Source: Alphaproteobacteria bacterium
GTDB lineage: Bacteria; Pseudomonadota; Alphaproteobacteria; UBA828
DNA: 64,000 bases
Direction: 5' to 3'
Assembly (NCBI GenBank): GCA_963667785.2
Contig: CAXXMU010000001.1
Coordinates: 320,001 to 384,000, forward strand
Under the pieces are notes generated by a model, which was not told the DNA's origin, did not search any database, and saw only the letters and a program-made list of their open reading frames with translations. Of the stretch, positions 1 to 64,000 are shown piece after piece; position 1 is the stretch's first letter, and the number at the start of each line of letters is the position of its first letter. The position numbers and the translations under genes were made by a program.

Positions 1-1165
1 CTTTCGGGTGATCGACCTGACCACCATGGTCTCGGGCCCGTTCGCGACCATGATGCTGGGCGACCAGGGCGCGGACGTGATCAAGGTGGAGGCGCCCGGC
101 GGCGGCGATCACGTGCGCACCGGCGGCAATCGCGCCGGCGGCCTCGCCACCCAGTTCATCAACACCAACAGGAACAAGCGCTCGATCGCCGTCGATCTCA
201 AGCACCCGCGCGGGCGGGAGGTGGTGGGGCGCCTCGCCGCCGGTGCCGACGTCTTCATCCAGAACTTCCGGCCGGGCGTGGTCGATCGCCTCGGCGTCGG
301 CGAGCCCGAGATCCGCGCGGCGAGCCCGCAGATCGTCTATGTCTCGATCAGCGGCTTCGGCGAGGCCGGCCCCTACGCCACGAAGCGCGTCTACGATCCC
401 ATCATCCAGGCCGCGTCGGGCCTGGCCTCGGTCCAGGGCGGCTCGGACGATGCGCGCCCGCGCCTCATCCGCACCATCCTGCCGGACAAGCTCACCGCCG
501 TGACCGCGGCCCAGGCGGTGACCGCGGCCCTGCTCGCCCGCGCGCGTAGCGGCGAGGGCCAGCACGTGCGCCTTTCCATGCTCGACGCGGTGGTGGCCTT
601 CCTCTGGGCCTCGGACATGGGCGGGCATACCTTCGTCGATCAGCCTGCGGACGGGCAGCGGGCGGCGAGCTTCATCGACCTGATCTACGAGACGCGCGAC
701 GGCTTCATGAGCGTCGCCGTGATGAGCGATCGCGAATGGCGCGGCCTCGCGCGCGCCGCGGAGCGACCGGAATGGCTGGAGGACGAGCGCTTCAAGACGC
801 CTGCGCTCCGCGACGAGAACATCGACGAGCGGCTCGCGCTGACCCAGGAGGCGATCCGCACCCGCACCACCGCCGAATGGATGGAGCGGCTGGAAGCGGA
901 AGACGTGCCCTGTGCGCCGGTGCTGACGCGCAGCCAGCTCGTCGAGCACCCGCAAGTCGCCGCCGGCGACACGCTCGTCGAGTACGACCACCCGGCAGCG
1001 GGCCGGCTGCGCCAGGCGGGGCCGGCGGCCAGCTTCGAGGCGACCCCGGCGACGGTGCGCCGTGGGGCGCCGCTGCTCGGCGAGCACACCGACGAGCTGC
1101 TGGGCGAGGCCGGGTTCTCCGCCGAGGGCATCGCCACGCTGCGCGGCGACGGCGTGGTCGCCTGA
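1..1165 (+). CDS. CaiB/BaiF family III CoA-transferase (5' end probably outside window)
   Basis: Frame is open from the window edge (FRVIDLT..SGPFATMMLGDQGADVIKVE); NRNKRS, NFRPG, SISGFG, YDPIIQA and C-terminal PLLGEHT motifs. Confidence 0.93.
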   Translation, partial: FRVIDLTTMVSGPFATMMLGDQGADVIKVEAPGGGDHVRTGGNRAGGLATQFINTNRNKRSIAVDLKHPRGREVVGRLAAGADVFIQNFRPGVVDRLGVGEPEIRAASPQIVYVSISGFGEAGPYATKRVYDPIIQAASGLASVQGGSDDARPRLIRTILPDKLTAVTAAQAVTAALLARARSGEGQHVRLSMLDAVVAFLWASDMGGHTFVDQPADGQRAASFIDLIYETRDGFMSVAVMSDREWRGLARAAERPEWLEDERFKTPALRDENIDERLALTQEAIRTRTTAEWMERLEAEDVPCAPVLTRSQLVEHPQVAAGDTLVEYDHPAAGRLRQAGPAASFEATPATVRRGAPLLGEHTDELLGEAGFSAEGIATLRGDGVVA

Positions 1166-1172
1166 GCCGCCC

Positions 1173-2729
1173 GTGAGCTGGCAGGCGGAAGCCGACGAGC
1201 TCGCGGCCAAGCGGGCGCTCGCCGAGGCCCAGGGCGGCGCGGAGGCGGTGGCGCGTCAGCACGGCAAGGGGCGCCTCACCGTCCGCGAGCGGATCGCCGC
1301 CATGGTGGACGAGGGCACCTTCCGCGAGCTCGGCACTGCCGCCGGCGAGGCGGAGCGCGGCGAGGACGGCACGCTCACCGGCTTCACGCCAGCCAACTTC
1401 GTCCTCGGCTTCGGCAGGGTGGAGGGGCGCCGCTGCGTGGTCGGCGGCGAGGACTTCACGCTCGCCGGCGGCTCGCCCAACGAGGCGGGGCTGCGCAAGA
1501 GCGTCTACGCCGAACAGCTCGCCATCTCGCACCGGGTGCCGCTGATCCGCCTGCACGAGGGCGCCGGCGGCAGCGTCGGCGGCCCCGGCTCGAAGAAGAA
1601 GGCCGCGCCCTCCGGCGGGCCGGTCTACGCGCCGCCGCGCTTCCAGTCGGTGGGCGAGGCGATGGCGACGGTGCCGGTCTGCGCCGCAGCCCTCGGCCCG
1701 GTGGCGGGCCTGCCGGCCTCCCGCCTGGTGGCATCGCATTTCTCGGTCATGACCGAGAACGCCCAGGTGCTGGTCGCCGGGCCGGCGCTGGTCGCGCGCG
1801 CGCTCGGCAAGCGGCCGAGCAAGGAGGCGCTCGGCGGCCCCCAGGTGCATGCGCGGAACGGCGTGGTCGACAATCTGGCGCCGGACGAGGAGGCGGCCTT
1901 CGCCGAGATCCGGCGCTTCCTGAGCTATCTGCCGGCCAATGTCTGGGAGCCCCTGCCGCGCGGGCCCGGCGACGACCCGGCGGACCGGCACGCCGAGGAG
2001 CTGATCGCCATCGTGCCGCGCAACCGGCGCAAGCTCTACGACATGCGCCGCGTGATCGCGCTGGTGCTGGACGAGGGCTCGTTCTTCGAGATCGGCCGCC
2101 TCTACGGGCCCGGCCTGATCACGGGATTCGCCCGGCTTTCGGGCTACCCGGTCGGCGTGCTCGCTAACGACTGCTGGCACCTCGCCGGCGCCATGACCGC
2201 CGCCGGCGCGCAGAAGACGCGGCGCTTCGTCGAGCTCTGCGACAGCTTCCACATGCCCGTCGTCAGCCTGATCGACGAGCCGGGCTTCATGATCGGGACC
2301 GAGGCCGAGCAGGCCGGCACCATCCGCTTCGGCACGGCGGCGGTGCTGGCGGTGGCGGGATGCGCCGTGCCCTGGGCCTCGGTGATCGTGCGCAAGGCTC
2401 ACGGCGTCGCCGCCGCCGCCCACTTCGGTCCCGACGCCTTCGTGCTCGCCTGGCCGTCCGCCGAGATGGGCGCGCTGCCGGTGGAAGGCGGCGTCGCCGT
2501 CGCCTTCGGCCGCGCCATCGCCAAGGCCGACGACCCGGCGGCGGAGCGCGAGCGGCTGGAGGCGGAGATGCTGGCGCGCCAGTCGCCCGAGCCCCGCGCC
2601 GAGGCCTTCTCGATCCACGAGCTGATCGACCCGCGCGAGACCCGGCCCCTGCTCTGCGAGTGGATCGAGCGGGTCCAGCCGATGCTGCCCCCGCTCGCCG
2701 GGCCCCGGCGCTTCCCCGTGCGACCCTGA
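1173..2729 (+). CDS. Acyl-CoA carboxylase/decarboxylase carboxyltransferase (beta-subunit family)
   Basis: RQHGKGRLTVRERI, GEDFTLAGGS, AGPALV, LIDEPGFMIG, IDPRETR; GTG start at 1173 just after the upstream stop. Confidence 0.9.
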   Translation: MSWQAEADELAAKRALAEAQGGAEAVARQHGKGRLTVRERIAAMVDEGTFRELGTAAGEAERGEDGTLTGFTPANFVLGFGRVEGRRCVVGGEDFTLAGGSPNEAGLRKSVYAEQLAISHRVPLIRLHEGAGGSVGGPGSKKKAAPSGGPVYAPPRFQSVGEAMATVPVCAAALGPVAGLPASRLVASHFSVMTENAQVLVAGPALVARALGKRPSKEALGGPQVHARNGVVDNLAPDEEAAFAEIRRFLSYLPANVWEPLPRGPGDDPADRHAEELIAIVPRNRRKLYDMRRVIALVLDEGSFFEIGRLYGPGLITGFARLSGYPVGVLANDCWHLAGAMTAAGAQKTRRFVELCDSFHMPVVSLIDEPGFMIGTEAEQAGTIRFGTAAVLAVAGCAVPWASVIVRKAHGVAAAAHFGPDAFVLAWPSAEMGALPVEGGVAVAFGRAIAKADDPAAERERLEAEMLARQSPEPRAEAFSIHELIDPRETRPLLCEWIERVQPMLPPLAGPRRFPVRP

Positions 2730-2819
2730 CCGACCGCCCTTGACCGCCCTGTTGTGATGCCGGGTGGCGCTCGCTAGGGTCGCCGACCGGGGAGAGGAAA
2801 CACGAGCGGAGAGAAGGAC

Positions 2820-3356
2820 ATGGCGGAAGGGGAGCGCGGCTCCGAGACGCCGGCTTCGGGGCCGGTGCGCACGCTGGATCATGTCGGCATCTCGGTGCCG
2901 GACATCGACGCGGCCGTCGCCTGGTACCGCGACGTCCTCGGCTGCTACGTGCTGATGGAGCCGATCGAGGGCCATGCCGACGACAGCTATTTCGGGCAGA
3001 TCGTCGGCGACATCTTCGGCGCCGACTTCAAGGGCATGAAGATCGCCCACCTGGCGACCGCCGACGGCGTCGGCATCGAGCTCTTCGAGTTCCTCGCCAA
3101 CGCTCCGCAGGAGGAGCACTTCGCGTACTGGAAGACCGGCATCTTTCACATCTGCATCCTGGAGCCCGACATCGAGGGCCTGGCGAAGCGGATCGACGAG
3201 AGCGGCGGGCGCCAGCGCAGCAAGGTGTGGAAGCTCTGGCCGGACAAGCCCTACAAGGTCTGCTACTGCGAGGACCCGTGGGGCACGATCATCGAGGTCA
3301 GCTCCCACCCCTACGTCATGGCCTGGTCCAACTTCATCCCGCGGCACGGGGACTGA
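2820..3356 (+). CDS. VOC/glyoxalase (lactoylglutathione lyase-like) protein
   Basis: DHVGISVPDIDAAVAWY, GIELFEF, GIFHIC, YCEDPWGTIIE; RBS AAGGA upstream. Confidence 0.9.
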   Translation: MAEGERGSETPASGPVRTLDHVGISVPDIDAAVAWYRDVLGCYVLMEPIEGHADDSYFGQIVGDIFGADFKGMKIAHLATADGVGIELFEFLANAPQEEHFAYWKTGIFHICILEPDIEGLAKRIDESGGRQRSKVWKLWPDKPYKVCYCEDPWGTIIEVSSHPYVMAWSNFIPRHGD

Positions 3357-3393
3357 GCGTCCCGCCGTCCGTCGTGCGGGCTAGAGACGGGAC

Positions 3394-4557
3394 ATGACGG
3401 TCTCCCGGCTGCGCGCCATCCCCGGCATCGGCGTGGACCGCATGGGCGACGCGGCGGATGCGGCGCGCGATCCCGAGATGCTCCGCCTGGAGAATCTGGA
3501 CACCGACATCCCGCCGCCGCAGGCCGCCATCGACGCCACCCGCGCCGCCGCCGGCCGCGACGACGCCAACAGCTACCTGCCCTTCCTCGGAACGGACGCG
3601 CTGAGGCAGGCCGTGGTCGCGCGCCTCGCTGTGGACACCGGCGTCGCCTACGACTGGCGCGCGCAATGCGTGATCTCGGCGGGCGGCCTCTCCGGCATCC
3701 TCAATGCCCTGCTCGCCATGCTCGAGCCCGGCGACGAGGTCATCATCAGCGATCCCGCCTACGCCGGCCTCATCAACCGCATCCGCCTCGCCGGCGGCGT
3801 GCCGCGCCTGGTGCCGCTGCGGGTCGCAGACGGCGGCTGGCGCCTCGACCTGGATGCGCTGGCCGCGGCAGCGAGCGAACGCACGAAGGTCGTGCTCACC
3901 ATGAGCCCCTCCATGCCGAGCGGCGTCGTCCACACGGCTGCGGAATGGCGGGCGATCGCCGCCGTGGTGGATCGCACCGGCGCCTGGCTCCTGCACGACG
4001 CGGCGATGGAGCGGCTTCTCTTTGCGGGCGCGCCGGCGCTCAATCCGGCCCGCATGCCGGCGCTCGCCGAGCGGACGGTGACCGTCGGCAGCGTCTCCAA
4101 GGAATACCGGATGATCGGCTGGCGGGTCGGCTGGATCGCGGGGCCGGCGGAGATCATCAAGGACATCGGGCTGGTCAGCCTGACCAACGTGGTCTGCCAG
4201 GTGGGCATCGGCATGCCGGGGGCTGCGGCGGCACTCAGCGCGGAAGACGACGGAATCGCCGCGGCGGTCGCCGAATGGCAGGCGCGGCGGGACGTCATCC
4301 TCGCGGAACTGGCGGACCTGCCCGTGGTTCGCCCCGACGGCGGCTGGTCTCTGCTGATCGACACGGCGAGCCTCGGGATGGACCCGTCCGAGGCTTCCCG
4401 GCGCCTGTTCGAGAAGGGGAAGATCGCCGCGACGCCGATGACCGGCTGGGGCAGCGGGGAGATCGCCGGCCGCTACCTGCGCTTCGTCTTCGCCAACGAG
4501 CCCCGGGCGCGCCTCGCGGGCCTGCGCGAACGCGTCCGCGCCGCGTGGTCGGTCTGA
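3394..4557 (+). CDS. PLP-dependent aminotransferase class I/II
   Basis: EPGDEVII..PAY, SPSMPSG, SVSKEYRMIGWRVGW (PLP lysine), YLRFVF. Confidence 0.9.
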   Translation: MTVSRLRAIPGIGVDRMGDAADAARDPEMLRLENLDTDIPPPQAAIDATRAAAGRDDANSYLPFLGTDALRQAVVARLAVDTGVAYDWRAQCVISAGGLSGILNALLAMLEPGDEVIISDPAYAGLINRIRLAGGVPRLVPLRVADGGWRLDLDALAAAASERTKVVLTMSPSMPSGVVHTAAEWRAIAAVVDRTGAWLLHDAAMERLLFAGAPALNPARMPALAERTVTVGSVSKEYRMIGWRVGWIAGPAEIIKDIGLVSLTNVVCQVGIGMPGAAAALSAEDDGIAAAVAEWQARRDVILAELADLPVVRPDGGWSLLIDTASLGMDPSEASRRLFEKGKIAATPMTGWGSGEIAGRYLRFVFANEPRARLAGLRERVRAAWSV

Positions 4558-4669
4558 AGGGACGCGCCCTCGTCCGGCGCATAACGGACTCGCGCCGCCC
4601 GGCCCCTGCGATATACTCCGCCCCCGGATTTCCGCCGCCCGCCCCGCAATCACCGAGACGCGCCCGTCG

Positions 4670-4951
4670 ATGAACGCGCTGGCCGACCTCATCCACGCCG
4701 TCTTCTCGATCTACATCTACCTGCTCATCGCGTCTGCGCTGATCAGCTGGCTGGTGGCGTTCAACGTGATCAACACGAGCAACCGCTTCGTGTACATGCT
4801 GCTGAGCTTCCTCCACCGCATCACGGAGCCGGCGCTGAGACCCATCCGGCGCATCATCCCCAACCTCGGCGGCATCGACATATCGCCGGTCATCCTGATC
4901 CTCATCCTCTACTTCGTCCGCGACCTCGTCGTGGACAACATCGTCCCTTGA
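4670..4951 (+). CDS. yggT: YggT family membrane protein
   Basis: [33 protein letters not shown] signature; upstream of folD as usual in alphaproteobacteria. Confidence 0.93.
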
Positions 4952-5027
4952 TCCGCTGATCCGCCCGCCGGCGACGCGCCCGCGCGCTGCCGGAGCAGAC
5001 GAAGCCAGGCCTGAGCGAGGAACATCC

Positions 5028-5909
5028 ATGAGCGAGGCGGTCATCATCGACGGCAAGGCATTCGCGGCCGACTTGCGCGCCGATGTCGGGCGCAGGGCGG
5101 CGCTGCTGAAGGAGCGGCACGGGCTCGTGCCGGGGCTCTCGGTCGTGCTGGTGGGCGACGACCCGGCGAGCCACGTCTACGTCCGCAACAAGGGCAAGGC
5201 CACCGTCGCCGCCGGCATGGATTCGCAGGAGTACCGCCTGCCCGCGACCGCGAGCCATGCCGAGGTGCTGGAGACGGTCGAGAGGCTGAACGCGGACGAT
5301 TCCGTGCACGGCATCCTGGTCCAGCTCCCGCTGCCCGACCAGGTGGAGTCCGACGCGATCATCAACGCCATCGACCCGGACAAGGACGTCGACGGCTTCC
5401 ACACCACCAACGTGGGCCGGCTCACCACCGGGCAGGAGAGCCTGGTGCCGTGCACGCCGCTCGGCTGCATGCTGATGCTGCGCCACTTCGTGGGCGAGCT
5501 GAAGGGCAAGCGGGCGATGATCGTCGGCCGCTCCAACATCGTCGGCAAGCCGATGGCGGCGCTGCTGCTGCGCGAGCACTGCACCGTCACCATCGGCCAT
5601 TCGCGCACCCAGGACCTGCCCGGCGAGTGCCGCCGCGCCGATGTCCTCATCGCAGCCGTGGGGCGGGCGGAGATGATCCGCGGCGACTGGGTCAAGCCGG
5701 GCGCTGCGGTCATCGACGTCGGCATCAACCGGGTGCCGGCGGGCGAGAAGACCAGGCTGGTGGGCGACGTCTGCTTCGAGGAGGCGGTGGAGAACGCCGG
5801 CTGGATCACCCCGGTGCCGGGCGGCGTCGGGCCGATGACCATCGCGTGTCTCCTGAAGAACACGCTGAGCGCCGCCTGCCGGCGCCACGGGGTCGACGAG
5901 CCCGAATAG
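5028..5909 (+). CDS. folD: Bifunctional methylenetetrahydrofolate dehydrogenase/cyclohydrolase
   Basis: [47 protein letters not shown]. Confidence 0.98.
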
Positions 5910-5924
5910 GTGAGCCGGGCGGGC

Positions 5925-6356
5925 TCAGAGCAGGCCGAGGTCGCGGAGCTCGGCCTCCATCTCGGGCGGGAAGGAGTCTTCCCGCGCCGTGACCGCGCCC
6001 ACCGGGCCGAGATCGCGCGGCGCTGACGTACCCTCCAGGTAGCGCCAGCCCTGGTGCGGGCGTCGGCGCACCGGATCGGTCGCGATCAGCTCCGGGTCCA
6101 GGACGATCGCGCACTTGGGCTTGCCGCCCGCCTCCGTCTCGTGCCGGTCGAGGGCCAGGATGCGCTGGCGCACCCGGATGCGGTGCCTGATGACCCAGTA
6201 CATGGAGCCGCCGTCGAGGATTTCGTCGGCGCGGCGCGGGCGGAAGCGGGTGACGTGGATCAGGCGGCCGGTGCGCCACAGCCGCTGCGCCTGAACCGAG
6301 CGCAGGTGGTCGACCCCCTCGATGCCGACGGCCAGCTTCAGCAGGTTGAGACTCAC
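5925..6356 (-). CDS. DUF1489 family protein
   Basis: LNLLKLAVG, TRFRPRRADEILDGGSMYWVI, RRPHQGWRYL, ELRDLGLL. Confidence 0.88.
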   Translation of the reverse strand: MSLNLLKLAVGIEGVDHLRSVQAQRLWRTGRLIHVTRFRPRRADEILDGGSMYWVIRHRIRVRQRILALDRHETEAGGKPKCAIVLDPELIATDPVRRRPHQGWRYLEGTSAPRDLGPVGAVTAREDSFPPEMEAELRDLGLL

Positions 6357-6357
6357 C

Positions 6358-7143
6358 TCACGCGCGCCATTTTGGCGCCCGCTTCTCGAGAAAGGCGGCG
6401 ATGCCCTCCCTGCCCTCGTCGGAGGCGCGGGCGGCGGCGATGCGGCGGGCGACGTCGTCGGCCAGCGCCTCGTCGATGGGCCGGCCGGAGACCGCGTCGA
6501 TCAGCGCCTTCGCCCGGCGGTGGGCGTCCGGCGAGCCCTGCAGCAGCATCGCCACGACCTCGGCGCCGCGGGCCGCGAGCGCCTCGGCGGGCAGGACCTC
6601 GTGCACCAGCCCGATCCGCCGGGCGTGCGCGGCATCGAAGCGCTCGCCGGTGAGCATGAGGCGGCGGGCGTGCGATTCGCCGACGGCCCGGATCACGTAG
6701 GGGCTGATCACGGCGGGAATCAGGCCGAGGCGTACTTCGGTCAGCGCGAAGGAGGCGCGCTCGGCCGCGAGCGCGATGTCGCAGGCGCTGACCAGCCCGA
6801 CGCCGCCGCCGTAGGCCGGCCCCTGCACCAGCGCCACGGTCGGCGTCGGCAGGCCCCCCAGCACTGTGAGAAGGCGCGCCAGCGCCCGGGCGTCGGCGAC
6901 GTTCTCTTCTCGTGTGAAGGCGGCGGCTCTCTTCATGTGGGCGAGATCGGCGCCGGCGCAGAAGGATTTTCCGCGCCCGGCGAGCACCACCACGCGCACG
7001 TCGTCGCGCGCCGCCACGTCCTCCAGCGTGCGCGTGAGCCGGGCGATCAGCGCGTCATCGAAGGCGTTGTGCGTCTCCGGCCGGTTCAGCGTGACCGTGG
7101 CGACCGCGCCGTCGACGGCGAGCAGGACGGTGTCGTCCGTCAC
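6358..7143 (-). CDS. liuC: Enoyl-CoA hydratase family; probable methylglutaconyl-CoA hydratase
   Basis: TLNRPETHNAF, FCAGADL, GGGVGL, EVRLGLIPAVISPYV; directly downstream of the MCC beta subunit. Confidence 0.85.
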   Translation of the reverse strand: MTDDTVLLAVDGAVATVTLNRPETHNAFDDALIARLTRTLEDVAARDDVRVVVLAGRGKSFCAGADLAHMKRAAAFTREENVADARALARLLTVLGGLPTPTVALVQGPAYGGGVGLVSACDIALAAERASFALTEVRLGLIPAVISPYVIRAVGESHARRLMLTGERFDAAHARRIGLVHEVLPAEALAARGAEVVAMLLQGSPDAHRRAKALIDAVSGRPIDEALADDVARRIAAARASDEGREGIAAFLEKRAPKWRA

Positions 7144-7147
7144 GGCC

Positions 7148-8752
7148 CTACATCCGGAACACGCCGAAGCGCGTGGCCGCCGCCGGGCCGTGCGCGACGA
7201 TGCCGAGCGCGCGCGCCAGCACGTGGCGCGTCTCGGCCGGGTCGATCACGCCGTCGTGCCAGAGCCGGGCTGCGGCATAGTAGGGATTCCCCTGCTCCTC
7301 GTACTGGGAGAGGATCGGCGCTTTGAATTCGGCCTCCTCGGCCTCGCTCCAGTCGGCACCGTCCGCCTCCATGCGGTCGCGCCTGATGCGGGCCAGTACG
7401 CTCGCCGCCTGCTCGCCGCCCATCACCGAGATGCGCGCGTTCGGCCACATCCAGAGGAAGCGGGGGCCGAAGGCGCGGCCGCACATGCCGTAGTTCCCGG
7501 CGCCGAAGCTGCCGCCGATGATGACCGTGAGCTTGGGCACGGCCGCGCACGAGACCGCGGTGACGAGCTTGGCGCCGTCCTTGGCGATGCCGCCCTGCTC
7601 GTAGCGCTTGCCCACCATGAAGCCGACGATGTTCTGCAGGAAGAGCAGCGGGATGTCGCGCTGGCAGCAGAGCTCGATGAAGTGCGCGCCCTTGAGCGAG
7701 GATTCGGAGAAGAGGATGCCGTTGTTGGCGAGGATGCCGACGAGATGCCCGCCGATGCGGGCGAAGCCGGTCACCAGCGTGGCGCCGTAGCGGGCCTTGA
7801 ACTCGTCGAACTCGCTGCCGTCCGCGATGCGGGCGATGACCTCGCGCACGTTGAACATGGTCCGGAGCGACGGCGGCACGACGCCGTAGATCCCGGTGGG
7901 GTCGTGCACCGGGTCGGGCGCCGGGCGGGCGGGCGGTCCTGCCGGCGCGGCGCCGAGGCGGGCGACGATGGCGCGCGCCCGGCGGATGGCATCGGCGTCG
8001 TCCGCCGCCATGTGGTCGGCGACGCCGGAGAGCCTGGTGTGCACGTCGGCGCCGCCCAGCTCCTCGGCGCTCACCACCTCGCCGGTGGCCGCCTTCACCA
8101 GCGGCGGGCCGCCCAGGAAGATCGTGCCCTGCTCCTTGACGATGACGGTCTCGTCGGACATCGCCGGCACGTAGGCGCCGCCCGCCGTGCACGAGCCCAT
8201 CACCACCGCCACCTGGGCGATGCCCTTCGCCGACATGCGCGCCTGGTTGTAGAAGATGCGGCCGAAGTGCTCGCGGTCCGGGAACACCTCGTCCTGGTGC
8301 GGCAGGTTGGCGCCGCCGGAATCCACCAGATAGAGGCAGGGCAGGCGGTTCTGCTCGGCGATCTCCTGGGCGCGAATGTGCTTCTTGACGGTCAGCGGGT
8401 AGTAGGTGCCGCCCTTGACCGTCGCGTCGTTGGCGATCACCACGCACTCGCGCCCCGCGATGCGGCCGATGCCGGTGATGATGCCGGCGGCGGGCACGTC
8501 CGCGCCGTAGAGCCCGTCGGCGGCGAGCGCCGAGAGCTCCAGGAAGGGCGTGCCCTCGTCGAGCAGCGCCGCCACCCGCTCGCGCGGCAGCATCTTGCCG
8601 CGCGCCCGGTGCCGCTCTTGTGCCTGCGCCGGGCCGCCGGCGCGCACGCGGGCGTGGCGCTCGGCGAGGTCGTCCACCAGCGCCCGCATGGCGGCCTCGT
8701 TGGCCTTGAACTTGTCCGAGGCCGGATCGGCCGTCGAGCGCAGAACCTCCAT
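7148..8752 (-). CDS. liuB: 3-methylcrotonyl-CoA carboxylase beta subunit
   Basis: [51 protein letters not shown]-terminal FGVFRM; ATG 8752 with RBS GAGAGG. Confidence 0.93.
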
Positions 8753-8871
8753 CGCCTCTCCTCTGGGCGGCTCCGTCAAGGTACAGGTGCCCGGCGCCGA
8801 TGCAACAGCCCGCGGCGTTCGCATCGTGGACGCCTGTTATCATGTGCCATTGCCGACGGAGGGAGACCGCC

Positions 8872-9867
8872 ATGCGCCTGCCGACGCTTGCCCAGTTCCA
8901 GGACGCCGCCGCGTTCGTCCACGAGACTCTCGACCCCACGCCGCAGATCGCCTGGCCGCTGCTGGCGGCGCGGACCGGGGCCGAGGTCTGGGTCAAGCAC
9001 GAGAACCACACGCCCATCGGCGCCTTCAAGGTGCGGGGCGGCCTCGTCTTCATGGACGACCTGCGCCGGCACGGGCAGGTCGCGGGCGTCGTCGCCGCCA
9101 CCAGGGGCAATCACGGCCAGAGCATCGCCTTCTCCGCGTCCCGGCTCGGCCTCGCCGCGACGCTCGTCGTGCCGGAGGGCAACGCCGCCGGCAAGAACGC
9201 GGCGATGGCTGCGTTCGGCGGCGAGCTGGTGATACACGGCACGGACTTCGAGGAGGCCTTCGCGCACGCGGAAGCGCTGGCGGCGGAGCGCGGGCTGGCG
9301 ATGGTTCCCTCCTTCGACGAGCGCCTCATCCGGGGCGTCGGCACCTATGCGCTGGAGCTCTTCACCGCCGTGCCCGACCTCGATGCCGTCTACGTGCCGG
9401 TGGGGCTGGGGTCCGGCATCTGCGGGCTGATGGGGGTGCGTGACGCGCTCGGGCTCAAGACCGAGATCATCGGCGTCGTCGCCGAGGGCGCCAACTGCTA
9501 TGCGCTCAGCTACGAGGCGCGGCGGCCGGTCTCGATCAACCGGGCCACCACCGTCGTGGGCGACGGCATCGCCACCCGCGAGCCCTCGCCCGTAGCGCTG
9601 GAGGTGATCCTCGCCGGCTGCGCCCGCATCGTCAGCGTCTCCGACGACGAGATGCTCGATGCCATCGCCGCCTACCACGCCGATACCCACAACCTTGCCG
9701 AGGGCGCGGGCGCGTCGCCGCTGGCTGCGCTCATGCAGGAGCGCGCCGCCATGGCGGGCAAGAAGGTGGGGCTGATCCTCTCCGGCGGCAACGTGGACCC
9801 GGGCGTCTACGCCCGGGCGCTGGCGCGGCTCGACGCCGGCCCGGCTGCGCCTGTGGTGGTGCAGTAG
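8872..9867 (+). CDS. Threonine dehydratase/PALP-family PLP enzyme
   Basis: KHENHTPIGAFKVRG, ATRGNHG, PVGLGSG, LSGGNVD; RBS GGAG before ATG 8872. Confidence 0.9.
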   Translation: MRLPTLAQFQDAAAFVHETLDPTPQIAWPLLAARTGAEVWVKHENHTPIGAFKVRGGLVFMDDLRRHGQVAGVVAATRGNHGQSIAFSASRLGLAATLVVPEGNAAGKNAAMAAFGGELVIHGTDFEEAFAHAEALAAERGLAMVPSFDERLIRGVGTYALELFTAVPDLDAVYVPVGLGSGICGLMGVRDALGLKTEIIGVVAEGANCYALSYEARRPVSINRATTVVGDGIATREPSPVALEVILAGCARIVSVSDDEMLDAIAAYHADTHNLAEGAGASPLAALMQERAAMAGKKVGLILSGGNVDPGVYARALARLDAGPAAPVVVQ

Positions 9868-9872
9868 AGGGC

Positions 9873-10108
9873 CTAGAGCAAATTCTGACCAGACGGGGTC
9901 AGGTCCGGTTGTCGCACGCTCCCCCCGTTCGCGTGCAGTGCGGCTGAAGACTCCCCCACCTCACCCCGGCCCTCTCCGCCCCCAGGGGCGGAGAGGGAGA
10001 ACGAGCCGGCGCCGTCTACGTTCCCCCTCCGCCTTTGGGGGAGGGGGACAGGGGGAGGTGGGCGTCCTTCGGGCTGTCGCGATCTCGTTAGGTCGGGAAA
10101 CGCTCTAA
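9873..10108. mobile_element. RIME/CIR-like non-autonomous intergenic element containing a nested REP-like doublet
   Basis: Imperfect terminal inverted repeats TAGAGCAAATTCTGACC / GGTCGGGAAACGCTCTA; internal hairpins CCCTCTCCGCCCC-A-GGGGCGGAGAGGG and TCCCCCTCC..GGAGGGGGA; right end overlaps the TAG stop of the adjacent permease. Confidence 0.7.
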
Positions 10109-11160
10109 GCCCGAGAGCGGCCGGGGAGGCGGTCCACCAGGCGGATGTAGAGGTTGCGCAGCTGGGCGGTAACCCCTTCCGGCACCGCGAGCACGAACAG
10201 CACCAGGATGACGCCGAGGATCAGGTTGACGTCGACGCTCTGCTGCGTGCCGAGCTCGATGGTCACGAAGCCGAGGATCATCGCGCCCACCAGCGGCCCC
10301 ACCAGGGTGCCGAGCCCGCCGACGACGACCCAGATGATGATCTGCGCGCTGAAGCCGAGGTCGAAGACGGTGGGGCTGACGTAGGAGTTCCAGTTGGCGT
10401 AGAGGACGCCCGCGAGCCCCGCCACCGCGCCGCCGATGCCGAAGGTCGCCATCTTGTAGAGCCGCGTGTCGTAGCCGAGCAGCTCGGCCCGGAGCTCGTT
10501 CTCGCGCACCGCCGCCACCGCGCGCCCGAAGCTGGAGTACATGGTGAGACGCAGCCCCACATAGACCAGCAGCAGGCAGATCCCGGTGATGAGGAACATG
10601 TCCTCGGGCCAGATCATGCGCATGGGATCGCCCGGCGTGTTGATGGGGGGAAGCGCCGGCATGCCGTTGAAGCCGCCGAGATGGGCGGTGCCGATGGTGT
10701 ACTCGTAGCCGGCCGTGTGGCCGAGGAACTTGTAGAAGATCAGCGACACCACGAGGGTGATGACCGCCACGTAGACGGTGCTGATGCGGCCGTAGAACAT
10801 GAAGTAGCCGAGGAAGAGGGCGAAGGCCGCGGGCACGGCCACGCCGGCGAAGAGCGCGGTCGTGCTGCCCCCCATGTTGATGGAGACGACGGCGTAGGTG
10901 TAGCCGCCGAGGCCGTAGAATGCGGCCTGGCCGAAGCTGAAGATGCCGCCGTAGCCCCAGACCCAGCCGAGGCTCATGGCGAGGATGCCGTAGGCCATGA
11001 AGAGCGTGAGCTGCAGCAGGATGAAGATGTCGGAGACCACCAGCGGCAGGATGCCGATGACGAGCGCGATCGCCACAACCAGCGCGATCGGCCCGGTGAG
11101 CGCCGGCGACAGCCGCCCGACCGTGATGCCGTCGGAATTGAAAGTGACGTTCAGAGCCAT
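10105..11160 (-). CDS. Urea/branched-chain-type ABC transporter permease (UrtC/LivM-like)
   Basis: WGYGGIFSFGQAAFYGLGGY, GGFNG, AVRENELRAELLGY, WVVVGGLGTLVGP. Confidence 0.92.
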   Translation of the reverse strand: MALNVTFNSDGITVGRLSPALTGPIALVVAIALVIGILPLVVSDIFILLQLTLFMAYGILAMSLGWVWGYGGIFSFGQAAFYGLGGYTYAVVSINMGGSTTALFAGVAVPAAFALFLGYFMFYGRISTVYVAVITLVVSLIFYKFLGHTAGYEYTIGTAHLGGFNGMPALPPINTPGDPMRMIWPEDMFLITGICLLLVYVGLRLTMYSSFGRAVAAVRENELRAELLGYDTRLYKMATFGIGGAVAGLAGVLYANWNSYVSPTVFDLGFSAQIIIWVVVGGLGTLVGPLVGAMILGFVTIELGTQQSVDVNLILGVILVLFVLAVPEGVTAQLRNLYIRLVDRLPGRSRA

Positions 11161-12017
11161 CGGCGGAAGAACCGGCCGGTGATGCCCTGCGGCAGCAGGC
11201 GGAGCAGGATGACGGCGGCGATCAGCAGCGCGACGTCGCCCATGACCGGCGTCGTCAGGAAGGTGGTGACCTGGTTCACGGTGCCGAAGAGCGCGGCTGC
11301 AGACGAGGTGCCGGTGACGATCGCCTCGCCGCCGCCGATCACCGTGATGAACGCCTTGGCGATGAAGGTGACGCCCATGGTCGGCAGGAGCCCGCTCACC
11401 GGCGCGAGCGCTGCGCCCGCGAGCCCGGTCAGCGCCGCGCCGACGCCGAAGGTGATGGTGTAGACCCGCTGCGGGCTGATGCCGAGCGCGGACGCCATGT
11501 CGGCGTTCTGCATCGTGCCGCGGGCGATCAGGCCGGCGCGCGTGTAGCGCAGCACGGCGAAGATCACCGCGATCACGAGGACGCCGAGGAAGATGATGTA
11601 GAGCCTGTACTGGCTCTCGACGAACTCGCCGATCTCGAAGCTGCCGAGGGGGGAGACCACGCTCTCGGTCGCATTGCCGAAGATCGTCGTGATGATGCCG
11701 ATGAAGAGCAGCGAGAGCCCCCAGGTCGCGATCAGGGTGTCCATCATGCGGCCGTAGAGGAAGCGGACGATGAAGCGCTCGACGATGACGCCGACGAGGC
11801 CGACGAAGAGCGGCGCGATGACCAGCATCGACACCCAGAAGTTGATGCCCGCCTTGGTCGAGACGACGACCGCGTAAGCGCCGAGCATCAGGAACTCGCC
11901 GTGGGCCAGGTTGATGACCCGCATCATGCCGAAGATGACCGCCAGCCCCGCGCTGATGAGCGCGAGGCTGGCGACCGTGTAGCCGATCTGGACGGCGATG
12001 ATGCCGGCGAGGTCCAT
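11151..12017 (-). CDS. Urea/branched-chain-type ABC transporter permease (UrtB/LivH-like)
   Basis: GLAVIFGMMRVINLAHGEFLMLGAY, TLIATWG, MASALGI, LPQGI. Confidence 0.92.
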   Translation of the reverse strand: MDLAGIIAVQIGYTVASLALISAGLAVIFGMMRVINLAHGEFLMLGAYAVVVSTKAGINFWVSMLVIAPLFVGLVGVIVERFIVRFLYGRMMDTLIATWGLSLLFIGIITTIFGNATESVVSPLGSFEIGEFVESQYRLYIIFLGVLVIAVIFAVLRYTRAGLIARGTMQNADMASALGISPQRVYTITFGVGAALTGLAGAALAPVSGLLPTMGVTFIAKAFITVIGGGEAIVTGTSSAAALFGTVNQVTTFLTTPVMGDVALLIAAVILLRLLPQGITGRFFRRWL

Positions 12018-12043
12018 GATCGGTAACTAAGGCTCGGTCGGGG

Positions 12044-13285
12044 TCAGTCGACCTCGATCCTGTACTGGGTCGCCTGATCCGGGTTGCTGATCAGGTCGCA
12101 GACCGTGGCGGTATCGTCGGGCGTCCTGTTCTCGGCCACCTCGACGATGTTGAAGTTGCCGCCGTTCAGCTCGGCAATCGCCGCGCTCATGATGGTGTGG
12201 TGGGTGGGCGGATCCATCGTCACCGTGCCGCCCGGCCCCTCGACCGAGATCCCGGTCTCCAGCGCCTCGATCACCGCCATGCGGTCGATGGTGCCGGCCT
12301 GCTCGACCGCCTTCTTCCACATGTTGACCGAGTTGTAGGTGCAGATCGCGAGCGTGCCGATCTCCGCCGCATCGGCGCCGTAGCGGGCGCGCCACTTCTC
12401 CAGGAACGCGTGGTTCGCCGGCGAGTCGATGCTCTGGAAGTAGTGGTAGGAGCACATGATGCCCTCGGATTCCTCGGCCGAGACGAAGGCGTTCTCCCAC
12501 GGCCCGAACACGGTGGAGGCCACCGGGATCTTGTCCTGCATGCCGGCCGCCGGCCACTGCCGGTAGAAGCCGATGTGGTTGCCGCCCACCAGCGCCGAGA
12601 CCACCAGGTCCGGGTCGGCCTGCTGGATCTTGGTGATGGTCGAGGCGAAGTCGCCGACATCGAGGGGGAAGAACTCCTCGGCGATCACCTCGCCGCCGAA
12701 GTCCTTCGCGTACTTCTTGATCCAGTCGGCGGTGATCTGGCCGTAGATGTAGTCGGCGGCGATGGTGTAGACGGTCTTCGCGCCGAACTTGTCCATCGCG
12801 TACTTCAGCAGCGGGCCGTTGATCTGGGCCGGCGTCTCCGCGTTGCAGAAGACCGTGCGGTCGCACACGCCGCCCTCGTAGAAGGTGCTGTAGAAGTAGA
12901 GCTTGCGGAAGCGGTCGAAGACCGGGCGAATGGACTCGCGGGACGCGCTGGTGATGCCGCCGAAGATCACGTCGGCCTTGTCGGCCGTCGCCAGCCGCTG
13001 CGCGTACTGCGAGTAGTTGGCCATCGTCGACTGGGCGTCGTACTCGATCAGCTCGAGCTGCTGCCCGAGCACGCCGCCGCCGGCGTTGATCTCGTCGACC
13101 GCGAACACGAGGGCGTCGGCCATCTCGTTGCCGTAGATGCCGATCACGCCGGTGCGGTCGTGCAGCCCGCCGACCCTGATGGTGTCGGCGCGGGCCGGCT
13201 TCACGATCACGGTCGGCACCGCGGCCACCGCCGCGCCGCCGATCCCGGCCGCCTTGAGGAACGTTCGGCGATTGACCTTGCTCAT
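12044..13285 (-). CDS. Urea/amide ABC substrate-binding protein (UrtA/AmiC-like), Tat-exported
   Basis: Twin-arginine signal NRRTFLK; INAGGGVLG, GGITSASRE, FYEGG, DYIYG; ATG 13285 with RBS GGGAGG. Confidence 0.9.
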   Translation of the reverse strand: MSKVNRRTFLKAAGIGGAAVAAVPTVIVKPARADTIRVGGLHDRTGVIGIYGNEMADALVFAVDEINAGGGVLGQQLELIEYDAQSTMANYSQYAQRLATADKADVIFGGITSASRESIRPVFDRFRKLYFYSTFYEGGVCDRTVFCNAETPAQINGPLLKYAMDKFGAKTVYTIAADYIYGQITADWIKKYAKDFGGEVIAEEFFPLDVGDFASTITKIQQADPDLVVSALVGGNHIGFYRQWPAAGMQDKIPVASTVFGPWENAFVSAEESEGIMCSYHYFQSIDSPANHAFLEKWRARYGADAAEIGTLAICTYNSVNMWKKAVEQAGTIDRMAVIEALETGISVEGPGGTVTMDPPTHHTIMSAAIAELNGGNFNIVEVAENRTPDDTATVCDLISNPDQATQYRIEVD

Positions 13286-13450
13286 CGTTATCCTCCCTGT
13301 CTCGGTGCATCCTGCCGCCCGTGCCGGACGCGGCGCGGCCGGGCGCCGGCGTCCTCGCGCGGCGCAGTGGGAGCGATGGTAGCCACCTTGCCGCCGCGCC
13401 ACAATCGGCAGCCGCGCGGGCGACGCTCCCCCGCGGCGAGAGGCGGAATC

Positions 13451-13489
13451 GAACAAACGCTTGCCCGAACGCGCTCGGTCAGAAATTAT
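13451..13489 (+). promoter_or_regulatory. Putative sigma70 promoter of tetR overlapped by palindromic operator-like sites
   Basis: TTGCCC-N17-AATTAT about 8 nt before the GTG start (leaderless-like); imperfect palindromes CAAACGCTTG and CCGA-N6-TCGG overlap the -35 and spacer. Confidence 0.4.
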
Positions 13490-13497
13490 CGTGAGCC

Positions 13498-14082
13498 GTG
13501 GCCACGTCCGACGCGAAACGCAGGGACAACCGGCGGGGGCGCATCCTCGATGCCGCCGCCGTGCAGTTCGCGCGCTCCGGCTACAGCGCCACCTCGGTCC
13601 GCGACATCGCCGCGGCCGCCGGAATCCTCCCCGGCTCGATGTACTACCACTTCGCGTCGAAGGAGGACCTGCTGGCGGCGGTCCACGAGACCGGAATCCG
13701 GCGGATCAAGGAGCGGGTGCTCGCGGCCGTCGAGACCGCGGACGACCCCTGGGGCAGGCTCGAGGCCGCCTGCGCCGCTCACGTCGAGACCCTGCACCAG
13801 AGCAAGGAGTACGGCTCGGTCATCGCCACCGAGTTCCCGCGCCGCCATTCGCCGAAGCTGCGCCAGCGCATGATCGAGGAGCGGGACGACTACGAGAACG
13901 TCTTCCGCCGGCTGATCGACGAGCTGCCGCTGCCGTCCGGCGTCAGCCGCAAGTATTTCCGCCTCGCGCTGATCGGCGCCATGGCCTGGTCGATCGCCTG
14001 GTACAGGCCGGGCGAGGATTCGGCGGAGGAGATCGCGCGCCAGATCGTCAACCTGTTCCGCCCGGTGGCCGCGCCGGGATGA
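13498..14082 (+). CDS. TetR/AcrR family regulator (KstR2-like C-terminal domain)
   Basis: ILDAAAVQFARSGYSATSVRDIA..GSMYYHFASKEDLL; WYRPG motif. Confidence 0.93.
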   Translation: MATSDAKRRDNRRGRILDAAAVQFARSGYSATSVRDIAAAAGILPGSMYYHFASKEDLLAAVHETGIRRIKERVLAAVETADDPWGRLEAACAAHVETLHQSKEYGSVIATEFPRRHSPKLRQRMIEERDDYENVFRRLIDELPLPSGVSRKYFRLALIGAMAWSIAWYRPGEDSAEEIARQIVNLFRPVAAPG

Positions 14083-14855
14083 GGCTCGAAGGCAAGGTCG
14101 CGGTAGTGACCGGGGCGGCCCGCGGCATCGGCGCCGCCTGCGCCCGGCGCTTCGCCGCCGAGGGGGCGGACGTGGTGCTCGCCGACATCCTGGAGGAGGA
14201 CGGCGAGGCGACGGCCGAGGCGATCCGCGCCGACGGCGGTGCCGCCGCCTTCCTCGCCTGCGATACCGGCGACGGCGAACAGGCGCGCGCGCTGGTCGAG
14301 CGCACGCTCTCGCGCCACGGGCGCATCGACGTGCTGGTGAACAACGCCGCCATCTTCACCGTCCAGGACTTCCTCGACGTGAGCGAGGAGGACTTCGACA
14401 GCGTGCTCAGGGTCAACCTGAAGGGCTACTTCCTGGTGGGGCAGGCCGCAGCGCGGGCGATGGCGGCGGCGGGCTCCGGCAGCATCATCAACATGTCCTC
14501 GGTCAACGGGGTGATGGCGATCGACACCATCGCGCCCTATGTCGTCAGCAAGGGCGGGGTCAACCAGCTCACCTCGGTGATGGCGCTGGCGCTGGCGCCC
14601 AAGGGCGTGCGCGTGAACGCGATCGGCCCGGGCACGATCCTGACCGAGTTGTCTGGTACGCTGCTGACCGACGAGGCGGCGCGGCGCCGCGTGCTCTCCC
14701 GCACGCCGATGGGCCGCATCGGCCGGCCGGAGGAGATCGCGGGCATCGCCGTCTTCCTGGCGAGCGAGGATTCGTCCTATGTCACGGGCCAGGTGATCTA
14801 CGCCGACGGCGGGCGCATGCGGCTCAACTACACCGTGCCGGTGGCGGAGGGGTAG
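14079..14855 (+). CDS. SDR family oxidoreductase
   Basis: TGAARGIG, NNA, YVVSK, VNAIGPG; ATGA overlap with the tetR stop. Confidence 0.93.
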   Translation: MRLEGKVAVVTGAARGIGAACARRFAAEGADVVLADILEEDGEATAEAIRADGGAAAFLACDTGDGEQARALVERTLSRHGRIDVLVNNAAIFTVQDFLDVSEEDFDSVLRVNLKGYFLVGQAAARAMAAAGSGSIINMSSVNGVMAIDTIAPYVVSKGGVNQLTSVMALALAPKGVRVNAIGPGTILTELSGTLLTDEAARRRVLSRTPMGRIGRPEEIAGIAVFLASEDSSYVTGQVIYADGGRMRLNYTVPVAEG

Positions 14856-14899
14856 GGGACGGGCAGCCGTCCCTCCGGCGCAGGACAGGGAACGCAGCC

Positions 14900-15637
14900 A
14901 TGGCGGACGAGCGGAGGACGCTGATCCTCACCGGCGCGAGCCAGGGGATCGGACACGCGACGGTCAAGCGCTTCAGCGCGGCCGGCTGGCGGGTGATCAC
15001 CGCCTCGCGCCGGGCCTTCTCGGAGGATTGCCCCTGGGAGGCCGGGCCCGAGGACCATATCCGAATCGACCTCGCCGATCCCGAGGACGTGAAGCGCGGC
15101 ATCGAGGAGATGCGCGCCCGCCTCGACGGCGCGCCGCTGAGCGCGCTGGTCAACAATGCGGGGATCTCGCCCAAGAGCGGAGACGGCGCGCGCCTCGACA
15201 GCCTGAGCACCGATCTCGACCTCTGGCGGGAGGTCTTCCAGGTCAACTTCTACGCGCCGCTCGCGCTGGCGCGCGGCCTCTTCGAGGAGCTGAAGCAGGG
15301 CCAGGGCAGCGTCGTCAACGTGACCTCGATCGCGGGCGGCAGGGTGCACCGTTTCGCCGGCAGCGCCTACGCCACCTCCAAGGCGGCGCTGGCGGCGCTC
15401 ACGCGCGAGATGGCGGCGGACTTCGGCCCTCTCGGCATCCGCGTCAACGCCATCGCGCCGGGCGAGATCGACACGCCCATCCTCTCGCCGGGCAGCGACG
15501 ATCTGCTACCCGCCATTCCCATGGCCAGGCTGGGCAAGCCCTCCGAGGTGGCGTCGGCGATCTACTTCCTTTGCTCGGACACCGCCGCCTACATCACCGG
15601 CGGCGAGCTGCACGTGAACGGCGGCGAGCACGTCTGA
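14900..15637 (+). CDS. SDR family oxidoreductase (FixR-like)
   Basis: TGASQGIG, CPW..G..DH insert, NNAGISPK, YATSK, IAPGEIDT. Confidence 0.88.
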   Translation: MADERRTLILTGASQGIGHATVKRFSAAGWRVITASRRAFSEDCPWEAGPEDHIRIDLADPEDVKRGIEEMRARLDGAPLSALVNNAGISPKSGDGARLDSLSTDLDLWREVFQVNFYAPLALARGLFEELKQGQGSVVNVTSIAGGRVHRFAGSAYATSKAALAALTREMAADFGPLGIRVNAIAPGEIDTPILSPGSDDLLPAIPMARLGKPSEVASAIYFLCSDTAAYITGGELHVNGGEHV

Positions 15638-15660
15638 ACCGGACGTGGCGCCCGAGAGTG

Positions 15661-15737
15661 TGGCGCGCCCGGCAGGATTCGAACCTGCGACCCCAAGCTT
15701 AGAAGGCTCGTGCTCTATCCCACTGAGCTACGGGCGC
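15661..15737 (-). tRNA. tRNA-Arg (anticodon TCT)
   Basis: Reverse complement GCGCCCG-TA-GCTC..GAGC-A-CGAGC-CT-TCT-AA-GCTTG..GCAGG-TTCGAAT-CCTGC-CGGGCGC-G-CCA folds as a 77-nt cloverleaf with encoded CCA. Confidence 0.97.
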
Positions 15738-15820
15738 CCGTCGCCCGCCGTTCCTAGCACGATCGGCGCCAAATGTGACCGACCATCGGCGCGCCTGCCG
15801 CCGCGCTGCCGTCGGCCCGC

Positions 15821-17002
<1,182 letters not shown>

Positions 17003-17074
17003 GCGCGCCTCCCTTTCCGGCCCCGTCGTGAGCGGCGCGCATCATGCCACCAAAGCACGGTGTGCGGAACCTGA

Positions 17075-17482
<408 letters not shown>

Positions 17483-17551
17483 GCGCGCGAGCGCGCCGGC
17501 ACAGGCGTCGGGCGCGGCATGCGCAGACCGAGAGGCCGATGGAGCGGACAG

Positions 17552-18961
17552 ATGAGTGACAGCGACAGCGTCCTGGAGATGATCGAGAAGAACGAGGTCC
17601 AGTTCGTGGACTTCCGGTTCACCGACCCTCGCGGCAAGTGGCAGCACATGACCCAGGCGGTGCGCACCGTCGACGAGGAGGTGCTCGACGACGGCATCAT
17701 GTTCGACGGCTCCTCCATCGCCGGCTGGAAGGAGATCCACCAGTCCGACATGGTGCTCAAGCCGGACCCGGCGAGCGCGGTGATGGACCCGTTCTCGGCG
17801 CTGCCGCAGATGATCCTGACCTGCGACGTGATCGAGCCGTCGACCGGACAGGCCTACGACCGCTGCCCGCGCTGCGTGGCCAAGAAGGCGGAGATCTATC
17901 TCGCCTATTCCGGGCTGGGCGACACGGCCTTCTTCGGGCCGGAGGCGGAGTTCTTCGTCTTCGACGACGTGCGCTACAAGGTCTCGATGAACGAGACCTA
18001 CTACATGCTCGACCAGGAGGAGGGGCCCTACAACACGGGCCGCGCCTACGAGGAGGGCAATGTCGGGCACCGCCCGCCGACGAAGGGCGGCTACGTGCCG
18101 GTGCCGCCGATCGATTCGATGAACGACATGCGGGCCGAGATGGTCACTCACCTGGCGGGCATGGGCGTCAAGGTGGAGAAGCACCACCACGAGGTCGCGC
18201 CCAGCCAGAACGAGCTCGGGGTCGAGTTCGGCACCCTGCTCCAGGCCGCCGACCAGCTCCAGATCCAGAAGTACGTGGTGCAGATGACCGCGCACAGCTA
18301 CGGCAAGAGCGCGACCTACATGCCGAAGCCGGTCTTCGGCGACAACGGCTCCGGCATGCACGTGCACCAGTCGATCTGGAAGGACGGCAAGCCGCTGTTC
18401 GCGGGCGCCGGCTACGCCGACCTCTCGGACATGGCGCTCTACTATATCGGCGGGGTGATCCGCCATGCGCGGGCCATCAACGCCTTCACCAACCCGACGA
18501 CCAACAGCTACAAGCGGCTGGTGCCGGGCTACGAGGCGCCGGTGCTGCTGGCCTATTCGGCGCGCAACCGCTCCGCCTCGTGCCGCATTCCCTACGCGGC
18601 GAGCCCCAAGGGCAAGCGGGTCGAGGTGCGCTTCCCCGATCCCTCGGCCAACCCCTATCTCAGCTTCGCCGCGATGCTGATGGCGGGGATCGACGGCATC
18701 GAGAACAAGATCCATCCGGGCGACGCGATGGACAAGAACCTCTACGACCTGCCGCCCGAGGAGCTGAAGGACGTGCCGACGGTGTGCGGCAACCTGGGTC
18801 AGGCGCTGGACGCGCTCGACGCGGACCGCGACTTCCTGAAGAAGGGCGACGTCTTCACGGACGACCTGATCGACGGCTATCTCGAGCTCAAGCGGGAGGA
18901 GCAGACGGCCTTCCTGATGTCTCCGCATCCCATCGAGTTCGAGATGTACTACTCCGTCTGA
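17552..18961 (+). CDS. glnA: Glutamine synthetase type I
   Basis: [38 protein letters not shown], adenylylation motif NLYDLP. Confidence 0.98.
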
Positions 18962-19033
18962 CCGGCCGGCGCGCGGGCTGGCGGGCGCAGGCCTGCCCGC
19001 GGCCCGCGGCCTGCGCCGGAGCGCTCGTCCGCC

Positions 19034-19225
19034 GTGCCGATCCAGATCGCCGTCGGCCTCGTATTCGGGGCGCTGCTGTTCTACCCCGCCTTGCGTATCT
19101 GCCGGCGTGCCGGGGTGCGCTGGCCGCTCGCGCTGGTGGTCTTCGTGCCCCTGGTCGGGCCTCTCGTCCTGCTGGCGCTGCTCGCCTTCATGATCTGGCC
19201 CAACGATCCCTACGGGAAGCGCTGA
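19034..19225 (+). CDS. Small membrane protein (63 aa)
   Basis: Hydrophobic helices and RICRRAG..W..VPLVG motif; paralogous to the next ORF; same strand as glnA and argG. Confidence 0.65.
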   Translation: MPIQIAVGLVFGALLFYPALRICRRAGVRWPLALVVFVPLVGPLVLLALLAFMIWPNDPYGKR

Positions 19226-19228
19226 GCC

Positions 19229-19595
19229 GTGATCGGCGTCCTGCAGTACCTCGCGGTCGTGGTCATCGCGATGTGGATGTTCTGGCGCATCTTCAACAAG
19301 GCCGGCCGCTCGCCCTGGTGGTCCCATCTCATGCTGATTCCCATCGTCGGCCTGTTCACGCCGATCCATATCGGGATGGGCCTTCTGCTCGGCGTGCCGC
19401 TGGCGATGATCTGGGTCTTCGCCTTCTCGCCCTGGCCCTCGATCGACAATCCGCCCCCGGTCTCCGACAGGCCGGGCTACGAGCCGCCCGCGCCCGAGCG
19501 CTTCAGGGGCCCGTTCAGATGGACCAGGCGGCCGGGCGCCCAGGGCGGCCGCAGGAGCCGGGGGGTCACCCGCGTGCGGGAAAGGAGACGCGACG

Positions 19596-19603
<8 letters not shown>
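19229..19603 (+). CDS. Small membrane protein ([16 protein letters not shown] motif)
   Basis: Hydrophobic N-terminal half, FAFSPWP; overlaps the argG start. Confidence 0.7.
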
Positions 19604-20807
<1,204 letters not shown>

Positions 20808-20878
20808 GCCCGCCGCCGCGCGCGACAACCGGGCCGGCCGTGCTATGCTCGGCCGGCGGTGCAACGGGGGATGGAGCC

Positions 20879-21502
20879 ATGAGCGGGGCCGACTGGCACA
20901 TCAGGGGCGACTATTACGAGACCTGTAGCTGCGACTACCTCTGCCCCTGCATCTACACCAACATGACCGCGATGCCCACGGATGGCGTCTGCAAGGTGGC
21001 GATCGTGCTGGACATCGCCGAGGGACACTACGGCGAGGTGCGCCTCGACGGCGTCGCCTTCGTCACGGCGGCCATGGTGGCGGGGCCGATGGGCGACGGG
21101 AACTGGACCGTGGGGCTGATCATCGACGAGCGTGCGAGCGACGCGCAGGTCGATGCCATCGGCCGCATCTGCTCCGGCGACGAGGGCGGTCCGATGGCGC
21201 TGATGGCGCCGCTGATCGGCACCTTCGCCGGCGTCGAGCGGGCGCCGATCGCGATCGAGCGGCGGGCCATGGGCTTCTCGATCACCGCCGGCGATCTGCT
21301 CAGCCACGGGGCCGAGGGCGTGCCCAGCCTGCCCGATCCGTCCGAGACCATCATGATCGACAACACCGGCCACCCCGCCAACAAGCGCCTGCATCTCGCG
21401 CGCGGGACCCACAGCCACCTCAACGCCTTCGGCATCGACTGGAACGATGCGGCGGGCGGTCACAACGGCCACTACGCCCCGTTCGACTGGCGCCCGAACT
21501 GA
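20879..21502 (+). CDS. DUF1326 family protein (Cys-rich N-terminus)
   Basis: W.I.GDYYETCSCDYLCPC..PT.G.C; NGHYAPFDW C-terminus; RBS GGAG. Confidence 0.85.
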   Translation: MSGADWHIRGDYYETCSCDYLCPCIYTNMTAMPTDGVCKVAIVLDIAEGHYGEVRLDGVAFVTAAMVAGPMGDGNWTVGLIIDERASDAQVDAIGRICSGDEGGPMALMAPLIGTFAGVERAPIAIERRAMGFSITAGDLLSHGAEGVPSLPDPSETIMIDNTGHPANKRLHLARGTHSHLNAFGIDWNDAAGGHNGHYAPFDWRPN

Positions 21503-21551
21503 TCGCACGCCCGCAGGCGCGCTCCCCTCACACCATGGCCGGCCCACGGCT

Positions 21552-22532
21552 CTAGACGATCCAGGCGGCCACATAGCCGGCCGCGCAGGCGCCGACCACC
21601 GCGATTGCCACATAGAGCACGAAAACCCGGATGCGGACGATCGAGGCGACCGCCACCGCGACGTAGAGGCTCACCGCGGCGCCGGAGATCATCAGCGCAA
21701 GGGCGGCGCCGAAGCTCATCCCCTTCTCCATCAGCCCGCGCACCAGGGGCAGGGCCGCGTAGCCGTCCAGGTACATCGGCGCGCCGACGATCGCGGCCAG
21801 CGGAATGGAGGCGCCCGCGTCGTCGCTGAAGAGCGAGGCCACCCACGTGTCGGGCACGAAGCGTTGCAGGAACACCTCGAGGACGAGCGCCAGGACCAGC
21901 CAGCGCAGAACCAGCCGGACGCTGCCCCAGACCTCCGGCCAGAAGCGGGCGCGTCGGACGTCGCAGCCGTACTGCTCCAGCAGGCCGGGGCGCATCAGGT
22001 GGTGAGCGGCGCCCCGATGGCCGGGCAGGGCCCAGGTGAGCGCGCCGGCGAACAAGCCGATCCCGAACGCGGCGACCGTCTTCGCGACGGCGAACGGGAC
22101 CCCGATGATGCCGGCGGTGATGACCAGCATGCTCGGGTCGGTGATTGGAGATGCGACCCAGAACGCCATGATGGGCGGGAGCGGCAGGCCGCGGCGCAGG
22201 AGGGTCGCAATGAGGGGAAGCACGCCGAGACCGCAGACCGGGGTGACTGTCCCGACGAAGCTCGCGATCACCACCGCGCGGGCCGGGCTGCCCGAGAGCC
22301 AGGCGAGCGCTCGGTCGGACCAGTTGCCGAGGGTCAGGGCACCGGCGAGAACGGCGGCGATCGCGACCACCGGCAACAGCGCGAGCAGATCCCAGCCCAG
22401 CGCGATCAGCATCCCGGTATCGGCTTCGGGCAGCAGCGAGCCCACGACGAGCAGGGACGCGGTTACGAGCCACGTCAGCGCCTCCGCGCTCGGGCGCTGG
22501 AATCGAAACGAGCGGACCGCGGTGAGTTTCAT
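21552..22532 (-). CDS. ArsP/DUF318 family permease
   Basis: TPVCGLGVLPL, MAFWVASP, PMYLDGYAALPLV.GL..KGM..GAALA; coupled to the arsR-like gene. Confidence 0.85.
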   Translation of the reverse strand: MKLTAVRSFRFQRPSAEALTWLVTASLLVVGSLLPEADTGMLIALGWDLLALLPVVAIAAVLAGALTLGNWSDRALAWLSGSPARAVVIASFVGTVTPVCGLGVLPLIATLLRRGLPLPPIMAFWVASPITDPSMLVITAGIIGVPFAVAKTVAAFGIGLFAGALTWALPGHRGAAHHLMRPGLLEQYGCDVRRARFWPEVWGSVRLVLRWLVLALVLEVFLQRFVPDTWVASLFSDDAGASIPLAAIVGAPMYLDGYAALPLVRGLMEKGMSFGAALALMISGAAVSLYVAVAVASIVRIRVFVLYVAIAVVGACAAGYVAAWIV

Positions 22533-22912
22533 GGCGCCGGGTCCCCGAGAGCCGCCCGCGCGGCACGGGCCCTGGACGACGGCCGGGCATCGGCGCAGCA
22601 CTCCTCGAGCAGGAAGGCCGCGAGGGCCTCGAGGCGCGGGTAGGCGGCGCGGCTGATCACGGTGCGGCCGCGCCGCTCCTGCTCGACCAGTCCGCCCGCG
22701 GTGAGGAACCCGAGGTGGTGGGCAAGGGTGGAGGCCGGCAACCCGGAGCGGTCCTGGATCTCGCCGACCGAGAGCCCTTCGTCGCCGGCGCGCACGAGCA
22801 GGCGCAGCACCGTGAGCCTCGGTTCGGAGCCGCACGCGGCGAACGCCTGCGCTGCTTCTTCGAGTGCCGGGGCGGGCGCCGGAGGCGACGGATGGCGATA
22901 TTTGAAATCCAT
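22529..22912 (-). CDS. ArsR/SmtB family regulator with C-terminal vicinal Cys pair
   Basis: RL.VLRLLVRAG.EGLSVGEI..SGLPASTLAHHL..L..GGLV.QER.GR..LLEECC. Confidence 0.9.
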   Translation of the reverse strand: MDFKYRHPSPPAPAPALEEAAQAFAACGSEPRLTVLRLLVRAGDEGLSVGEIQDRSGLPASTLAHHLGFLTAGGLVEQERRGRTVISRAAYPRLEALAAFLLEECCADARPSSRARAARAALGDPAP

Positions 22913-22948
22913 AGAACTAGATATATAGTTATATAGCTCTGCCGTCAA
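22912..22948 (-). promoter_or_regulatory. arsR promoter and palindromic operator
   Basis: Minus strand TTGACG-N17-TATATC, 7 nt before ATG (leaderless); AT-rich inverted repeat AACTA-GATATA-TAGTT covers the -10. Confidence 0.65.
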
Positions 22949-23107
22949 CTGCCGGTGCACGGCGAACCGTGCGCGCTACGATTCACGCCGATGAGGAGCA
23001 CATTGAATGTGGATTCCGTCGGGTGGTCGTCGATCGAGCGCTCGACCCCTCTGCGCTGTCGCGCGCCTCCGTTACTCGTGCCACCTGCTTTCGTGCTCGC
23101 GCCTCTT

Positions 23108-23181
23108 CATGCGCCGCGCTCGCGACCTTTCAGGCGCGAGCGACCATGTACCGCGCTCGTGACTTTGCAGGCACGACCGAC
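23108..23181. repeat. Two tandem 37-bp hairpin-forming repeats (30/37 identical)
   Basis: CATGCGCCGCGCTCGCGACCTTTCAGGCGCGAGCGAC / CATGTACCGCGCTCGTGACTTTGCAGGCACGACCGAC. Confidence 0.65.
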
Positions 23182-23328
23182 TCAGGCGCGAGTGACCCCG
23201 GACCATGGTGCGGTGCACGGCACGCGGTGCCGGTGACATGCTCGCGCCATGCAGCGCGTGAGAGAACGGGGCGGGGCAGACGGGGCGACGGGGCAGCCGC
23301 CCGGCGCCATCTCGCGGTCTCGGGATTC

Positions 23329-23548
23329 ATCCCGGATAACCCGCCCGATATCCCAGCGGAATCCCACCTTCTTCGGAGAATGTCCCGCGCGGAATCCCTT
23401 GCCATCCCGGCGAATCCCGGCAAAGGGGGGGCACTGCCGAATCCCACTTTCGCCCCGCGTCCGGGTCCGGCGCGAGCACCCCGCCGCGGCCGCCGTTCGA
23501 CACCCCGCCGTGCCGCTTCGTGCCGCTTTGTGCCGGCTTGTGCCGCCC
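23329..23548. repeat. Helically phased short motifs: ATCCC-like at ~10-11 bp spacing, then four GTGCCG at exactly 10 bp
   Basis: ATCCC at 23329, 23350, 23361, 23394, 23404, 23414 and 23441, with variants at 23338 and 23382; GTGCCG at 23510, 23520, 23530 and 23540. Confidence 0.7.
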
Positions 23549-23634
23549 AAAACTAATTCGCGGGGTGTGTCACTTTGCGCCCCCGCCGCCCGGCCGCGCG
23601 TCGCGTCGGCCATGACCCTGGTGAGATGCGCGGG

Positions 23635-24135
23635 CTAGCGCTTCAGGCCGGCGAGGTCCCAGCCCACCTGGTTGTACATGTCCGGCGCATTCCAGAGCCC
23701 GCGCAGGTACTTGATCCTGCCCTGCTCGACGAAGCAGATCTGGGAGAACTGGCAGTCGAAGCGGCGCCCGGTGCCGGGCAGGCCGAAATAGTCCTTGGTG
23801 ATGGTGCCGCTCATCCAGCCCATGTCGCACACGACATCGCCCTGGACGCAGAACGCTTCGATGTAGAGCGAGAGGTCCGGCACCGCATCCAGCCAGCCGC
23901 CGCCGAATTCGCGGATCGCGGCGTGGCCCACAGCCGGCGGCAGGGTGATGTCGTGATAGACCCCGTCGTCCGCCATGACGGCGACGACCTCGTCGATGTC
24001 CTGGCGCGACCAGCCCCGGCACTGGCGCCAGAGGAGCGCCAGATTGTCCCGCTCGGCCTCGCTCAGGTCGCCAAAACTCTCGATCGGCTCGTCCAGCAGG
24101 TTTCGGTCGCTCATCAACCAGTCGCGCGTGTCCAT
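23635..24135 (-). CDS. NTF2-like/SnoaL-like protein (ester cyclase or epoxide hydrolase fold)
   Basis: WSRQDIDEV..MADDGVYHD..PAVGHAAI, GLPGTGRRF, GRIK..RGLWN; alternative start at 24114. Confidence 0.8.
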   Translation of the reverse strand: MDTRDWLMSDRNLLDEPIESFGDLSEAERDNLALLWRQCRGWSRQDIDEVVAVMADDGVYHDITLPPAVGHAAIREFGGGWLDAVPDLSLYIEAFCVQGDVVCDMGWMSGTITKDYFGLPGTGRRFDCQFSQICFVEQGRIKYLRGLWNAPDMYNQVGWDLAGLKR

Positions 24136-24189
24136 GCGTCACTCCCTTATCCGCCCCGCCGTGCGGCCCGCCGGCCGGAGCGCGCCTTA

Positions 24190-24461
24190 CTAGCCCGTAT
24201 TTCTTACCACGGTCGCGGCCTGCGTCGCGTCCAGGCGTTCGATCCGCTAGGAGCGGGCCGAAAAGCGTATCAGGGAATACGGTTGAGGTCCGCGACGCCG
24301 CGGGCGGGCGCCTGGGCGCGACCCGAAGGGCGGCGCCCTCCGGCCGACAGGGTTCGTCAAGCCGCTTGCCCGATGTCCCCGCATCGCGCTGCGCGCCTTT
24401 CCTGCCCTGTCGGCCGGACAGCGCCGCGCAGACCAAGACCGTGGTAAGAAATGCGGGCCAG
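24190..24461. mobile_element. 272-bp palindromic repeat/MITE-like element, copy 1
   Basis: Terminal inverted repeat CTAGCCCGTATTTCTTACCACGGTC ... GACCGTGGTAAGAAATGCGGGCCAG; ungapped ~89% match (31 mismatches by hand count) to the inverted copy at 45421-45692. Confidence 0.9.
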
Positions 24462-24564
24462 ACACGATATTCCGGGTCCCTGCACGGCGAATCGCCGCAT
24501 TGTACCGGGGGGTTGTCCGAAATAGGCTTGAGGCCGTGGTGCAGCGCCACAGGGAGGACGTCAC

Positions 24565-25443
24565 ATGATTACAATGAGAACCCGTGTGCTCCGACTATGC
24601 GCGGCCGCCGCGCTCGCCGGTGCGGCCTTCGGCGGCGTGCCGGCGGCGCAGGCGGAGGACGGCAACTGGTACATCGGGGCCACCATGCCCCTCATGTTCA
24701 TCGACGATTCAAAGGCGATCTCCGAGGGGAGCTTCACGCTGCCCGATCCAAGAACCGGGCAACCGGCGACGACCGACTATCGCGCGCAGGTCGAGACCTC
24801 GCACGACACGGGCTTCAAGCTGGGCGGCATGCTCGGCTACGAGTTCGGCGACGGCCTGCGCGTGGAGGGCGAGCTCTTCTTCGCCAGGGCCGACGTCAGC
24901 ACGCTGACTCACAGCAGCATCACGGTGCCCGCGCTCTCCCTCACCCTCCAGGACGAGGTCGCCATTCCCGTGACGGGCTCGGGCGAGCAGCTCGGCGCCA
25001 TGGTGAACGTCTGGTACGACATCGAGACCGACGACGCCTGGACCCCCTTCATCGGCGGCGGGCTGGGCCTGATCCGGATCGACCAGAGCGACCTGAAGTA
25101 CGACACCGGCGCGGTGGCCGGCGCGGTGGCGACGCACCTGAAGCTGCTCGGGGCCCAGCAGGCGGCCCTGGCGATGGGCCTGCCGCCGCCACAAGAGGTG
25201 GACCCGGTCCAGCTTCCGCCGGGGCTCGTGCCGTCGATCTCCTCGGCCGACACGGCGCTCGCCTGGCAGATCGGCATGGGCGTCGGCTACGCGCTGTCGG
25301 ATACCGCGACGCTCCAGTTCGGCTACCGCCTGCAGGCCCTCAACGGCCTGAACTTCAGGGGCAGCAACGCCATGGCGTCGGTGAACGCCGAGACCGACCT
25401 GCGGATCCACTTCCTCGAGATCGGCATCCGCCAGCGCTTCTGA
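24565..25443 (+). CDS. Outer-membrane beta-barrel protein (opacity/Msp2-like surface antigen)
   Basis: Signal peptide ending AQA; WYIG, GYEFGDGLRVEGE, MVNVWYDI, PFIGGGLG, AWQIGMGVGY, C-terminal GIRQRF. Confidence 0.85.
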   Translation: MITMRTRVLRLCAAAALAGAAFGGVPAAQAEDGNWYIGATMPLMFIDDSKAISEGSFTLPDPRTGQPATTDYRAQVETSHDTGFKLGGMLGYEFGDGLRVEGELFFARADVSTLTHSSITVPALSLTLQDEVAIPVTGSGEQLGAMVNVWYDIETDDAWTPFIGGGLGLIRIDQSDLKYDTGAVAGAVATHLKLLGAQQAALAMGLPPPQEVDPVQLPPGLVPSISSADTALAWQIGMGVGYALSDTATLQFGYRLQALNGLNFRGSNAMASVNAETDLRIHFLEIGIRQRF

Positions 25444-25497
25444 GGCGCCGCCGTCCGCCGGCGCGCGCCTTCCGCGCCGCGCCGTCACGGCTCGGGA

Positions 25498-26790
25498 CTA
25501 CGGCTCGGGATAGGCGTCGAAGGCGATGCCGATGCGCTCGCCCGGCCCCTCGAAGGGCAGGGTGCCGTGGAAGACGTACGACGGGAAGAGCAGCGCCGTG
25601 CCGGCACGCGGCGGGTGGCTGACGCAGCGGACCTCGCTGCCCTCGGGCAGGGCGTGGTCGGGCCGGCCGAACTCGAGCCAGCCGCTCCGGTCGCTGTCGT
25701 CGTTGGCGTCGCCGCTGCCGTCTCCGCCGACCTGTGCCGGCACCGCCACGTAGCAGACCCCGCTCAGCCACGCGCCCTCGTGGATGTGCGGCGGGTGCCG
25801 GCCGCCTTCCTTCAGGATCGAGGCGATGAGCGTGAGCCGGTAGCGGCGGGGGATGCGGGCGAGGAAGGGGCTCTCCGGCTCGGGCCAGAGCGTCTCCCGC
25901 CAGGCGTCGATGGCGGCACGCAGCGCGCGCTCCAGGTCGCGGACGGGCGCGCTCGGCGCGGCCAGCAGGTCCTGGGTCACCGCCCCGTTGCGGGTGACGC
26001 GGTTGGGCGGCTCCCAGACGAGGGAGGGCGCCTCGCGCACCGCCCGCGCCAGCGCCTCGTTGAAGGCCGCGCCGTCGCCATAGCCGGGCGGCGGGGCGAG
26101 CGAGACCCGGGTGACGAAGCGCTCGAAGTCGTAGAGGCGCAGCCCTGCCTCCCGATCGCCGCCGACCTGCTCGGCGAGCGCCCGGGTCGCCAGCGCGTTC
26201 TGGCAGAAGGGATCGAGGGCGAGCGCCGCGGCGCAGGCCTCCAGCGCACCCGCCACCGCGCCGAGGGCTAGGCGGGTCCGCGCCAGCCGGTAATGCGCCT
26301 GCAGGGCGCCTGCATCGAGGGCGATGGCGCGCAGATAGGCCGCCTCCGCCTCCGCCCAGGCGCCCGCCGCGCTCATGGCGTTGCCGAGATTGGTGTGGGC
26401 GTTGGCGTAGTCGGGCCGGAGCGAGACGGCGCGTTCCAGCGCGCCGCGGGCCTCGGCGGTGCGCCCGGTCTCGAGCAGGAGGAGGCCCAGGCTGTTGTGC
26501 GCCTCGGCGTATTCTGGCGCCGCCTCGGTCGCCTGGCGCAGCAGCACCGCCGCGTCCTCGAAGCGGCTGCAGCGATAGCGGGCGACGCCGGCATAGTGCA
26601 GCACGCTCGGATCGCCCGCGCCCTCGCCCGCCAGCAGCCGGGAGAGGAGCTGGTCCGCCCGCTGCGGCCTTCCCTCCTGCATGTGCCGCACCGCGCGGGC
26701 GAGCACGTCGGCCCGCCCGTCCTCCCGGCCCTTGCGCTTCGCGGTGCCGGCGCTGGCGGCCGAGTGCCGTCGTCTCGCTTGCCGGTTCAT
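25498..26790 (-). CDS. TPR-repeat protein fused to a putative 2OG-Fe(II) oxygenase domain
   Basis: TPRs (PEYAEAHNSLG, PDYANAHTNLG); HPPHIH..AWLSGVCYV, LFPSYVFHGT, RIGIAFD. Confidence 0.88.
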   Translation of the reverse strand: MNRQARRRHSAASAGTAKRKGREDGRADVLARAVRHMQEGRPQRADQLLSRLLAGEGAGDPSVLHYAGVARYRCSRFEDAAVLLRQATEAAPEYAEAHNSLGLLLLETGRTAEARGALERAVSLRPDYANAHTNLGNAMSAAGAWAEAEAAYLRAIALDAGALQAHYRLARTRLALGAVAGALEACAAALALDPFCQNALATRALAEQVGGDREAGLRLYDFERFVTRVSLAPPPGYGDGAAFNEALARAVREAPSLVWEPPNRVTRNGAVTQDLLAAPSAPVRDLERALRAAIDAWRETLWPEPESPFLARIPRRYRLTLIASILKEGGRHPPHIHEGAWLSGVCYVAVPAQVGGDGSGDANDDSDRSGWLEFGRPDHALPEGSEVRCVSHPPRAGTALLFPSYVFHGTLPFEGPGERIGIAFDAYPEP

Positions 26791-26896
26791 CCTGCCCGCC
26801 GCCGTCCCGTCCGGGCGACTGCGCGCCCCTCCGTCCGGCGCGGCGTCGCGGCCGCTGCGCCGGCCCCTGGGTCCTGCCCGTTTCGCCCGGCGGCGC

Positions 26897-27028
26897 TCAG
26901 CGGGCCGTCAGGCCCACGTTGATGAGCGGCGTTTCCAGGGCGGAGCCGAGAATGATCATCAGGGCCAGGAAGACCCAGAACACGTTGTCGGCGCAGAGCC
27001 GGAGGATGCGCTTCATCTGTGGGTTCAT
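26897..27028 (-). CDS. Putative 43-aa single-TM small protein
   Basis: MNPQMKRILRLCADNVFWVFLALMIILGSALETPLINVGLTAR; RBS AGGGGAG; composition unlike the GC-shadow ORFs. Confidence 0.6.
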   Translation of the reverse strand: MNPQMKRILRLCADNVFWVFLALMIILGSALETPLINVGLTAR

Positions 27029-27148
27029 CGCCGCCGCTCCCCTGTCGCCGCCGGTGCCGGCAGGAGCCATGATTCCAAGTGCAGGGGCGGAACGCAACCG
27101 CCCGTCGCGATACTCCCGGGCAGGCCCAACCTAACAAATGACCGACAG

Positions 27149-27177
27149 TTGACACCGCTGCCGCGCGCGGGGAATAT
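27149..27177 (+). promoter_or_regulatory. Putative sigma70 promoter of the amide ABC/DMFase operon
   Basis: TTGACA-N17-GAATAT about 105 nt upstream of the binding-protein ATG. Confidence 0.55.
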
Positions 27178-27282
27178 CGCCGGCACGAATGCATAGGTTT
27201 GCCTTATCGTCGTGACGGCGGCGGCTTCCGCGTCGCCCGTCGCGGGTGAGGGCATCGGGAGAAACCAACGGAGGTCACTAAC

Positions 27283-28626
27283 ATGCGTGTCAACCGGCGT
27301 ACCATCCTCAAGGGCGCTCTCGCGGGGACGGCCGGCATCGCCGCCACGTTCCCCCACATCTACGTCAAGGACTTCGGCCAGGCCTGGGGCGCGAAGCCCT
27401 GGATCTACAACGACGAGCCGATCAAGGTCGGCATGCTGTGGTCGCAGACCGGCAACCTCTCGGTCGTCGAGAACGATTCCACCCAGGTCTCGCTCTACGC
27501 GGTCGACGAGATCAACGCGGCGGGCGGCATCGCCGGCAAGATGGTCGAGCCGGTGGTGGTCGACGCCAAGTCCGACATCAAGGTCTACTCGGAGAAGATC
27601 ACGCAGCTCATTCTCCGCGACCGCGTGGTCTCGGTGCACGGCAGCTACACCTCGGCGAGCCGGCGTGCGGTCATGCCGATCGTGATGAAGTGGGACCACC
27701 TCTACTACTACCCGACCTGCTACGAGGGCCGGGAGTGCATGCAGAACATCATCAACACCGGGCCGCTGGCCAACCAGCATTCCTTCGACCTGGTGCCGTT
27801 CATGGTGCAGAATTTCGGCCCCAAGACCTACCTGGTCGGCTCCAACTACATCTGGCCGAAAGAGTCCAACAAGAACGTCAAGGTCTGGCTGGAGCGGGCC
27901 GGCGGCGAGGTGCTGGGCGAGGACTACATCCCCCTCGGCGGTTCCGAGTTCGCGCCGGTCTTCAACAAGATCCGCCAGCAGCAGCCGGACTGGATCATGT
28001 CCACTGTCGTGGGCGATTCCGACATCGCCCTGCACCGGCAGTTCCTGCAGGAAGGCTTCAAGTCCGACAAGACGCCGATCGCATCGCTTACCACCGGTGA
28101 GATCGAGACCCGCGCCATGGGCAACGAGGCCGGCGCCGGTCACTTCCTGTCCGCGCCCTACTTCCAGACGCTGCAGAACCCGACCAACGAGAAGTTCGTT
28201 GAGGGCTATCTCTCGAGCCAGTATGGCGGCGGCGGCGTCACCCACTACAACATGGAAGAGACCTACCTCGGCATCTACGTGTGGAAGAAGGGTGTCGAGC
28301 GCGCTCTCGAGGAGACCGGCGGCGACTGGGAAGCCATCACGCCGCGCATGATCCGCGACGTCAGCGGCAACTGGCGCGACCAGGGCCCGGTGGGGCTCAC
28401 CGACGAGGAGAGCCCGGAGGGCAAGGTCTGGATCGATCCGGACAACTTCAACATCTGGCTCAAGCCCAAGATCGGCCAGTGCGGTGCGGACGGGCAGTTC
28501 ACCATCGTGCGCCAGGCCGACGACCACGTCGGGCCGGATCCCTTCGCGATCTATCCCGAGCGCGGCGTCTGCAAGGCCGACGGGCTGCACCGGCCCGACG
28601 GCTCGATCCAGAAGGACGTTCTGTAA
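27283..28626 (+). CDS. Amide/urea ABC substrate-binding protein (UrtA/FmdD/AmiC-like), Tat-exported
   Basis: NRRTILK Tat signal; INAAGGIAG, GSYTSASR, YPTCYEG.E, NYIWPKESN, SAPYFQTL. Confidence 0.92.
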   Translation: MRVNRRTILKGALAGTAGIAATFPHIYVKDFGQAWGAKPWIYNDEPIKVGMLWSQTGNLSVVENDSTQVSLYAVDEINAAGGIAGKMVEPVVVDAKSDIKVYSEKITQLILRDRVVSVHGSYTSASRRAVMPIVMKWDHLYYYPTCYEGRECMQNIINTGPLANQHSFDLVPFMVQNFGPKTYLVGSNYIWPKESNKNVKVWLERAGGEVLGEDYIPLGGSEFAPVFNKIRQQQPDWIMSTVVGDSDIALHRQFLQEGFKSDKTPIASLTTGEIETRAMGNEAGAGHFLSAPYFQTLQNPTNEKFVEGYLSSQYGGGGVTHYNMEETYLGIYVWKKGVERALEETGGDWEAITPRMIRDVSGNWRDQGPVGLTDEESPEGKVWIDPDNFNIWLKPKIGQCGADGQFTIVRQADDHVGPDPFAIYPERGVCKADGLHRPDGSIQKDVL

Positions 28627-28650
28627 GGGGCCTGTTCGATCTGGTAGTGT

Positions 28651-28678
28651 CGGGGCGGAGGGCACATCCTCCGCCCCG
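28651..28678 (+). other. Intercistronic GC hairpin (mRNA stabiliser or attenuator) after the binding-protein gene
   Basis: CGGGGCGGAGG-GCACAT-CCTCCGCCCCG, 11-bp stem, no U-tract. Confidence 0.55.
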
Positions 28679-28778
28679 CCGCTCCCCGGCGGGGGCGGCG
28701 GCCGGCTGACCTTTCGGGCACGCACCCGCGGGGCAGCGCCGGCAGGGCCGTGAGAGGGAGAGAGGCGGGACTCAGTTC

Positions 28779-29681
28779 ATGAGCGTCCACGATTTCTGGA
28801 CACCCTTCGCCGCTGAACCGTTCATTAATGCGCTGATCATCGGCCTCAGCCTGGCCAGCATCTGGCTGGTCGCGGCGCTGGGGCTCACCATCATCTACGG
28901 CACCATGGGCGTCATCAACATGGCCCATGGCGAGTTCATCATGCTGGGCGCCTACTTCACGTGGATCCTGCAGTATTTCGGCGGGTTCCCCTGGCTGCTC
29001 TGCCTGCCCGTCTCCTTCATCCTCGTCGGCTTCATCGGCTGGCTGGTCGAACGCGGGCTCATACGACACTTGTACGACCGACCATTGGACACGCTCCTCG
29101 CGACATGGGGCGTCTCCTTGGTCTTCATCCAGAGCATCCGGCTGATCTTCGGCGGCGAGCCGCAATACGTCGAGGTGCCCGACTGGCTGACCAGCGTGAT
29201 GACGATCGACTTCGTCCACGTGCCGTGGCTGAGGATCTTCATCTTCTTCGCGGCGCTGGCGCTGGTGGCCATGACCTGGGCGATCCTGTTCAAGACCAAT
29301 ATCGGCATCCAGGTTCGCGCGGTGATGCAGAACCCGCAGATGGCGGCGTCCTTCGGCATCAATTCGAGCCGGGTCTACGGCCTCACCTTCGCCTACGGGG
29401 CGGGCCTCGCGGGCATCTCCGGCTCCATGTTCGCGGGCCTCAAGACGATCTTTCCGGACATGGGGCTGGGCTACGTGGTCGAGGCCTTCCTCGTGGTGGT
29501 GACGGGCGGCGGCGAGCTCTTCGGCAGCCTGGCGACCGCCGGCATCATGGGCGAGATGTTCTCGATCTTCTCCTACTTCACCAACGACACGTTCGCCCGC
29601 TTCGTGCTGTTCATCCTGATCGTGATCTTCCTCAGGTTCCGGCCGCAGGGCATCTTCGCGCCCAGCATGGCGCGGCGCTAG
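28779..29681 (+). CDS. urtB: Urea/amide ABC permease, UrtB-like
   Basis: ALGLTIIYGTMGVINMAHGEFIMLGAY, LYDRPLDTLLATWG, RAVMQNPQMA, RFRPQG. Confidence 0.88.
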   Translation: MSVHDFWTPFAAEPFINALIIGLSLASIWLVAALGLTIIYGTMGVINMAHGEFIMLGAYFTWILQYFGGFPWLLCLPVSFILVGFIGWLVERGLIRHLYDRPLDTLLATWGVSLVFIQSIRLIFGGEPQYVEVPDWLTSVMTIDFVHVPWLRIFIFFAALALVAMTWAILFKTNIGIQVRAVMQNPQMAASFGINSSRVYGLTFAYGAGLAGISGSMFAGLKTIFPDMGLGYVVEAFLVVVTGGGELFGSLATAGIMGEMFSIFSYFTNDTFARFVLFILIVIFLRFRPQGIFAPSMARR

Positions 29682-29697
29682 GAGCGGGGCGCACGTC

Positions 29698-30840
29698 ATG
29701 CTGTTGGAACGGTTGAGGCTGGAGCCGACGGCGCAGCGCCAGAACCTCTACCACGACAAGCGCGCGCAGTGGGCGATGTACGTCGTCGCCTTCGGCGCGC
29801 TCGCCACCATCCCGCTGTTCATGGGCGACGACCCCTTCGCCCTCAACCAGTTCGCGCGCTACGGCGTCTTCGGCATGCTGGCGCTCTCGGTCAGCCTGGT
29901 GTGGGGCTTCGGCGGCATCCTCAGCCTCGGCCAGGGGATCGCCTTCGGCATGGCGGCCTACGGCATGGGCGCCACCATGCAGATGCAGTACCAGGATCCG
30001 GAGTACGACCCGATCCCGAGCTTCATGCTGACCAACGAGCTCGAGAAGCTGCCGACGGTGTGGGAGCCGTTCTGGCATACCGAGGTCGGGCTGATCCTGG
30101 CGCTCGGAATCCCGACGCTCTTCTTCGTCATCTTCGGCATCCTGATGTTCCAGGCGCGGCTTGCCGGTGCGTTCGTCGCCATCATGACGCTCGCCATGCT
30201 CGGCGCCTGGTACAACATGGCCTACGACATGCAGCCGTTTACGGCGGGCTTCAACGGCATCTCGCCGCCCAACTCGTTCCAGGCGTTCGGCGTCGACGTC
30301 GACCCCTACAGCAGCATGATCTACTGGGTGGCGCTCGGCGTGCTCGCCGCACTCACCCTCGGAACCAAGGCGCTGCTCGCCAGCAAGTTCGGCACCATCA
30401 TCCAGGCGATACGAGACGACCCCGAACGAGCGCGCTTCCTCGGCTACAACGTCGCCTTCTACCAGGTGACGGTGTTCACGATCTCCGGCCTGATCGCGGC
30501 GATCGCGGGCATCGTCTGGGTGATGATCGTCCAGTACGTCTCGCCGACCTCGCTGGAGATCTTCTTCAGCATCACCATGGTGATCTGGGCGGCCGTCGGC
30601 GGCAGGCTCTCGCTCTTCGGCGCGATCTTCGGCGCGATCTTCATCAACACGATCCAGAGCTACGTGGGCGACGAGTTCCAGGCCGCCTGGTTCGTGATCC
30701 TCGGCACGATCTTCATCGTCGTCGTGCGATTCCTGCCGAAGGGGATCGCCGGCCTGTTCGAGATGATCGTCGGCCTCGTCCCCTATCGCGGCCGCGCGCC
30801 GGTCCAGCCGTCGCTCGGCCCGCGGCGGGCGTCGGACTAG
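29698..30840 (+). CDS. urtC: Urea/amide ABC permease, UrtC-like
   Basis: LVWGFGGILSLGQG, PSFM...LP..WEPF insert, AIRDDPERARFLGY, VIWAAVGGR. Confidence 0.88.
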   Translation: MLLERLRLEPTAQRQNLYHDKRAQWAMYVVAFGALATIPLFMGDDPFALNQFARYGVFGMLALSVSLVWGFGGILSLGQGIAFGMAAYGMGATMQMQYQDPEYDPIPSFMLTNELEKLPTVWEPFWHTEVGLILALGIPTLFFVIFGILMFQARLAGAFVAIMTLAMLGAWYNMAYDMQPFTAGFNGISPPNSFQAFGVDVDPYSSMIYWVALGVLAALTLGTKALLASKFGTIIQAIRDDPERARFLGYNVAFYQVTVFTISGLIAAIAGIVWVMIVQYVSPTSLEIFFSITMVIWAAVGGRLSLFGAIFGAIFINTIQSYVGDEFQAAWFVILGTIFIVVVRFLPKGIAGLFEMIVGLVPYRGRAPVQPSLGPRRASD

Positions 30841-30846
30841 GAGGGC

Positions 30847-31608
30847 GTGGAGGTGGCTGCCATCCTGGAGGTCACGGACCTGACCAAGGCCTATGACGAG
30901 TACAAGGTCGTCGACGGCTTCAGCTTCCAGGTCGAGGAGGGCGAGCTGCGCTGCCTGCTCGGGCCCAACGGTGCCGGAAAGACCACGACGATGGACCTGA
31001 TCACCGGTCGCCAGAAGGTGACGGGTGGCAAGATCATGTTCCAGGGCCGCGACATCACGGGCCTGACGGAGCACCGGATCGTCAAGCACGGGATCGGCCG
31101 CAAGTTCCAGGTGCCGGCGGTGTTCAGGGACCTCACCGTGCGCGAGAACCTGCAGGTCGCCAACACGCAAAACACCAACCCCTTCATCAACATGATCACC
31201 TACCGCCAGCGGGCGGGGCGCGAGAGGCTCGGCGAGATCGCCGAGCTGGTCGGGCTGGAGGAGCGGCTGGACGAGCTCGGCGGCAACCTGAGCCACGGCG
31301 AGACCCAGTGGCTCGAGATCGGCATGGTGCTCACTCAGGATCCGAGGCTCCTGCTCATGGACGAGCCCACCGCCGGCATGACCGAGCAGGAGACCCACCG
31401 CACCTCCGAGATCTTCAACCGCCTCAAGGGAACGCACACGCTGGTCGTGGTCGAGCACGACATGGCCTTCGTGCGCGAGATCGCCGACATCATCACGCTC
31501 ATGCACCTGGGCAAGACCCTGGCGGAGGGCCCCATGCACGAGGTGGAAAACGATCCGAAGGTGCGCGAGGTCTATCTCGGCGCCGAGGGCATCAGCGATG
31601 CTGCTTGA
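30847..31608 (+). CDS. urtD: Urea/amide ABC ATPase, UrtD-like
   Basis: GPNGAGKTT, GIGRKFQ.P, LSHGETQWLEIGM, DEPTAGM, VREVYLG. Confidence 0.92.
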   Translation: MEVAAILEVTDLTKAYDEYKVVDGFSFQVEEGELRCLLGPNGAGKTTTMDLITGRQKVTGGKIMFQGRDITGLTEHRIVKHGIGRKFQVPAVFRDLTVRENLQVANTQNTNPFINMITYRQRAGRERLGEIAELVGLEERLDELGGNLSHGETQWLEIGMVLTQDPRLLLMDEPTAGMTEQETHRTSEIFNRLKGTHTLVVVEHDMAFVREIADIITLMHLGKTLAEGPMHEVENDPKVREVYLGAEGISDAA

Positions 31609-32296
31609 GCTCGAAGGCGTCACTTCCTACTACGGGAAGACGCCGATCCTGCAGAACGTGAGCCTGGGCGTGCAGCACGGCCACTGCATGGCGGTGCTCG
31701 GGCGGAACGGAGTCGGCAAGACCACGCTGGTGCGCACCATCATGGGGCTGACCACGCGCATGACCGGCACGCTCAGGATCGCCGGCGAGGACGCGAGCAA
31801 CATGCCGACCCACCAGCGCTCCGAGATCGGCATGGGCTACATCCCGCAGGGACGCGGCATCCTGCCCAAGTTCTCGGTGCGCGAGAACATCCTGCTCGGG
31901 ACCTTCGCCCGCAACGACAAGCGGCGCAAGATCCCCGACATGTGCCTCGACCTCTTTCCCTATCTCGCCGAGAACCTGGACAAGCGGGCGGGGCAGCTCT
32001 CGGGCGGTCAGCAGCAGCAGCTCGCGATCTCGCGGGCGCTCGCGACCGACCCGAAGATCCTGCTGCTGGACGAGCCGACGGAGGGTATCCAGCCCAACAT
32101 CGTGCAGGAGCTCGAAGCCACGATCATGCGGCTCAACACCGAGGTCGGGCTCACGCTCGTGCTCACCGAGCAGCACATCAAGGTCGCGCGCGAGCTCTCG
32201 CACGAGTTCGTCATCATGGACAACGGTCTGGTCGTGGAGGGTGGCCCCATCGACCAGTTGACCGACGAGGTCGTCGACAAGTACCTGACGATCTAG
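31598..32296 (+). CDS. urtE: Urea/amide ABC ATPase, UrtE-like
   Basis: GRNGVGKTT, YIPQGR, LSGGQQQQLAI.RAL, DEPTEGIQPNI. Confidence 0.92.
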   Translation: MLLELEGVTSYYGKTPILQNVSLGVQHGHCMAVLGRNGVGKTTLVRTIMGLTTRMTGTLRIAGEDASNMPTHQRSEIGMGYIPQGRGILPKFSVRENILLGTFARNDKRRKIPDMCLDLFPYLAENLDKRAGQLSGGQQQQLAISRALATDPKILLLDEPTEGIQPNIVQELEATIMRLNTEVGLTLVLTEQHIKVARELSHEFVIMDNGLVVEGGPIDQLTDEVVDKYLTI

Positions 32297-32339
32297 GCAT
32301 TCGAGGGCCGAGGGTGAACACGCGAGGGGGAGACCCAGA

Positions 32340-32780
32340 ATGATCCGCATCCCGCCGAAAGGTAGTCCCGAACGGGACCGTCTCATCGAAGAGCACCAGG
32401 CGTGCATCGAGTCCATGAAGGGCGTCGCCGGATGCTCGATCCTGCGTTGCGCGACGCAGGGCGACACCACCGAGATCAGCGGCGGCATCCACGAGGACTT
32501 CCAGCTCAACCGCGTGCTGCTGCGGATGCGGGCACAGCCGGCGAAGGGCAAGCTCGTGGTGGTCTGCACCAAGATCGAGAAGGAATGGCGCATCGCCCGC
32601 TGTTCCGGCATCCGCGGCGTGCCGCCGGAGTTCGTCTCCGACAAGGTGTACGACAACGAGCAGGACCCGCAGCACGACATCTTCCTGATGCGGCTGGACG
32701 AGTTCCCGGAGACCGACGGTTTCCCCGAGCACTTCCACCAGGGCTGGAAGCGTCGCGACGACAACTGGGCCGCATCCTAG
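32340..32780 (+). CDS. dmfA1: N,N-dimethylformamidase small (alpha) subunit-like protein
   Basis: LIEEH..LNRVL..MR.QP..GK..WRIA..RG.PPE..H.IFL.RL pattern; lies immediately before the large subunit. Confidence 0.75.
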   Translation: MIRIPPKGSPERDRLIEEHQACIESMKGVAGCSILRCATQGDTTEISGGIHEDFQLNRVLLRMRAQPAKGKLVVVCTKIEKEWRIARCSGIRGVPPEFVSDKVYDNEQDPQHDIFLMRLDEFPETDGFPEHFHQGWKRRDDNWAAS

Positions 32781-32868
32781 GACGCGCCCCGACGCGAGGA
32801 CCCCACGCGGTAACCGAACACGGCGCGCGAGCGGCCGATCAAGCCCGCGCGATAAGGAGACACAGTCG

Positions 32869-35274
32869 ATGGCTTGGATGAGACTGACGGGATATGCGGA
32901 CAAGTTCGGCGTCCATCCCGGCGATACGATCCGCTTCTACGTGAATTGCGACGGGCCGAAGAAGTACGACGCCCAGCTCGTGAAGATGATCAACGGCGAC
33001 ACCAACCCGCGCGGGCCGGGCCTGATCGAGCGCAGGCGGCGGGCGGCGCTCAACGGCACCTACAAGGGCCGCCGTCAGGTCATCCACAGCGGCTCCTACG
33101 GCTTCGTGGAGGACTGCTCCCAGCTCCGCGCGCAGAGCTTCACGCTCCAGTGCTGGGTGTGGCCGACGACGCCGAAGACTCATCCGAAGTACTGGAAGCA
33201 CGGCGCCCAGGGCCTGGTCACCAAGTGGCACAGGAACAAGGGCTACGGCCTCTTCATCAACGAGGACGGCTGCGCCGAGCTCCGCATCAACGGGAAGAAG
33301 GTCACGACCGGCGCGCCGCTCCGCGACCATGCCTGGCACTTCCTCGCCGCGACCTACGACGCCGAGTCCGGGCAGGCGATCCTCTATCACGAGCCGCAGG
33401 TGGTCTACGCCCTCGACCCGGTGATCAGACCCGCGAAGGAGAAGATCGCAGGGCCGGTCCGGCACGACGCGAGCCCCGCGGTCATCGCAGGCTATACCGG
33501 CGCGCACAGCGACGATCCCACCGCGCGGTCGTCGGTGCCGGCGGGCATCGTCATCAACGGCCACTACAACGGGAAGATCGACGGCCCGCGCATCTGCAAC
33601 CGCGCGCTCAGCCGCGAAGAGATCGAGACCATGAAGCTCGGCGCCCAGCGCGGCATGACCGAGCGGCGCAACTCCGGCCCCACCGGCGCGCTCTCCGAGA
33701 CGATCGTCGCCGCCTGGGACTTCTCCGACGGCATCGACACCATCGTCGGCAAGGACCACGGGCCCTATCTGCTGGATGCGCAGATCGTCAACTGCCCGAC
33801 CCGGGCCATGACCGGCCACAACCACTCGGGCGACAACTTCGACTGGAAGCACGCGCAGAGCGAGTACGGCGCCATCCACTTCCACGACGACGACGTGGAC
33901 GATGCGCGCTGGGAAGTCGACTTCGAGTGGACCGTCCCGGCGAACTACGAGAGCGATTCCTACTGCGTGAAGCTCACCACGGACGAAGGCGACGAGGACT
34001 ACATCCCCTTCTTCGTGGTGCCGCGCCCCGGCGAGGAGCAGGCCAAGATCGCGGTGATGATGCCGACGATCAGCTACATGGCCTACGCCAACGAGCATCT
34101 CGCCAACAACGCCGGCGGGGCGGAGCTGCTGGTCTACCGCGTGCCGATCATGCAGCACCAGAACATGTTCCTGGCCGAGCACCGCGAGTATGGCGGCTCG
34201 ATCTACGACACCCATACCGACGGCAGCGGCCTCTGCCTCTCGTCCCGGCTCAGGCCGATCCTCAGCATCCGGCCGCAGTACGACCACTTCCTGATGCAGG
34301 CGCCGTGGCAGTATCCCGCCGACCTGCACCTGATCTACTGGCTCAATCAGCTTGGCTACAAGTACGACGTCATCACCGACGAGGACGTGAACTATGACGG
34401 CCTCGCGCGGCTGGAGAACTACAACGTCGTGATCACGGGCTCGCATCCGGAGCACAACTCCGGCCCGCAGCTCGACGCGATCCACGACTACACCCAGCGC
34501 GGCGGCCGCTTCATGTACATGGGCGCGGACGGCTTCTACTGGATCCACTCCTACCATCCGGCCTACGACCATCTCGGCCGCGGCATCATCACCGAGATGC
34601 GCCGATGCGAATCCGGCATCAGGACCTGGCGTGCCGATCCCGGCGAGTACTACCACCAGTCGACCGGCGAGCTCGGCGGCATGTGGCGCTATCGTGGGCG
34701 CTACCTGCACTCGGTCGCCGGCACCGGCATGTCGTCGGAAGGCTTCGACATCTCCAGCTACTACTCGCGCACGCCGGAGAGCAACGATCCGCGCGTCTCG
34801 TGGGCCTACGAGGGCATCGGCTACGACGAGAAGATCGGCAACTTCGGCCTGGTCGGCGGCGGTGCCGCCGGCACCGAGCTCGACATCGTCGACACCCTGC
34901 TCGGCTCGCCGCCGCACACGCTGATCACCGCGACCTCGGCGGGCCGCCACACCGAGGGCTACCTGCTGGTGATGGAGGACTTCGGCTTCAACCAGCAGGG
35001 CCTCGACGGCACCCAGCACCCGCGCGTGCGCTCGGACATCGCCTATCACGAGACGCCCAACGGCGGCGCCTGCTTCGCCTTCAGCTCGATCGCCTTCTGC
35101 GGCTCGCTGCCGTGGAACAACGGCGATCCCGAGAAGAACAACATCTCGCGGCTGGTGAAGAACGTGCTCGACCGCTTCTCGCAGGACGGCCCGCTGCCGC
35201 CGCCGCCGCGCAGTGCCATCCAGCATCGCGGTCGCGCCGATTACGATCCGCCGCTCAACAAGAAGCGGAAATAG
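32869..35274 (+). CDS. dmfA2: N,N-dimethylformamidase large (beta) subunit-like protein with LamG-like domain
   Basis: GD.NP.GPG, YGAIHFHDDD..DARW, SYMAYAN, SIYDTH.DGSG, ADLHL, GSHPE, GGAAG.ELD, FSSIAFCG; 801 aa. Confidence 0.92.
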   Translation: MAWMRLTGYADKFGVHPGDTIRFYVNCDGPKKYDAQLVKMINGDTNPRGPGLIERRRRAALNGTYKGRRQVIHSGSYGFVEDCSQLRAQSFTLQCWVWPTTPKTHPKYWKHGAQGLVTKWHRNKGYGLFINEDGCAELRINGKKVTTGAPLRDHAWHFLAATYDAESGQAILYHEPQVVYALDPVIRPAKEKIAGPVRHDASPAVIAGYTGAHSDDPTARSSVPAGIVINGHYNGKIDGPRICNRALSREEIETMKLGAQRGMTERRNSGPTGALSETIVAAWDFSDGIDTIVGKDHGPYLLDAQIVNCPTRAMTGHNHSGDNFDWKHAQSEYGAIHFHDDDVDDARWEVDFEWTVPANYESDSYCVKLTTDEGDEDYIPFFVVPRPGEEQAKIAVMMPTISYMAYANEHLANNAGGAELLVYRVPIMQHQNMFLAEHREYGGSIYDTHTDGSGLCLSSRLRPILSIRPQYDHFLMQAPWQYPADLHLIYWLNQLGYKYDVITDEDVNYDGLARLENYNVVITGSHPEHNSGPQLDAIHDYTQRGGRFMYMGADGFYWIHSYHPAYDHLGRGIITEMRRCESGIRTWRADPGEYYHQSTGELGGMWRYRGRYLHSVAGTGMSSEGFDISSYYSRTPESNDPRVSWAYEGIGYDEKIGNFGLVGGGAAGTELDIVDTLLGSPPHTLITATSAGRHTEGYLLVMEDFGFNQQGLDGTQHPRVRSDIAYHETPNGGACFAFSSIAFCGSLPWNNGDPEKNNISRLVKNVLDRFSQDGPLPPPPRSAIQHRGRADYDPPLNKKRK

Positions 35275-35294
35275 CGGCTCGCTTCGGGCGCGGA

Positions 35295-35319
35295 CGGGGC
35301 GGGTGGCGCACCCGCCCCG
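35295..35319 (+). other. Intercistronic GC hairpin after the large-subunit gene
   Basis: CGGGGCGGGTG-GCG-CACCCGCCCCG; same outer 8 bp as the 28651 hairpin. Confidence 0.5.
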
Positions 35320-35346
35320 GCGCGGCGCGGCCGAGGGTCTGGCCCG

Positions 35347-36468
35347 ATGACGATGCGGCCCGATCTCGACTACATGGACGAGGGCGTCGATCTCCAGGAT
35401 CCCGCCCTCTACAAGCCGTCGCGCGGACCCTTCGGCAGGGCCCGCATCCTCACGCCCATCGCCTATCGCTCCAAGGTCTTCGCCGACCTTGAGGACGAGA
35501 AGATCTGGACGCGGAGCTGGATCTGCATCGGCTCCCATCGCGACATTCCGAACGTCGGCGACCTCCTGCCCTACACCGTCGGCAATCACGGCGTTCACGT
35601 GCAGCGCGGCGGCGACGGGCTGATCGGGCGCTACAATCTCGCCCAGCACGGCGGCTGTCGCTTCGTGCCGGCGCAATGCCAGACCGGCTCCAAGACCAGG
35701 TGCTCGTTCACCTCGTGCGGCTACAGCCGCGATCGCGGGGTGATCGCGGCCGACGAGCTCGGCGACGACACGCCGACCATGCGTCAGTATCTCGGCTTTC
35801 GGCCCGAGCGCCTGCTGCCGGTCACGGTGGAAAGCGAGGGGCCGCTCCTCTTCGTCAATCTCGACCCGGAGGCCGCCCCGCTCGCGGCCCGGCTGGGCGA
35901 CATCGCCGAAACTCTCGCCCTCGAAGACGCGGAGCCCCGGGACGACGCCGAGAGCTTCCGGGCGGAGTATGGCGCCAACTGGAAGCTCCTCGGCCGCGCG
36001 CTGCTGCGTTCCCTCGCGCCCGAGGCCAGGCCTGCGAAGAAGGGAAATGCCGACGCGATTGTTCTCGACGCGGCCTCCGATTTTTCCGGCGCGCCCGCGA
36101 CCGTCCACTGGCTCCTGCCTAACCTGATCCTGCTGCGGGGCGAGGGCCATCTGTTGAGCATCGTGCTGCAGCCCACCGCGCTCGAGGAGACGCTGGCCCG
36201 GGTCAGGCTCGCCGCCGCAGGGCCCGTCGATTCCGGCACGCTCGCGGCCTTGCGCGCCGCCCTCGACGAGGCCGACGCCACGGCGGCGGCGCTGCAGGAG
36301 GAGCTGGGGCGCTTCGGCACGCCGTCGCGGCCCCGCACCAGCCTGAAGAAGCTCCCCCTCGAGCGGGACCGCGCCGCCCTTCTGTTGCAGGCCTACGTGA
36401 TCGGGCGCGTGCTGAAGCGTCACGAGCTCCACTGGTCGGGCCCGCTCTACGCGGCCGCCGCGCGCTGA
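35347..36468 (+). CDS. Rieske oxygenase alpha-subunit homologue with degenerate metal sites
   Basis: AY.S..F..LE.EKIWTRSWICIG..DIPNVGD, L.PV.VE..GPLLFVNLDP, ANWKL, LPNL; Rieske box reads NLAQHGG..CSFTSCGY. Confidence 0.8.
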   Translation: MTMRPDLDYMDEGVDLQDPALYKPSRGPFGRARILTPIAYRSKVFADLEDEKIWTRSWICIGSHRDIPNVGDLLPYTVGNHGVHVQRGGDGLIGRYNLAQHGGCRFVPAQCQTGSKTRCSFTSCGYSRDRGVIAADELGDDTPTMRQYLGFRPERLLPVTVESEGPLLFVNLDPEAAPLAARLGDIAETLALEDAEPRDDAESFRAEYGANWKLLGRALLRSLAPEARPAKKGNADAIVLDAASDFSGAPATVHWLLPNLILLRGEGHLLSIVLQPTALEETLARVRLAAAGPVDSGTLAALRAALDEADATAAALQEELGRFGTPSRPRTSLKKLPLERDRAALLLQAYVIGRVLKRHELHWSGPLYAAAAR

Positions 36469-36773
36469 TGGTCTACAGCGTTCAGCAGATCAAGTACGAG
36501 ATCCTCGCCTACATCAGGGAGTTCGGCGGGGACTTCGGCGACTACTACGTGGGAATAGCGGCCGACCCTAAGAAGACCCTTCTCGACGTCCACAAGGTGG
36601 ACGAGGCCGCCGATCCCTGGCTCTACAAGCAGGCGCTCACCTTCTACGCCGCGCAGACGGTCCAGGACTACTTCCTGCGCCGGCTCAAGGCCGACGGCGA
36701 GCCGGTGCGCGACGGCGACGAGGATATGGACTGCGTCTATGTCTACAAGAAGAGCGAGCGGACCGTCCCGTAG
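36468..36773 (+). CDS. Hypothetical protein (101 aa)
   Basis: TGATG coupling to the upstream gene; normal globular composition and codon usage. Confidence 0.8.
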   Translation: MVYSVQQIKYEILAYIREFGGDFGDYYVGIAADPKKTLLDVHKVDEAADPWLYKQALTFYAAQTVQDYFLRRLKADGEPVRDGDEDMDCVYVYKKSERTVP

Positions 36774-36807
36774 CGGGCGGCGCCGGGCGAAGGCCGGCGA
36801 GGCCGGC

Positions 36808-37500
36808 GTGAGGGCGGCGCGCGCGGAGCGCGAGGCCGAAGCGATCGAGGAGGGGCGCCGCGCCTACATGGCCCGCGACTTCGAGCGGGCGCGGGCTCTC
36901 TGGCTGCCGCTCGCCGAGGCGGGCAACGCCGAGGCCCAGGCCTGGGTCGGCTCGCTCCATGCCAACGGGGACGGCGTCGAGGCCGACGCGGCGGCGGCCT
37001 TCGCGTGGTATCTCAAGTCGGCCGAGGGCCGGAACGTGCTGGCCCAGAGCAACGTCGGCGCGATGTACGCCATGGGCAGCGGCGTCGCCCAGGACATGGC
37101 GGAGGCGGTACGCTGGCTGCGCCGCGCGGCCCGCGGCGGCGACGCCAACGCCCGCTTCAACCTCGGCGTGCTCTACGGCCAGGGCAACGGCGTGCCCCGG
37201 AACAACGCCCGCGCCGCCGAGTGGTACCGCAAGGCGGCGGAAACGGGGCACTACCAGTCCCAGGCCCGTCTCGGCCACATGTACCTGGCGGGCGAGGGCG
37301 TGAAGAGGGACCGCGTGCAGGCCTTCCTCTGGCTCTCGCTCGCCGCCCGGCACGGCATCGGCAGCGCGCTCACCGCCCTCGAAGCGGTGGTCAAGGAGAT
37401 GTCCTCGGACGAGAAGGCCGCGGGCATGCGTCTCGTCGCCCAGTGGCGCGGCAGGGCGGACGGCGAGGCCGACGTGCTCATCGATCCGGTGCCCGTCTGA
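36808..37500 (+). CDS. Sel1-like repeat protein
   Basis: LAEAGNAEAQ..G..GDGV, AQSNVG.MY..GSGVAQD, ARFNLGVLY.QGNGV, SQARLG.MY..GEGV.RD; start uncertain. Confidence 0.88.
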   Translation: MRAARAEREAEAIEEGRRAYMARDFERARALWLPLAEAGNAEAQAWVGSLHANGDGVEADAAAAFAWYLKSAEGRNVLAQSNVGAMYAMGSGVAQDMAEAVRWLRRAARGGDANARFNLGVLYGQGNGVPRNNARAAEWYRKAAETGHYQSQARLGHMYLAGEGVKRDRVQAFLWLSLAARHGIGSALTALEAVVKEMSSDEKAAGMRLVAQWRGRADGEADVLIDPVPV

Positions 37501-37520
37501 CGGGACGGCGGCCGGTATCC

Positions 37521-38018
37521 TCAGCCGGCCGGCGCCGGCGCGGCGCAGGCGAAGCGGTCGATCACCCCGGTCTTGTCGTTCACCTCGATCTCGAAGGTCC
37601 GCTCGGCGAGCTCGCCCCAGAGGCCCGATTCCCCGGTCGGGCAGGCATTGTGCGGCCCGATCTCGCCGGGCCGTGCCGCCTCGCCGTGGCGGCGGGAGCG
37701 GATGCCGGGGGAGAAGTGGAGCGTCACCTCCGCCGCGCCCGTCTCGCCGCGGACGATGTCGCCGGTCTCCCAGCCGCCCGGCAGGTCGTGGCTCCGGTAA
37801 TAGCGCTTGAGCCGGCGCAGGGTGTCCGCGGGATCGGCTGCCTCTTCGGCGCCGGTCTCCGTCGTCTGCCCCTCGGTGCCTGCGCCGCCGCGGCGGAGCT
37901 GCTGCCCGGTCTCGTAGACGATCACGAACAGCAGAAGAATCCCGACGATGATGCCGTAGCGGAGCCACCGCCGCTTCGATGGCGCCTTGGCCGCGCCGCG
38001 TCCGCCGCGTCGTCCCAC
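37521..38018 (-). CDS. Hypothetical protein with an N-terminal membrane anchor
   Basis: Basic N-terminus, TM segment YGIIVGILLLFVIVY, then a soluble domain with two Cys. Confidence 0.65.
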   Translation of the reverse strand: MGRRGGRGAAKAPSKRRWLRYGIIVGILLLFVIVYETGQQLRRGGAGTEGQTTETGAEEAADPADTLRRLKRYYRSHDLPGGWETGDIVRGETGAAEVTLHFSPGIRSRRHGEAARPGEIGPHNACPTGESGLWGELAERTFEIEVNDKTGVIDRFACAAPAPAG

Positions 38019-38094
38019 GATGTTTCCGTCGCTTTCGAGTAAGATCGCCGTCTCTCGGGCGCAGGATAGCGGTCGCGGTCAGGGGAGTGAAACG

Positions 38095-38370
38095 ATGCCG
38101 ATTCCGCGGAACATTCAGGAGGAGCTCGACAAGAGGGACGAGCTGATCCTGGCTCTGGAACTGCTGGTTGTCGATCAGGCCTGCCGCCTGCTCGCTGCGG
38201 AGGCGGTGCTGCGCGAGCTCGTCCCGGCCAAGCGGAAGCCCTCGCAGGAAAAGATCGAGGCCCACATCGCTGAAGCCGCCGAGCGCTTCCGTCAGCGCTT
38301 CGAGGGCGAGAGCGTGGCGGGCTTCACCGACCGCGCGAAGCGCATCGCGGCCGATCTGGTCGGGCGATAG
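38095..38370 (+). CDS. Hypothetical helical protein (91 aa)
   Basis: RBS GGGGAG before ATG 38095; MPIPRNIQEELDKRDELILALELLVV... Confidence 0.65.
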   Translation: MPIPRNIQEELDKRDELILALELLVVDQACRLLAAEAVLRELVPAKRKPSQEKIEAHIAEAAERFRQRFEGESVAGFTDRAKRIAADLVGR

Positions 38371-38403
38371 CGCGCTCCGCCCGCTCGCCCGCGCCGCCCT
38401 GCC

Positions 38404-39156
38404 TCAGGGCGCGCGGCGCGCCGCGATCAGAAACTCGGTGTTGCCGTCGCGTCCCGTGATCGGGCTTTCGACGAGGCCCGTGACCGGCCAGGCTGCTGCC
38501 GCGAGCCAGTCGCGGATCGTGGCGCAGACCTCTTCGTGAACGGACGCGTCGCGAACGATGCCGCCCTTGCCCACGCGGCCCCGGCCCGCCTCGAACTGCG
38601 GCTTGATGAGGGCGACGAGGCGAGCGCCCGGAGCGGCCAGCGCGAGCGCGGCCGGCAGCACCGTGCGCAGGCCGATGAAGCTCGCGTCGCAGACGATGAG
38701 GTCGACCGGCTCCGGCACGTGGGCGGCGGTGAGGTGGCGGGCATTGGTCCGCTCCAGCACCGTGACGCGCGAATCGTTCCGCAGGCTGTCCGCGAGCTGG
38801 CCGTAGCCGACATCGACCGCGTAGACCCGCCGCGCCCCGCGCGTACACAGCACGTCGGTGAAGCCGCCGGTCGACGCGCCGATATCGAGCGCCGTGAGCC
38901 CTTGTGGATCGATGCGGAAGCAGGTGAGCGCGTGATCCAGCTTCACCCCGCCGCGCGAGACCCAGGGGTGCGCCGCGCCCCGCACCGTGAGCGCTAGGTC
39001 GGACTCGACGCGGAGGCCGGGCTTGTCGAGGCGCCGCTCGCCCGAGAACACCCGGCCTGCCAGCAGAAGCGCCTGCGCCTTGGTCCTGGTCTCGGCCAGG
39101 CCGCGCGCCACCATCAGGGTGTCGAGCCGCTCCTTGACCTGCGTCTGGCGGCTCAG
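38404..39156 (-). CDS. tlyA: TlyA family rRNA 2'-O-methyltransferase
   Basis: WVSRGGVKL, LDIGASTGGFTD, VDVGYGQL, DASFI, LIKPQFE, SPITG.DGN.EF; conserved KERLD lies upstream of the first ATG (39114), so CTG at 39156 is proposed as the start. Confidence 0.93.
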   Translation of the reverse strand: MSRQTQVKERLDTLMVARGLAETRTKAQALLLAGRVFSGERRLDKPGLRVESDLALTVRGAAHPWVSRGGVKLDHALTCFRIDPQGLTALDIGASTGGFTDVLCTRGARRVYAVDVGYGQLADSLRNDSRVTVLERTNARHLTAAHVPEPVDLIVCDASFIGLRTVLPAALALAAPGARLVALIKPQFEAGRGRVGKGGIVRDASVHEEVCATIRDWLAAAAWPVTGLVESPITGRDGNTEFLIAARRAP

Positions 39157-40040
39157 TGGCGCCGTTCCACGATGTAGCGGGCGACGGCGCGGAGCGGCTC
39201 GGCCCTGTCATCGAAGCGGCCGAGCGCGGCGATGGCGTCGTCCGCCAGAGCGCCCGCCCGCCGGCGTGCCTCCTCGGCACCGAGCAGGCCGACGAAGGTC
39301 GCCTTGCCGGCGGCGGCATCCTTGCCCACGGCCTTGCCGAGATCCGCCTCCGAGCCCTCGTGATCGAGCAGGTCGTCGGCGATCTGGAACGCGAGGCCGA
39401 TGCGGGCGGCGTAGTCGCGAAGCGCCGCGCGGGCCGCACCGTCCTCGCGCGCGAGAATGGCGCCGGCCTCGCAGGAGAAGCCGAACAGCGCCCCGGTCTT
39501 GAGCTGCTGCAGGCGGACGATCTCGTCGAGGCCGAGCTCGCGGGTCTCCGCCGCCAGGTCGATCGCCTGGCCGCCGGCCATCCCGTCCGCGCCGGCGGCG
39601 CGTGCGAGCGCGCAGGCGAGGGCCGCGCGCACGCCAGCGTCCGGATGGCCCGAGGGCGCCGTGACCGCCTCGAAGGCGAGCGTCAGCAGCGAATCGCCGA
39701 CCAGGATCGCCGTCGCCTCGTCGAAGGCGATGTGGCAGGTGGGCTTGCCGCGCCTGAGGTCGTCGTCGTCCATTGCCGGCAGGTCGTCGTGGACGAGGGA
39801 GTAGGTGTGCACCATCTCGATGGCGGCGGCGGTGTTGACCGACCAGGCGCGCGGCACGTCGAAGAGGTCGGCGCCCGAGAGGACCAGGAAGGGGCGCAGC
39901 CGCTTGCCGCCGGCAAAGAGCGAATAGCGCATCGCCTCGTAGAGGCGCCCGTTCTCGCCGTTGGTCAGGGGAACCAGTGAATCGAGCGCCGTGTCCACGG
40001 CCTCCGCGGCCTCGCGGAGCGCTTCTTCCAGCGTCGTCAC
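39153..40040 (-). CDS. ispA: Farnesyl diphosphate synthase / geranyltranstransferase
   Basis: GGKRLRP, HTYSLVHDDLPAMDDDDLRRGKPT, GQAID, KTGAL, FQIADD, GKD..AGKATF. Confidence 0.95.
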   Translation of the reverse strand: MTTLEEALREAAEAVDTALDSLVPLTNGENGRLYEAMRYSLFAGGKRLRPFLVLSGADLFDVPRAWSVNTAAAIEMVHTYSLVHDDLPAMDDDDLRRGKPTCHIAFDEATAILVGDSLLTLAFEAVTAPSGHPDAGVRAALACALARAAGADGMAGGQAIDLAAETRELGLDEIVRLQQLKTGALFGFSCEAGAILAREDGAARAALRDYAARIGLAFQIADDLLDHEGSEADLGKAVGKDAAAGKATFVGLLGAEEARRRAGALADDAIAALGRFDDRAEPLRAVARYIVERRH

Positions 40041-40051
40041 CCGGGCGCCTC

Positions 40052-40300
40052 TCAGCCGGTCTCGAACGGCTCGGTCTGGACGGCGCCGGCCGCATCGCCG
40101 TCGATCTTCTCGACGCGGAGCTCGGCCTGCCGGAGCTTCTCCTCGCAGAACTTCTTCAGCCGGACGCCGCGTTCGTAGGCGGCAATTGCCGCTTCGAGGC
40201 CGGTATCGCCGGCCTCCAGCTCGTGCACGATCCCCTCAAGCTCGCTCATCGCGCTCTCGAAGGTCTGTGCCTCGCCGTCCTTCTCGTCGCCCTCGCCCAT
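40052..40300 (-). CDS. xseB: Exodeoxyribonuclease VII small subunit
   Basis: FESAMSELEGIV..LEAG...LE.AI.AYERG..L...C...L..AE.RV. Confidence 0.95.
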   Translation of the reverse strand: MGEGDEKDGEAQTFESAMSELEGIVHELEAGDTGLEAAIAAYERGVRLKKFCEEKLRQAELRVEKIDGDAAGAVQTEPFETG

Positions 40301-40361
40301 GGGCCGAGTCTAGGGTGTGCCCGCACCCGCGGCAAGCAGGGCGCCCGGCCGCCGGGCGCGG

Positions 40362-40512
40362 CTAGCGCGTGTCCGCTTTACACGGAAACGCTCCAGCCTC
40401 TTTGTCGCTCACGGCAGCCGGCCTGTGGCCGGCGCCTCCGCGAGGGCGCCGCATAAGCGGCGGGCCGCAGTCGCGGCCTGTCGCGTATCCGTCAAAGACG
40501 GATACGCTCTAG
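40362..40512. mobile_element. RIME/CIR-like palindromic intergenic element (151 bp)
   Basis: TIR CTAGCGCGTGTCCG / CGGATACGCTCTAG, a hairpin at each end, internal ACAAAGAG-GCTGGAGCG on the minus strand and four short internal hairpins; terminal CTAG is the TAG stop of the GST gene. Confidence 0.75.
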
Positions 40513-41138
40513 CGCGCGATACTGGGGCGGGCGGAGACCTCCGCGTGCCAGCGCGTCGCGTTGGCGCAGTCCTCCGGCAGCCCTGCCTTGGCGGCCTTGG
40601 TCGCGAAGTCGACGACGCAGAGCGCGGTAATGTCGGCGACGCTGAAGCGCGGCCCGGCGATGAAGCGGTTGTCCGCAAGCTGACGGTCGATGCGTCGATA
40701 GAAGCGGGCGAGGCGTTGCCTGCCGCGCTCGACCAGGGCCGGAATCTGTTCGATCGGCTCCTCGAAGGCCGGCAGGCCTCGGCCGGCGAAGGCGGGAGTG
40801 GAATTGCGGAACACTTCGGCCGCGCCGGCGAAGCCCTCGGTCTCCGCGCGCCGCTCCCACATGTCGACGCGGGCGCGGTCGACGCGGTTCACGCCGAAGA
40901 GCGGCGGCGCCGGGTACGCCTCCTCCAGATAGCGGCAGATCGCCATCGCCTCGCCGATCTGCGTGCCGTCGTCGAGCTCCAGCATCGGCACCATCCGGCC
41001 CTCGTAGCGGGCGAGATAATCGTCGTTCAGGTGTGCGCCTTCGCCGGCCTCCAAGACCTCGAGCTCGATGTCCTTCTCGGCGACGTAGATCAGAACCCGG
41101 CGCGGATTGGGCGCGCGCCCCCACGTGTAGAGCTTCAT
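40509..41138 (-). CDS. Glutathione S-transferase family protein
   Basis: APNPRRV, VPMLELDDGT.I.E..AICRYLE, FIAG..FSVADI. Confidence 0.92.
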   Translation of the reverse strand: MKLYTWGRAPNPRRVLIYVAEKDIELEVLEAGEGAHLNDDYLARYEGRMVPMLELDDGTQIGEAMAICRYLEEAYPAPPLFGVNRVDRARVDMWERRAETEGFAGAAEVFRNSTPAFAGRGLPAFEEPIEQIPALVERGRQRLARFYRRIDRQLADNRFIAGPRFSVADITALCVVDFATKAAKAGLPEDCANATRWHAEVSARPSIAR

Positions 41139-41155
41139 CGGAACGCCTCTGTCGT

Positions 41156-42583
41156 CTAGATCGCGGGCCGCCGGTCGCGCCAGGGCTGCGTCGCGCCCTC
41201 GAAGGCGGCGGCGGCGCGGAACACGGCGTGATCGTCGTAGGGTCGGCCCACGATCTGCATGCCGGTGGGCACGCCATAGGAGGAGAAGCCGGTCGGCACG
41301 CTCATAGCCGGACACTGGCTCATCAGGTTGAAGGGGTTGGTGCAGACCCAGCCGACATAGGCCGGCAGGCGGACGCCGTTGATCTCGAAATCGGGGTCCG
41401 CGTCGTCATGGTCGGCCTTGACCGCCGGCACCGCGAGGGTGGGGCAGATCAGGATGTCGTAGGACTTGAGGATCGGCTGCAACTGCTGCCACATCCAGCC
41501 GCGGAACACCTGGCACTGGTAGAGGCGCGCGGCGCTGTGCCCCAGCCCGCTCTCGAGCAGCCTGACGACGAACGGATCCATCTCGTAGCGCCAGCGGGGC
41601 AGCAGATGGCCGGCGATTCCGGCGAAGAGGCCTTCCCACCAGGTCATCCAGCAATCGAGGACACCGAAGTTCCAGCCGATGTCGACCTCCTCCACGGTGC
41701 ACCCGAGCGAGCGCAGCGTCTCGGCCGCGCGCCGCGTGTTCGCCTGCACCTCCGGGTCGATCTGCAGGTAGCCGAGGTCCATGGAGAAGGCGACCTTCCA
41801 GCCGCGAATGTCGTCGTAGGTGGTCGGCAGCCGCACCTTGTTGGGGAGGCTGCTGAGATCGTCCGGATGCGGCCCCGACATGACGTTCTGCATGAGCGCG
41901 GCGTCGGCGACGCTACGGACCATGGGGCCGTAGTGGAGGATCGTTTCCAGCGGATGGTCCCGGTCGAGCGGATTGCGGCCGAAGGGGGGCTTGTAGCCGA
42001 AGAGACCGCAGGCCGACGAGGGGATGCGGATCGAGCCGCCGCCGTCGGTGCCGTCGGCGAGCGTGGTCATGCCGCCGGCGACCGCCGCGCCTGCGCCGCC
42101 CGATGAGCCGCCGGACGTGTACTCCAGGTTCCACGGATTGGGCGTGATCCCCCAGAGCGGGCTGTGGGTGGCGCCGGAATAGGCGAACTCCGGCGACGTC
42201 GTGCGCATGTGCATGATGGCGCCGGCGCGCAGCAGCCGGTCCACCGTCGCAGCGGTGTAGTCGGGGCGGAAGTCCTCGAAGATTTTCGAGCCGAAGGTGG
42301 TGATCTCGCCCTTGACCGGGTGGAAGTCCTTGATCGCCACCGGCACGCCCTCGAGCGCGCGCAGCCGGCCGTCGGTCTTTCCGTACTTGGCCTCGGCCTT
42401 CTTCGCCTGCTCGCGCGCCCGGTCGAAGAAGTCGTAGGTGATGGCGTTGACCCTGGGATTGATCGCCTGCGCGCGCGCGATCTGCGCGTCCAGCAGCTCC
42501 ACCGGCGATAGCGTGCGCGCCTTGAAGCGTGCTAGCGCCTCGCTCGCCGTCAGGTAGCAAAGCTCGAGATCGGCCGATGCCAT
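41156..42583 (-). CDS. Amidase signature family protein
   Basis: GVPVAIKD, T.NPWN..TSGGSSGG, GTDGGGSIRIP, GVPTGMQIVG. Confidence 0.93.
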   Translation of the reverse strand: MASADLELCYLTASEALARFKARTLSPVELLDAQIARAQAINPRVNAITYDFFDRAREQAKKAEAKYGKTDGRLRALEGVPVAIKDFHPVKGEITTFGSKIFEDFRPDYTAATVDRLLRAGAIMHMRTTSPEFAYSGATHSPLWGITPNPWNLEYTSGGSSGGAGAAVAGGMTTLADGTDGGGSIRIPSSACGLFGYKPPFGRNPLDRDHPLETILHYGPMVRSVADAALMQNVMSGPHPDDLSSLPNKVRLPTTYDDIRGWKVAFSMDLGYLQIDPEVQANTRRAAETLRSLGCTVEEVDIGWNFGVLDCWMTWWEGLFAGIAGHLLPRWRYEMDPFVVRLLESGLGHSAARLYQCQVFRGWMWQQLQPILKSYDILICPTLAVPAVKADHDDADPDFEINGVRLPAYVGWVCTNPFNLMSQCPAMSVPTGFSSYGVPTGMQIVGRPYDDHAVFRAAAAFEGATQPWRDRRPAI

Positions 42584-42653
42584 GATGTGTCTCCCCTTGG
42601 GCTCCCTTGGCCTTCCCATGAACGTCCCGTCGAATCGCTGCGCCCGTCAGGCG

Positions 42654-43730
42654 TTAGGCGAGATGCACGACCTCCCGCCGCTTGATGCTCTCGTCGGCCG
42701 CGATGACGATGCGCAGGCTGTTGACCGCGCTATCCATGTGCTCCGAGAGGTCGAGGTCCTCGCGGATCGCCTTGAGCAGGAACGCCTGCTCCCGGTCGCA
42801 CAGCTCCTGATGGCTCGGCTCGTCGGCCATGTCGACCCACTCGTCCTCGTGCACGAAATTGTTGGCCTCGTCGATCTCGCTCGAGTGGCAGAGCAGCGCG
42901 TTGGTCTTGGTGTGGGAATCGATGTCGTCAGAGGCGGCGTGGTCCTGCCCCTCCTGCGGCATGACGATGCTGACGCAGCCCTTGGGTCCGACCACGTCCT
43001 TCACGAAGAAGGCGACCTCGCTCATCATCGGACCCCAGCCGGCCTCGTACCAGCCCACCGAGCCGTCGTCGAACTCGACGTGAAGGTGGCCGTAGTTCTG
43101 CTGCTTGGTCTGGTCCGAGAGCCTGGCGCCGATGCCGTGCACGCGGACCGGCTGTGCGCCGGTCATCTGGCACATGACATCCACGTAGTGGACCCCGCAG
43201 TCGACGATGGGCGTCAGCGAATCCATCAGGTTGCGGTGCCAGTTCCAGGCCGGCCCCCGGCTCTGCTGATTGAGGTTCATGCGCATGACCAGCGGCTTGC
43301 CGAGCGTGCGCGCACGCTGGATGAACTCCTGCCAGGCGGGGTGCACCCGCAGGATGTAGCCGATGACGAGCTTCTTGCCGGTGGCCCGCGCCTTGTCCAC
43401 CACGGCTTGCGCGCCGTCCACGGTGGTGGCCAGCGGCTTCTCGACGAAGACGTGGGCGCCGGCGTCGAACGCCTTGAGGCAGAGCTCCTCATGGGTGTTC
43501 GGGTAGGTGTTGATGGAAACCACGTCCGGGCGACTCTCGGCCAGCGCCGCATCGAAATTCTCGTAACGGGGCAGGGATACGAGGGCGGCGGGCAGGTCGT
43601 TGCGCCCGCGGATGCTGCGGCTGCACAGGCCTGCGAGTTCGAAGCCATCGATCTTGTCATAGGCGAGCGCGTGGCTCAGTCCCATGTTGCCGACGCCCAC
43701 CACGAGCACTCTGAGCGCACCGTTCTGCAT
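42654..43730 (-). CDS. Gfo/Idh/MocA family oxidoreductase
   Basis: VVGVGNMG.SH, HVFVEKP, DCGVHYVD, GWYEAGWG. Confidence 0.9.
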   Translation of the reverse strand: MQNGALRVLVVGVGNMGLSHALAYDKIDGFELAGLCSRSIRGRNDLPAALVSLPRYENFDAALAESRPDVVSINTYPNTHEELCLKAFDAGAHVFVEKPLATTVDGAQAVVDKARATGKKLVIGYILRVHPAWQEFIQRARTLGKPLVMRMNLNQQSRGPAWNWHRNLMDSLTPIVDCGVHYVDVMCQMTGAQPVRVHGIGARLSDQTKQQNYGHLHVEFDDGSVGWYEAGWGPMMSEVAFFVKDVVGPKGCVSIVMPQEGQDHAASDDIDSHTKTNALLCHSSEIDEANNFVHEDEWVDMADEPSHQELCDREQAFLLKAIREDLDLSEHMDSAVNSLRIVIAADESIKRREVVHLA

Positions 43731-43835
43731 GACAGCCTCCCGTTCTCCGCCCGCCCGGCGGCGGGCGCTCCTCCCCATCGTCGTCGCTCATTGTGCCGCC
43801 GCCCGCAGGGCGGATCAAACCGCCCGGCGGACCGT

Positions 43836-44270
43836 TCAGCCGCCGAGCGGCGTCGCCACCATGCCCTCGATCTCGATCAGCATCTTGGGGTGGGCGAGCT
43901 CGGTCACGCCGACGAGCGTGCGCGGCGGCGGGTTCGCCGGGTCGAAATGGCGGGCCGATATGTCGTTCAGCACGTCCTGGCCCGACATGTCGGTCAGGTA
44001 GATGTTGAGCTTGACGATCTGGGAGAAGTCGGCGTCCGCAGCCTCAAGGATGGTGCCGATGTTGGCGAAGGTCTTCTCGGCCTGCTCGCGGATGCCGCCG
44101 GCCAGCCACTCGGCCTCGGCCACAGGGTCGTGCGGGTGCGCGTGGTAGATGGGGATCGGGCCGCAGCCGGAGAACAGCAGCAGGCGGGCGTTCTCGACCG
44201 CGAAGGCGGCGCTGAACGGGCTCTTGTATTCCGGCTTGAGCGGGATGTGGTGGATCGGCGTGATCGGCAT
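43836..44270 (-). CDS. RidA/YjgF family protein
   Basis: LLFSG, I.EQA..TF.NI...L, VKLNIYLTD, PPRTLVGV..L....LIEIE. Confidence 0.88.
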   Translation of the reverse strand: MPITPIHHIPLKPEYKSPFSAAFAVENARLLLFSGCGPIPIYHAHPHDPVAEAEWLAGGIREQAEKTFANIGTILEAADADFSQIVKLNIYLTDMSGQDVLNDISARHFDPANPPPRTLVGVTELAHPKMLIEIEGMVATPLGG

Positions 44271-44391
44271 GACGGCGCGCCCCGTGGTCGGCGATGGGCC
44301 GTCATGCTATCCCATCACGCAGGCGGCCGGAACGGCACGCGCCCGCAGCAAGCGGGGCCCCCGGTTGCGCCGATGGTCCGCCGCCGAAAGC

Positions 44392-44426
44392 AAAATAGCT
44401 GGGGCGGTCACAAGGACCGCCCCAGC
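44392..44426 (-). terminator. Rho-independent terminator
   Basis: GCTGGGGCGGTC-CTTGT-GACCGCCCCAGC followed by TATTTTGCTTT on the minus strand. Confidence 0.75.
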
Positions 44427-44488
44427 CAGGAGGATCGACCAGTCGTGTTGGGGACAGCGGGAGGGACGAAGCGCTTCACCGTCACCCA
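44392..44488 (-). ncRNA. Putative trans-acting small RNA with anti-Shine-Dalgarno motifs
   Basis: Minus strand: -10-like TAGATT, then UCCCUCCC, UCCCCAA and UCCUCCU tracts, ending in a 12-bp stem plus U-tract; no credible ORF; ends estimated. Confidence 0.55.
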
Positions 44489-44521
44489 TGGGCTAATCTA
44501 GGGGCCGATTGTGGCATTGAT

Positions 44522-45385
44522 ATGGCAGGAATTGCCGTGACAGGGCCGCGCCCCGCCGCCCGCGAGCTCGCCCTGCGGGCTGCGTCCGCGGCGATACTCG
44601 CGCCCGCGGCGCTCGGCGCGGCCTATCTCGGCGGCCCCGTCTTCATGGCTGCGCTCGGGGCGGCAGGACTGCTCGCGTGGCGCGAGTGGCGACGGCTTCT
44701 CGGCCGGCCGCTGGCGGACGCAGCGGGCCTCGCCGGCATCGCGGGCCTTGCGGCCGTCTGCGCGCTCTTCGCCACGGTCGGGGCGGAGGCTGCCGCCGCC
44801 GCAGCCGCCGCAGCCGCGGCGGCGGTCTCGGGCGCGGAGCGCGGCGCGCTGCGCGACCGCGCCGCGGGTCTTGCCGGGGCGGGGCTGATCCTCTTCCTCG
44901 TCGTCGCGACGCTCGCGCTGCGCGGCGACGATGCGTCGGGGCGGGCGACGATCTTCTGGCTGTTCGCCGTGGTCTGGGCGAGCGATTCCGGCGCCTTTGC
45001 AGCCGGGCGGACCCTTGGCGGCCCCAGGCTCGCGCCTCGCATCAGCCCGGCCAAGACCTGGGCCGGCGCCGTCGGCGGCGTGGCCGCGGCGGTCGGCGCG
45101 AGCATCCTGCTCGGCTGGTTGATGCCGCTCGCCGGCTGGGTCGCGGAGAGACCGTCGCTCGCGCTGCTGGCAGGCGCCGGCGCGCTCGGCTCGGTCACGG
45201 GCCAGTGGGGGGACCTCGCCGAATCCGCCTTCAAGCGACGCGTCGGCGCCGACGATTCGGGCCGGCTCATCCCCGGTCACGGCGGCATTCTGGACCGCGC
45301 GGACGCCTACACCGCTGCCGCGTTCGCGCTGATGCTGGCGACGCTCGCCAGCGGCGGGACGCCTCCCTGGACCTATTCGCCCTGA
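44522..45385 (+). CDS. cdsA: Phosphatidate cytidylyltransferase
   Basis: VWASDSGAF.AGR..GG.RLAP.ISP.KTW.G, GDLAESAFKR..G..DSG.LIPGHGG.LDR.D; start may be GTG 44537. Confidence 0.9.
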   Translation: MAGIAVTGPRPAARELALRAASAAILAPAALGAAYLGGPVFMAALGAAGLLAWREWRRLLGRPLADAAGLAGIAGLAAVCALFATVGAEAAAAAAAAAAAAVSGAERGALRDRAAGLAGAGLILFLVVATLALRGDDASGRATIFWLFAVVWASDSGAFAAGRTLGGPRLAPRISPAKTWAGAVGGVAAAVGASILLGWLMPLAGWVAERPSLALLAGAGALGSVTGQWGDLAESAFKRRVGADDSGRLIPGHGGILDRADAYTAAAFALMLATLASGGTPPWTYSP

Positions 45386-45420
45386 GGGGTGCGCCCGTCG
45401 CCCTGCCGCCGGCCGAGCCC

Positions 45421-45692
45421 CCAGCCCGCACTTCTCACCATGGTCATGGTCTGCGCGGCACTGTCCGACCGACAGGGTAGGAGAGGCGCGCAGCGCGATG
45501 CAGGGACATCGGGCAAGCGTCTCGACGCACACTGTCGGCCGGAGAGCGCCGCCCTTCGGGTCGCCCCCAGGCGCCCGTCCGCGGCGTCGCGGGCCTCAAC
45601 CGTAGTCCTCGCTACGCTTTTCGGCCCGCTCCTGGCGGATCAAACGCCTGAGCGCGACGCAGGCCGTGACCATGGTGAGAAATGCGGGCTAG
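45421..45692. mobile_element. 272-bp palindromic repeat/MITE-like element, copy 2 (inverted); overlaps the 3' end of lnt
   Basis: CCAGCCCGCACTTCTCACCATGGTC ... GACCATGGTGAGAAATGCGGGCTAG; ungapped match to 24190-24461. Confidence 0.9.
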
Positions 45693-47273
45693 GGCGAGCG
45701 CGGCCGCGGCGGCGAGGCCGAGCAGAATGGCCAGCGGCCACTGGCCGAGCTGCGCCACCGGCGTGCGTCCGGCCAGCGCCGGCGGCAGCCGGGCGTCGAG
45801 TACCCCGGCCACGCCCAGCCCGAGGCGGCCCACCACCCGGCCGTGGGCATCGACGACGGCGGAGATGCCGGTGTTCGCCGCGCGCACCAGCGGCAGGCCC
45901 TCCTCGACGGCGCGCAGCCGGGCCGCCTGAAAGTGCTGGTAGGGACCGGCCGTCTGCCCGAACCAGGCGTCGTTGGTGACGTTGAGCAGCCACGCCGGTC
46001 GCATCCCTCCCGGTATATCGTCGGCCACCACCTCGCCCGGAAAGATCGCCTCGTAGCAGATCAGCGGGCTGAAGGGCGGCAGGCCGGGCAGGCTCACGGT
46101 GCGCGGCCCCGGCCCGGCCGAGTGATCCGCGCCGCCGTAGGCCAGTGCCTGCAGAGGCAGGACCGCGCGCAGCGGGATGTACTCCCCGAAGGGCACCAGG
46201 TGGTGCTTGTCGTAGGTGGCGGCGATAGCGCCTGCCGGGGTGAGCGCGTGCAGGCTGTTCCAGTAGGCGATCGTGCGCCCCGCCGAGACGGTGCGCCGGG
46301 GTGCGCCGGTGAGCAGGCGGCCGCCCGGCGGCACCGCCCGCGCCAGGAAGTCGCGGACCGGCCGGCTCTCGTCCACGTAGAAGGTCGCGGCCGATTCCGG
46401 CCAGATCACGGCGTCGATCGCCGCGAAGCCCTCTCCCTGCGACAGGAAAACGTGGCGGGCCAGCGCCGCGGCGCGCTCCTCCTCCTTCCACTTGAGGGTC
46501 TGCTCGATGTTGGCTTGCACCAGACGCAGGCGGATGTCGGTGGGCGCCTGATCGGGTGCGAGCGCGAGCCGTGCCTGCCCGCCGATCCAGATCGCCGCCA
46601 GCAGCCCGAACGCAGCCGCCGGCAGGAGCCAGGCCCGGCGCCTCGGTCGCTCGCCGGGCGATGATGGCGCGGCGAGTGCTGCCGGAGCCGCCGCGGCGAA
46701 GACGGTGACGAAGCTCAGCCCATAGGCCCCGGTAAGCGCCGCGGCCTGAATCATGCCGATCGACGGCGCCCAGACAGTGCCCATGAGGTTCATCGGGAAC
46801 CCGGTGAGGATGGTGCCGCGCAGCCACTCCGCGGCGGTCCAGGTGACGGCGAGGGCGAGCACGCGGCCGCCGATCGGGAGCGCAGGCAGGCGCGCCACGA
46901 AGGCGGCAAGCGCCGGGAATAGCGCAAAGCCTGCGGAAAGCCCCAGGATGGCGGGAACGACCATCCAGCCGTAGCGCGAGGGATCGGTGAGCAGGGCGGA
47001 GCCGATCCAGTAGATGCCGGCGATGAAATGGGTGAGGCCGAACCACCAGCCGGCGATCGCCGCGCGCCAGGGGGAGCGGCTGGCGTGGATCAGCCAGGCA
47101 AGGCCGGTGAAGGCGACCAGCAGGAGCGGCAGCGCATGGACGGGCGGTAGCGCCGTCGCCGCAAGAGCGCCGAGGGCGGCGGCGAGCGCCGAGCGGCGCC
47201 AGCCGGACAAGGCGCCGAGCGTCTCCGCGAGCGCCGCAAGCCGCGCCGAAACGGAGCGACCGGAGCTGCTCAC
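45612..47273 (-). CDS. lnt: Apolipoprotein N-acyltransferase
   Basis: [63 protein letters not shown]. Confidence 0.96.
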
Positions 47274-48196
47274 GGCCGGCCGTGCGCCGGGCGTGGCTCG
47301 CTGCGGCTGACCCGCAGCCTCTTGATGCGCCGCGGGTCGGCCTCCAGGACCTCGAAGGTGAATCCGGCGGGGTGGGGGATCCGCTCGCCCCCGTGCGGCA
47401 CCCGCTCGGCGAGCACGAACACGAGCCCGCCGAGGGTGTCGACCTCGTCCTCGATCGCGCCGTCGAGCAGCGGGACCCCGAGATCGCGCTCCAGCTCGTC
47501 CACGCGCACGCGCGCGTCCGCCTCCACGGCGCCGTCGTCGAGGTGGACGAGGGCAGGGGTCTCGATCTCGTCGTGCTCGTCCTCGATCTCGCCGACGATC
47601 TCCTCCACCAGATCCTCGATCGTGACCAGGCCGTGGGTGCCGCCGTACTCGTCGACGACCACCGCCATGTGCAGGCGGGTCTCGCGCATCTCCTTGAGCA
47701 GCGCGGGGATCGGCATGGCCTGCGGCACGAACAGGATATCGCGGCGGATCGTGTTCAGATCGAAGGGGCCGTTCCCGCCCCAGTGGCGCATGACGTCGCG
47801 GATGTGGATCATGCCGACCACGTCGTCGAGATTGTCGCGGTAGAGCGGCATGCGGGAATGCCCCTCCGCCTTGATGGTGGCGACGACCTGGTCGAGCGAG
47901 GCCGTCACCTCGACGGCGGTGATGTCGTTGCGGGGCACCATCGCGTCCTCGGCAGTGAGCGCACCGAAGCGCAGCAGGTTGCGCAGCAGGTCGCGCTCGT
48001 GAGGGCTGATCTGCTCGGCGATCTCCTCCTCGGCGAGCACCTCGCCGATGAAGTCGCGCCAGGATGCGCCGTTGCCGCGGCCGAGCCCCTTGCGCAGCCA
48101 GCGGCCGAGAAGGCGGACGAGCGACGAGCGGTTTCGCCCGTTGCGGTCGCCCCCGGTACTGTCGCCGCTAGATGGAGGTTTGTCGTCTTCGCTCAT
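47270..48196 (-). CDS. corC: CBS/CorC-HlyC domain protein (Mg/Co efflux associated)
   Basis: [50 protein letters not shown]; between ybeY and lnt. Confidence 0.9.
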
Positions 48197-48239
48197 CGTT
48201 CCGCCGCCGCGGCCGCGAATCGCGGGGCACGTGTCACCC

Positions 48240-48728
48240 TCACAGGGTAGCGTAGGGATCGCATAAGCCAAGCCCCAATAGCGTGCGGGATTCGAGCGCG
48301 CGCATGCGCCGCTCGGCGTCCGGCTCGTCGTGGTCGTGGCCGAGCAGGTGAAGCACGCCGTGGACGACGAGATGGCTCACCTGCTGGGCGAGGCCGACGC
48401 CGGCCGAGGCACTGTCGCGCTGCACGGTCTCGCGGGCCAGCACCACGTCGCCCAGCATGAGCGGCGCGTCTGCCTGGCGCGGTGCGTCGCCGGGCCGCTC
48501 GTGCATCGGGAAGGAGAGCACGTCGGTCGCTCGATCCTGCCCGCGCCAGTCCCGGTTGAGCGAGCGCACGAAGGAATCGTCTGCCAGCACCACCGCGAGC
48601 TCCACGTCCTCCGGCAGGGCGGGCGCGGCCTCCAGGGCCGCGGCGGCGGCACGGCGGGCCACGGCGGCGGCGTCAGGAAGAGCGGTCGACCACGCCGAAT
48701 CGCGGAGTCGGATCTCGATCTCGATCAT
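48240..48728 (-). CDS. ybeY: rRNA maturation endoribonuclease YbeY
   Basis: LNRDWRG.D..TDVLSFP, LGDVV, HGVLHLLGHDH; start 48728 or 48758. Confidence 0.94.
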   Translation of the reverse strand: MIEIEIRLRDSAWSTALPDAAAVARRAAAAALEAAPALPEDVELAVVLADDSFVRSLNRDWRGQDRATDVLSFPMHERPGDAPRQADAPLMLGDVVLARETVQRDSASAGVGLAQQVSHLVVHGVLHLLGHDHDEPDAERRMRALESRTLLGLGLCDPYATL

Positions 48729-49746
48729 CGCCCGTGGCTGTCGCCTCGCCCGCGTCATAGGCCTCGAGGATGCGCGTCACCAGCGAGTGGCGCATGACGT
48801 CGGCGGTGCCGAAGCGGACGAAGGAGACCCCGCCCAGCCCCTCGAGCGTCGTCACCGCGTGGCGGAGGCCCGAGCGCGCGCCCGCCGGCAGGTCCACCTG
48901 GGTGAGGTCGCCAGTGACCACCATGCGCGAGCCCTCACCGAGCCGCGTGAGAAACATCTTCATCTGCAGCGGCGTCGTGTTCTGCGCCTCGTCGAGGATG
49001 ATGAAGGCCTGGGAGAGAGTGCGGCCGCGCATGAAGGCGAGCGGCGCGATCTCGATCTCCGCGGCTTCCAGGCGGCGCGCCACCAGGTCCGCCGGCAGCA
49101 TGTCGTAGAGCGCGTCGTAGAGCGGGCGGAGGTAGGGGTCGACCTTGTCCTTGAGGTCGCCGGGCAGGAAGCCCAGCCGCTCGCCCGCCTCGACCGCAGG
49201 CCGCGAGAGGATGATCCGCTCCACCCTGCCGGCGAGGTAGAGGGAGACCGCCATCGCCACCGCGAGATAGGTCTTGCCGGTGCCGGCGGGGCCGAGCCCG
49301 AACACCAGGTCGTTCGCCAGCATCGCACGCACGTAGTCGGCCTGGCGCGGCGAGCGCGGGCTGACCGGGCGCTTGCGGGTGCGGAGCACGAGCTGGGACT
49401 CGGGCTCGGCCAGCGCAGCGCCGGCGCCGCCGGTGCCCGGCGTGTCGCCTGCGCCGGGCCCTGTCGCCATGCGGATCGCGCCCTCGACCTCGCCGCCGCC
49501 CATGGGCAGCCCCCGCTTCAGCTTGTCGTAGAGAGTACGCAGCACCGCCTCGGTGGCCGCGACCGAGGACGGCGGCCCGCTGATGGCGACCTCGTTGCCG
49601 CGCGAGCGCAGCACGACGCCGAGCGCGCTCTCGATCCGCACCAGGTGGCGGTCATGGTCGCCGAAGAGGAGCGGCAGCAGCGTGTTGTCGTCGAAGCGAA
49701 TCTGCGCGCCCGCCTCCGCCGGCGCCCCGCTGCGCGGACCGCTCAC
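48673..49746 (-). CDS. phoH: PhoH family ATPase
   Basis: [40 protein letters not shown]; GTG start overlapping the miaB stop. Confidence 0.93.
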
Positions 49747-51173
49747 GCGGAAACGCCTCCCATGGCGCCATCCGGCATGCGCAGGCCGGCACGGGGCCTC
49801 GTCCCGGGCGGGCGGGCATCGCCGGCCAGCACGCCGCCGAGGCCGTTGGCGGAGGCCTCCGTCACGGTCGCCTCCGCGACAGTGCCGATCAGCGCGTCCC
49901 GGCCGTCCACGTGGAGCCACTGCATGTACGGCGTGCGGCCTGCGATCTGGCCGGGATGGCGGCCGCGCCTCTCGAACAGGACGGGCAGCGTGCGGCCGAT
50001 CATGGCGTCGTTGAAGCGCCGCTTCGGCTCGTCGAGCAGGCGTTGCAGCCTGCCGAGCCGCTCGGCCTTGACTTCGTCCGGTACGGCGTCGTCGCGATCT
50101 GCCGCCGGGGTGCCCGGCCGGGGGCTGTACTTGAAGGAGAAGGCCTGCGCGAAACCGACCTCGCGCACCAGCGCCAGCGTCGCCTCGAAGTCCGCCTCGC
50201 TCTCGCCGGGAAAGCCCACGATGAAGTCGCTCGAGAGCGCGATGTCCGGCCGCGCCGCGCGCAACGCCTCGATCAGGCCGCGGTAGTGATCCGCGCCGTG
50301 CCCCCGGTTCATGGCGGCGAGGATGCGGTCCGAGCCCGACTGCACGGGCAGATGCAGGAAGGGCATGAGCTTGGGCTCCGCGCCATGGGCGTCGATCAGC
50401 GCCGGCGTCATGTCGCGCGGATGCGAGGTCGTGTAGCGCAGCCGCTCCAGCTCCTCGATCGCGGCGAGCCGGCCGATCAGCGCCGCCAGGTCGGTCTCGC
50501 CCCCCGCCGCGCCGTCGTCCGCGCCGTGGTAGGCGTTGACGTTCTGCCCGAGCAGCACGATCTCGCGGGCGCCGGCCGCGACGAGGCGGCGGGCCTCGGC
50601 CTCGATGGCAGCCGCCGGGCGCGAGTCCTCGGCGCCCCGCGTATAGGGCACGACGCAGAAGGTGCAGAAGCGATCGCAGCCTTCCTGAATCGTGAGGAAC
50701 GACGAGACGCCGCGCCCCGGCTGCGGGCCCGCCAGCTCCTCCGGCAGGTGGTCGAAGCGCGAATCCGCCGGCATGCTGGTATCGACGGCGGGCCGCCCGG
50801 CGCGGGAGGCCTGCGTCACCATCGCCGGCAGGCGGTGATAGGCCTGCGGCCCCACCACGATATCCACGAAGGGAGCCCGCGCCGCCACCTCGTCGCCCTC
50901 GGCCTGCGCGACGCAGCCGGCGACGGCGAGCAGCATCTCGCCGCCTTTCCGCGCGCGCGCCTGCTTCAGCGCGCGCAAGCGCCCGAGCTCGGAATAGACC
51001 TTCTCCGCGGCCTTCTCGCGGATGTGGCAGGTGTTGAGAACGACCAGATCGGCGTCGTCGGGCTCCGTCGTCGTCATGTACCCGAGCGGCGCCAGGACAT
51101 CCGCCATGCGCGCGGAGTCGTAGACGTTCATCTGGCAGCCGAAGGTCTTGACGTAGAGCTTCTTTTTCGCCAC
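49743..51173 (-). CDS. miaB: tRNA methylthiotransferase MiaB
   Basis: [26 protein letters not shown], radical SAM motif [21 protein letters not shown] domain. Confidence 0.97.
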
Positions 51174-51255
51174 TGCCTCGCCGCGCGGCGGAGCCTCCCC
51201 GGTGATCGCGCGGTGCGCCAATCGCGCCGCTACCCGCCCCGCTCGCAGGCCGTCG

Positions 51256-51283
51256 ACCCTAGCACCCGCCCTGCCCCTGTCAA
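51256..51283 (-). promoter_or_regulatory. Putative sigma70 promoter of the miaB operon
   Basis: TTGACA-N16-TAGGGT (GCTA-type alphaproteobacterial -10). Confidence 0.5.
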
Positions 51284-51328
51284 GCAGGCGCCGCTTCGGA
51301 TTCCTCGGTCGCCGGGCGGTGTGCGACT

Positions 51329-52384
51329 TCAGAGCGCCTGTGCGATGGCCGCGCCGACGTCCGAGGTCGACGCGCTGCCACCGAGATCGGGAGTCAGCGG
51401 GGCGCCGCCGTCCAGCACCCTCTCGATGGCGCCCTCGATGGCCCGCGCGGCATCGGCGTGGCCGAGATGGTCGACCATCATGGCGCCGGTCCAGATCATG
51501 GCCACCGGGTTGGCGATGGCGCGGCCGGCGATGTCCGGCGCGGACCCGTGCACCGGCTCGAACATGGAGGGGAGCTTGCGCTCCGGATTGAGGTTGGCGG
51601 CGGGCGCGAGCCCCATGCCGCCGGCCACCGCGGCGCCGAGGTCGGAGAGGATGTCGCCGAAGAGATTGCTGCCCACCACCACGTCGAACCAGTCGGGATG
51701 GGCCACCAAGTGGGCGCTCAGGATGTCGATGTGGTAGCTCTCGGTCGCGACGTCCGGGTAGTCGGCGGCGATGGCGGCGAAGCGCTCGTCCCAATAGGGC
51801 ATGGTGTGGATGATGCCGTTGGACTTGGTGGCCGAGGTCACCCGGCCTTGCCGCCTGCGCGCGAGCTCGAAGGCATACCGCATCACCCGGTCAACGCCCT
51901 GGCGGGTGAAGACGCTCTCCTGCACCACCGCCTCCTGCTCGGTGCCGGCGTAGATGCGCCCGCCCATCTCCGAGTACTCGCCCTCGTTGTTCTCGCGGAC
52001 GATGACGAAGTCGATGTCGGCGGGGCTGCGGTCCGCGAGCGGCGTGGAGACCCCCTTGAGCAGCTTGATCGGCCGCAGGTTGACGTATTGCCGGAAGGCC
52101 CGGCGCAGCGGGATCAGGAGGCCCCACAGCGAGACGTGGTCCGGCACGCCGGGAAAGCCCACCGCGCCCAGCAGGATCGCGTCGAACGGGCGCAGCACCT
52201 CCATGCCGTCCTCCGGCATCATCCGGCCGGTTTTGCCGTAGGTCTCGCAGCTCCAGTCGAAGTGCTGCCAGTCGAAGCCGATGTCGAAGCGCCGGCCAGC
52301 GGCCTCCAGCACCCGCATGGCCTCGGGCATGACCTCCTTGCCGATGCCGTCGCCGGGAATCACCGCGATCCGATAATGCGCCAT
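51329..52384 (-). CDS. Tartrate dehydrogenase / D-malate dehydrogenase (decarboxylating)
   Basis: [59 protein letters not shown]. Confidence 0.92.
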
Positions 52385-52492
52385 GGGCTGGGCCTCCGCT
52401 CGCCGGCGGTCGACCCTGGCCGGCGCCGGCATGCTAGCCGAAACGCCCCGGCCCGGCGAGAGCGAGCGCGGGGAAGGGCCGCGACACGGCAT

Positions 52493-52520
52493 TTGACTCT
52501 GGCGCGGGCGCGGTGGTAAT
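52493..52520 (+). promoter_or_regulatory. Putative promoter of the rpsM (alpha) operon
   Basis: TTGACT-N16-GGTAAT about 65 nt upstream of rpsM. Confidence 0.55.
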
Positions 52521-52586
52521 CAGTCGCGTCCAAGGCGCGCGGCGCGGGTATCGGCGCGCGCCTTTCCCCCATGCGGAGGCTGCAAC

Positions 52587-52955
52587 GTGGCGCGCATCGC
52601 CGGCGTCAACATCCCGACCAACAAGCGGGTCGAGATCGCGTTGACCTACATCCACGGTATCGGGCGTACCAAGGCCCGGCAAATCCGCGAAACGGTCGGC
52701 CTGCCGGCCGAGAAGCGGGTGAGCCAGCTGAGCGACGCCGAGGTCATCCGCATCCGCGAGGTGATCGACCAGAGCTATGTGGTCGAGGGCGACCTCCGCC
52801 GCGACGTCGCGATGAACATCAAGCGGCTGATGGATCTCGGCACCTATCGCGGGCTCAGGCACAGGCGGGGGCTGCCGGTGCGCGGCCAGCGCACCCACAC
52901 CAACGCACGCACGCGCAAGGGCCCGGCCCGGCCGATCGCGGGCAGGAAGAAGTAA
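52587..52955 (+). CDS. rpsM: 30S ribosomal protein S13
   Basis: [49 protein letters not shown]. Confidence 0.99.
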
Positions 52956-52967
52956 GGGGCAGCGAGT

Positions 52968-53354
52968 ATGGCGAAGCCGACGCGCACGCGGCGCCGCGAA
53001 CGGAAGAACATCTCCTCCGGCATCGCCCATGTCAGCGCCACCTTCAACAGCACGATGATCACCATCACCGACGTCCAGGGCAATGCGATCGCTTGGTCGT
53101 CCGCCGGCAGCATGGGCTTTCGCGGCTCGCGCAAGTCGACCCCCTACGCCGCCCAGATGGCGGCCGAGGAGGCCGGCCGCAAGGCTGCCGAGCACGGCGT
53201 CAAGTCGCTCGAAGTCGAGGTCAAGGGTCCCGGGTCCGGGCGCGAATCGGCGCTGCGGGCGCTGCAGAGCGCGGGCTTCGTGATCACCGCGATCCGCGAC
53301 GTGACTCCGATCCCTCACAATGGATGCCGGCCGCCCAAGCGGCGGCGCGTCTGA
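52968..53354 (+). CDS. rpsK: 30S ribosomal protein S11
   Basis: [41 protein letters not shown]. Confidence 0.99.
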
Positions 53355-53436
53355 CGGCACCGTTCCGGCGCGCGGCCGCGCGCCACATCGCTCATCCGGC
53401 GGGCGAGCAACCCATCACACGGGGACAGTCTGCGTC

Positions 53437-54450
53437 ATGAAGAAGAACTGGCAGGAACTCATCAAGCCGTCCCAGCTTGAGGTGACGCCCGAGGGCGATG
53501 GCTCCCGCCATGCCCGCATCATCGCCGAGCCGCTCGAGCGCGGCTACGGCATGACGCTCGGCAACGCGCTCCGGCGCATCCTGCTGTCGTCGCTCCAGGG
53601 TGCCGCGGTCACGTCGATGCAGATCAACGGCGTGCTGCACGAGTTCTCCTCGCTCCAGGGTGTGCGCGAGGACCTCACCGACATCGTGCTCAACATCAAG
53701 CTGCTCGCGCTGCGCATGCACGGCGAGGGGGCCAGGCGGATGACGCTCACCGCGAGCGGTCCGGGCGAGGTGACGGCGGGGCAGATCCAGGCCGGCCACG
53801 GCATCCAGATCGTCGACCCGAACGTGGTGATCTGCACCCTCGACGAGAACGCCAAGATCGACATGGAGTTCACGGTCGAGACCGGCAAGGGCTACGTCCC
53901 CGCCGCGCAGAACCGGCCCGAGGATGCGCCGATCGGGCTGATCCCGGTGGATGCCCTCTACAGCCCGGTGCGGAAGGTCGCCTACAAGGTGGAAAACACC
54001 CGCGTCGGCCAGCGCACCGACTACGACAAGCTGACCATGCGGGTCGAGACCAACGGCACCGTCTCGCCCGAGGATGCGATCGCGCTCGCCGCCCGTATCC
54101 TCCAGGACCAGCTCCAGCTCTTCATCAACTTCGAGGAGCCGCGCGAGCTGCCGCGCCCGGAAGAGACGGTCGAGCCCGAGTTCAACCCCAACCTGCTGCG
54201 CAAGGTCGACGAGCTCGAGCTGTCGGTCCGCTCGGCCAACTGCCTCAAGAACGACAACATCATCTATATCGGCGACCTGGTGCAGCACACCGAAGCGGAA
54301 ATGCTGCGGACGCCCAATTTCGGACGCAAGTCGCTCAACGAGATCAAGGACGTGCTCGCAGGCATGGGCCTCTATCTCGGCATGGAGCTCACCGACTGGC
54401 CGCCCGAGAACATCGAGGAGCTGGCCAAGAGGCTGGACGAGCCCTACTGA
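53437..54450 (+). CDS. rpoA: RNA polymerase alpha subunit
   Basis: [25 protein letters not shown]...[27 protein letters not shown]. Confidence 0.99.
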
Positions 54451-54490
54451 GCGCCGAGCCGGCCCAGCGCACACCGCAGGGAGAGAAGCC

Positions 54491-54925
54491 ATGCGCCATC
54501 GCCATGGCCGCCGCAAGCTGAACCGCACATCGAGCCACCGCCGCGCGATGTTCCGCAACATGGCGACGGCGCTGCTCAAGCACGAGCAGATCGAGACCAC
54601 GCTGCCCAAGGCGAAGGAGCTGCGCGGCGTCGTCGAGCGCATGATCACCCTCGGCAAGCGCGGCACCCTGCATGCGCGCCGGCAGGCGCTCGGCTATCTC
54701 GAGGACGACGCCGTCGTCCGCAAGCTCTTCGACACCCTCGGCCCCCGTTATGCCGAGCGGCCCGGCGGCTACACCCGCGTGCTCAAGGCCGGCTTCCGCT
54801 ACGGCGACGCAGCACCGATGGCGATCATCGAGCTGGTCGACCGGGACGAGGACGAGAAGGGCAAGGATTCGGGCCCCGTGCCGGGCGACGACGAGGAAGA
54901 GATCGAGGAGGAAGAGGCCGCCTGA
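54491..54925 (+). CDS. rplQ: 50S ribosomal protein L17 with acidic C-terminal tail
   Basis: [23 protein letters not shown]-like, RPGGYTR..K...[12 protein letters not shown]. Confidence 0.99.
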
Positions 54926-54970
54926 GCGGCCCGGTCTCCGTCACGCAGCCGACAACGGGCGACCCCCGGC

Positions 54971-55603
54971 TCAGGTCGGGAATACCTCTCTCAACTCGGC
55001 GACCTGATCCTCCGTAAGCAGCCGCACCGGCGCGCCGCGCAGCAGCAGGTGCAGCTTCGCCGTCTCCTCCAGCTCCTCGGCGGCGTAGACCGCCGCATCC
55101 AGCGCCTTGCCTGCTACCACCGGGCCGTGATTGGCCAGCAGCACCGCGTGATGGGTGCGTGCCATGCCCTCCACGGCGCCGGCCAGCGCGCAATCGCCCG
55201 GCCGGTAGTAGGGGATCAGCGGCAGCCGGCCCACGCGCATCACGTAGTAGGCGGTGAGCGGCGGCAGCACGTCGGCGGGGTCCACGTCGGCGAGGCAGGA
55301 GACGGCGACCGAGCAGGTGCTGTGCAGATGCACGATGGCCCGCGCCTCCGGCCGCGCCCGATACATGGCGAGGTGGAGGAAGGCCTCCTTGGACGGCGCG
55401 TCGCCCGAGAGATGGCTGCCGTCCGGCCCCAGCTTCGCGATGCGCGCGGGCTCCAGCCGGCCGAGGCACGAGTTGGTCGGCGTGACCAGCATGCCGTCCT
55501 CCAGCAGCGCGCTGATGTTCCCCGACGCGCCGCAGCCATAGCCGCGGGTGAAGAGGGATTCACCGTGGCGGGCGATCTGCTCGCGCAGCGCGGCTTCGCT
55601 CAT
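54971..55603 (-). CDS. otnC: 3-oxo-tetronate 4-phosphate decarboxylase (class II aldolase family)
   Basis: SGNIS, VTPTN, PSKE..LH, HLHST, LTAYYVMRVG, LANHGPV, EELEETAKL; coupled to otnK. Confidence 0.88.
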   Translation of the reverse strand: MSEAALREQIARHGESLFTRGYGCGASGNISALLEDGMLVTPTNSCLGRLEPARIAKLGPDGSHLSGDAPSKEAFLHLAMYRARPEARAIVHLHSTCSVAVSCLADVDPADVLPPLTAYYVMRVGRLPLIPYYRPGDCALAGAVEGMARTHHAVLLANHGPVVAGKALDAAVYAAEELEETAKLHLLLRGAPVRLLTEDQVAELREVFPT

Positions 55604-56898
55604 GGCAGGACGGCGAAGGCCCTGGTGAAGAAGTCGGGCCCGCCGAAGTTGCCCGATTTCAGCGCGAGGTGCAGCCTGGGGCGGCCGACGCTCATGGTCC
55701 ACGGCACGCCCGGGTCGATCTCGGCTCCGATGCGGAGCGCCCGGAGGCCCAAGGCGCCCACCACCGCGCCGGCCGTCTCGCCGCCGGCCACCACCAGGCG
55801 GCCGACGCCGGCATCGACCAGGCCGTGCGCGATGCGCGCGAGGCAGCGCTCGATCATCGCGCCGGCCCTCTCGGCCCCGAGCCTCTTCTGGATGCGCCGC
55901 ACCCGTGCCGGGGCGGCGCTCGCGTAGATCAGCACCGGGTCGTCGCCGAGCCGGGGCACGGCCCAGGCGAGCGCGTCTGCCGCGACGCGCCGGCGCCCGG
56001 CGAGCGCGTCGGCATCGACGAAGAAGGAGGGGCACGACGCGCCCATGTGCTCGATCTGCCCAAGCGTCGCCGGAGAGCAGCTGCCGGCGATTACCGCCGC
56101 AAGGCCCGAGGCGGGCGGCAGCGCCGCCGCCTGCCCGGCCTCTCCGAGCAGGCCGCTCTCCCGAAAATTCGCCGGCAGGCCCAGGGCGACGCCGGAGCCG
56201 CCGGTGACGAGCGGCAGGCGGGCCGCAGCCTTGCCGATCGCCGCGAGGTCGCGGTCGGCGATGGCGTCGACCACGGCATGGCGCACGCCGCCCTCGCGCA
56301 GCGCATCGAGCGACCGCCCGATGGCGCGGGCGCCCCGACGCACGGTCTCGTGCCCGACCAGACCCACCGGATGGGGCGTCTGGGCACCGAGAACCGCCAC
56401 GAGATCGGAGTTGCGCATCGGGGTGAGTGGGTGGTCGCGCATGCCCGAGTTCTCGAGCAGCACGTCGCCGACGAAGAGGTGGCCCTTGTAGACCGTCCGC
56501 CCGTTGGTGGGGAAAGCGGGGCAGGCGATGGCGAGAGCGCCGCCGAGATCGTCGAGCAGCGCGTCCGCGACCGGCCCGATGTTGCCGCGCGGCGTCGAAT
56601 CGAAGGTCGAGCAGTACTTGAAGAAGATCTGGCGCGCCCCGCCCTGCCGCAGCCAGGCCAGCGCCGAGCGGGACTCGCGCACGGCCCTCGCAGGCGGCAC
56701 CGTGCGCGACTTGAGTGCCACGACCACCGCGTCGGCGTCGGGAACGGCGGTATCGGCGCGGGGGACGCCGATCACCTGGACCGTCCGCATGCCGCCGGCA
56801 ACCAGCGTGTTGCAGAGGTCGGTGGCGCCGGTGAGGTCGTCGGCGATGGCACCGAGCAGGAGCCCCGATCCGCGCTCCTTCCCGCCGCGCCGCGCCAT
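55600..56898 (-). CDS. otnK: 3-oxo-tetronate kinase (DUF1537 four-carbon acid sugar kinase)
   Basis: LGAIADDLTGATD, ALKSRT, FKYCSTFDSTPRGNIGPV, AGGETAG, LKSGNFG. Confidence 0.92.
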   Translation of the reverse strand: MARRGGKERGSGLLLGAIADDLTGATDLCNTLVAGGMRTVQVIGVPRADTAVPDADAVVVALKSRTVPPARAVRESRSALAWLRQGGARQIFFKYCSTFDSTPRGNIGPVADALLDDLGGALAIACPAFPTNGRTVYKGHLFVGDVLLENSGMRDHPLTPMRNSDLVAVLGAQTPHPVGLVGHETVRRGARAIGRSLDALREGGVRHAVVDAIADRDLAAIGKAAARLPLVTGGSGVALGLPANFRESGLLGEAGQAAALPPASGLAAVIAGSCSPATLGQIEHMGASCPSFFVDADALAGRRRVAADALAWAVPRLGDDPVLIYASAAPARVRRIQKRLGAERAGAMIERCLARIAHGLVDAGVGRLVVAGGETAGAVVGALGLRALRIGAEIDPGVPWTMSVGRPRLHLALKSGNFGGPDFFTRAFAVLP

Positions 56899-56903
56899 GG
56901 TCC

Positions 56904-58118
56904 TCAGGCGAAGGCCTGAATGCCGGTCTGCGCCCGCCCGAGGATCAGGGCGTGGACGTCGTGCGTGCCCTCGTAGGTGTTGACCGACTCGAGGTTCATG
57001 ACGTGGCGGATCACGTGGAACTCGTCGCTGATGCCGTTGCCGCCGTGCATGTCGCGGGCGGTGCGCGCGATCTCGAGCGCCTTGCCGCAGGAGTTGCGCT
57101 TGATCAGCGAGATCATCTCGGGCGTCGCCCGGCCCTCGTCGAAGAGCCGGCCGACGCGGAGACAGGCCTGCAGGCCGATGGCGATCTCGGTCTGCATGTC
57201 GGCGAGCTTCTTCTGGATGAGCTGGGTGGCCGCGAGCGGCCGGCCGAACTGCTTGCGGTCCAGCGTGTAGTCGCGGGCGGCCCGCCAGCAGAACTCGGCG
57301 GCGCCGAGTGCACCCCAGCCTATGCCGTAGCGTGCCCGGTTGAGGCAGCGGAAGGGGCCCGAGAGCCCGCTCGCGCCGGGCAGCTCGTTCTCCGCCGGCA
57401 CGAACACCTCGTCCATCTGGATCATGCCGGTGACCGAGGCGCGCAGCGAGAACTTGCCCTCGATCTTGGGCGCCGCCAGCCCCTTCATGCCCTTCTCGAG
57501 CAGATAGCCCCGGATCGTGCCCTCGTCGTTCTTCGCCCAGACGAGGAACACGTCGGCGAGCGGCGAGTTGGAGATCCAGTTCTTCGCGCCCGAGAGGAGG
57601 AAGCCGCCGTCGACCGAGCGGGCGCGCGTCGTCATGCTGCCGGGGTCGGAGCCGGAATCCGGCTCGGTCAGCCCGAAGCAGCCGACCGCCTCGCCGGCAG
57701 CCAGCCGCGGCAGCCAGGTCTCCTTCTGCGCCTCGGTGCCGTAGGCGTCGATCGGATACATCACCAGGCTGGACTGCACGCTCATCGCCGAGCGGTAGCC
57801 GGAATCCACCGCCTCGATCTCGCGCGCGGCAAGGCCGTAGCAGACGTAGCTGACGCCCGCGCAGCCATGGCCGCGGATGGTGGAGCCCAGCAGGCCGAGG
57901 GCGCCCATCTCGTTCATGATCTCGCGGTCGAAGCGCTCGTGCCGGTTCGCCTCGATGACGCGCGGCATCAGCTTCTCGCGGGCGTAGGCGCGGGCGGTCT
58001 CGCGCACCAGGCGCTCGTCCTCGCCGAGTTGGTCGTCGAGCAGGAACGGATCGTCCCACTGGAAGACCGGCTTCGTGCGGGGCGGAGCGGCCTTGGCGGC
58101 CGCGGCGGTTTGGCCCAT
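56904..58118 (-). CDS. gcdH: Glutaryl-CoA dehydrogenase
   Basis: [65 protein letters not shown]. Confidence 0.95.
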
Positions 58119-58219
58119 GCTTCCCTCCCGAGCGATGCGCCGTTCTAGCATTCGGGCCGAGGCGCACCAAGGCCGCCCCGCGCCGCTGCCACAACCGCGA
58201 TCCGAGAGAGGCGCCACCG

Positions 58220-59161
58220 ATGCCCGTCGATCCGCGCGCTGCGGAGAAGCCCGTCGCCGACGTCCTCCCGAGCCCGGTCACCATCGCGATGCTCTTCGCC
58301 CTCGGGCTCTCGTTCGCGCTGGCGATATCCCTCAACCGCTTCGCGGCGGACGGCGGCGTGCCCTTCCTGCCCTACGTGTTCTGGCAGTCGTTCGGCGGGG
58401 GTGTCGCGCTCATGCTCGTGGCCGCCGCCCTGCGCCGCCTGCCGCCGATCGACCTCCCCCATGTCCGCATCTTTCTCTCGACCGGGGCGCTCAACCTCTC
58501 CTTCCCCTACATGCTGCTCGCCTATCTCGCGCCGAAGGTGCCGGCGAGCCTGCTCACGCTCGGGCTCGCGCTGGTGCCGGTGATGATCTATGCGCTGGCG
58601 CTGACGCTCCGGCAGGAGCGGTTCCACACCCTTCGCTTCGGCGGCATTCTGCTGGGGCTGGCCGGCATCCTTCTGGTGCTGGTGCCGCAGGCGAGCCTGC
58701 CGGCGCCCGGCATGGCCGGCTGGGTGGCGCTCGGCCTGGTGCCGTCGCTCTCCTATGCGGTCAACGCGGTGCTGGTCGCGCGCTGGCGGCCGCAGCAGAC
58801 GGGCTCGCTGCCACTCGCCGGCGGCCTGATGCTGGCGTCTGCCGGCTACGTCCTCATCGTGATGGCCGCAAGCGGGGAGTGGTGGGCCTTCGGCGGCGCC
58901 TTCGGGATCGGCCACTGGGCCACCATCGGCGCGATGGCCAACAACTGCGTGTCGTTCTATCTGGTGTTCGAGGTGATCAGGCGCGCCGGCCCGGTGATCT
59001 TCTCGACCGTCAACTACGTGGCCACGCTCTCGGGCATGGGGTTCGGCATGTGGTTCTTCGGCGATGCCCCGTCGGCGTGGATCTGGGGTGCGGTCGTGCT
59101 GATGTTCGCCGGGCTCTTCCTCGTCACCACCACCGGCCGCAGGGATGGTGCGACGCGCTAG
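58220..59161 (+). CDS. DMT/EamA family transporter
   Basis: About 10 hydrophobic helices; ERF...RFGG..LG..G, RRAGPV..S.VNY, FFGD. Confidence 0.88.
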
Positions 59162-59167
59162 CGCGGC

Positions 59168-59659
59168 TCAGCCGACGCCGCCTCCGGCGGATGACGCGCC
59201 TTCGCTGCCGGAGGCGGAGGTGCCGCCTTCTGCGGTGTCGCCCCGTCTCCGCTTCTGGCCGAGGCCGATCTGCTTCGCGAATTCCGAGCGCCGTCGCGCG
59301 TAGTTGGGCGCGACCATCGGGTAGTCGGGGTCGAGCCCCCATTTCGCCCGGTATTCGTCAGGGGTCATGCCGTAGGTCGTGCGCAGATGCCGCTTCAGCA
59401 TCTTCAGCTCGCGGCCGTCCTCGAGGCAGATCAGGTAGTCCGGCGTGATCGACTTCTTGATCGGCACGGCGGGCTTCGGCGGCGGCGCGGCGGCGGCCTC
59501 GCCGGCCTGCGCCTGCCGCAAGGACGCATGAACAGTACGAATGACTTCCGCAAGCTCCGTAGGGGCCACTGTATTATTGCCGACATAGGCCGTCACGACA
59601 TCGGCAGTCATACGTAACAGATCATGGTCAGAGATCGGCGCTTCTGTCTGGTTACTCAT
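59168..59659 (-). CDS. mucR: Ros/MucR family transcriptional regulator
   Basis: TADVV.AYV.NN, PAVPIKKSITPDYLICLEDG..LKMLKRHL, YRAKWGL..DYPMVAPNY..RS..AK.IGLG. Confidence 0.95.
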   Translation of the reverse strand: MSNQTEAPISDHDLLRMTADVVTAYVGNNTVAPTELAEVIRTVHASLRQAQAGEAAAAPPPKPAVPIKKSITPDYLICLEDGRELKMLKRHLRTTYGMTPDEYRAKWGLDPDYPMVAPNYARRRSEFAKQIGLGQKRRRGDTAEGGTSASGSEGASSAGGGVG

Positions 59660-59700
59660 TTCAGTTGCTTTATCGTTGACGAGTAGATAGTTGACCTAAC

Positions 59701-59729
59701 TATATCGGTGAAACGACAAGAAATGTCAA
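59701..59729 (-). promoter_or_regulatory. Putative mucR promoter within an AT-rich island
   Basis: TTGACA-N17-GATATA on the minus strand; adjacent palindrome ATAGTT-GACCT-AACTAT. Confidence 0.5.
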
Positions 59730-59797
59730 ACGCTACCTTTCATCTCTAGTCTTCAATACAGTCAACGGACCGTCCCCACCGCTCCGGAGTTCCCGCC

Positions 59798-61201
59798 ATG
59801 ATGCACGTGCCCGCGACCCGGGATGCGCCCGCCTTCGAGGCGCTCTATGCCCAGGTGCGCGAGAGTCTCGACCCCGGCGCCGCCGATATCCCGGTCGACC
59901 GGCTCATGCAGGTCTTCCGCCGCCTCTCCGACCTCCACGACAGCGATGTGAACAGCCCGCTCAACATGGGCTACTACTGTATCGACGCGGATGCGGCGTC
60001 CATCGCCGCCATGGACGAGACCAACCGCCGCGGTGCGAACGTCGCGGTCAGGGGCCAGCACCCGGCGTCCGCCGCCTTCGAGCAGTACGCCGTCGACCTG
60101 ATCCTCGACACCTTCGGCATCGATAAAGCGAGCGGGGCCGGCCACTTCACCTCCTGCGGCACCGAGGCGAATCTGACCGCCATGATCGTCGCGCTGACCG
60201 ACAGGCTCTCGCACCGCAACCCGCGCTGCCGCGCCTACGATGCCGCGCTCTGCACCGACGAGACGGGCCGCGAGGAGGCTTACGAGTACTGGCGCCACGG
60301 CGCCATGCCGCTCGGCGTACGGCCCGCTCTCTATGTCTCGCCCCAGACGCACGTCTCGATCACGAAGAACGCCCGCAGCCTGATCGGCACGGCCTCGGTG
60401 CGTACCGTGCCGGTGGACCGGGACTTGCGCATGGACACGGGCGCGCTCGCCGACGCGATGGCGGCGGACGCGGCTTCGGGCGCCTTCCTGCCCTTCCTCG
60501 TCATCGGCTCGGTGGGCGCCACGCCGTCCGGGATCGTCGATCCGCTCGCCGAGATCGGCGAGGTCTGCCACCGGCACGGTGCCTGGTTCCACGTCGATGC
60601 GCCCTGGGGCGGGATCGCGGCCTTCTCGCCCGGCCTGCGCGATGCCTGCCTCGCCGGCCTCGACGCGGCGGATTCGCTCATATTCGACCCTCACAAGACG
60701 CTGGTGCCGCTCGGAGCGGGGGGCTGCGGCATGTTTCTCTGCCGCCATCGCGAGGCGGTGGAGCGCGCCTTCAACGTCGCGGGCCGGCCGGTTGCGCGCC
60801 AGGAATTCGCCTATCTCTCGCTCCAGGGCTCCCGCGCCAACGCAGGGCTCAGGGTGCTCACGGCGGTCCTCCGGCCGGCGGCGCTGGCGCGGAGGATCGA
60901 ACGGGAAGCGGCGCTCGGCGATACGTTGCGCCGTTTGCTGACGGAGGCGGGGTGGGAGATCGTGAACCGGTCGCCGCTGCCGGTCGTCTGCGCCGTTCAC
61001 CCGTCGATGCGCGCGGGCGCGTTCGATGCGGCCGACGCCGTCGGGCACCTGAGAGGGGAGGGCGTCCTCGCCTGGCCGGAAGCGCTCAGGCCCGGCGAGC
61101 CCGAGGCCGTCCGCCTCGGGATCATCAGCCGCAGGACGACGGAGGAATCGATCCGCTTCGTCGTCGACCGCCTGTCGGACTTCGCCGCCGAGCGCAGCTA
61201 G
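59798..61201 (+). CDS. Group II PLP-dependent decarboxylase (DDC/GAD family)
   Basis: G.FTS.GTEANL.A, HVSI.K, G.T..G.VDPL..I, WFHVDA.WGG, ADS..FDPHK. Confidence 0.88.
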   Translation: MMHVPATRDAPAFEALYAQVRESLDPGAADIPVDRLMQVFRRLSDLHDSDVNSPLNMGYYCIDADAASIAAMDETNRRGANVAVRGQHPASAAFEQYAVDLILDTFGIDKASGAGHFTSCGTEANLTAMIVALTDRLSHRNPRCRAYDAALCTDETGREEAYEYWRHGAMPLGVRPALYVSPQTHVSITKNARSLIGTASVRTVPVDRDLRMDTGALADAMAADAASGAFLPFLVIGSVGATPSGIVDPLAEIGEVCHRHGAWFHVDAPWGGIAAFSPGLRDACLAGLDAADSLIFDPHKTLVPLGAGGCGMFLCRHREAVERAFNVAGRPVARQEFAYLSLQGSRANAGLRVLTAVLRPAALARRIEREAALGDTLRRLLTEAGWEIVNRSPLPVVCAVHPSMRAGAFDAADAVGHLRGEGVLAWPEALRPGEPEAVRLGIISRRTTEESIRFVVDRLSDFAAERS

Positions 61202-61243
61202 ACCGCGTCCGTCGCCTAAGCCGCGAGCCGGGCGAGAAGTCCC

Positions 61244-62560
61244 CTAGTCCTCGGGGCGCAGGTCGAAGACGCGCCTGGCCTTGCCGACGGAGCGTTCGAT
61301 CGTGCCGGGCTCCGAGACCGTGACGGCGCTGCTGATGCCGATCCGCGACTTAATCTGGTCGGCCAGCGCGTGCCCGGCTGCCGCACGCGTGGCCTCGTCG
61401 CCCGCGTCGGTCTTGGCCTCGACCACGACTGTCAGCTCGTCAAGACGGCGCGGCCGCCGCACCTCGAGGTAGTAGTGCGGCGAGAGGCGCTCGTCCTCGA
61501 GCAGGATCTCCTCCACCTGGGAGGGGAAGAGGTTGACCCCGCGGATGATCAGCATGTCGTCGCTGCGGCCTCTGATCCGCTGCATCCGCCGCATGGTGCG
61601 CGCCGTGCCCGGCAGCAGCCGGGTGAGATCGCGCGTGCGGTAGCGGATGATGGGGCACGCCTCCTTCGTGAGGGAGGTGAGGACCAGCTCCCCCATCTCG
61701 CCGTCCGGCAGGATGGCGCCGGTCTCGGGATCGACGATCTCGGGGTAGAAGTGGTCCTCCCAGATGTGGGGGCCGTCCCTGGTCTCCATGCACTCGACCG
61801 AGACGCCCGGACCGATGGCCTCGGAGCAGCCGTAGAGGTCGACCGCCATCATGGCGAAGCGGGTCTCGATCTCGTGGCGCATCGCCTCGGTCCACGGCTC
61901 GGCGCCGTGCAAGCCGATCTGCAGCGAGGAGCGGCGCGGATCCAGGCCCTGGCGCTCGAACTCGTCGGCGATCGCCAGCATGTAGGAGGGCGTGACGGCG
62001 ATCACGTGGGGCTCGAAGTCGCAGATCAGGCGCACCTGGCGCTCGGTGTAGCCGCCGGACGCGGGTATCACGGTGCATCCGAGCCGTTCGGCGCCGCTGT
62101 GGAGGCCGAGACCGCCGGTGAAGAGGCCGTAGCCGTAGGCGACGTGCACCAGATCGCCCGAGCGTGCGCCGGCGGCGCGAAGGGAGCGGGCCATGAGGTG
62201 CGCCCACATGTCGAGGTCGTTCCGGGTGTAGCCGACGACGGTGGGCACGCCGGTGGTGCCGCTCGACGCGTGGATTCGGATCACCTGCGAGCGCGGCACC
62301 GCGAACATGCCGAAGGGGTAGTCGCGGCGGAGGTCGTCCTTCACGGTGAACGGGAAGCGCGCGAGGTCGTCGAGGGAGGCGAGGTCGGCCGGGTCGACGC
62401 CGGCCTCGTCGAAGCTCGCCCGGTAGTGGGCGACGTTCCCGTAGGCGCGCTGCAGGGTGGAGCGGAGGCGCGCGAGCTGGAGCGCCGCTATCTCGTCGCG
62501 GCTCGCCGTCTCGATGGGTTCGAGCTCGTCCGGGTCAGGGGGGCGAGCGGGGTCGTTCAT
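61244..62560 (-). CDS. paaK: Phenylacetate-CoA ligase
   Basis: YPFGMFAVP, HASSGTTG.PTVVGYT, YGYGLFTGGLG, GAEPWT, WEDHFYPEI, GRSDDMLIIRGVN.FPSQ. Confidence 0.95.
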   Translation of the reverse strand: MNDPARPPDPDELEPIETASRDEIAALQLARLRSTLQRAYGNVAHYRASFDEAGVDPADLASLDDLARFPFTVKDDLRRDYPFGMFAVPRSQVIRIHASSGTTGVPTVVGYTRNDLDMWAHLMARSLRAAGARSGDLVHVAYGYGLFTGGLGLHSGAERLGCTVIPASGGYTERQVRLICDFEPHVIAVTPSYMLAIADEFERQGLDPRRSSLQIGLHGAEPWTEAMRHEIETRFAMMAVDLYGCSEAIGPGVSVECMETRDGPHIWEDHFYPEIVDPETGAILPDGEMGELVLTSLTKEACPIIRYRTRDLTRLLPGTARTMRRMQRIRGRSDDMLIIRGVNLFPSQVEEILLEDERLSPHYYLEVRRPRRLDELTVVVEAKTDAGDEATRAAAGHALADQIKSRIGISSAVTVSEPGTIERSVGKARRVFDLRPED

Positions 62561-62706
62561 GGCGACTCTCCTGCAGCGCCGCACAATAGCGCATCGCGCG
62601 GCGGTGCCGTCACCCTCGTTGACAGCGCTCTGCCAGGCGCGGATAGTCGGGCCTCGTCTGCACGCTCACCGGCACCGGCCGCCCGCACCCGTCGGTCGTT
62701 CAACCC

Positions 62707-63609
62707 ATGCCCCACGCGAACACCAGCAAAGACAGCGGCGACAAGGCCGCGGACCCCGCCGCCGTCATCGCCTTCCAGGGGAAGCACGGCGCCTACTCCG
62801 AGGCCGCCTGCGTGGCGCGCTACCCGGCGATGGCGACGCTCCCCTGCAATACCTTCGGCGATGCCTTCGCCGCGGTCGCCGAAGGCCGCGCGGCGCGCGC
62901 CATGATCCCGATCGAGAACTCGGCGGCGGGCCGCGTGGCCGACATCCACCAGCTCCTGCCCGAGGCCGACCTCCACATCGTCGCCGAGCACTTCGAGCGG
63001 GTCCGGCACAACCTCCTCGCCTGCCCGGGCGCCGACCCGGCGGCGCTCGAGACCGTCCGCTCGCACGTCCACGCGCTCTCCCAGTGCCGCAGGCTCATCC
63101 GCCGCAGGGGGCTGCTGCCGGTCGTACACGCCGATACCGCCGGTGCCGCCGCGGACGTGGCGGCGGCAGGCGATCCCACCCGGGCGGCCATCGCGTCCGC
63201 GCTGGCGGCCGAGACCTACGGGCTCGACATCGTAGAGGCGGATGTCGAGGACGAGGACGACAACACGACGCGCTTCGTGGTGCTGGAGCGGGAGCCGTTC
63301 AATCCCGACCCGGACGAGGGGCCGATCATCACCTCCTTCCTGTTCGAGTGCCGCAACGTGCCGGCGGCGCTCTACAAGTGCCTCGGCGGCTTCGCCACCA
63401 ACGGCGTGAACATGACCAAGCTCGAGAGCTACATGGTGGGCGGCTCCTTCTCGGCGACGGTCTTCTTGGCCGAGGTCGAGGGCCATCCGTCCGAGCTCGC
63501 CCTCGGCCGCGCGCTCAGCGAGCTCGACTACTTCTCGAGGGACGTCCGGATCATGGGCGTCTATCCGGCCCACCCCTACCGCCGGGAGGCGGCCTCCAAC
63601 AAGCGCTGA
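62707..63609 (+). CDS. pheA: Prephenate dehydratase
   Basis: IAFQG..GAYS, PIENS..GRV, SHVHAL.QC, DTAGAA, NTTRF, ACT domain NVPAALYK.LGGFATNGVNMTKLES. Confidence 0.95.
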   Translation: MPHANTSKDSGDKAADPAAVIAFQGKHGAYSEAACVARYPAMATLPCNTFGDAFAAVAEGRAARAMIPIENSAAGRVADIHQLLPEADLHIVAEHFERVRHNLLACPGADPAALETVRSHVHALSQCRRLIRRRGLLPVVHADTAGAAADVAAAGDPTRAAIASALAAETYGLDIVEADVEDEDDNTTRFVVLEREPFNPDPDEGPIITSFLFECRNVPAALYKCLGGFATNGVNMTKLESYMVGGSFSATVFLAEVEGHPSELALGRALSELDYFSRDVRIMGVYPAHPYRREAASNKR

Positions 63610-63630
63610 CCGGGGCGCCCGGCTCGCGCT

Positions 63631-64000
63631 CTATTCCCAGCGCGGGTCGCGGCCCTCGCGGTAGGCCGCCATGGCCTCGGCGAAGTCGGGCGCGGAGACG
63701 GCCCGGTCCTGCAGCACCAGGTACTTGCGGAAGAAGTCGTCCCAGCCGAGGTCGAAGCAGTCGAGCAGCATCTGCTTGGAGGCCCGGCACCCGGCCGAGT
63801 TGGTGCTGGCATACTCGGCGAGCAGCGCCTCGTACTGCTCGAACGCGGTCTCCTCGGCGACCAGGTGATCGACCATGCCGATGCGCTCGGCCTCGGTCCC
63901 GTCGATCATGTTGCCGCGGATGATCAGCGACTTCGCGCGGCCCAGCCCGATATAGCGCGCGAGCCGGAAGGTGCCGAGACCGGGGATCAGCCCCTCCTTG
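63631..64000 (-). CDS. Enoyl-CoA hydratase/isomerase family protein (3' part; 5' end outside window)
   Basis: Frame reads KEGLIPGLGTFRLARYIGLGRAKSLII.G..IDG.EA.RIG.VD...DF.EA..AY.E.R.P.W. Confidence 0.85.
   Translation of the reverse strand, partial: KEGLIPGLGTFRLARYIGLGRAKSLIIRGNMIDGTEAERIGMVDHLVAEETAFEQYEALLAEYASTNSAGCRASKQMLLDCFDLGWDDFFRKYLVLQDRAVSAPDFAEAMAAYREGRDPRWE

Follow-up and report, generated by a model that had tools for sequence, protein, structure and literature searches.

Our analysis supports the view that the genes for an importer, two amidase subunits and three trailing proteins (g1–g10) are one conserved unit. The genes lie at positions 27283–37500 of the window, by which we mean the whole 64-kb stretch of DNA that was analyzed. 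Judging from its sequence, the enzyme is a relative of dimethylformamidase (DMFase) that belongs to a distinct orthologous group with an altered catalytic residue, and is not an orthologue. The three helper proteins (g8–g10) are conserved, and nobody has described their role so far. The rest of the cassette likely serves to take up and hydrolyze a small neutral amide or ureide.

The ten-gene cassette and its conservation

An ORF check recovered all ten closely packed genes of the preliminary description at the same coordinates and on the same strand, and their families were confirmed (Table 1). The intergenic gaps range from 6 to 152 nt. The genes g4 and g5 overlap by 11 nt. With the ATG at 36739 as the start of g10, its overlap with g9 is 35 nt, but g10 could instead begin at an in-frame GTG at 36808. 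The stop codon of g8 and the start codon of g9 have one base in common (TGATG). The gene after g10 (37521–38018) is on the opposite strand. The cassette is on the core chromosome, with glnA nearby, and as had been claimed, its codon usage is core-like: GC3 is 0.94 for the eight cassette genes of at least 150 aa, versus 0.92 ± 0.05 for the 37 other ORFs in the window.

Table 1. Genes and other features of the cassette (window coordinates).
Feature	Coordinates	Strand	Evidence or remarks
Candidate sigma-70-type promoter	27149..27177	+	-35 TTGACA 27149–27154, 17 nt spacer, -10-like GAATAT 27172–27177
g1, periplasmic substrate-binding protein, UrtA/AmiC family, 447 aa, twin-arginine-like N-terminus	27283..28626	+	Peripla_BP_5, E = 2.7e-108
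G+C-rich spacer between g1 and g2, 152 nt, two perfect hairpins	28627..28778	+	MFE -86.7 kcal/mol
g2, UrtB-type permease	28779..29681	+	NCBIfam UrtB, 320.3 bits (cut-off 250.3)
g3, UrtC-type permease	29698..30840	+	NCBIfam UrtC, 313.2 bits (cut-off 296.2)
g4, UrtD-type ATPase	30847..31608	+	NCBIfam UrtD, 320.1 bits (cut-off 304.1)
g5, UrtE-type ATPase	31598..32296	+	NCBIfam UrtE, 288.0 bits (cut-off 285.8)
g6, amidase small subunit, 146 aa	32340..32780	+	DMFase small-subunit homologue by hhalign
g7, large catalytic subunit, 801 aa	32869..35274	+	DMFase-family mononuclear-iron amidohydrolase; Pfam DMFA2_C, Laminin_G_3
g8, Rieske-oxygenase alpha-subunit homologue, 373 aa	35347..36468	+	Foldseek, profile versus PDB
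g9, acidic protein, 101 aa, uncharacterized family	36468..36773	+	AF2 model, profile searches
g10, Sel1-repeat protein, cytoplasmic, 253 aa from ATG 36739 (start uncertain)	36739..37500	+	Pfam Sel1
Terminator-like hairpin and T-rich tail, 56 nt past g10	37556..37572	+	Weak

The candidate site upstream of g1 may act as a promoter: when nine upstream regions from close relatives were aligned, its TTGAC was invariant in all nine. A consensus scan missed it because the -10 element agrees at only 3 of 6 positions. The fold of the g1/g2 spacer has z = -0.99 relative to shuffled sequences, so its stability is no greater than expected from its composition. There are 3 terminator-like sites in the region, versus 4.1 expected by chance.

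To examine conservation, we scanned genome contigs using g9 as the seed. Of the 61 loci that this gave, 41 have all ten genes in synteny, and these are from other species; the remaining 20 are incomplete, 18 of them because the contig or flank ends within the locus. Across the 61 loci, g7 is present in 58, g8 in 57, and g10 in 55. The genes g8, g9 and g10 occur in three different orders (28, 22, and 4 loci), so their linkage has survived rearrangement. All six genes that we tested are under purifying selection (dN/dS of 0.06–0.41). Because of this selection and the synteny in 41/61 loci, the ten-gene block is beyond chance. The accessory genes are conserved beside the enzyme homologue, as the preliminary description had supposed. 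The carriers are dozens of Proteobacteria and, by record title, mostly aquatic MAGs.

The accessory genes do not accompany DMFases in general. The proven DMFase loci (pAMI2 and Methylobacterium DM1) are on mobile plasmids and comprise LuxR, small-subunit and large-subunit genes only, without the importer or g8–g10; the Aminobacter homologue locus has the same layout. The helper genes are also missing from the Agrobacterium and Halalkalicoccus loci. Among 78 plasmid records with a homologue of the large subunit, g9 is found in one; this is also the only one of 72,556 plasmid records to contain g9, namely the chromid pAMI5 of Paracoccus aminophilus. The accessory genes appear to be specific to this enzyme clade. 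Because the scan was seeded from g9, it shows that g9 is accompanied by the cassette, not that the helpers are present with each enzyme of the clade. For the converse, the evidence is the single clade member found among the plasmids (1 of 1).

In pAMI5, the large and small subunits (JCM7686_pAMI5p063-064) are of the same enzyme clade (71% identity for each). The enzyme genes are followed by a Rieske-like gene (40% identical to g8, and annotated as "biphenyl 2,3-dioxygenase"), which overlaps by 4 nt with a small "hypothetical" gene that is 35% identical to g9. On the other hand, pAMI5 has an AmiS/UreI-family channel instead of the ABC importer, and the Sel1 gene is absent. Its homologue of the binding protein (50% identity) is divergently oriented and lies beside a sensor kinase and a response regulator.

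The amidase and its importer

The large subunit, g7, matches the Pfam families DMFA2_C (E = 7.7e-88) and Laminin_G_3, and its match to PDB 6lvb has E = 1.6e-154. The DMFases from Paracoccus sp. DMF (6LVB), pAMI2, and Methylobacterium DM1 (pLVM1) have the same architecture of small and large subunits. They share with g7 the DMFA2_C domain, a LamG-like N-terminal domain, the Tyr-Tyr-Glu ligands of Fe(III), the catalytic His and Glu, and a Phe from the neighboring subunit: Y406, Y446, H526, E528, E670, and F707 of g7 correspond to Y399, Y440, H519, E521, E657, and F693 of DMFase. However, g7 belongs to a distinct, highly conserved clade: it is 38.6% identical to the proven DMFases from pAMI2 and DM1, versus 71% for the pAMI5 paralogue, and in a phylogenetic tree, the split between its clade and the DMFases has 100/100 support. 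Also, 98 positions that are invariant in the clade are not found in 5 outgroups. The clade retains the Tyr2-Glu iron site, but Asn547 of DMFase is replaced by aspartate in 54/54 sequences (D554 in g7), and the residue after the Glu ligand is His instead of the Tyr of the outgroups.

The small subunit, g6, has no match in Pfam and a match of E = 0.055 to 6lvb_B. Using hhalign against the DMFase-type small subunits of three loci (two proven DMFase loci and the Aminobacter homologue locus), the probability was 96.3% (E = 1.5e-9). H19, C22, C76, and H112 are kept in 54/54 orthologues and C37 in 53/54. A clade-specific insert that contains a Cys distinguishes g6 from the small subunit of DMFase.

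As for the importer, Pfam identifies g2 and g3 as BPD_transp_2 permeases and g4 and g5 as ABC ATPases, and all four exceed the NCBIfam cut-offs for the corresponding Urt proteins. The order of binding protein, two permeases, and two ATPases is shared with UrtABCDE and with Urt-like transporters for short-chain amides. In contrast to UrtA, g1 has an insert (relative to the UrtA structures) and scores 311 bits against NCBIfam's UrtA, under the cut-off of 492.75. The solved chain nearest to g1 is 8tg1 (E = 8e-73; ligand not named), and its other solved relatives include urea-binding UrtA (E = 1e-59 to 3e-54) and AmiC (E = 5e-50). The nearest solved binding proteins with a named ligand bind urea or acetamide, and from these relatives, the ligand of g1 would be a small amide or ureide. 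Urt-like transporters that adjoin formamidase or amidase genes have been documented, and their permeases are Urt-equivalog (PMC3098086). Here, the partner enzyme is neither a urease, a formamidase, nor an aliphatic amidase.

The three helper proteins

The Rieske-like protein, g8, has no match in Pfam and weak matches in NCBIfam to Rieske oxygenases, including GbcA (E = 1.6e-11). Its relatives include CntA (6y8j; Foldseek E = 3.7e-13 with TM of about 0.56–0.62, and E = 1.7e-16 from a profile search of the PDB) and stachydrine demethylase. These proteins share a two-domain fold and the NWK and FPN landmarks with g8, but g8 is without their catalytic iron ligands and reductase partner. The alignment with CntA shows that g8 lacks the pair of His residues that follows NWK. 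Of the acidic and His positions in the C-terminal half, D173 is the only one to be conserved across 58 sequences. Instead of the oxygenases' Rieske motif (Cys-x-His...Cys-x-x-His), g8 has a His/Cys4 loop (QHGGCR...C...C....C): Ala takes the place of the canonical first Cys in 53/58 orthologues and Thr that of the second His in 55/58, while H81, H84, H101, C104, C111, C119, and C124 are kept in 58/58.

The preliminary description had called g8 degenerate. The catalytic iron site is indeed gone, but since the loop is invariant, g8 is not degenerate in the sense of decay, and its dN/dS is 0.25–0.41. Overall, g8 has the fold of a Rieske-oxygenase alpha subunit without the catalytic 2-His-1-carboxylate iron site, and appears to be non-catalytic yet constrained. 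Because the part of the AF2 model with the His/Cys loop is poor (residues 100–127 have pLDDT < 50), metal binding by g8 is putative.

The 101-aa protein, g9, has a confident AF2 model (pLDDT 94.1) with no structural match in the PDB (best E = 0.52). We found no family and no DNA-binding domain for g9 in Pfam or NCBIfam, and the GIY-YIG signals were all sub-threshold. A profile search found 830 cluster representatives at E ≤ 1e-3, of which 6 were at E ≤ 1e-30. Distance-matrix correlation, which is a weak type of evidence, was best with the small subunit (partial r = 0.61) and weak with g8 (0.21). The third protein, g10, has four Sel1 repeats (Pfam E = 3.7e-37). By eye, no signal peptide or hydrophobic N-terminal segment was seen in the listed orthologues of g10, except for an aberrant 354-aa extraction (L044).

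Proposed function and alternatives

We propose that the amide would be caught in the periplasm by g1, imported by g2–g5, and hydrolyzed by g6/g7 via a metal-activated water, as in DMFase. The products would be ammonia (or a simple amine) and a simple acid, which would not need dedicated downstream genes. The operon appears to be self-contained, and the amide or ureido compound is most likely used as a nitrogen source. We did not find conserved genes for ferredoxin, a reductase, or product pathways (methylamine or dimethylamine) in the neighborhoods of the scan loci. The small-amide or ureide reading draws on the scores of g2–g5, the relatives of g1, the AmiS/UreI channel of pAMI5, and what PMC3098086 reports. 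As the preliminary description had suggested, a natural small amide is likelier than the solvent DMF, because the cassette is on the core chromosome near glnA, no methylamine-pathway genes are conserved alongside, and the pAMI5 member is not linked to growth on DMF. The study of pAMI5 names just the two enzyme genes of its dmfA1-dmfA2-like pair and gives no link to DMF use (PMC4543880). In ocean metaproteomes, proteins from Alpha- and Gammaproteobacteria that are DMFases by annotation have been seen alongside ammonifying enzymes (PMC9477243).

The target of the helpers would be the enzyme rather than the substrate. The loop of g8 probably holds a metal or an Fe-S center, which might supply iron to the buried Tyr2-Glu site or maintain its redox state; g10 could be a scaffold, and g9 might assist one of the subunits as a small partner or chaperone. 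A possible analogy is with the activator proteins of nitrile hydratase. Like g8–g10, these activators and the urease accessory proteins are encoded by small genes directly 3' of metalloenzyme subunits and are co-inherited with them, but we found no kinship in sequence or fold, and there is no GTPase here. We put forward this role in maturation or stabilization tentatively, and we would give the proposal as a whole an even chance, leaning towards uptake plus hydrolysis. The family as such does not require a maturation module, since recombinant DMFase works in the absence of helper proteins (PMC7686228).

It is unlikely, though worth considering, that g8–g10 are instead a regulatory module, in which g9, the Sel1 protein, or both control expression of the operon by detecting the substrate or product or by titrating a regulator, and g8 is a ligand or redox sensor. 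In most loci, including the window, no classical transcription factor adjoins the cassette, and regulators are patchy: of the 61 loci, 5 have an XRE-cupin, 7 a hybrid kinase, and 2 a LuxR-type response regulator, which pAMI5 has as well. The betaproteobacterial loci have g9 in divergent orientation, and in L053, L056, and L057 the gene after it encodes an XRE-cupin regulator; for these arrangements, a regulatory role fits at least as well. Also, some Sel1 proteins are regulators, and the NCBIfam matches of g10 include ExoR (E = 5e-10, far below the cut-off). On the other hand, g9 and g10 are present whichever type of regulator is nearby. The acidity of g9 (pI 4.75; median 5.2 across 61 sequences) makes DNA binding less favored, and it has no DNA-binding domain. 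Finally, in both the window and pAMI5, translation of g8/g9 is coupled to that of the enzyme genes, which suggests stoichiometric production with the enzyme.

We also doubt that the substrate is urea, in which case the cassette would do the work of urease without nickel or ATP, and a Urt importer would supply it. The scores of g2–g5, the urea-binding proteins that are the closest solved relatives of g1 with a named ligand, and the channel in Paracoccus would all fit; no urease was found within the 64-kb window; and aspartate in place of Asn547 could accommodate a second NH2 group on the substrate. But g1 falls short of the UrtA cut-off and has the insert, and we know of no member of the DMFase family that hydrolyzes urea. 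Furthermore, Urt-equivalog permeases are also found beside formamidase or amidase genes (PMC3098086).

That g8, with g9 and g10, performs a second, oxidative step, such as N-demethylation of the substrate ahead of hydrolysis or of the amine product afterwards, is quite improbable. The proteins closest to g8 (CntA, GbcA, and stachydrine demethylase) are Rieske monooxygenases that act on N-methyl or quaternary amines, and the products of DMFase are methylated amines (PMC7686228). But g8 has lost the oxygenase iron site, including the His pair of CntA, so it should be unable to hydroxylate; only two of the four canonical Rieske ligands remain; and no redox partner is conserved nearby. 

Least probable is a genuine DMF-degradation operon with extra genes: both subunits are homologous to DMFase and the iron ligands are kept, but this is disfavored by the separate clade at 38.6% identity, by aspartate in 54/54 at Asn547 (whose Ala mutant is inactive), by the mostly aquatic carriers, and by the lack of dimethylamine-pathway genes nearby. 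Annotation pipelines do call such proteins DMFase-family.

The cassette and its distribution

The ten co-oriented genes of the preliminary description were recovered as ten ORFs on the + strand, at exactly the coordinates that it gave. They encode a binding protein (g1), UrtB/UrtC-type permeases (g2, g3), UrtD/UrtE-type ATPases (g4, g5), the small and large subunits of an amidase (g6, g7), and three accessory proteins: a homologue of Rieske oxygenase α subunits (g8), a 101-aa protein (g9), and a Sel1-repeat protein (g10). Pfam and NCBIfam together named seven of the ten; the 146-aa, 373-aa, and 101-aa genes (g6, g8, and g9) have no Pfam family. Intergenic gaps within the cassette are 6–152 nt, g4 and g5 overlap by 11 nt, and the stop codon of g8 and the start codon of g9 share one base. 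If g10 starts at the ATG listed in the table, it overlaps g9 by 35 nt. The next gene downstream is on the opposite strand.

This cassette is a genuine and strongly conserved feature, and we found no description of it in the literature that we searched. As an operon for amide uptake and hydrolysis, it is of a known kind; what is new is the distinct clade of the enzyme and the set of three accessory proteins. In listings and selected passages of the published literature on N,N-dimethylformamidase (DMFase, or dmfA), PF20254, UrtA with amides, and 8TG1, we found no account of the accessory genes or of the clade's substrate, and the word "Rieske" occurs zero times in a preprint on DMFase genomics.

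To examine the distribution of the cassette, we scanned one genome per species with an alignment of 26 homologues of g9 (A2). Because g9 was the seed, the scan supports inference from g9 to the cassette but not in the opposite direction; it also used two peptide motifs from g9, whose invariance among the loci is partly by construction. The scan matched 83 stretches, of which 62 were confirmed, giving 61 distinct loci. By tblastn with the ten window proteins, 41 of these 61 loci contain all ten genes, and 18 of the 20 incomplete loci are truncated, by a contig end or by our 10-kb flank limit, at precisely the place where the missing genes would be expected. There are just two true variants: one locus (L050) lacks the importer, and the locus from Paracoccus sulfuroxidans (L060) lacks both the importer and the Sel1 protein. 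Gene by gene, the large subunit was found in 58 loci, the Rieske-like protein in 57, the Sel1 protein in 55, and the small subunit in 53. The accessory genes occur in the order g8-g9-g10 (28 loci) or g8-g10-g9 (22 loci), or with g9 divergent (4 loci), so their linkage has outlived rearrangement.

By record title, the carriers are α-, β-, and γ-Proteobacteria, mostly metagenome-assembled genomes. A few carriers are cultured: Rhodopseudomonas telluris, Bosea sp. 117, Ancylobacter moscoviensis, Jiella sp., Rhodospirillaceae N.6G, and Paracoccus (including P. aminophilus). Across the three classes, the large subunit is 71–97% identical. The gene tree departs from taxonomy, with γ-proteobacterial loci nested among α-proteobacterial ones, which suggests that the cassette is mobile as one unit. 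When compared with three relatives, all six genes that we tested are under purifying selection (see the dN/dS values in the table). The loci from an Acidobacteria bin (L063) and a Mycobacterium bin (L028) have large subunits that are near-identical to those of a Roseobacter locus (L061) and a Thiotrichales locus (L029), with tip branches of 0.007–0.028. This near-identity is probably due to mis-binning, or possibly to very recent transfer.

Features of the cassette and its surroundings in the window
Feature	Position	Strand	dN/dS	Remarks
Cassette, g1–g10	27283–37500	+
g1, binding protein		+	0.08–0.12
g6, small subunit		+	0.06–0.12
g7, large subunit		+	0.07–0.10
g8, Rieske homologue		+	0.25–0.41
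g9, 101-aa protein		+	0.12–0.17
g10, Sel1 protein		+	0.18–0.24	start taken as ATG at 36739
Candidate −35 box, TTGACA	27149–27154	+		conserved in 9/9 close relatives; weak −10-like hexamer 17 nt downstream
Hydrophobic small ORF, 43 aa	26897–27028	−		divergent, immediately upstream of the operon
Upstream neighbour, 430 aa	25498–26790	−		TPR repeats and putative 2OG-Fe(II) oxygenase domain (PF13759)
Second importer, binding protein	12044–13456	−		Peripla_BP_5
Second importer, permeases	10105–12017	−		BPD_transp_2
TetR-family gene	13498–14082			adjoins the second importer (region 10105–14082)
Amidase-signature enzyme	41156–42619	−		Pfam Amidase, E = 3.3e-91; 3.7 kb downstream of the cassette

The enzyme, its importer, and the class of substrate

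The large subunit g7 matches Pfam DMFA2_C (E = 7.7e-88) and has a LamG-like N-terminal domain. The 146-aa protein encoded 5' of it, g6, is homologous to the small subunit of DMFase (hhalign 96.3%, E = 1.5e-9; E = 0.055 for PDB 6lvb_B). However, the large subunits of the proven DMFases, from plasmid pAMI2 and from Methylobacterium DM1, are just 38.6% identical to g7. Among 72,556 plasmids, 78 records match the large subunit, and the best match (71.3%) is on chromid pAMI5 of Paracoccus aminophilus. The genes there are in the order small subunit, large subunit, "biphenyl 2,3-dioxygenase", hypothetical, and AmiS/UreI channel, with a binding-protein homologue, a sensor kinase, and a response regulator placed divergently. 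By tblastn, the third and fourth of these genes are g8 (40%) and g9 (35%); g9 was found in one of the 72,556 plasmid records. In Paracoccus, the importer is thus replaced by a channel of the AmiS/UreI family. According to the available part of PMC4543880, loss of pAMI2 abolishes the use of DMF by P. aminophilus; that part makes no link between the clade member on pAMI5 and DMF use.

The proven DMFase loci have the layout LuxR-small-large, as does the locus of a homologue from Aminobacter (41% identity). A homologue from Agrobacterium comes with a Liv-type importer and lacks a small subunit, and a haloarchaeal homologue has neither an importer nor a small subunit. None of these loci contain g8–g10. 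The preliminary description's pairing of the accessory genes with a DMFase homologue holds across the 61 loci of the g9-seeded scan, but not for proven DMFases.

In an IQ-TREE phylogeny of 59 large subunits, a branch of length 4.06 with 100/100 support separates the 54 cassette sequences from the other five; the outgroup branches are long, and we claim only this split, in an unrooted tree. The cassette enzyme does not group with the characterised DMFases in this tree.

We mapped the functional residues of DMFase, as given in the available part of the structure paper (PMC7686228), via the alignment printed by the PDB search and a MAFFT alignment. All 59 sequences keep the iron ligands (Y399, Y440, and E521) and the catalytic residues H519 and E657; the corresponding residues of g7 (Y406, Y446, E528, H526, and E670) are kept in 55/55 aligned sequences. 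The position of F693 is Phe in 54/54 cassette sequences and in three of the five outgroups, with Tyr in the other two. In contrast, the position of N547 is Asp (D554) in 54/54 cassette proteins and Asn in 5/5 other family members that we examined. Asn547 is an oxyanion- or water-binding residue of DMFase, and the N547A mutant is inactive (PMC7686228, available part). At 97 further positions, the clade has one invariant residue that none of the five outgroups shares; one of these positions directly follows the Glu ligand and is His in the clade and Tyr in the outgroups. The small subunit has an insert of ~15 residues; its H19, C22, C76, and H112 do not vary, and C37 hardly does. By these sequence comparisons, the cassette enzyme is not an orthologue of DMFase. 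The DMFase family extends beyond formamides: the PDB includes one member that is an N-acetyl-(R)-β-phenylalanine acylase.

The importer resembles urea transporters. g1 is a Peripla_BP_5 protein (Pfam, E = 2.7e-108), g2 and g3 are BPD_transp_2 permeases, and g4 and g5 are ABC ATPases. g2–g5 exceed the NCBIfam cut-offs for the urea-transporter equivalogs, by small margins: 320.3 bits against 250.3 for UrtB, 313.2 against 296.2 for UrtC, 320.1 against 304.1 for UrtD, and 288.0 against 285.8 for UrtE. g1 falls below the UrtA cut-off (311.2 bits against 492.75). The nearest solved relatives of g1 are 8tg1 (a receptor with an unnamed ligand; E = 8e-73), three urea-binding UrtA proteins, and the acetamide sensor AmiC, and g1 has an insert relative to the nearest solved binding proteins. 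Earlier work describes Urt-like transporters of five genes next to genes for formamidases or amidases (available part of PMC3098086).

We did not find a urease domain among 32 other ORFs of the window or among the scanned flanking ORFs of the loci. Beyond the ten genes, these flanking ORFs include no conserved neighbours that would name a pathway, and we infer that hydrolysis would yield ammonia or a simple amine together with formate, CO2, or acetate, none of which would require genes of its own. Patchily distributed neighbours include hydantoinase A/B (4–5 loci), glutamate-synthase-like proteins (3–6 loci), XRE-cupin regulators (5 loci), and hybrid kinases (7 loci). Overall, the substrate is probably a small, neutral amide or ureide, with urea itself among the candidates.

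The accessory proteins and their possible roles

g8 (373 aa) had 492 relatives at E ≤ 1e-3 among the 8,000 candidates that we scored. A profile of 25 of its relatives matches CntA (E = 1.7e-16). The AF2 model of g8 (pLDDT 76.8) matches CntA, terephthalate dioxygenase (TPADO), and stachydrine demethylase (Foldseek E of 1e-13 to 1e-11), and it has the predicted two-domain fold, Rieske plus helix-grip catalytic. But when aligned to CntA, g8 lacks the pair of His after the NWK landmark that forms the catalytic iron site, and across 58 of 59 orthologues (one 212-aa fragment dropped), the C-terminal half conserves a single acidic or His residue, D173. With the 2-His-1-carboxylate site absent, g8 cannot be an oxygenase of the known kind.

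In the cluster loop of g8, the first canonical Cys is replaced by Ala in 53/58 orthologues and the second His by Thr in 55/58. With two ligand positions replaced, we reject g8 as a canonical Cys-x-His ... Cys-x-x-His holder of a [2Fe-2S] cluster. Nevertheless, H81, H84, H101, C104, C111, C119, and C124, as well as the string QHGGCR...C...C....CG, are identical in 58/58. H101 and C119 are at retained canonical positions, while C104, C111, and C124 are extra invariant cysteines. g8 is the fastest-evolving protein of the tested set, yet this loop is invariant, which is the signature of a remodelled and putatively functional metal site. The label "degenerate Rieske homologue" thus does not apply in the sense of a decayed protein. 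The H-x-G-C spacing may resemble that of the loop of bc1-type Rieske proteins; the AF2 model has pLDDT below 50 for residues 100–127, so the geometry of the loop is not arguable from it.

Of 147 candidate relatives of g9, 113 passed E ≤ 1e-3, and almost every one of these is exactly 101 aa long. Searching 1.84 billion representative sequences with an HMM for g9 gave 830 hits at E ≤ 1e-3, 228 at E ≤ 1e-10, and 6 at E ≤ 1e-30. With so many remote and so few close matches, g9 is one subfamily of a large family of ~100-aa proteins (alignment A5). Neither the PDB (best E = 0.52, TM ≤ 0.41) nor BFVD (at E ≤ 1e-3) gave a significant match to its confident AF2 model (pLDDT 94.1; topology α-β-α-β-α-β). 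A profile search found no solved relatives of the family (best E = 0.37), and a Pfam scan of g9 gave no family. There are hints of GIY-YIG: sub-threshold Pfam matches in 4/38 distant relatives (16.7–21.3 bits against a cut-off of 22.6), ranks 2–3 in BFVD by Foldseek (E ~0.1), and an Atlas lead (0.95; family on 14–23% of cluster members). However, the alignment of 26 homologues has no invariant Arg or Glu of the GIY-YIG catalytic type, and the orthologues are acidic (median pI 5.2). We treat a remote relationship to GIY-YIG as a lead only, and we would not expect nuclease or DNA-binding activity. Among the longer proteins that we searched, there were no true fusions to a known domain: two apparent g9-Sel1 fusions (P0381 and P0382, 278 aa) are out-of-frame read-throughs into the Sel1 gene, due to frameshift errors in the source assemblies.

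g10 has four Sel1 repeats (Pfam, E = 3.7e-37), which are protein-protein adaptors. It is far below the cut-offs of all the named Sel1 members of NCBIfam (MerG, AlgK, MotX, and ExoR). By eye, the listed orthologues have no hydrophobic signal segment at the N-terminus, except in one aberrant 354-aa extraction (L044), so unlike those named proteins, g10 is most likely cytoplasmic. We rejected a defence role for g6, g8, g9, and g10, which gave zero PADLOC matches.

Given the family memberships and the gene context, the Urt-like system probably takes up the substrate and the Fe(III) Tyr2-Glu enzyme probably hydrolyses it. More tentatively, we favour an action of g8, g9, and g10 on the enzyme, by iron delivery, redox maintenance, or assembly and stabilisation. 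This proposal draws on the confinement of the accessory genes to the cassette enzyme's clade; on g8, which cannot oxygenate yet retains a metal-type motif; on the lack of a redox partner or a product pathway linked to the cassette; on the translational coupling of g8 and g9, 3' of the enzyme genes, in two distant lineages; and on the scaffolding role of Sel1 proteins. Counting against it, DMFase itself requires no helpers (available part of PMC7686228). Also, g9 adjoins a regulator gene in β-Proteobacteria, and in distance-matrix (mirror-tree) correlations across 31 complete loci, g9 correlates most strongly with the small subunit (partial r = 0.61) and only weakly with g8 (0.21); because pairs of loci are not independent, this weak analysis is only a hint.

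That the accessory set is instead a regulatory module seems rather unlikely. A urea-specific system, which concerns the substrate and is compatible with helpers that act on the enzyme, is unlikely. We consider it a long shot that the cassette is an as yet unrecognised route, free of nickel and ATP, for the mineralisation of urea or a closely related natural ureide or amide in oligotrophic aquatic Proteobacteria, with a dedicated three-protein module that would be a novel type of metallocentre maturation system. In that case, the buried metal site of the Tyr2-Glu Fe(III) amidohydrolase would be built or kept active only by the module, comprising a pseudo-oxygenase that binds Fe-S and descends from a Rieske monooxygenase, a 101-aa protein with a new fold, and a cytoplasmic Sel1 scaffold. 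A second oxidative step by the accessory set is very unlikely, as g8 is without the oxygenase iron site. True DMF catabolism is scarcely credible, given the separate clade and the Asp at the Asn547 position in 54/54.

DMF is man-made, and the DMFase family is routinely annotated as a solvent-degrading enzyme; we know of no natural substrates for the family. The family is large; one preprint puts it in 4.5% of complete genomes (available part of 10.1101/2021.03.18.435917). The cassette defines a sharply bounded and highly conserved subgroup of the family, marked by a separate importer, by an Asp in place of Asn547 that is diagnostic, and by three proteins inherited together with the enzyme and missing from proven DMFases. 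With this subgroup, the vague question of what DMFase homologues do in nature becomes testable, and there are cultured carriers. If the accessory set is a maturation or redox module, then g8 would provide a new case of a Rieske oxygenase recruited as a pseudo-enzyme, and g9 would provide the first function for a ~100-aa family with hundreds of subfamilies (830 cluster representatives). DMFase-annotated proteins are among the ammonifying enzymes in ocean metaproteomes (available part of PMC9477243), and a SAR11-cluster "dimethylformamidase" is reported (PMC10308929); these are annotation names and not assignments to the clade. From the metaproteomes, the substrate may be relevant to marine nitrogen cycling.

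Composition and surroundings of the cassette

The core-like codon usage of the cassette was borne out: GC3 is 0.94 for the eight cassette genes of at least 150 aa, versus 0.92 ± 0.05 for 37 other ORFs in the window. The G+C content of the cassette region is lower (0.64–0.68 versus 0.70–0.76); because GC3 is similar, this difference resides in codon positions 1 and 2 rather than in codon usage. With glnA, argG, rpoA, ybeY, miaB, and lnt among its genes, the window is ordinary core chromosome.

A scan for the sigma-70 consensus called no promoter, including at the candidate −35 box. Terminator-like sites were no more common than expected by chance, and hairpins in the g1-g2 spacer were no better than in shuffled sequences. 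Rfam gave nothing at E ≤ 1 across 24000–40000, so no riboswitch of the guanidine or other known classes was found there. In four close relatives (L003, L006, L007, and L020), two copies of a ~12-nt palindrome (ACGAAATTCGT-like) lie just 5' of the conserved −35 box, at columns ~255–300 of an alignment upstream of the binding-protein gene (A4). These palindromes are not present in the window, and they may be an operator for a regulator that was lost from the window's lineage. The DNA of the 43-aa ORF is conserved in five close relatives (the same four and L005), and the ORF may encode a small membrane protein.

A gene for an XRE-family HTH plus cupin regulator adjoins the cassette in L053, L056, L057, L050, and L048; in the first three of these loci, it is directly after the divergently transcribed 101-aa gene. 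The window also contains a second importer of the Peripla_BP_5/BPD_transp_2 type. The amidase-signature enzyme downstream of the cassette lies beside a GFO/IDH/MocA oxidoreductase, and its adjacency to the cassette is not conserved elsewhere.
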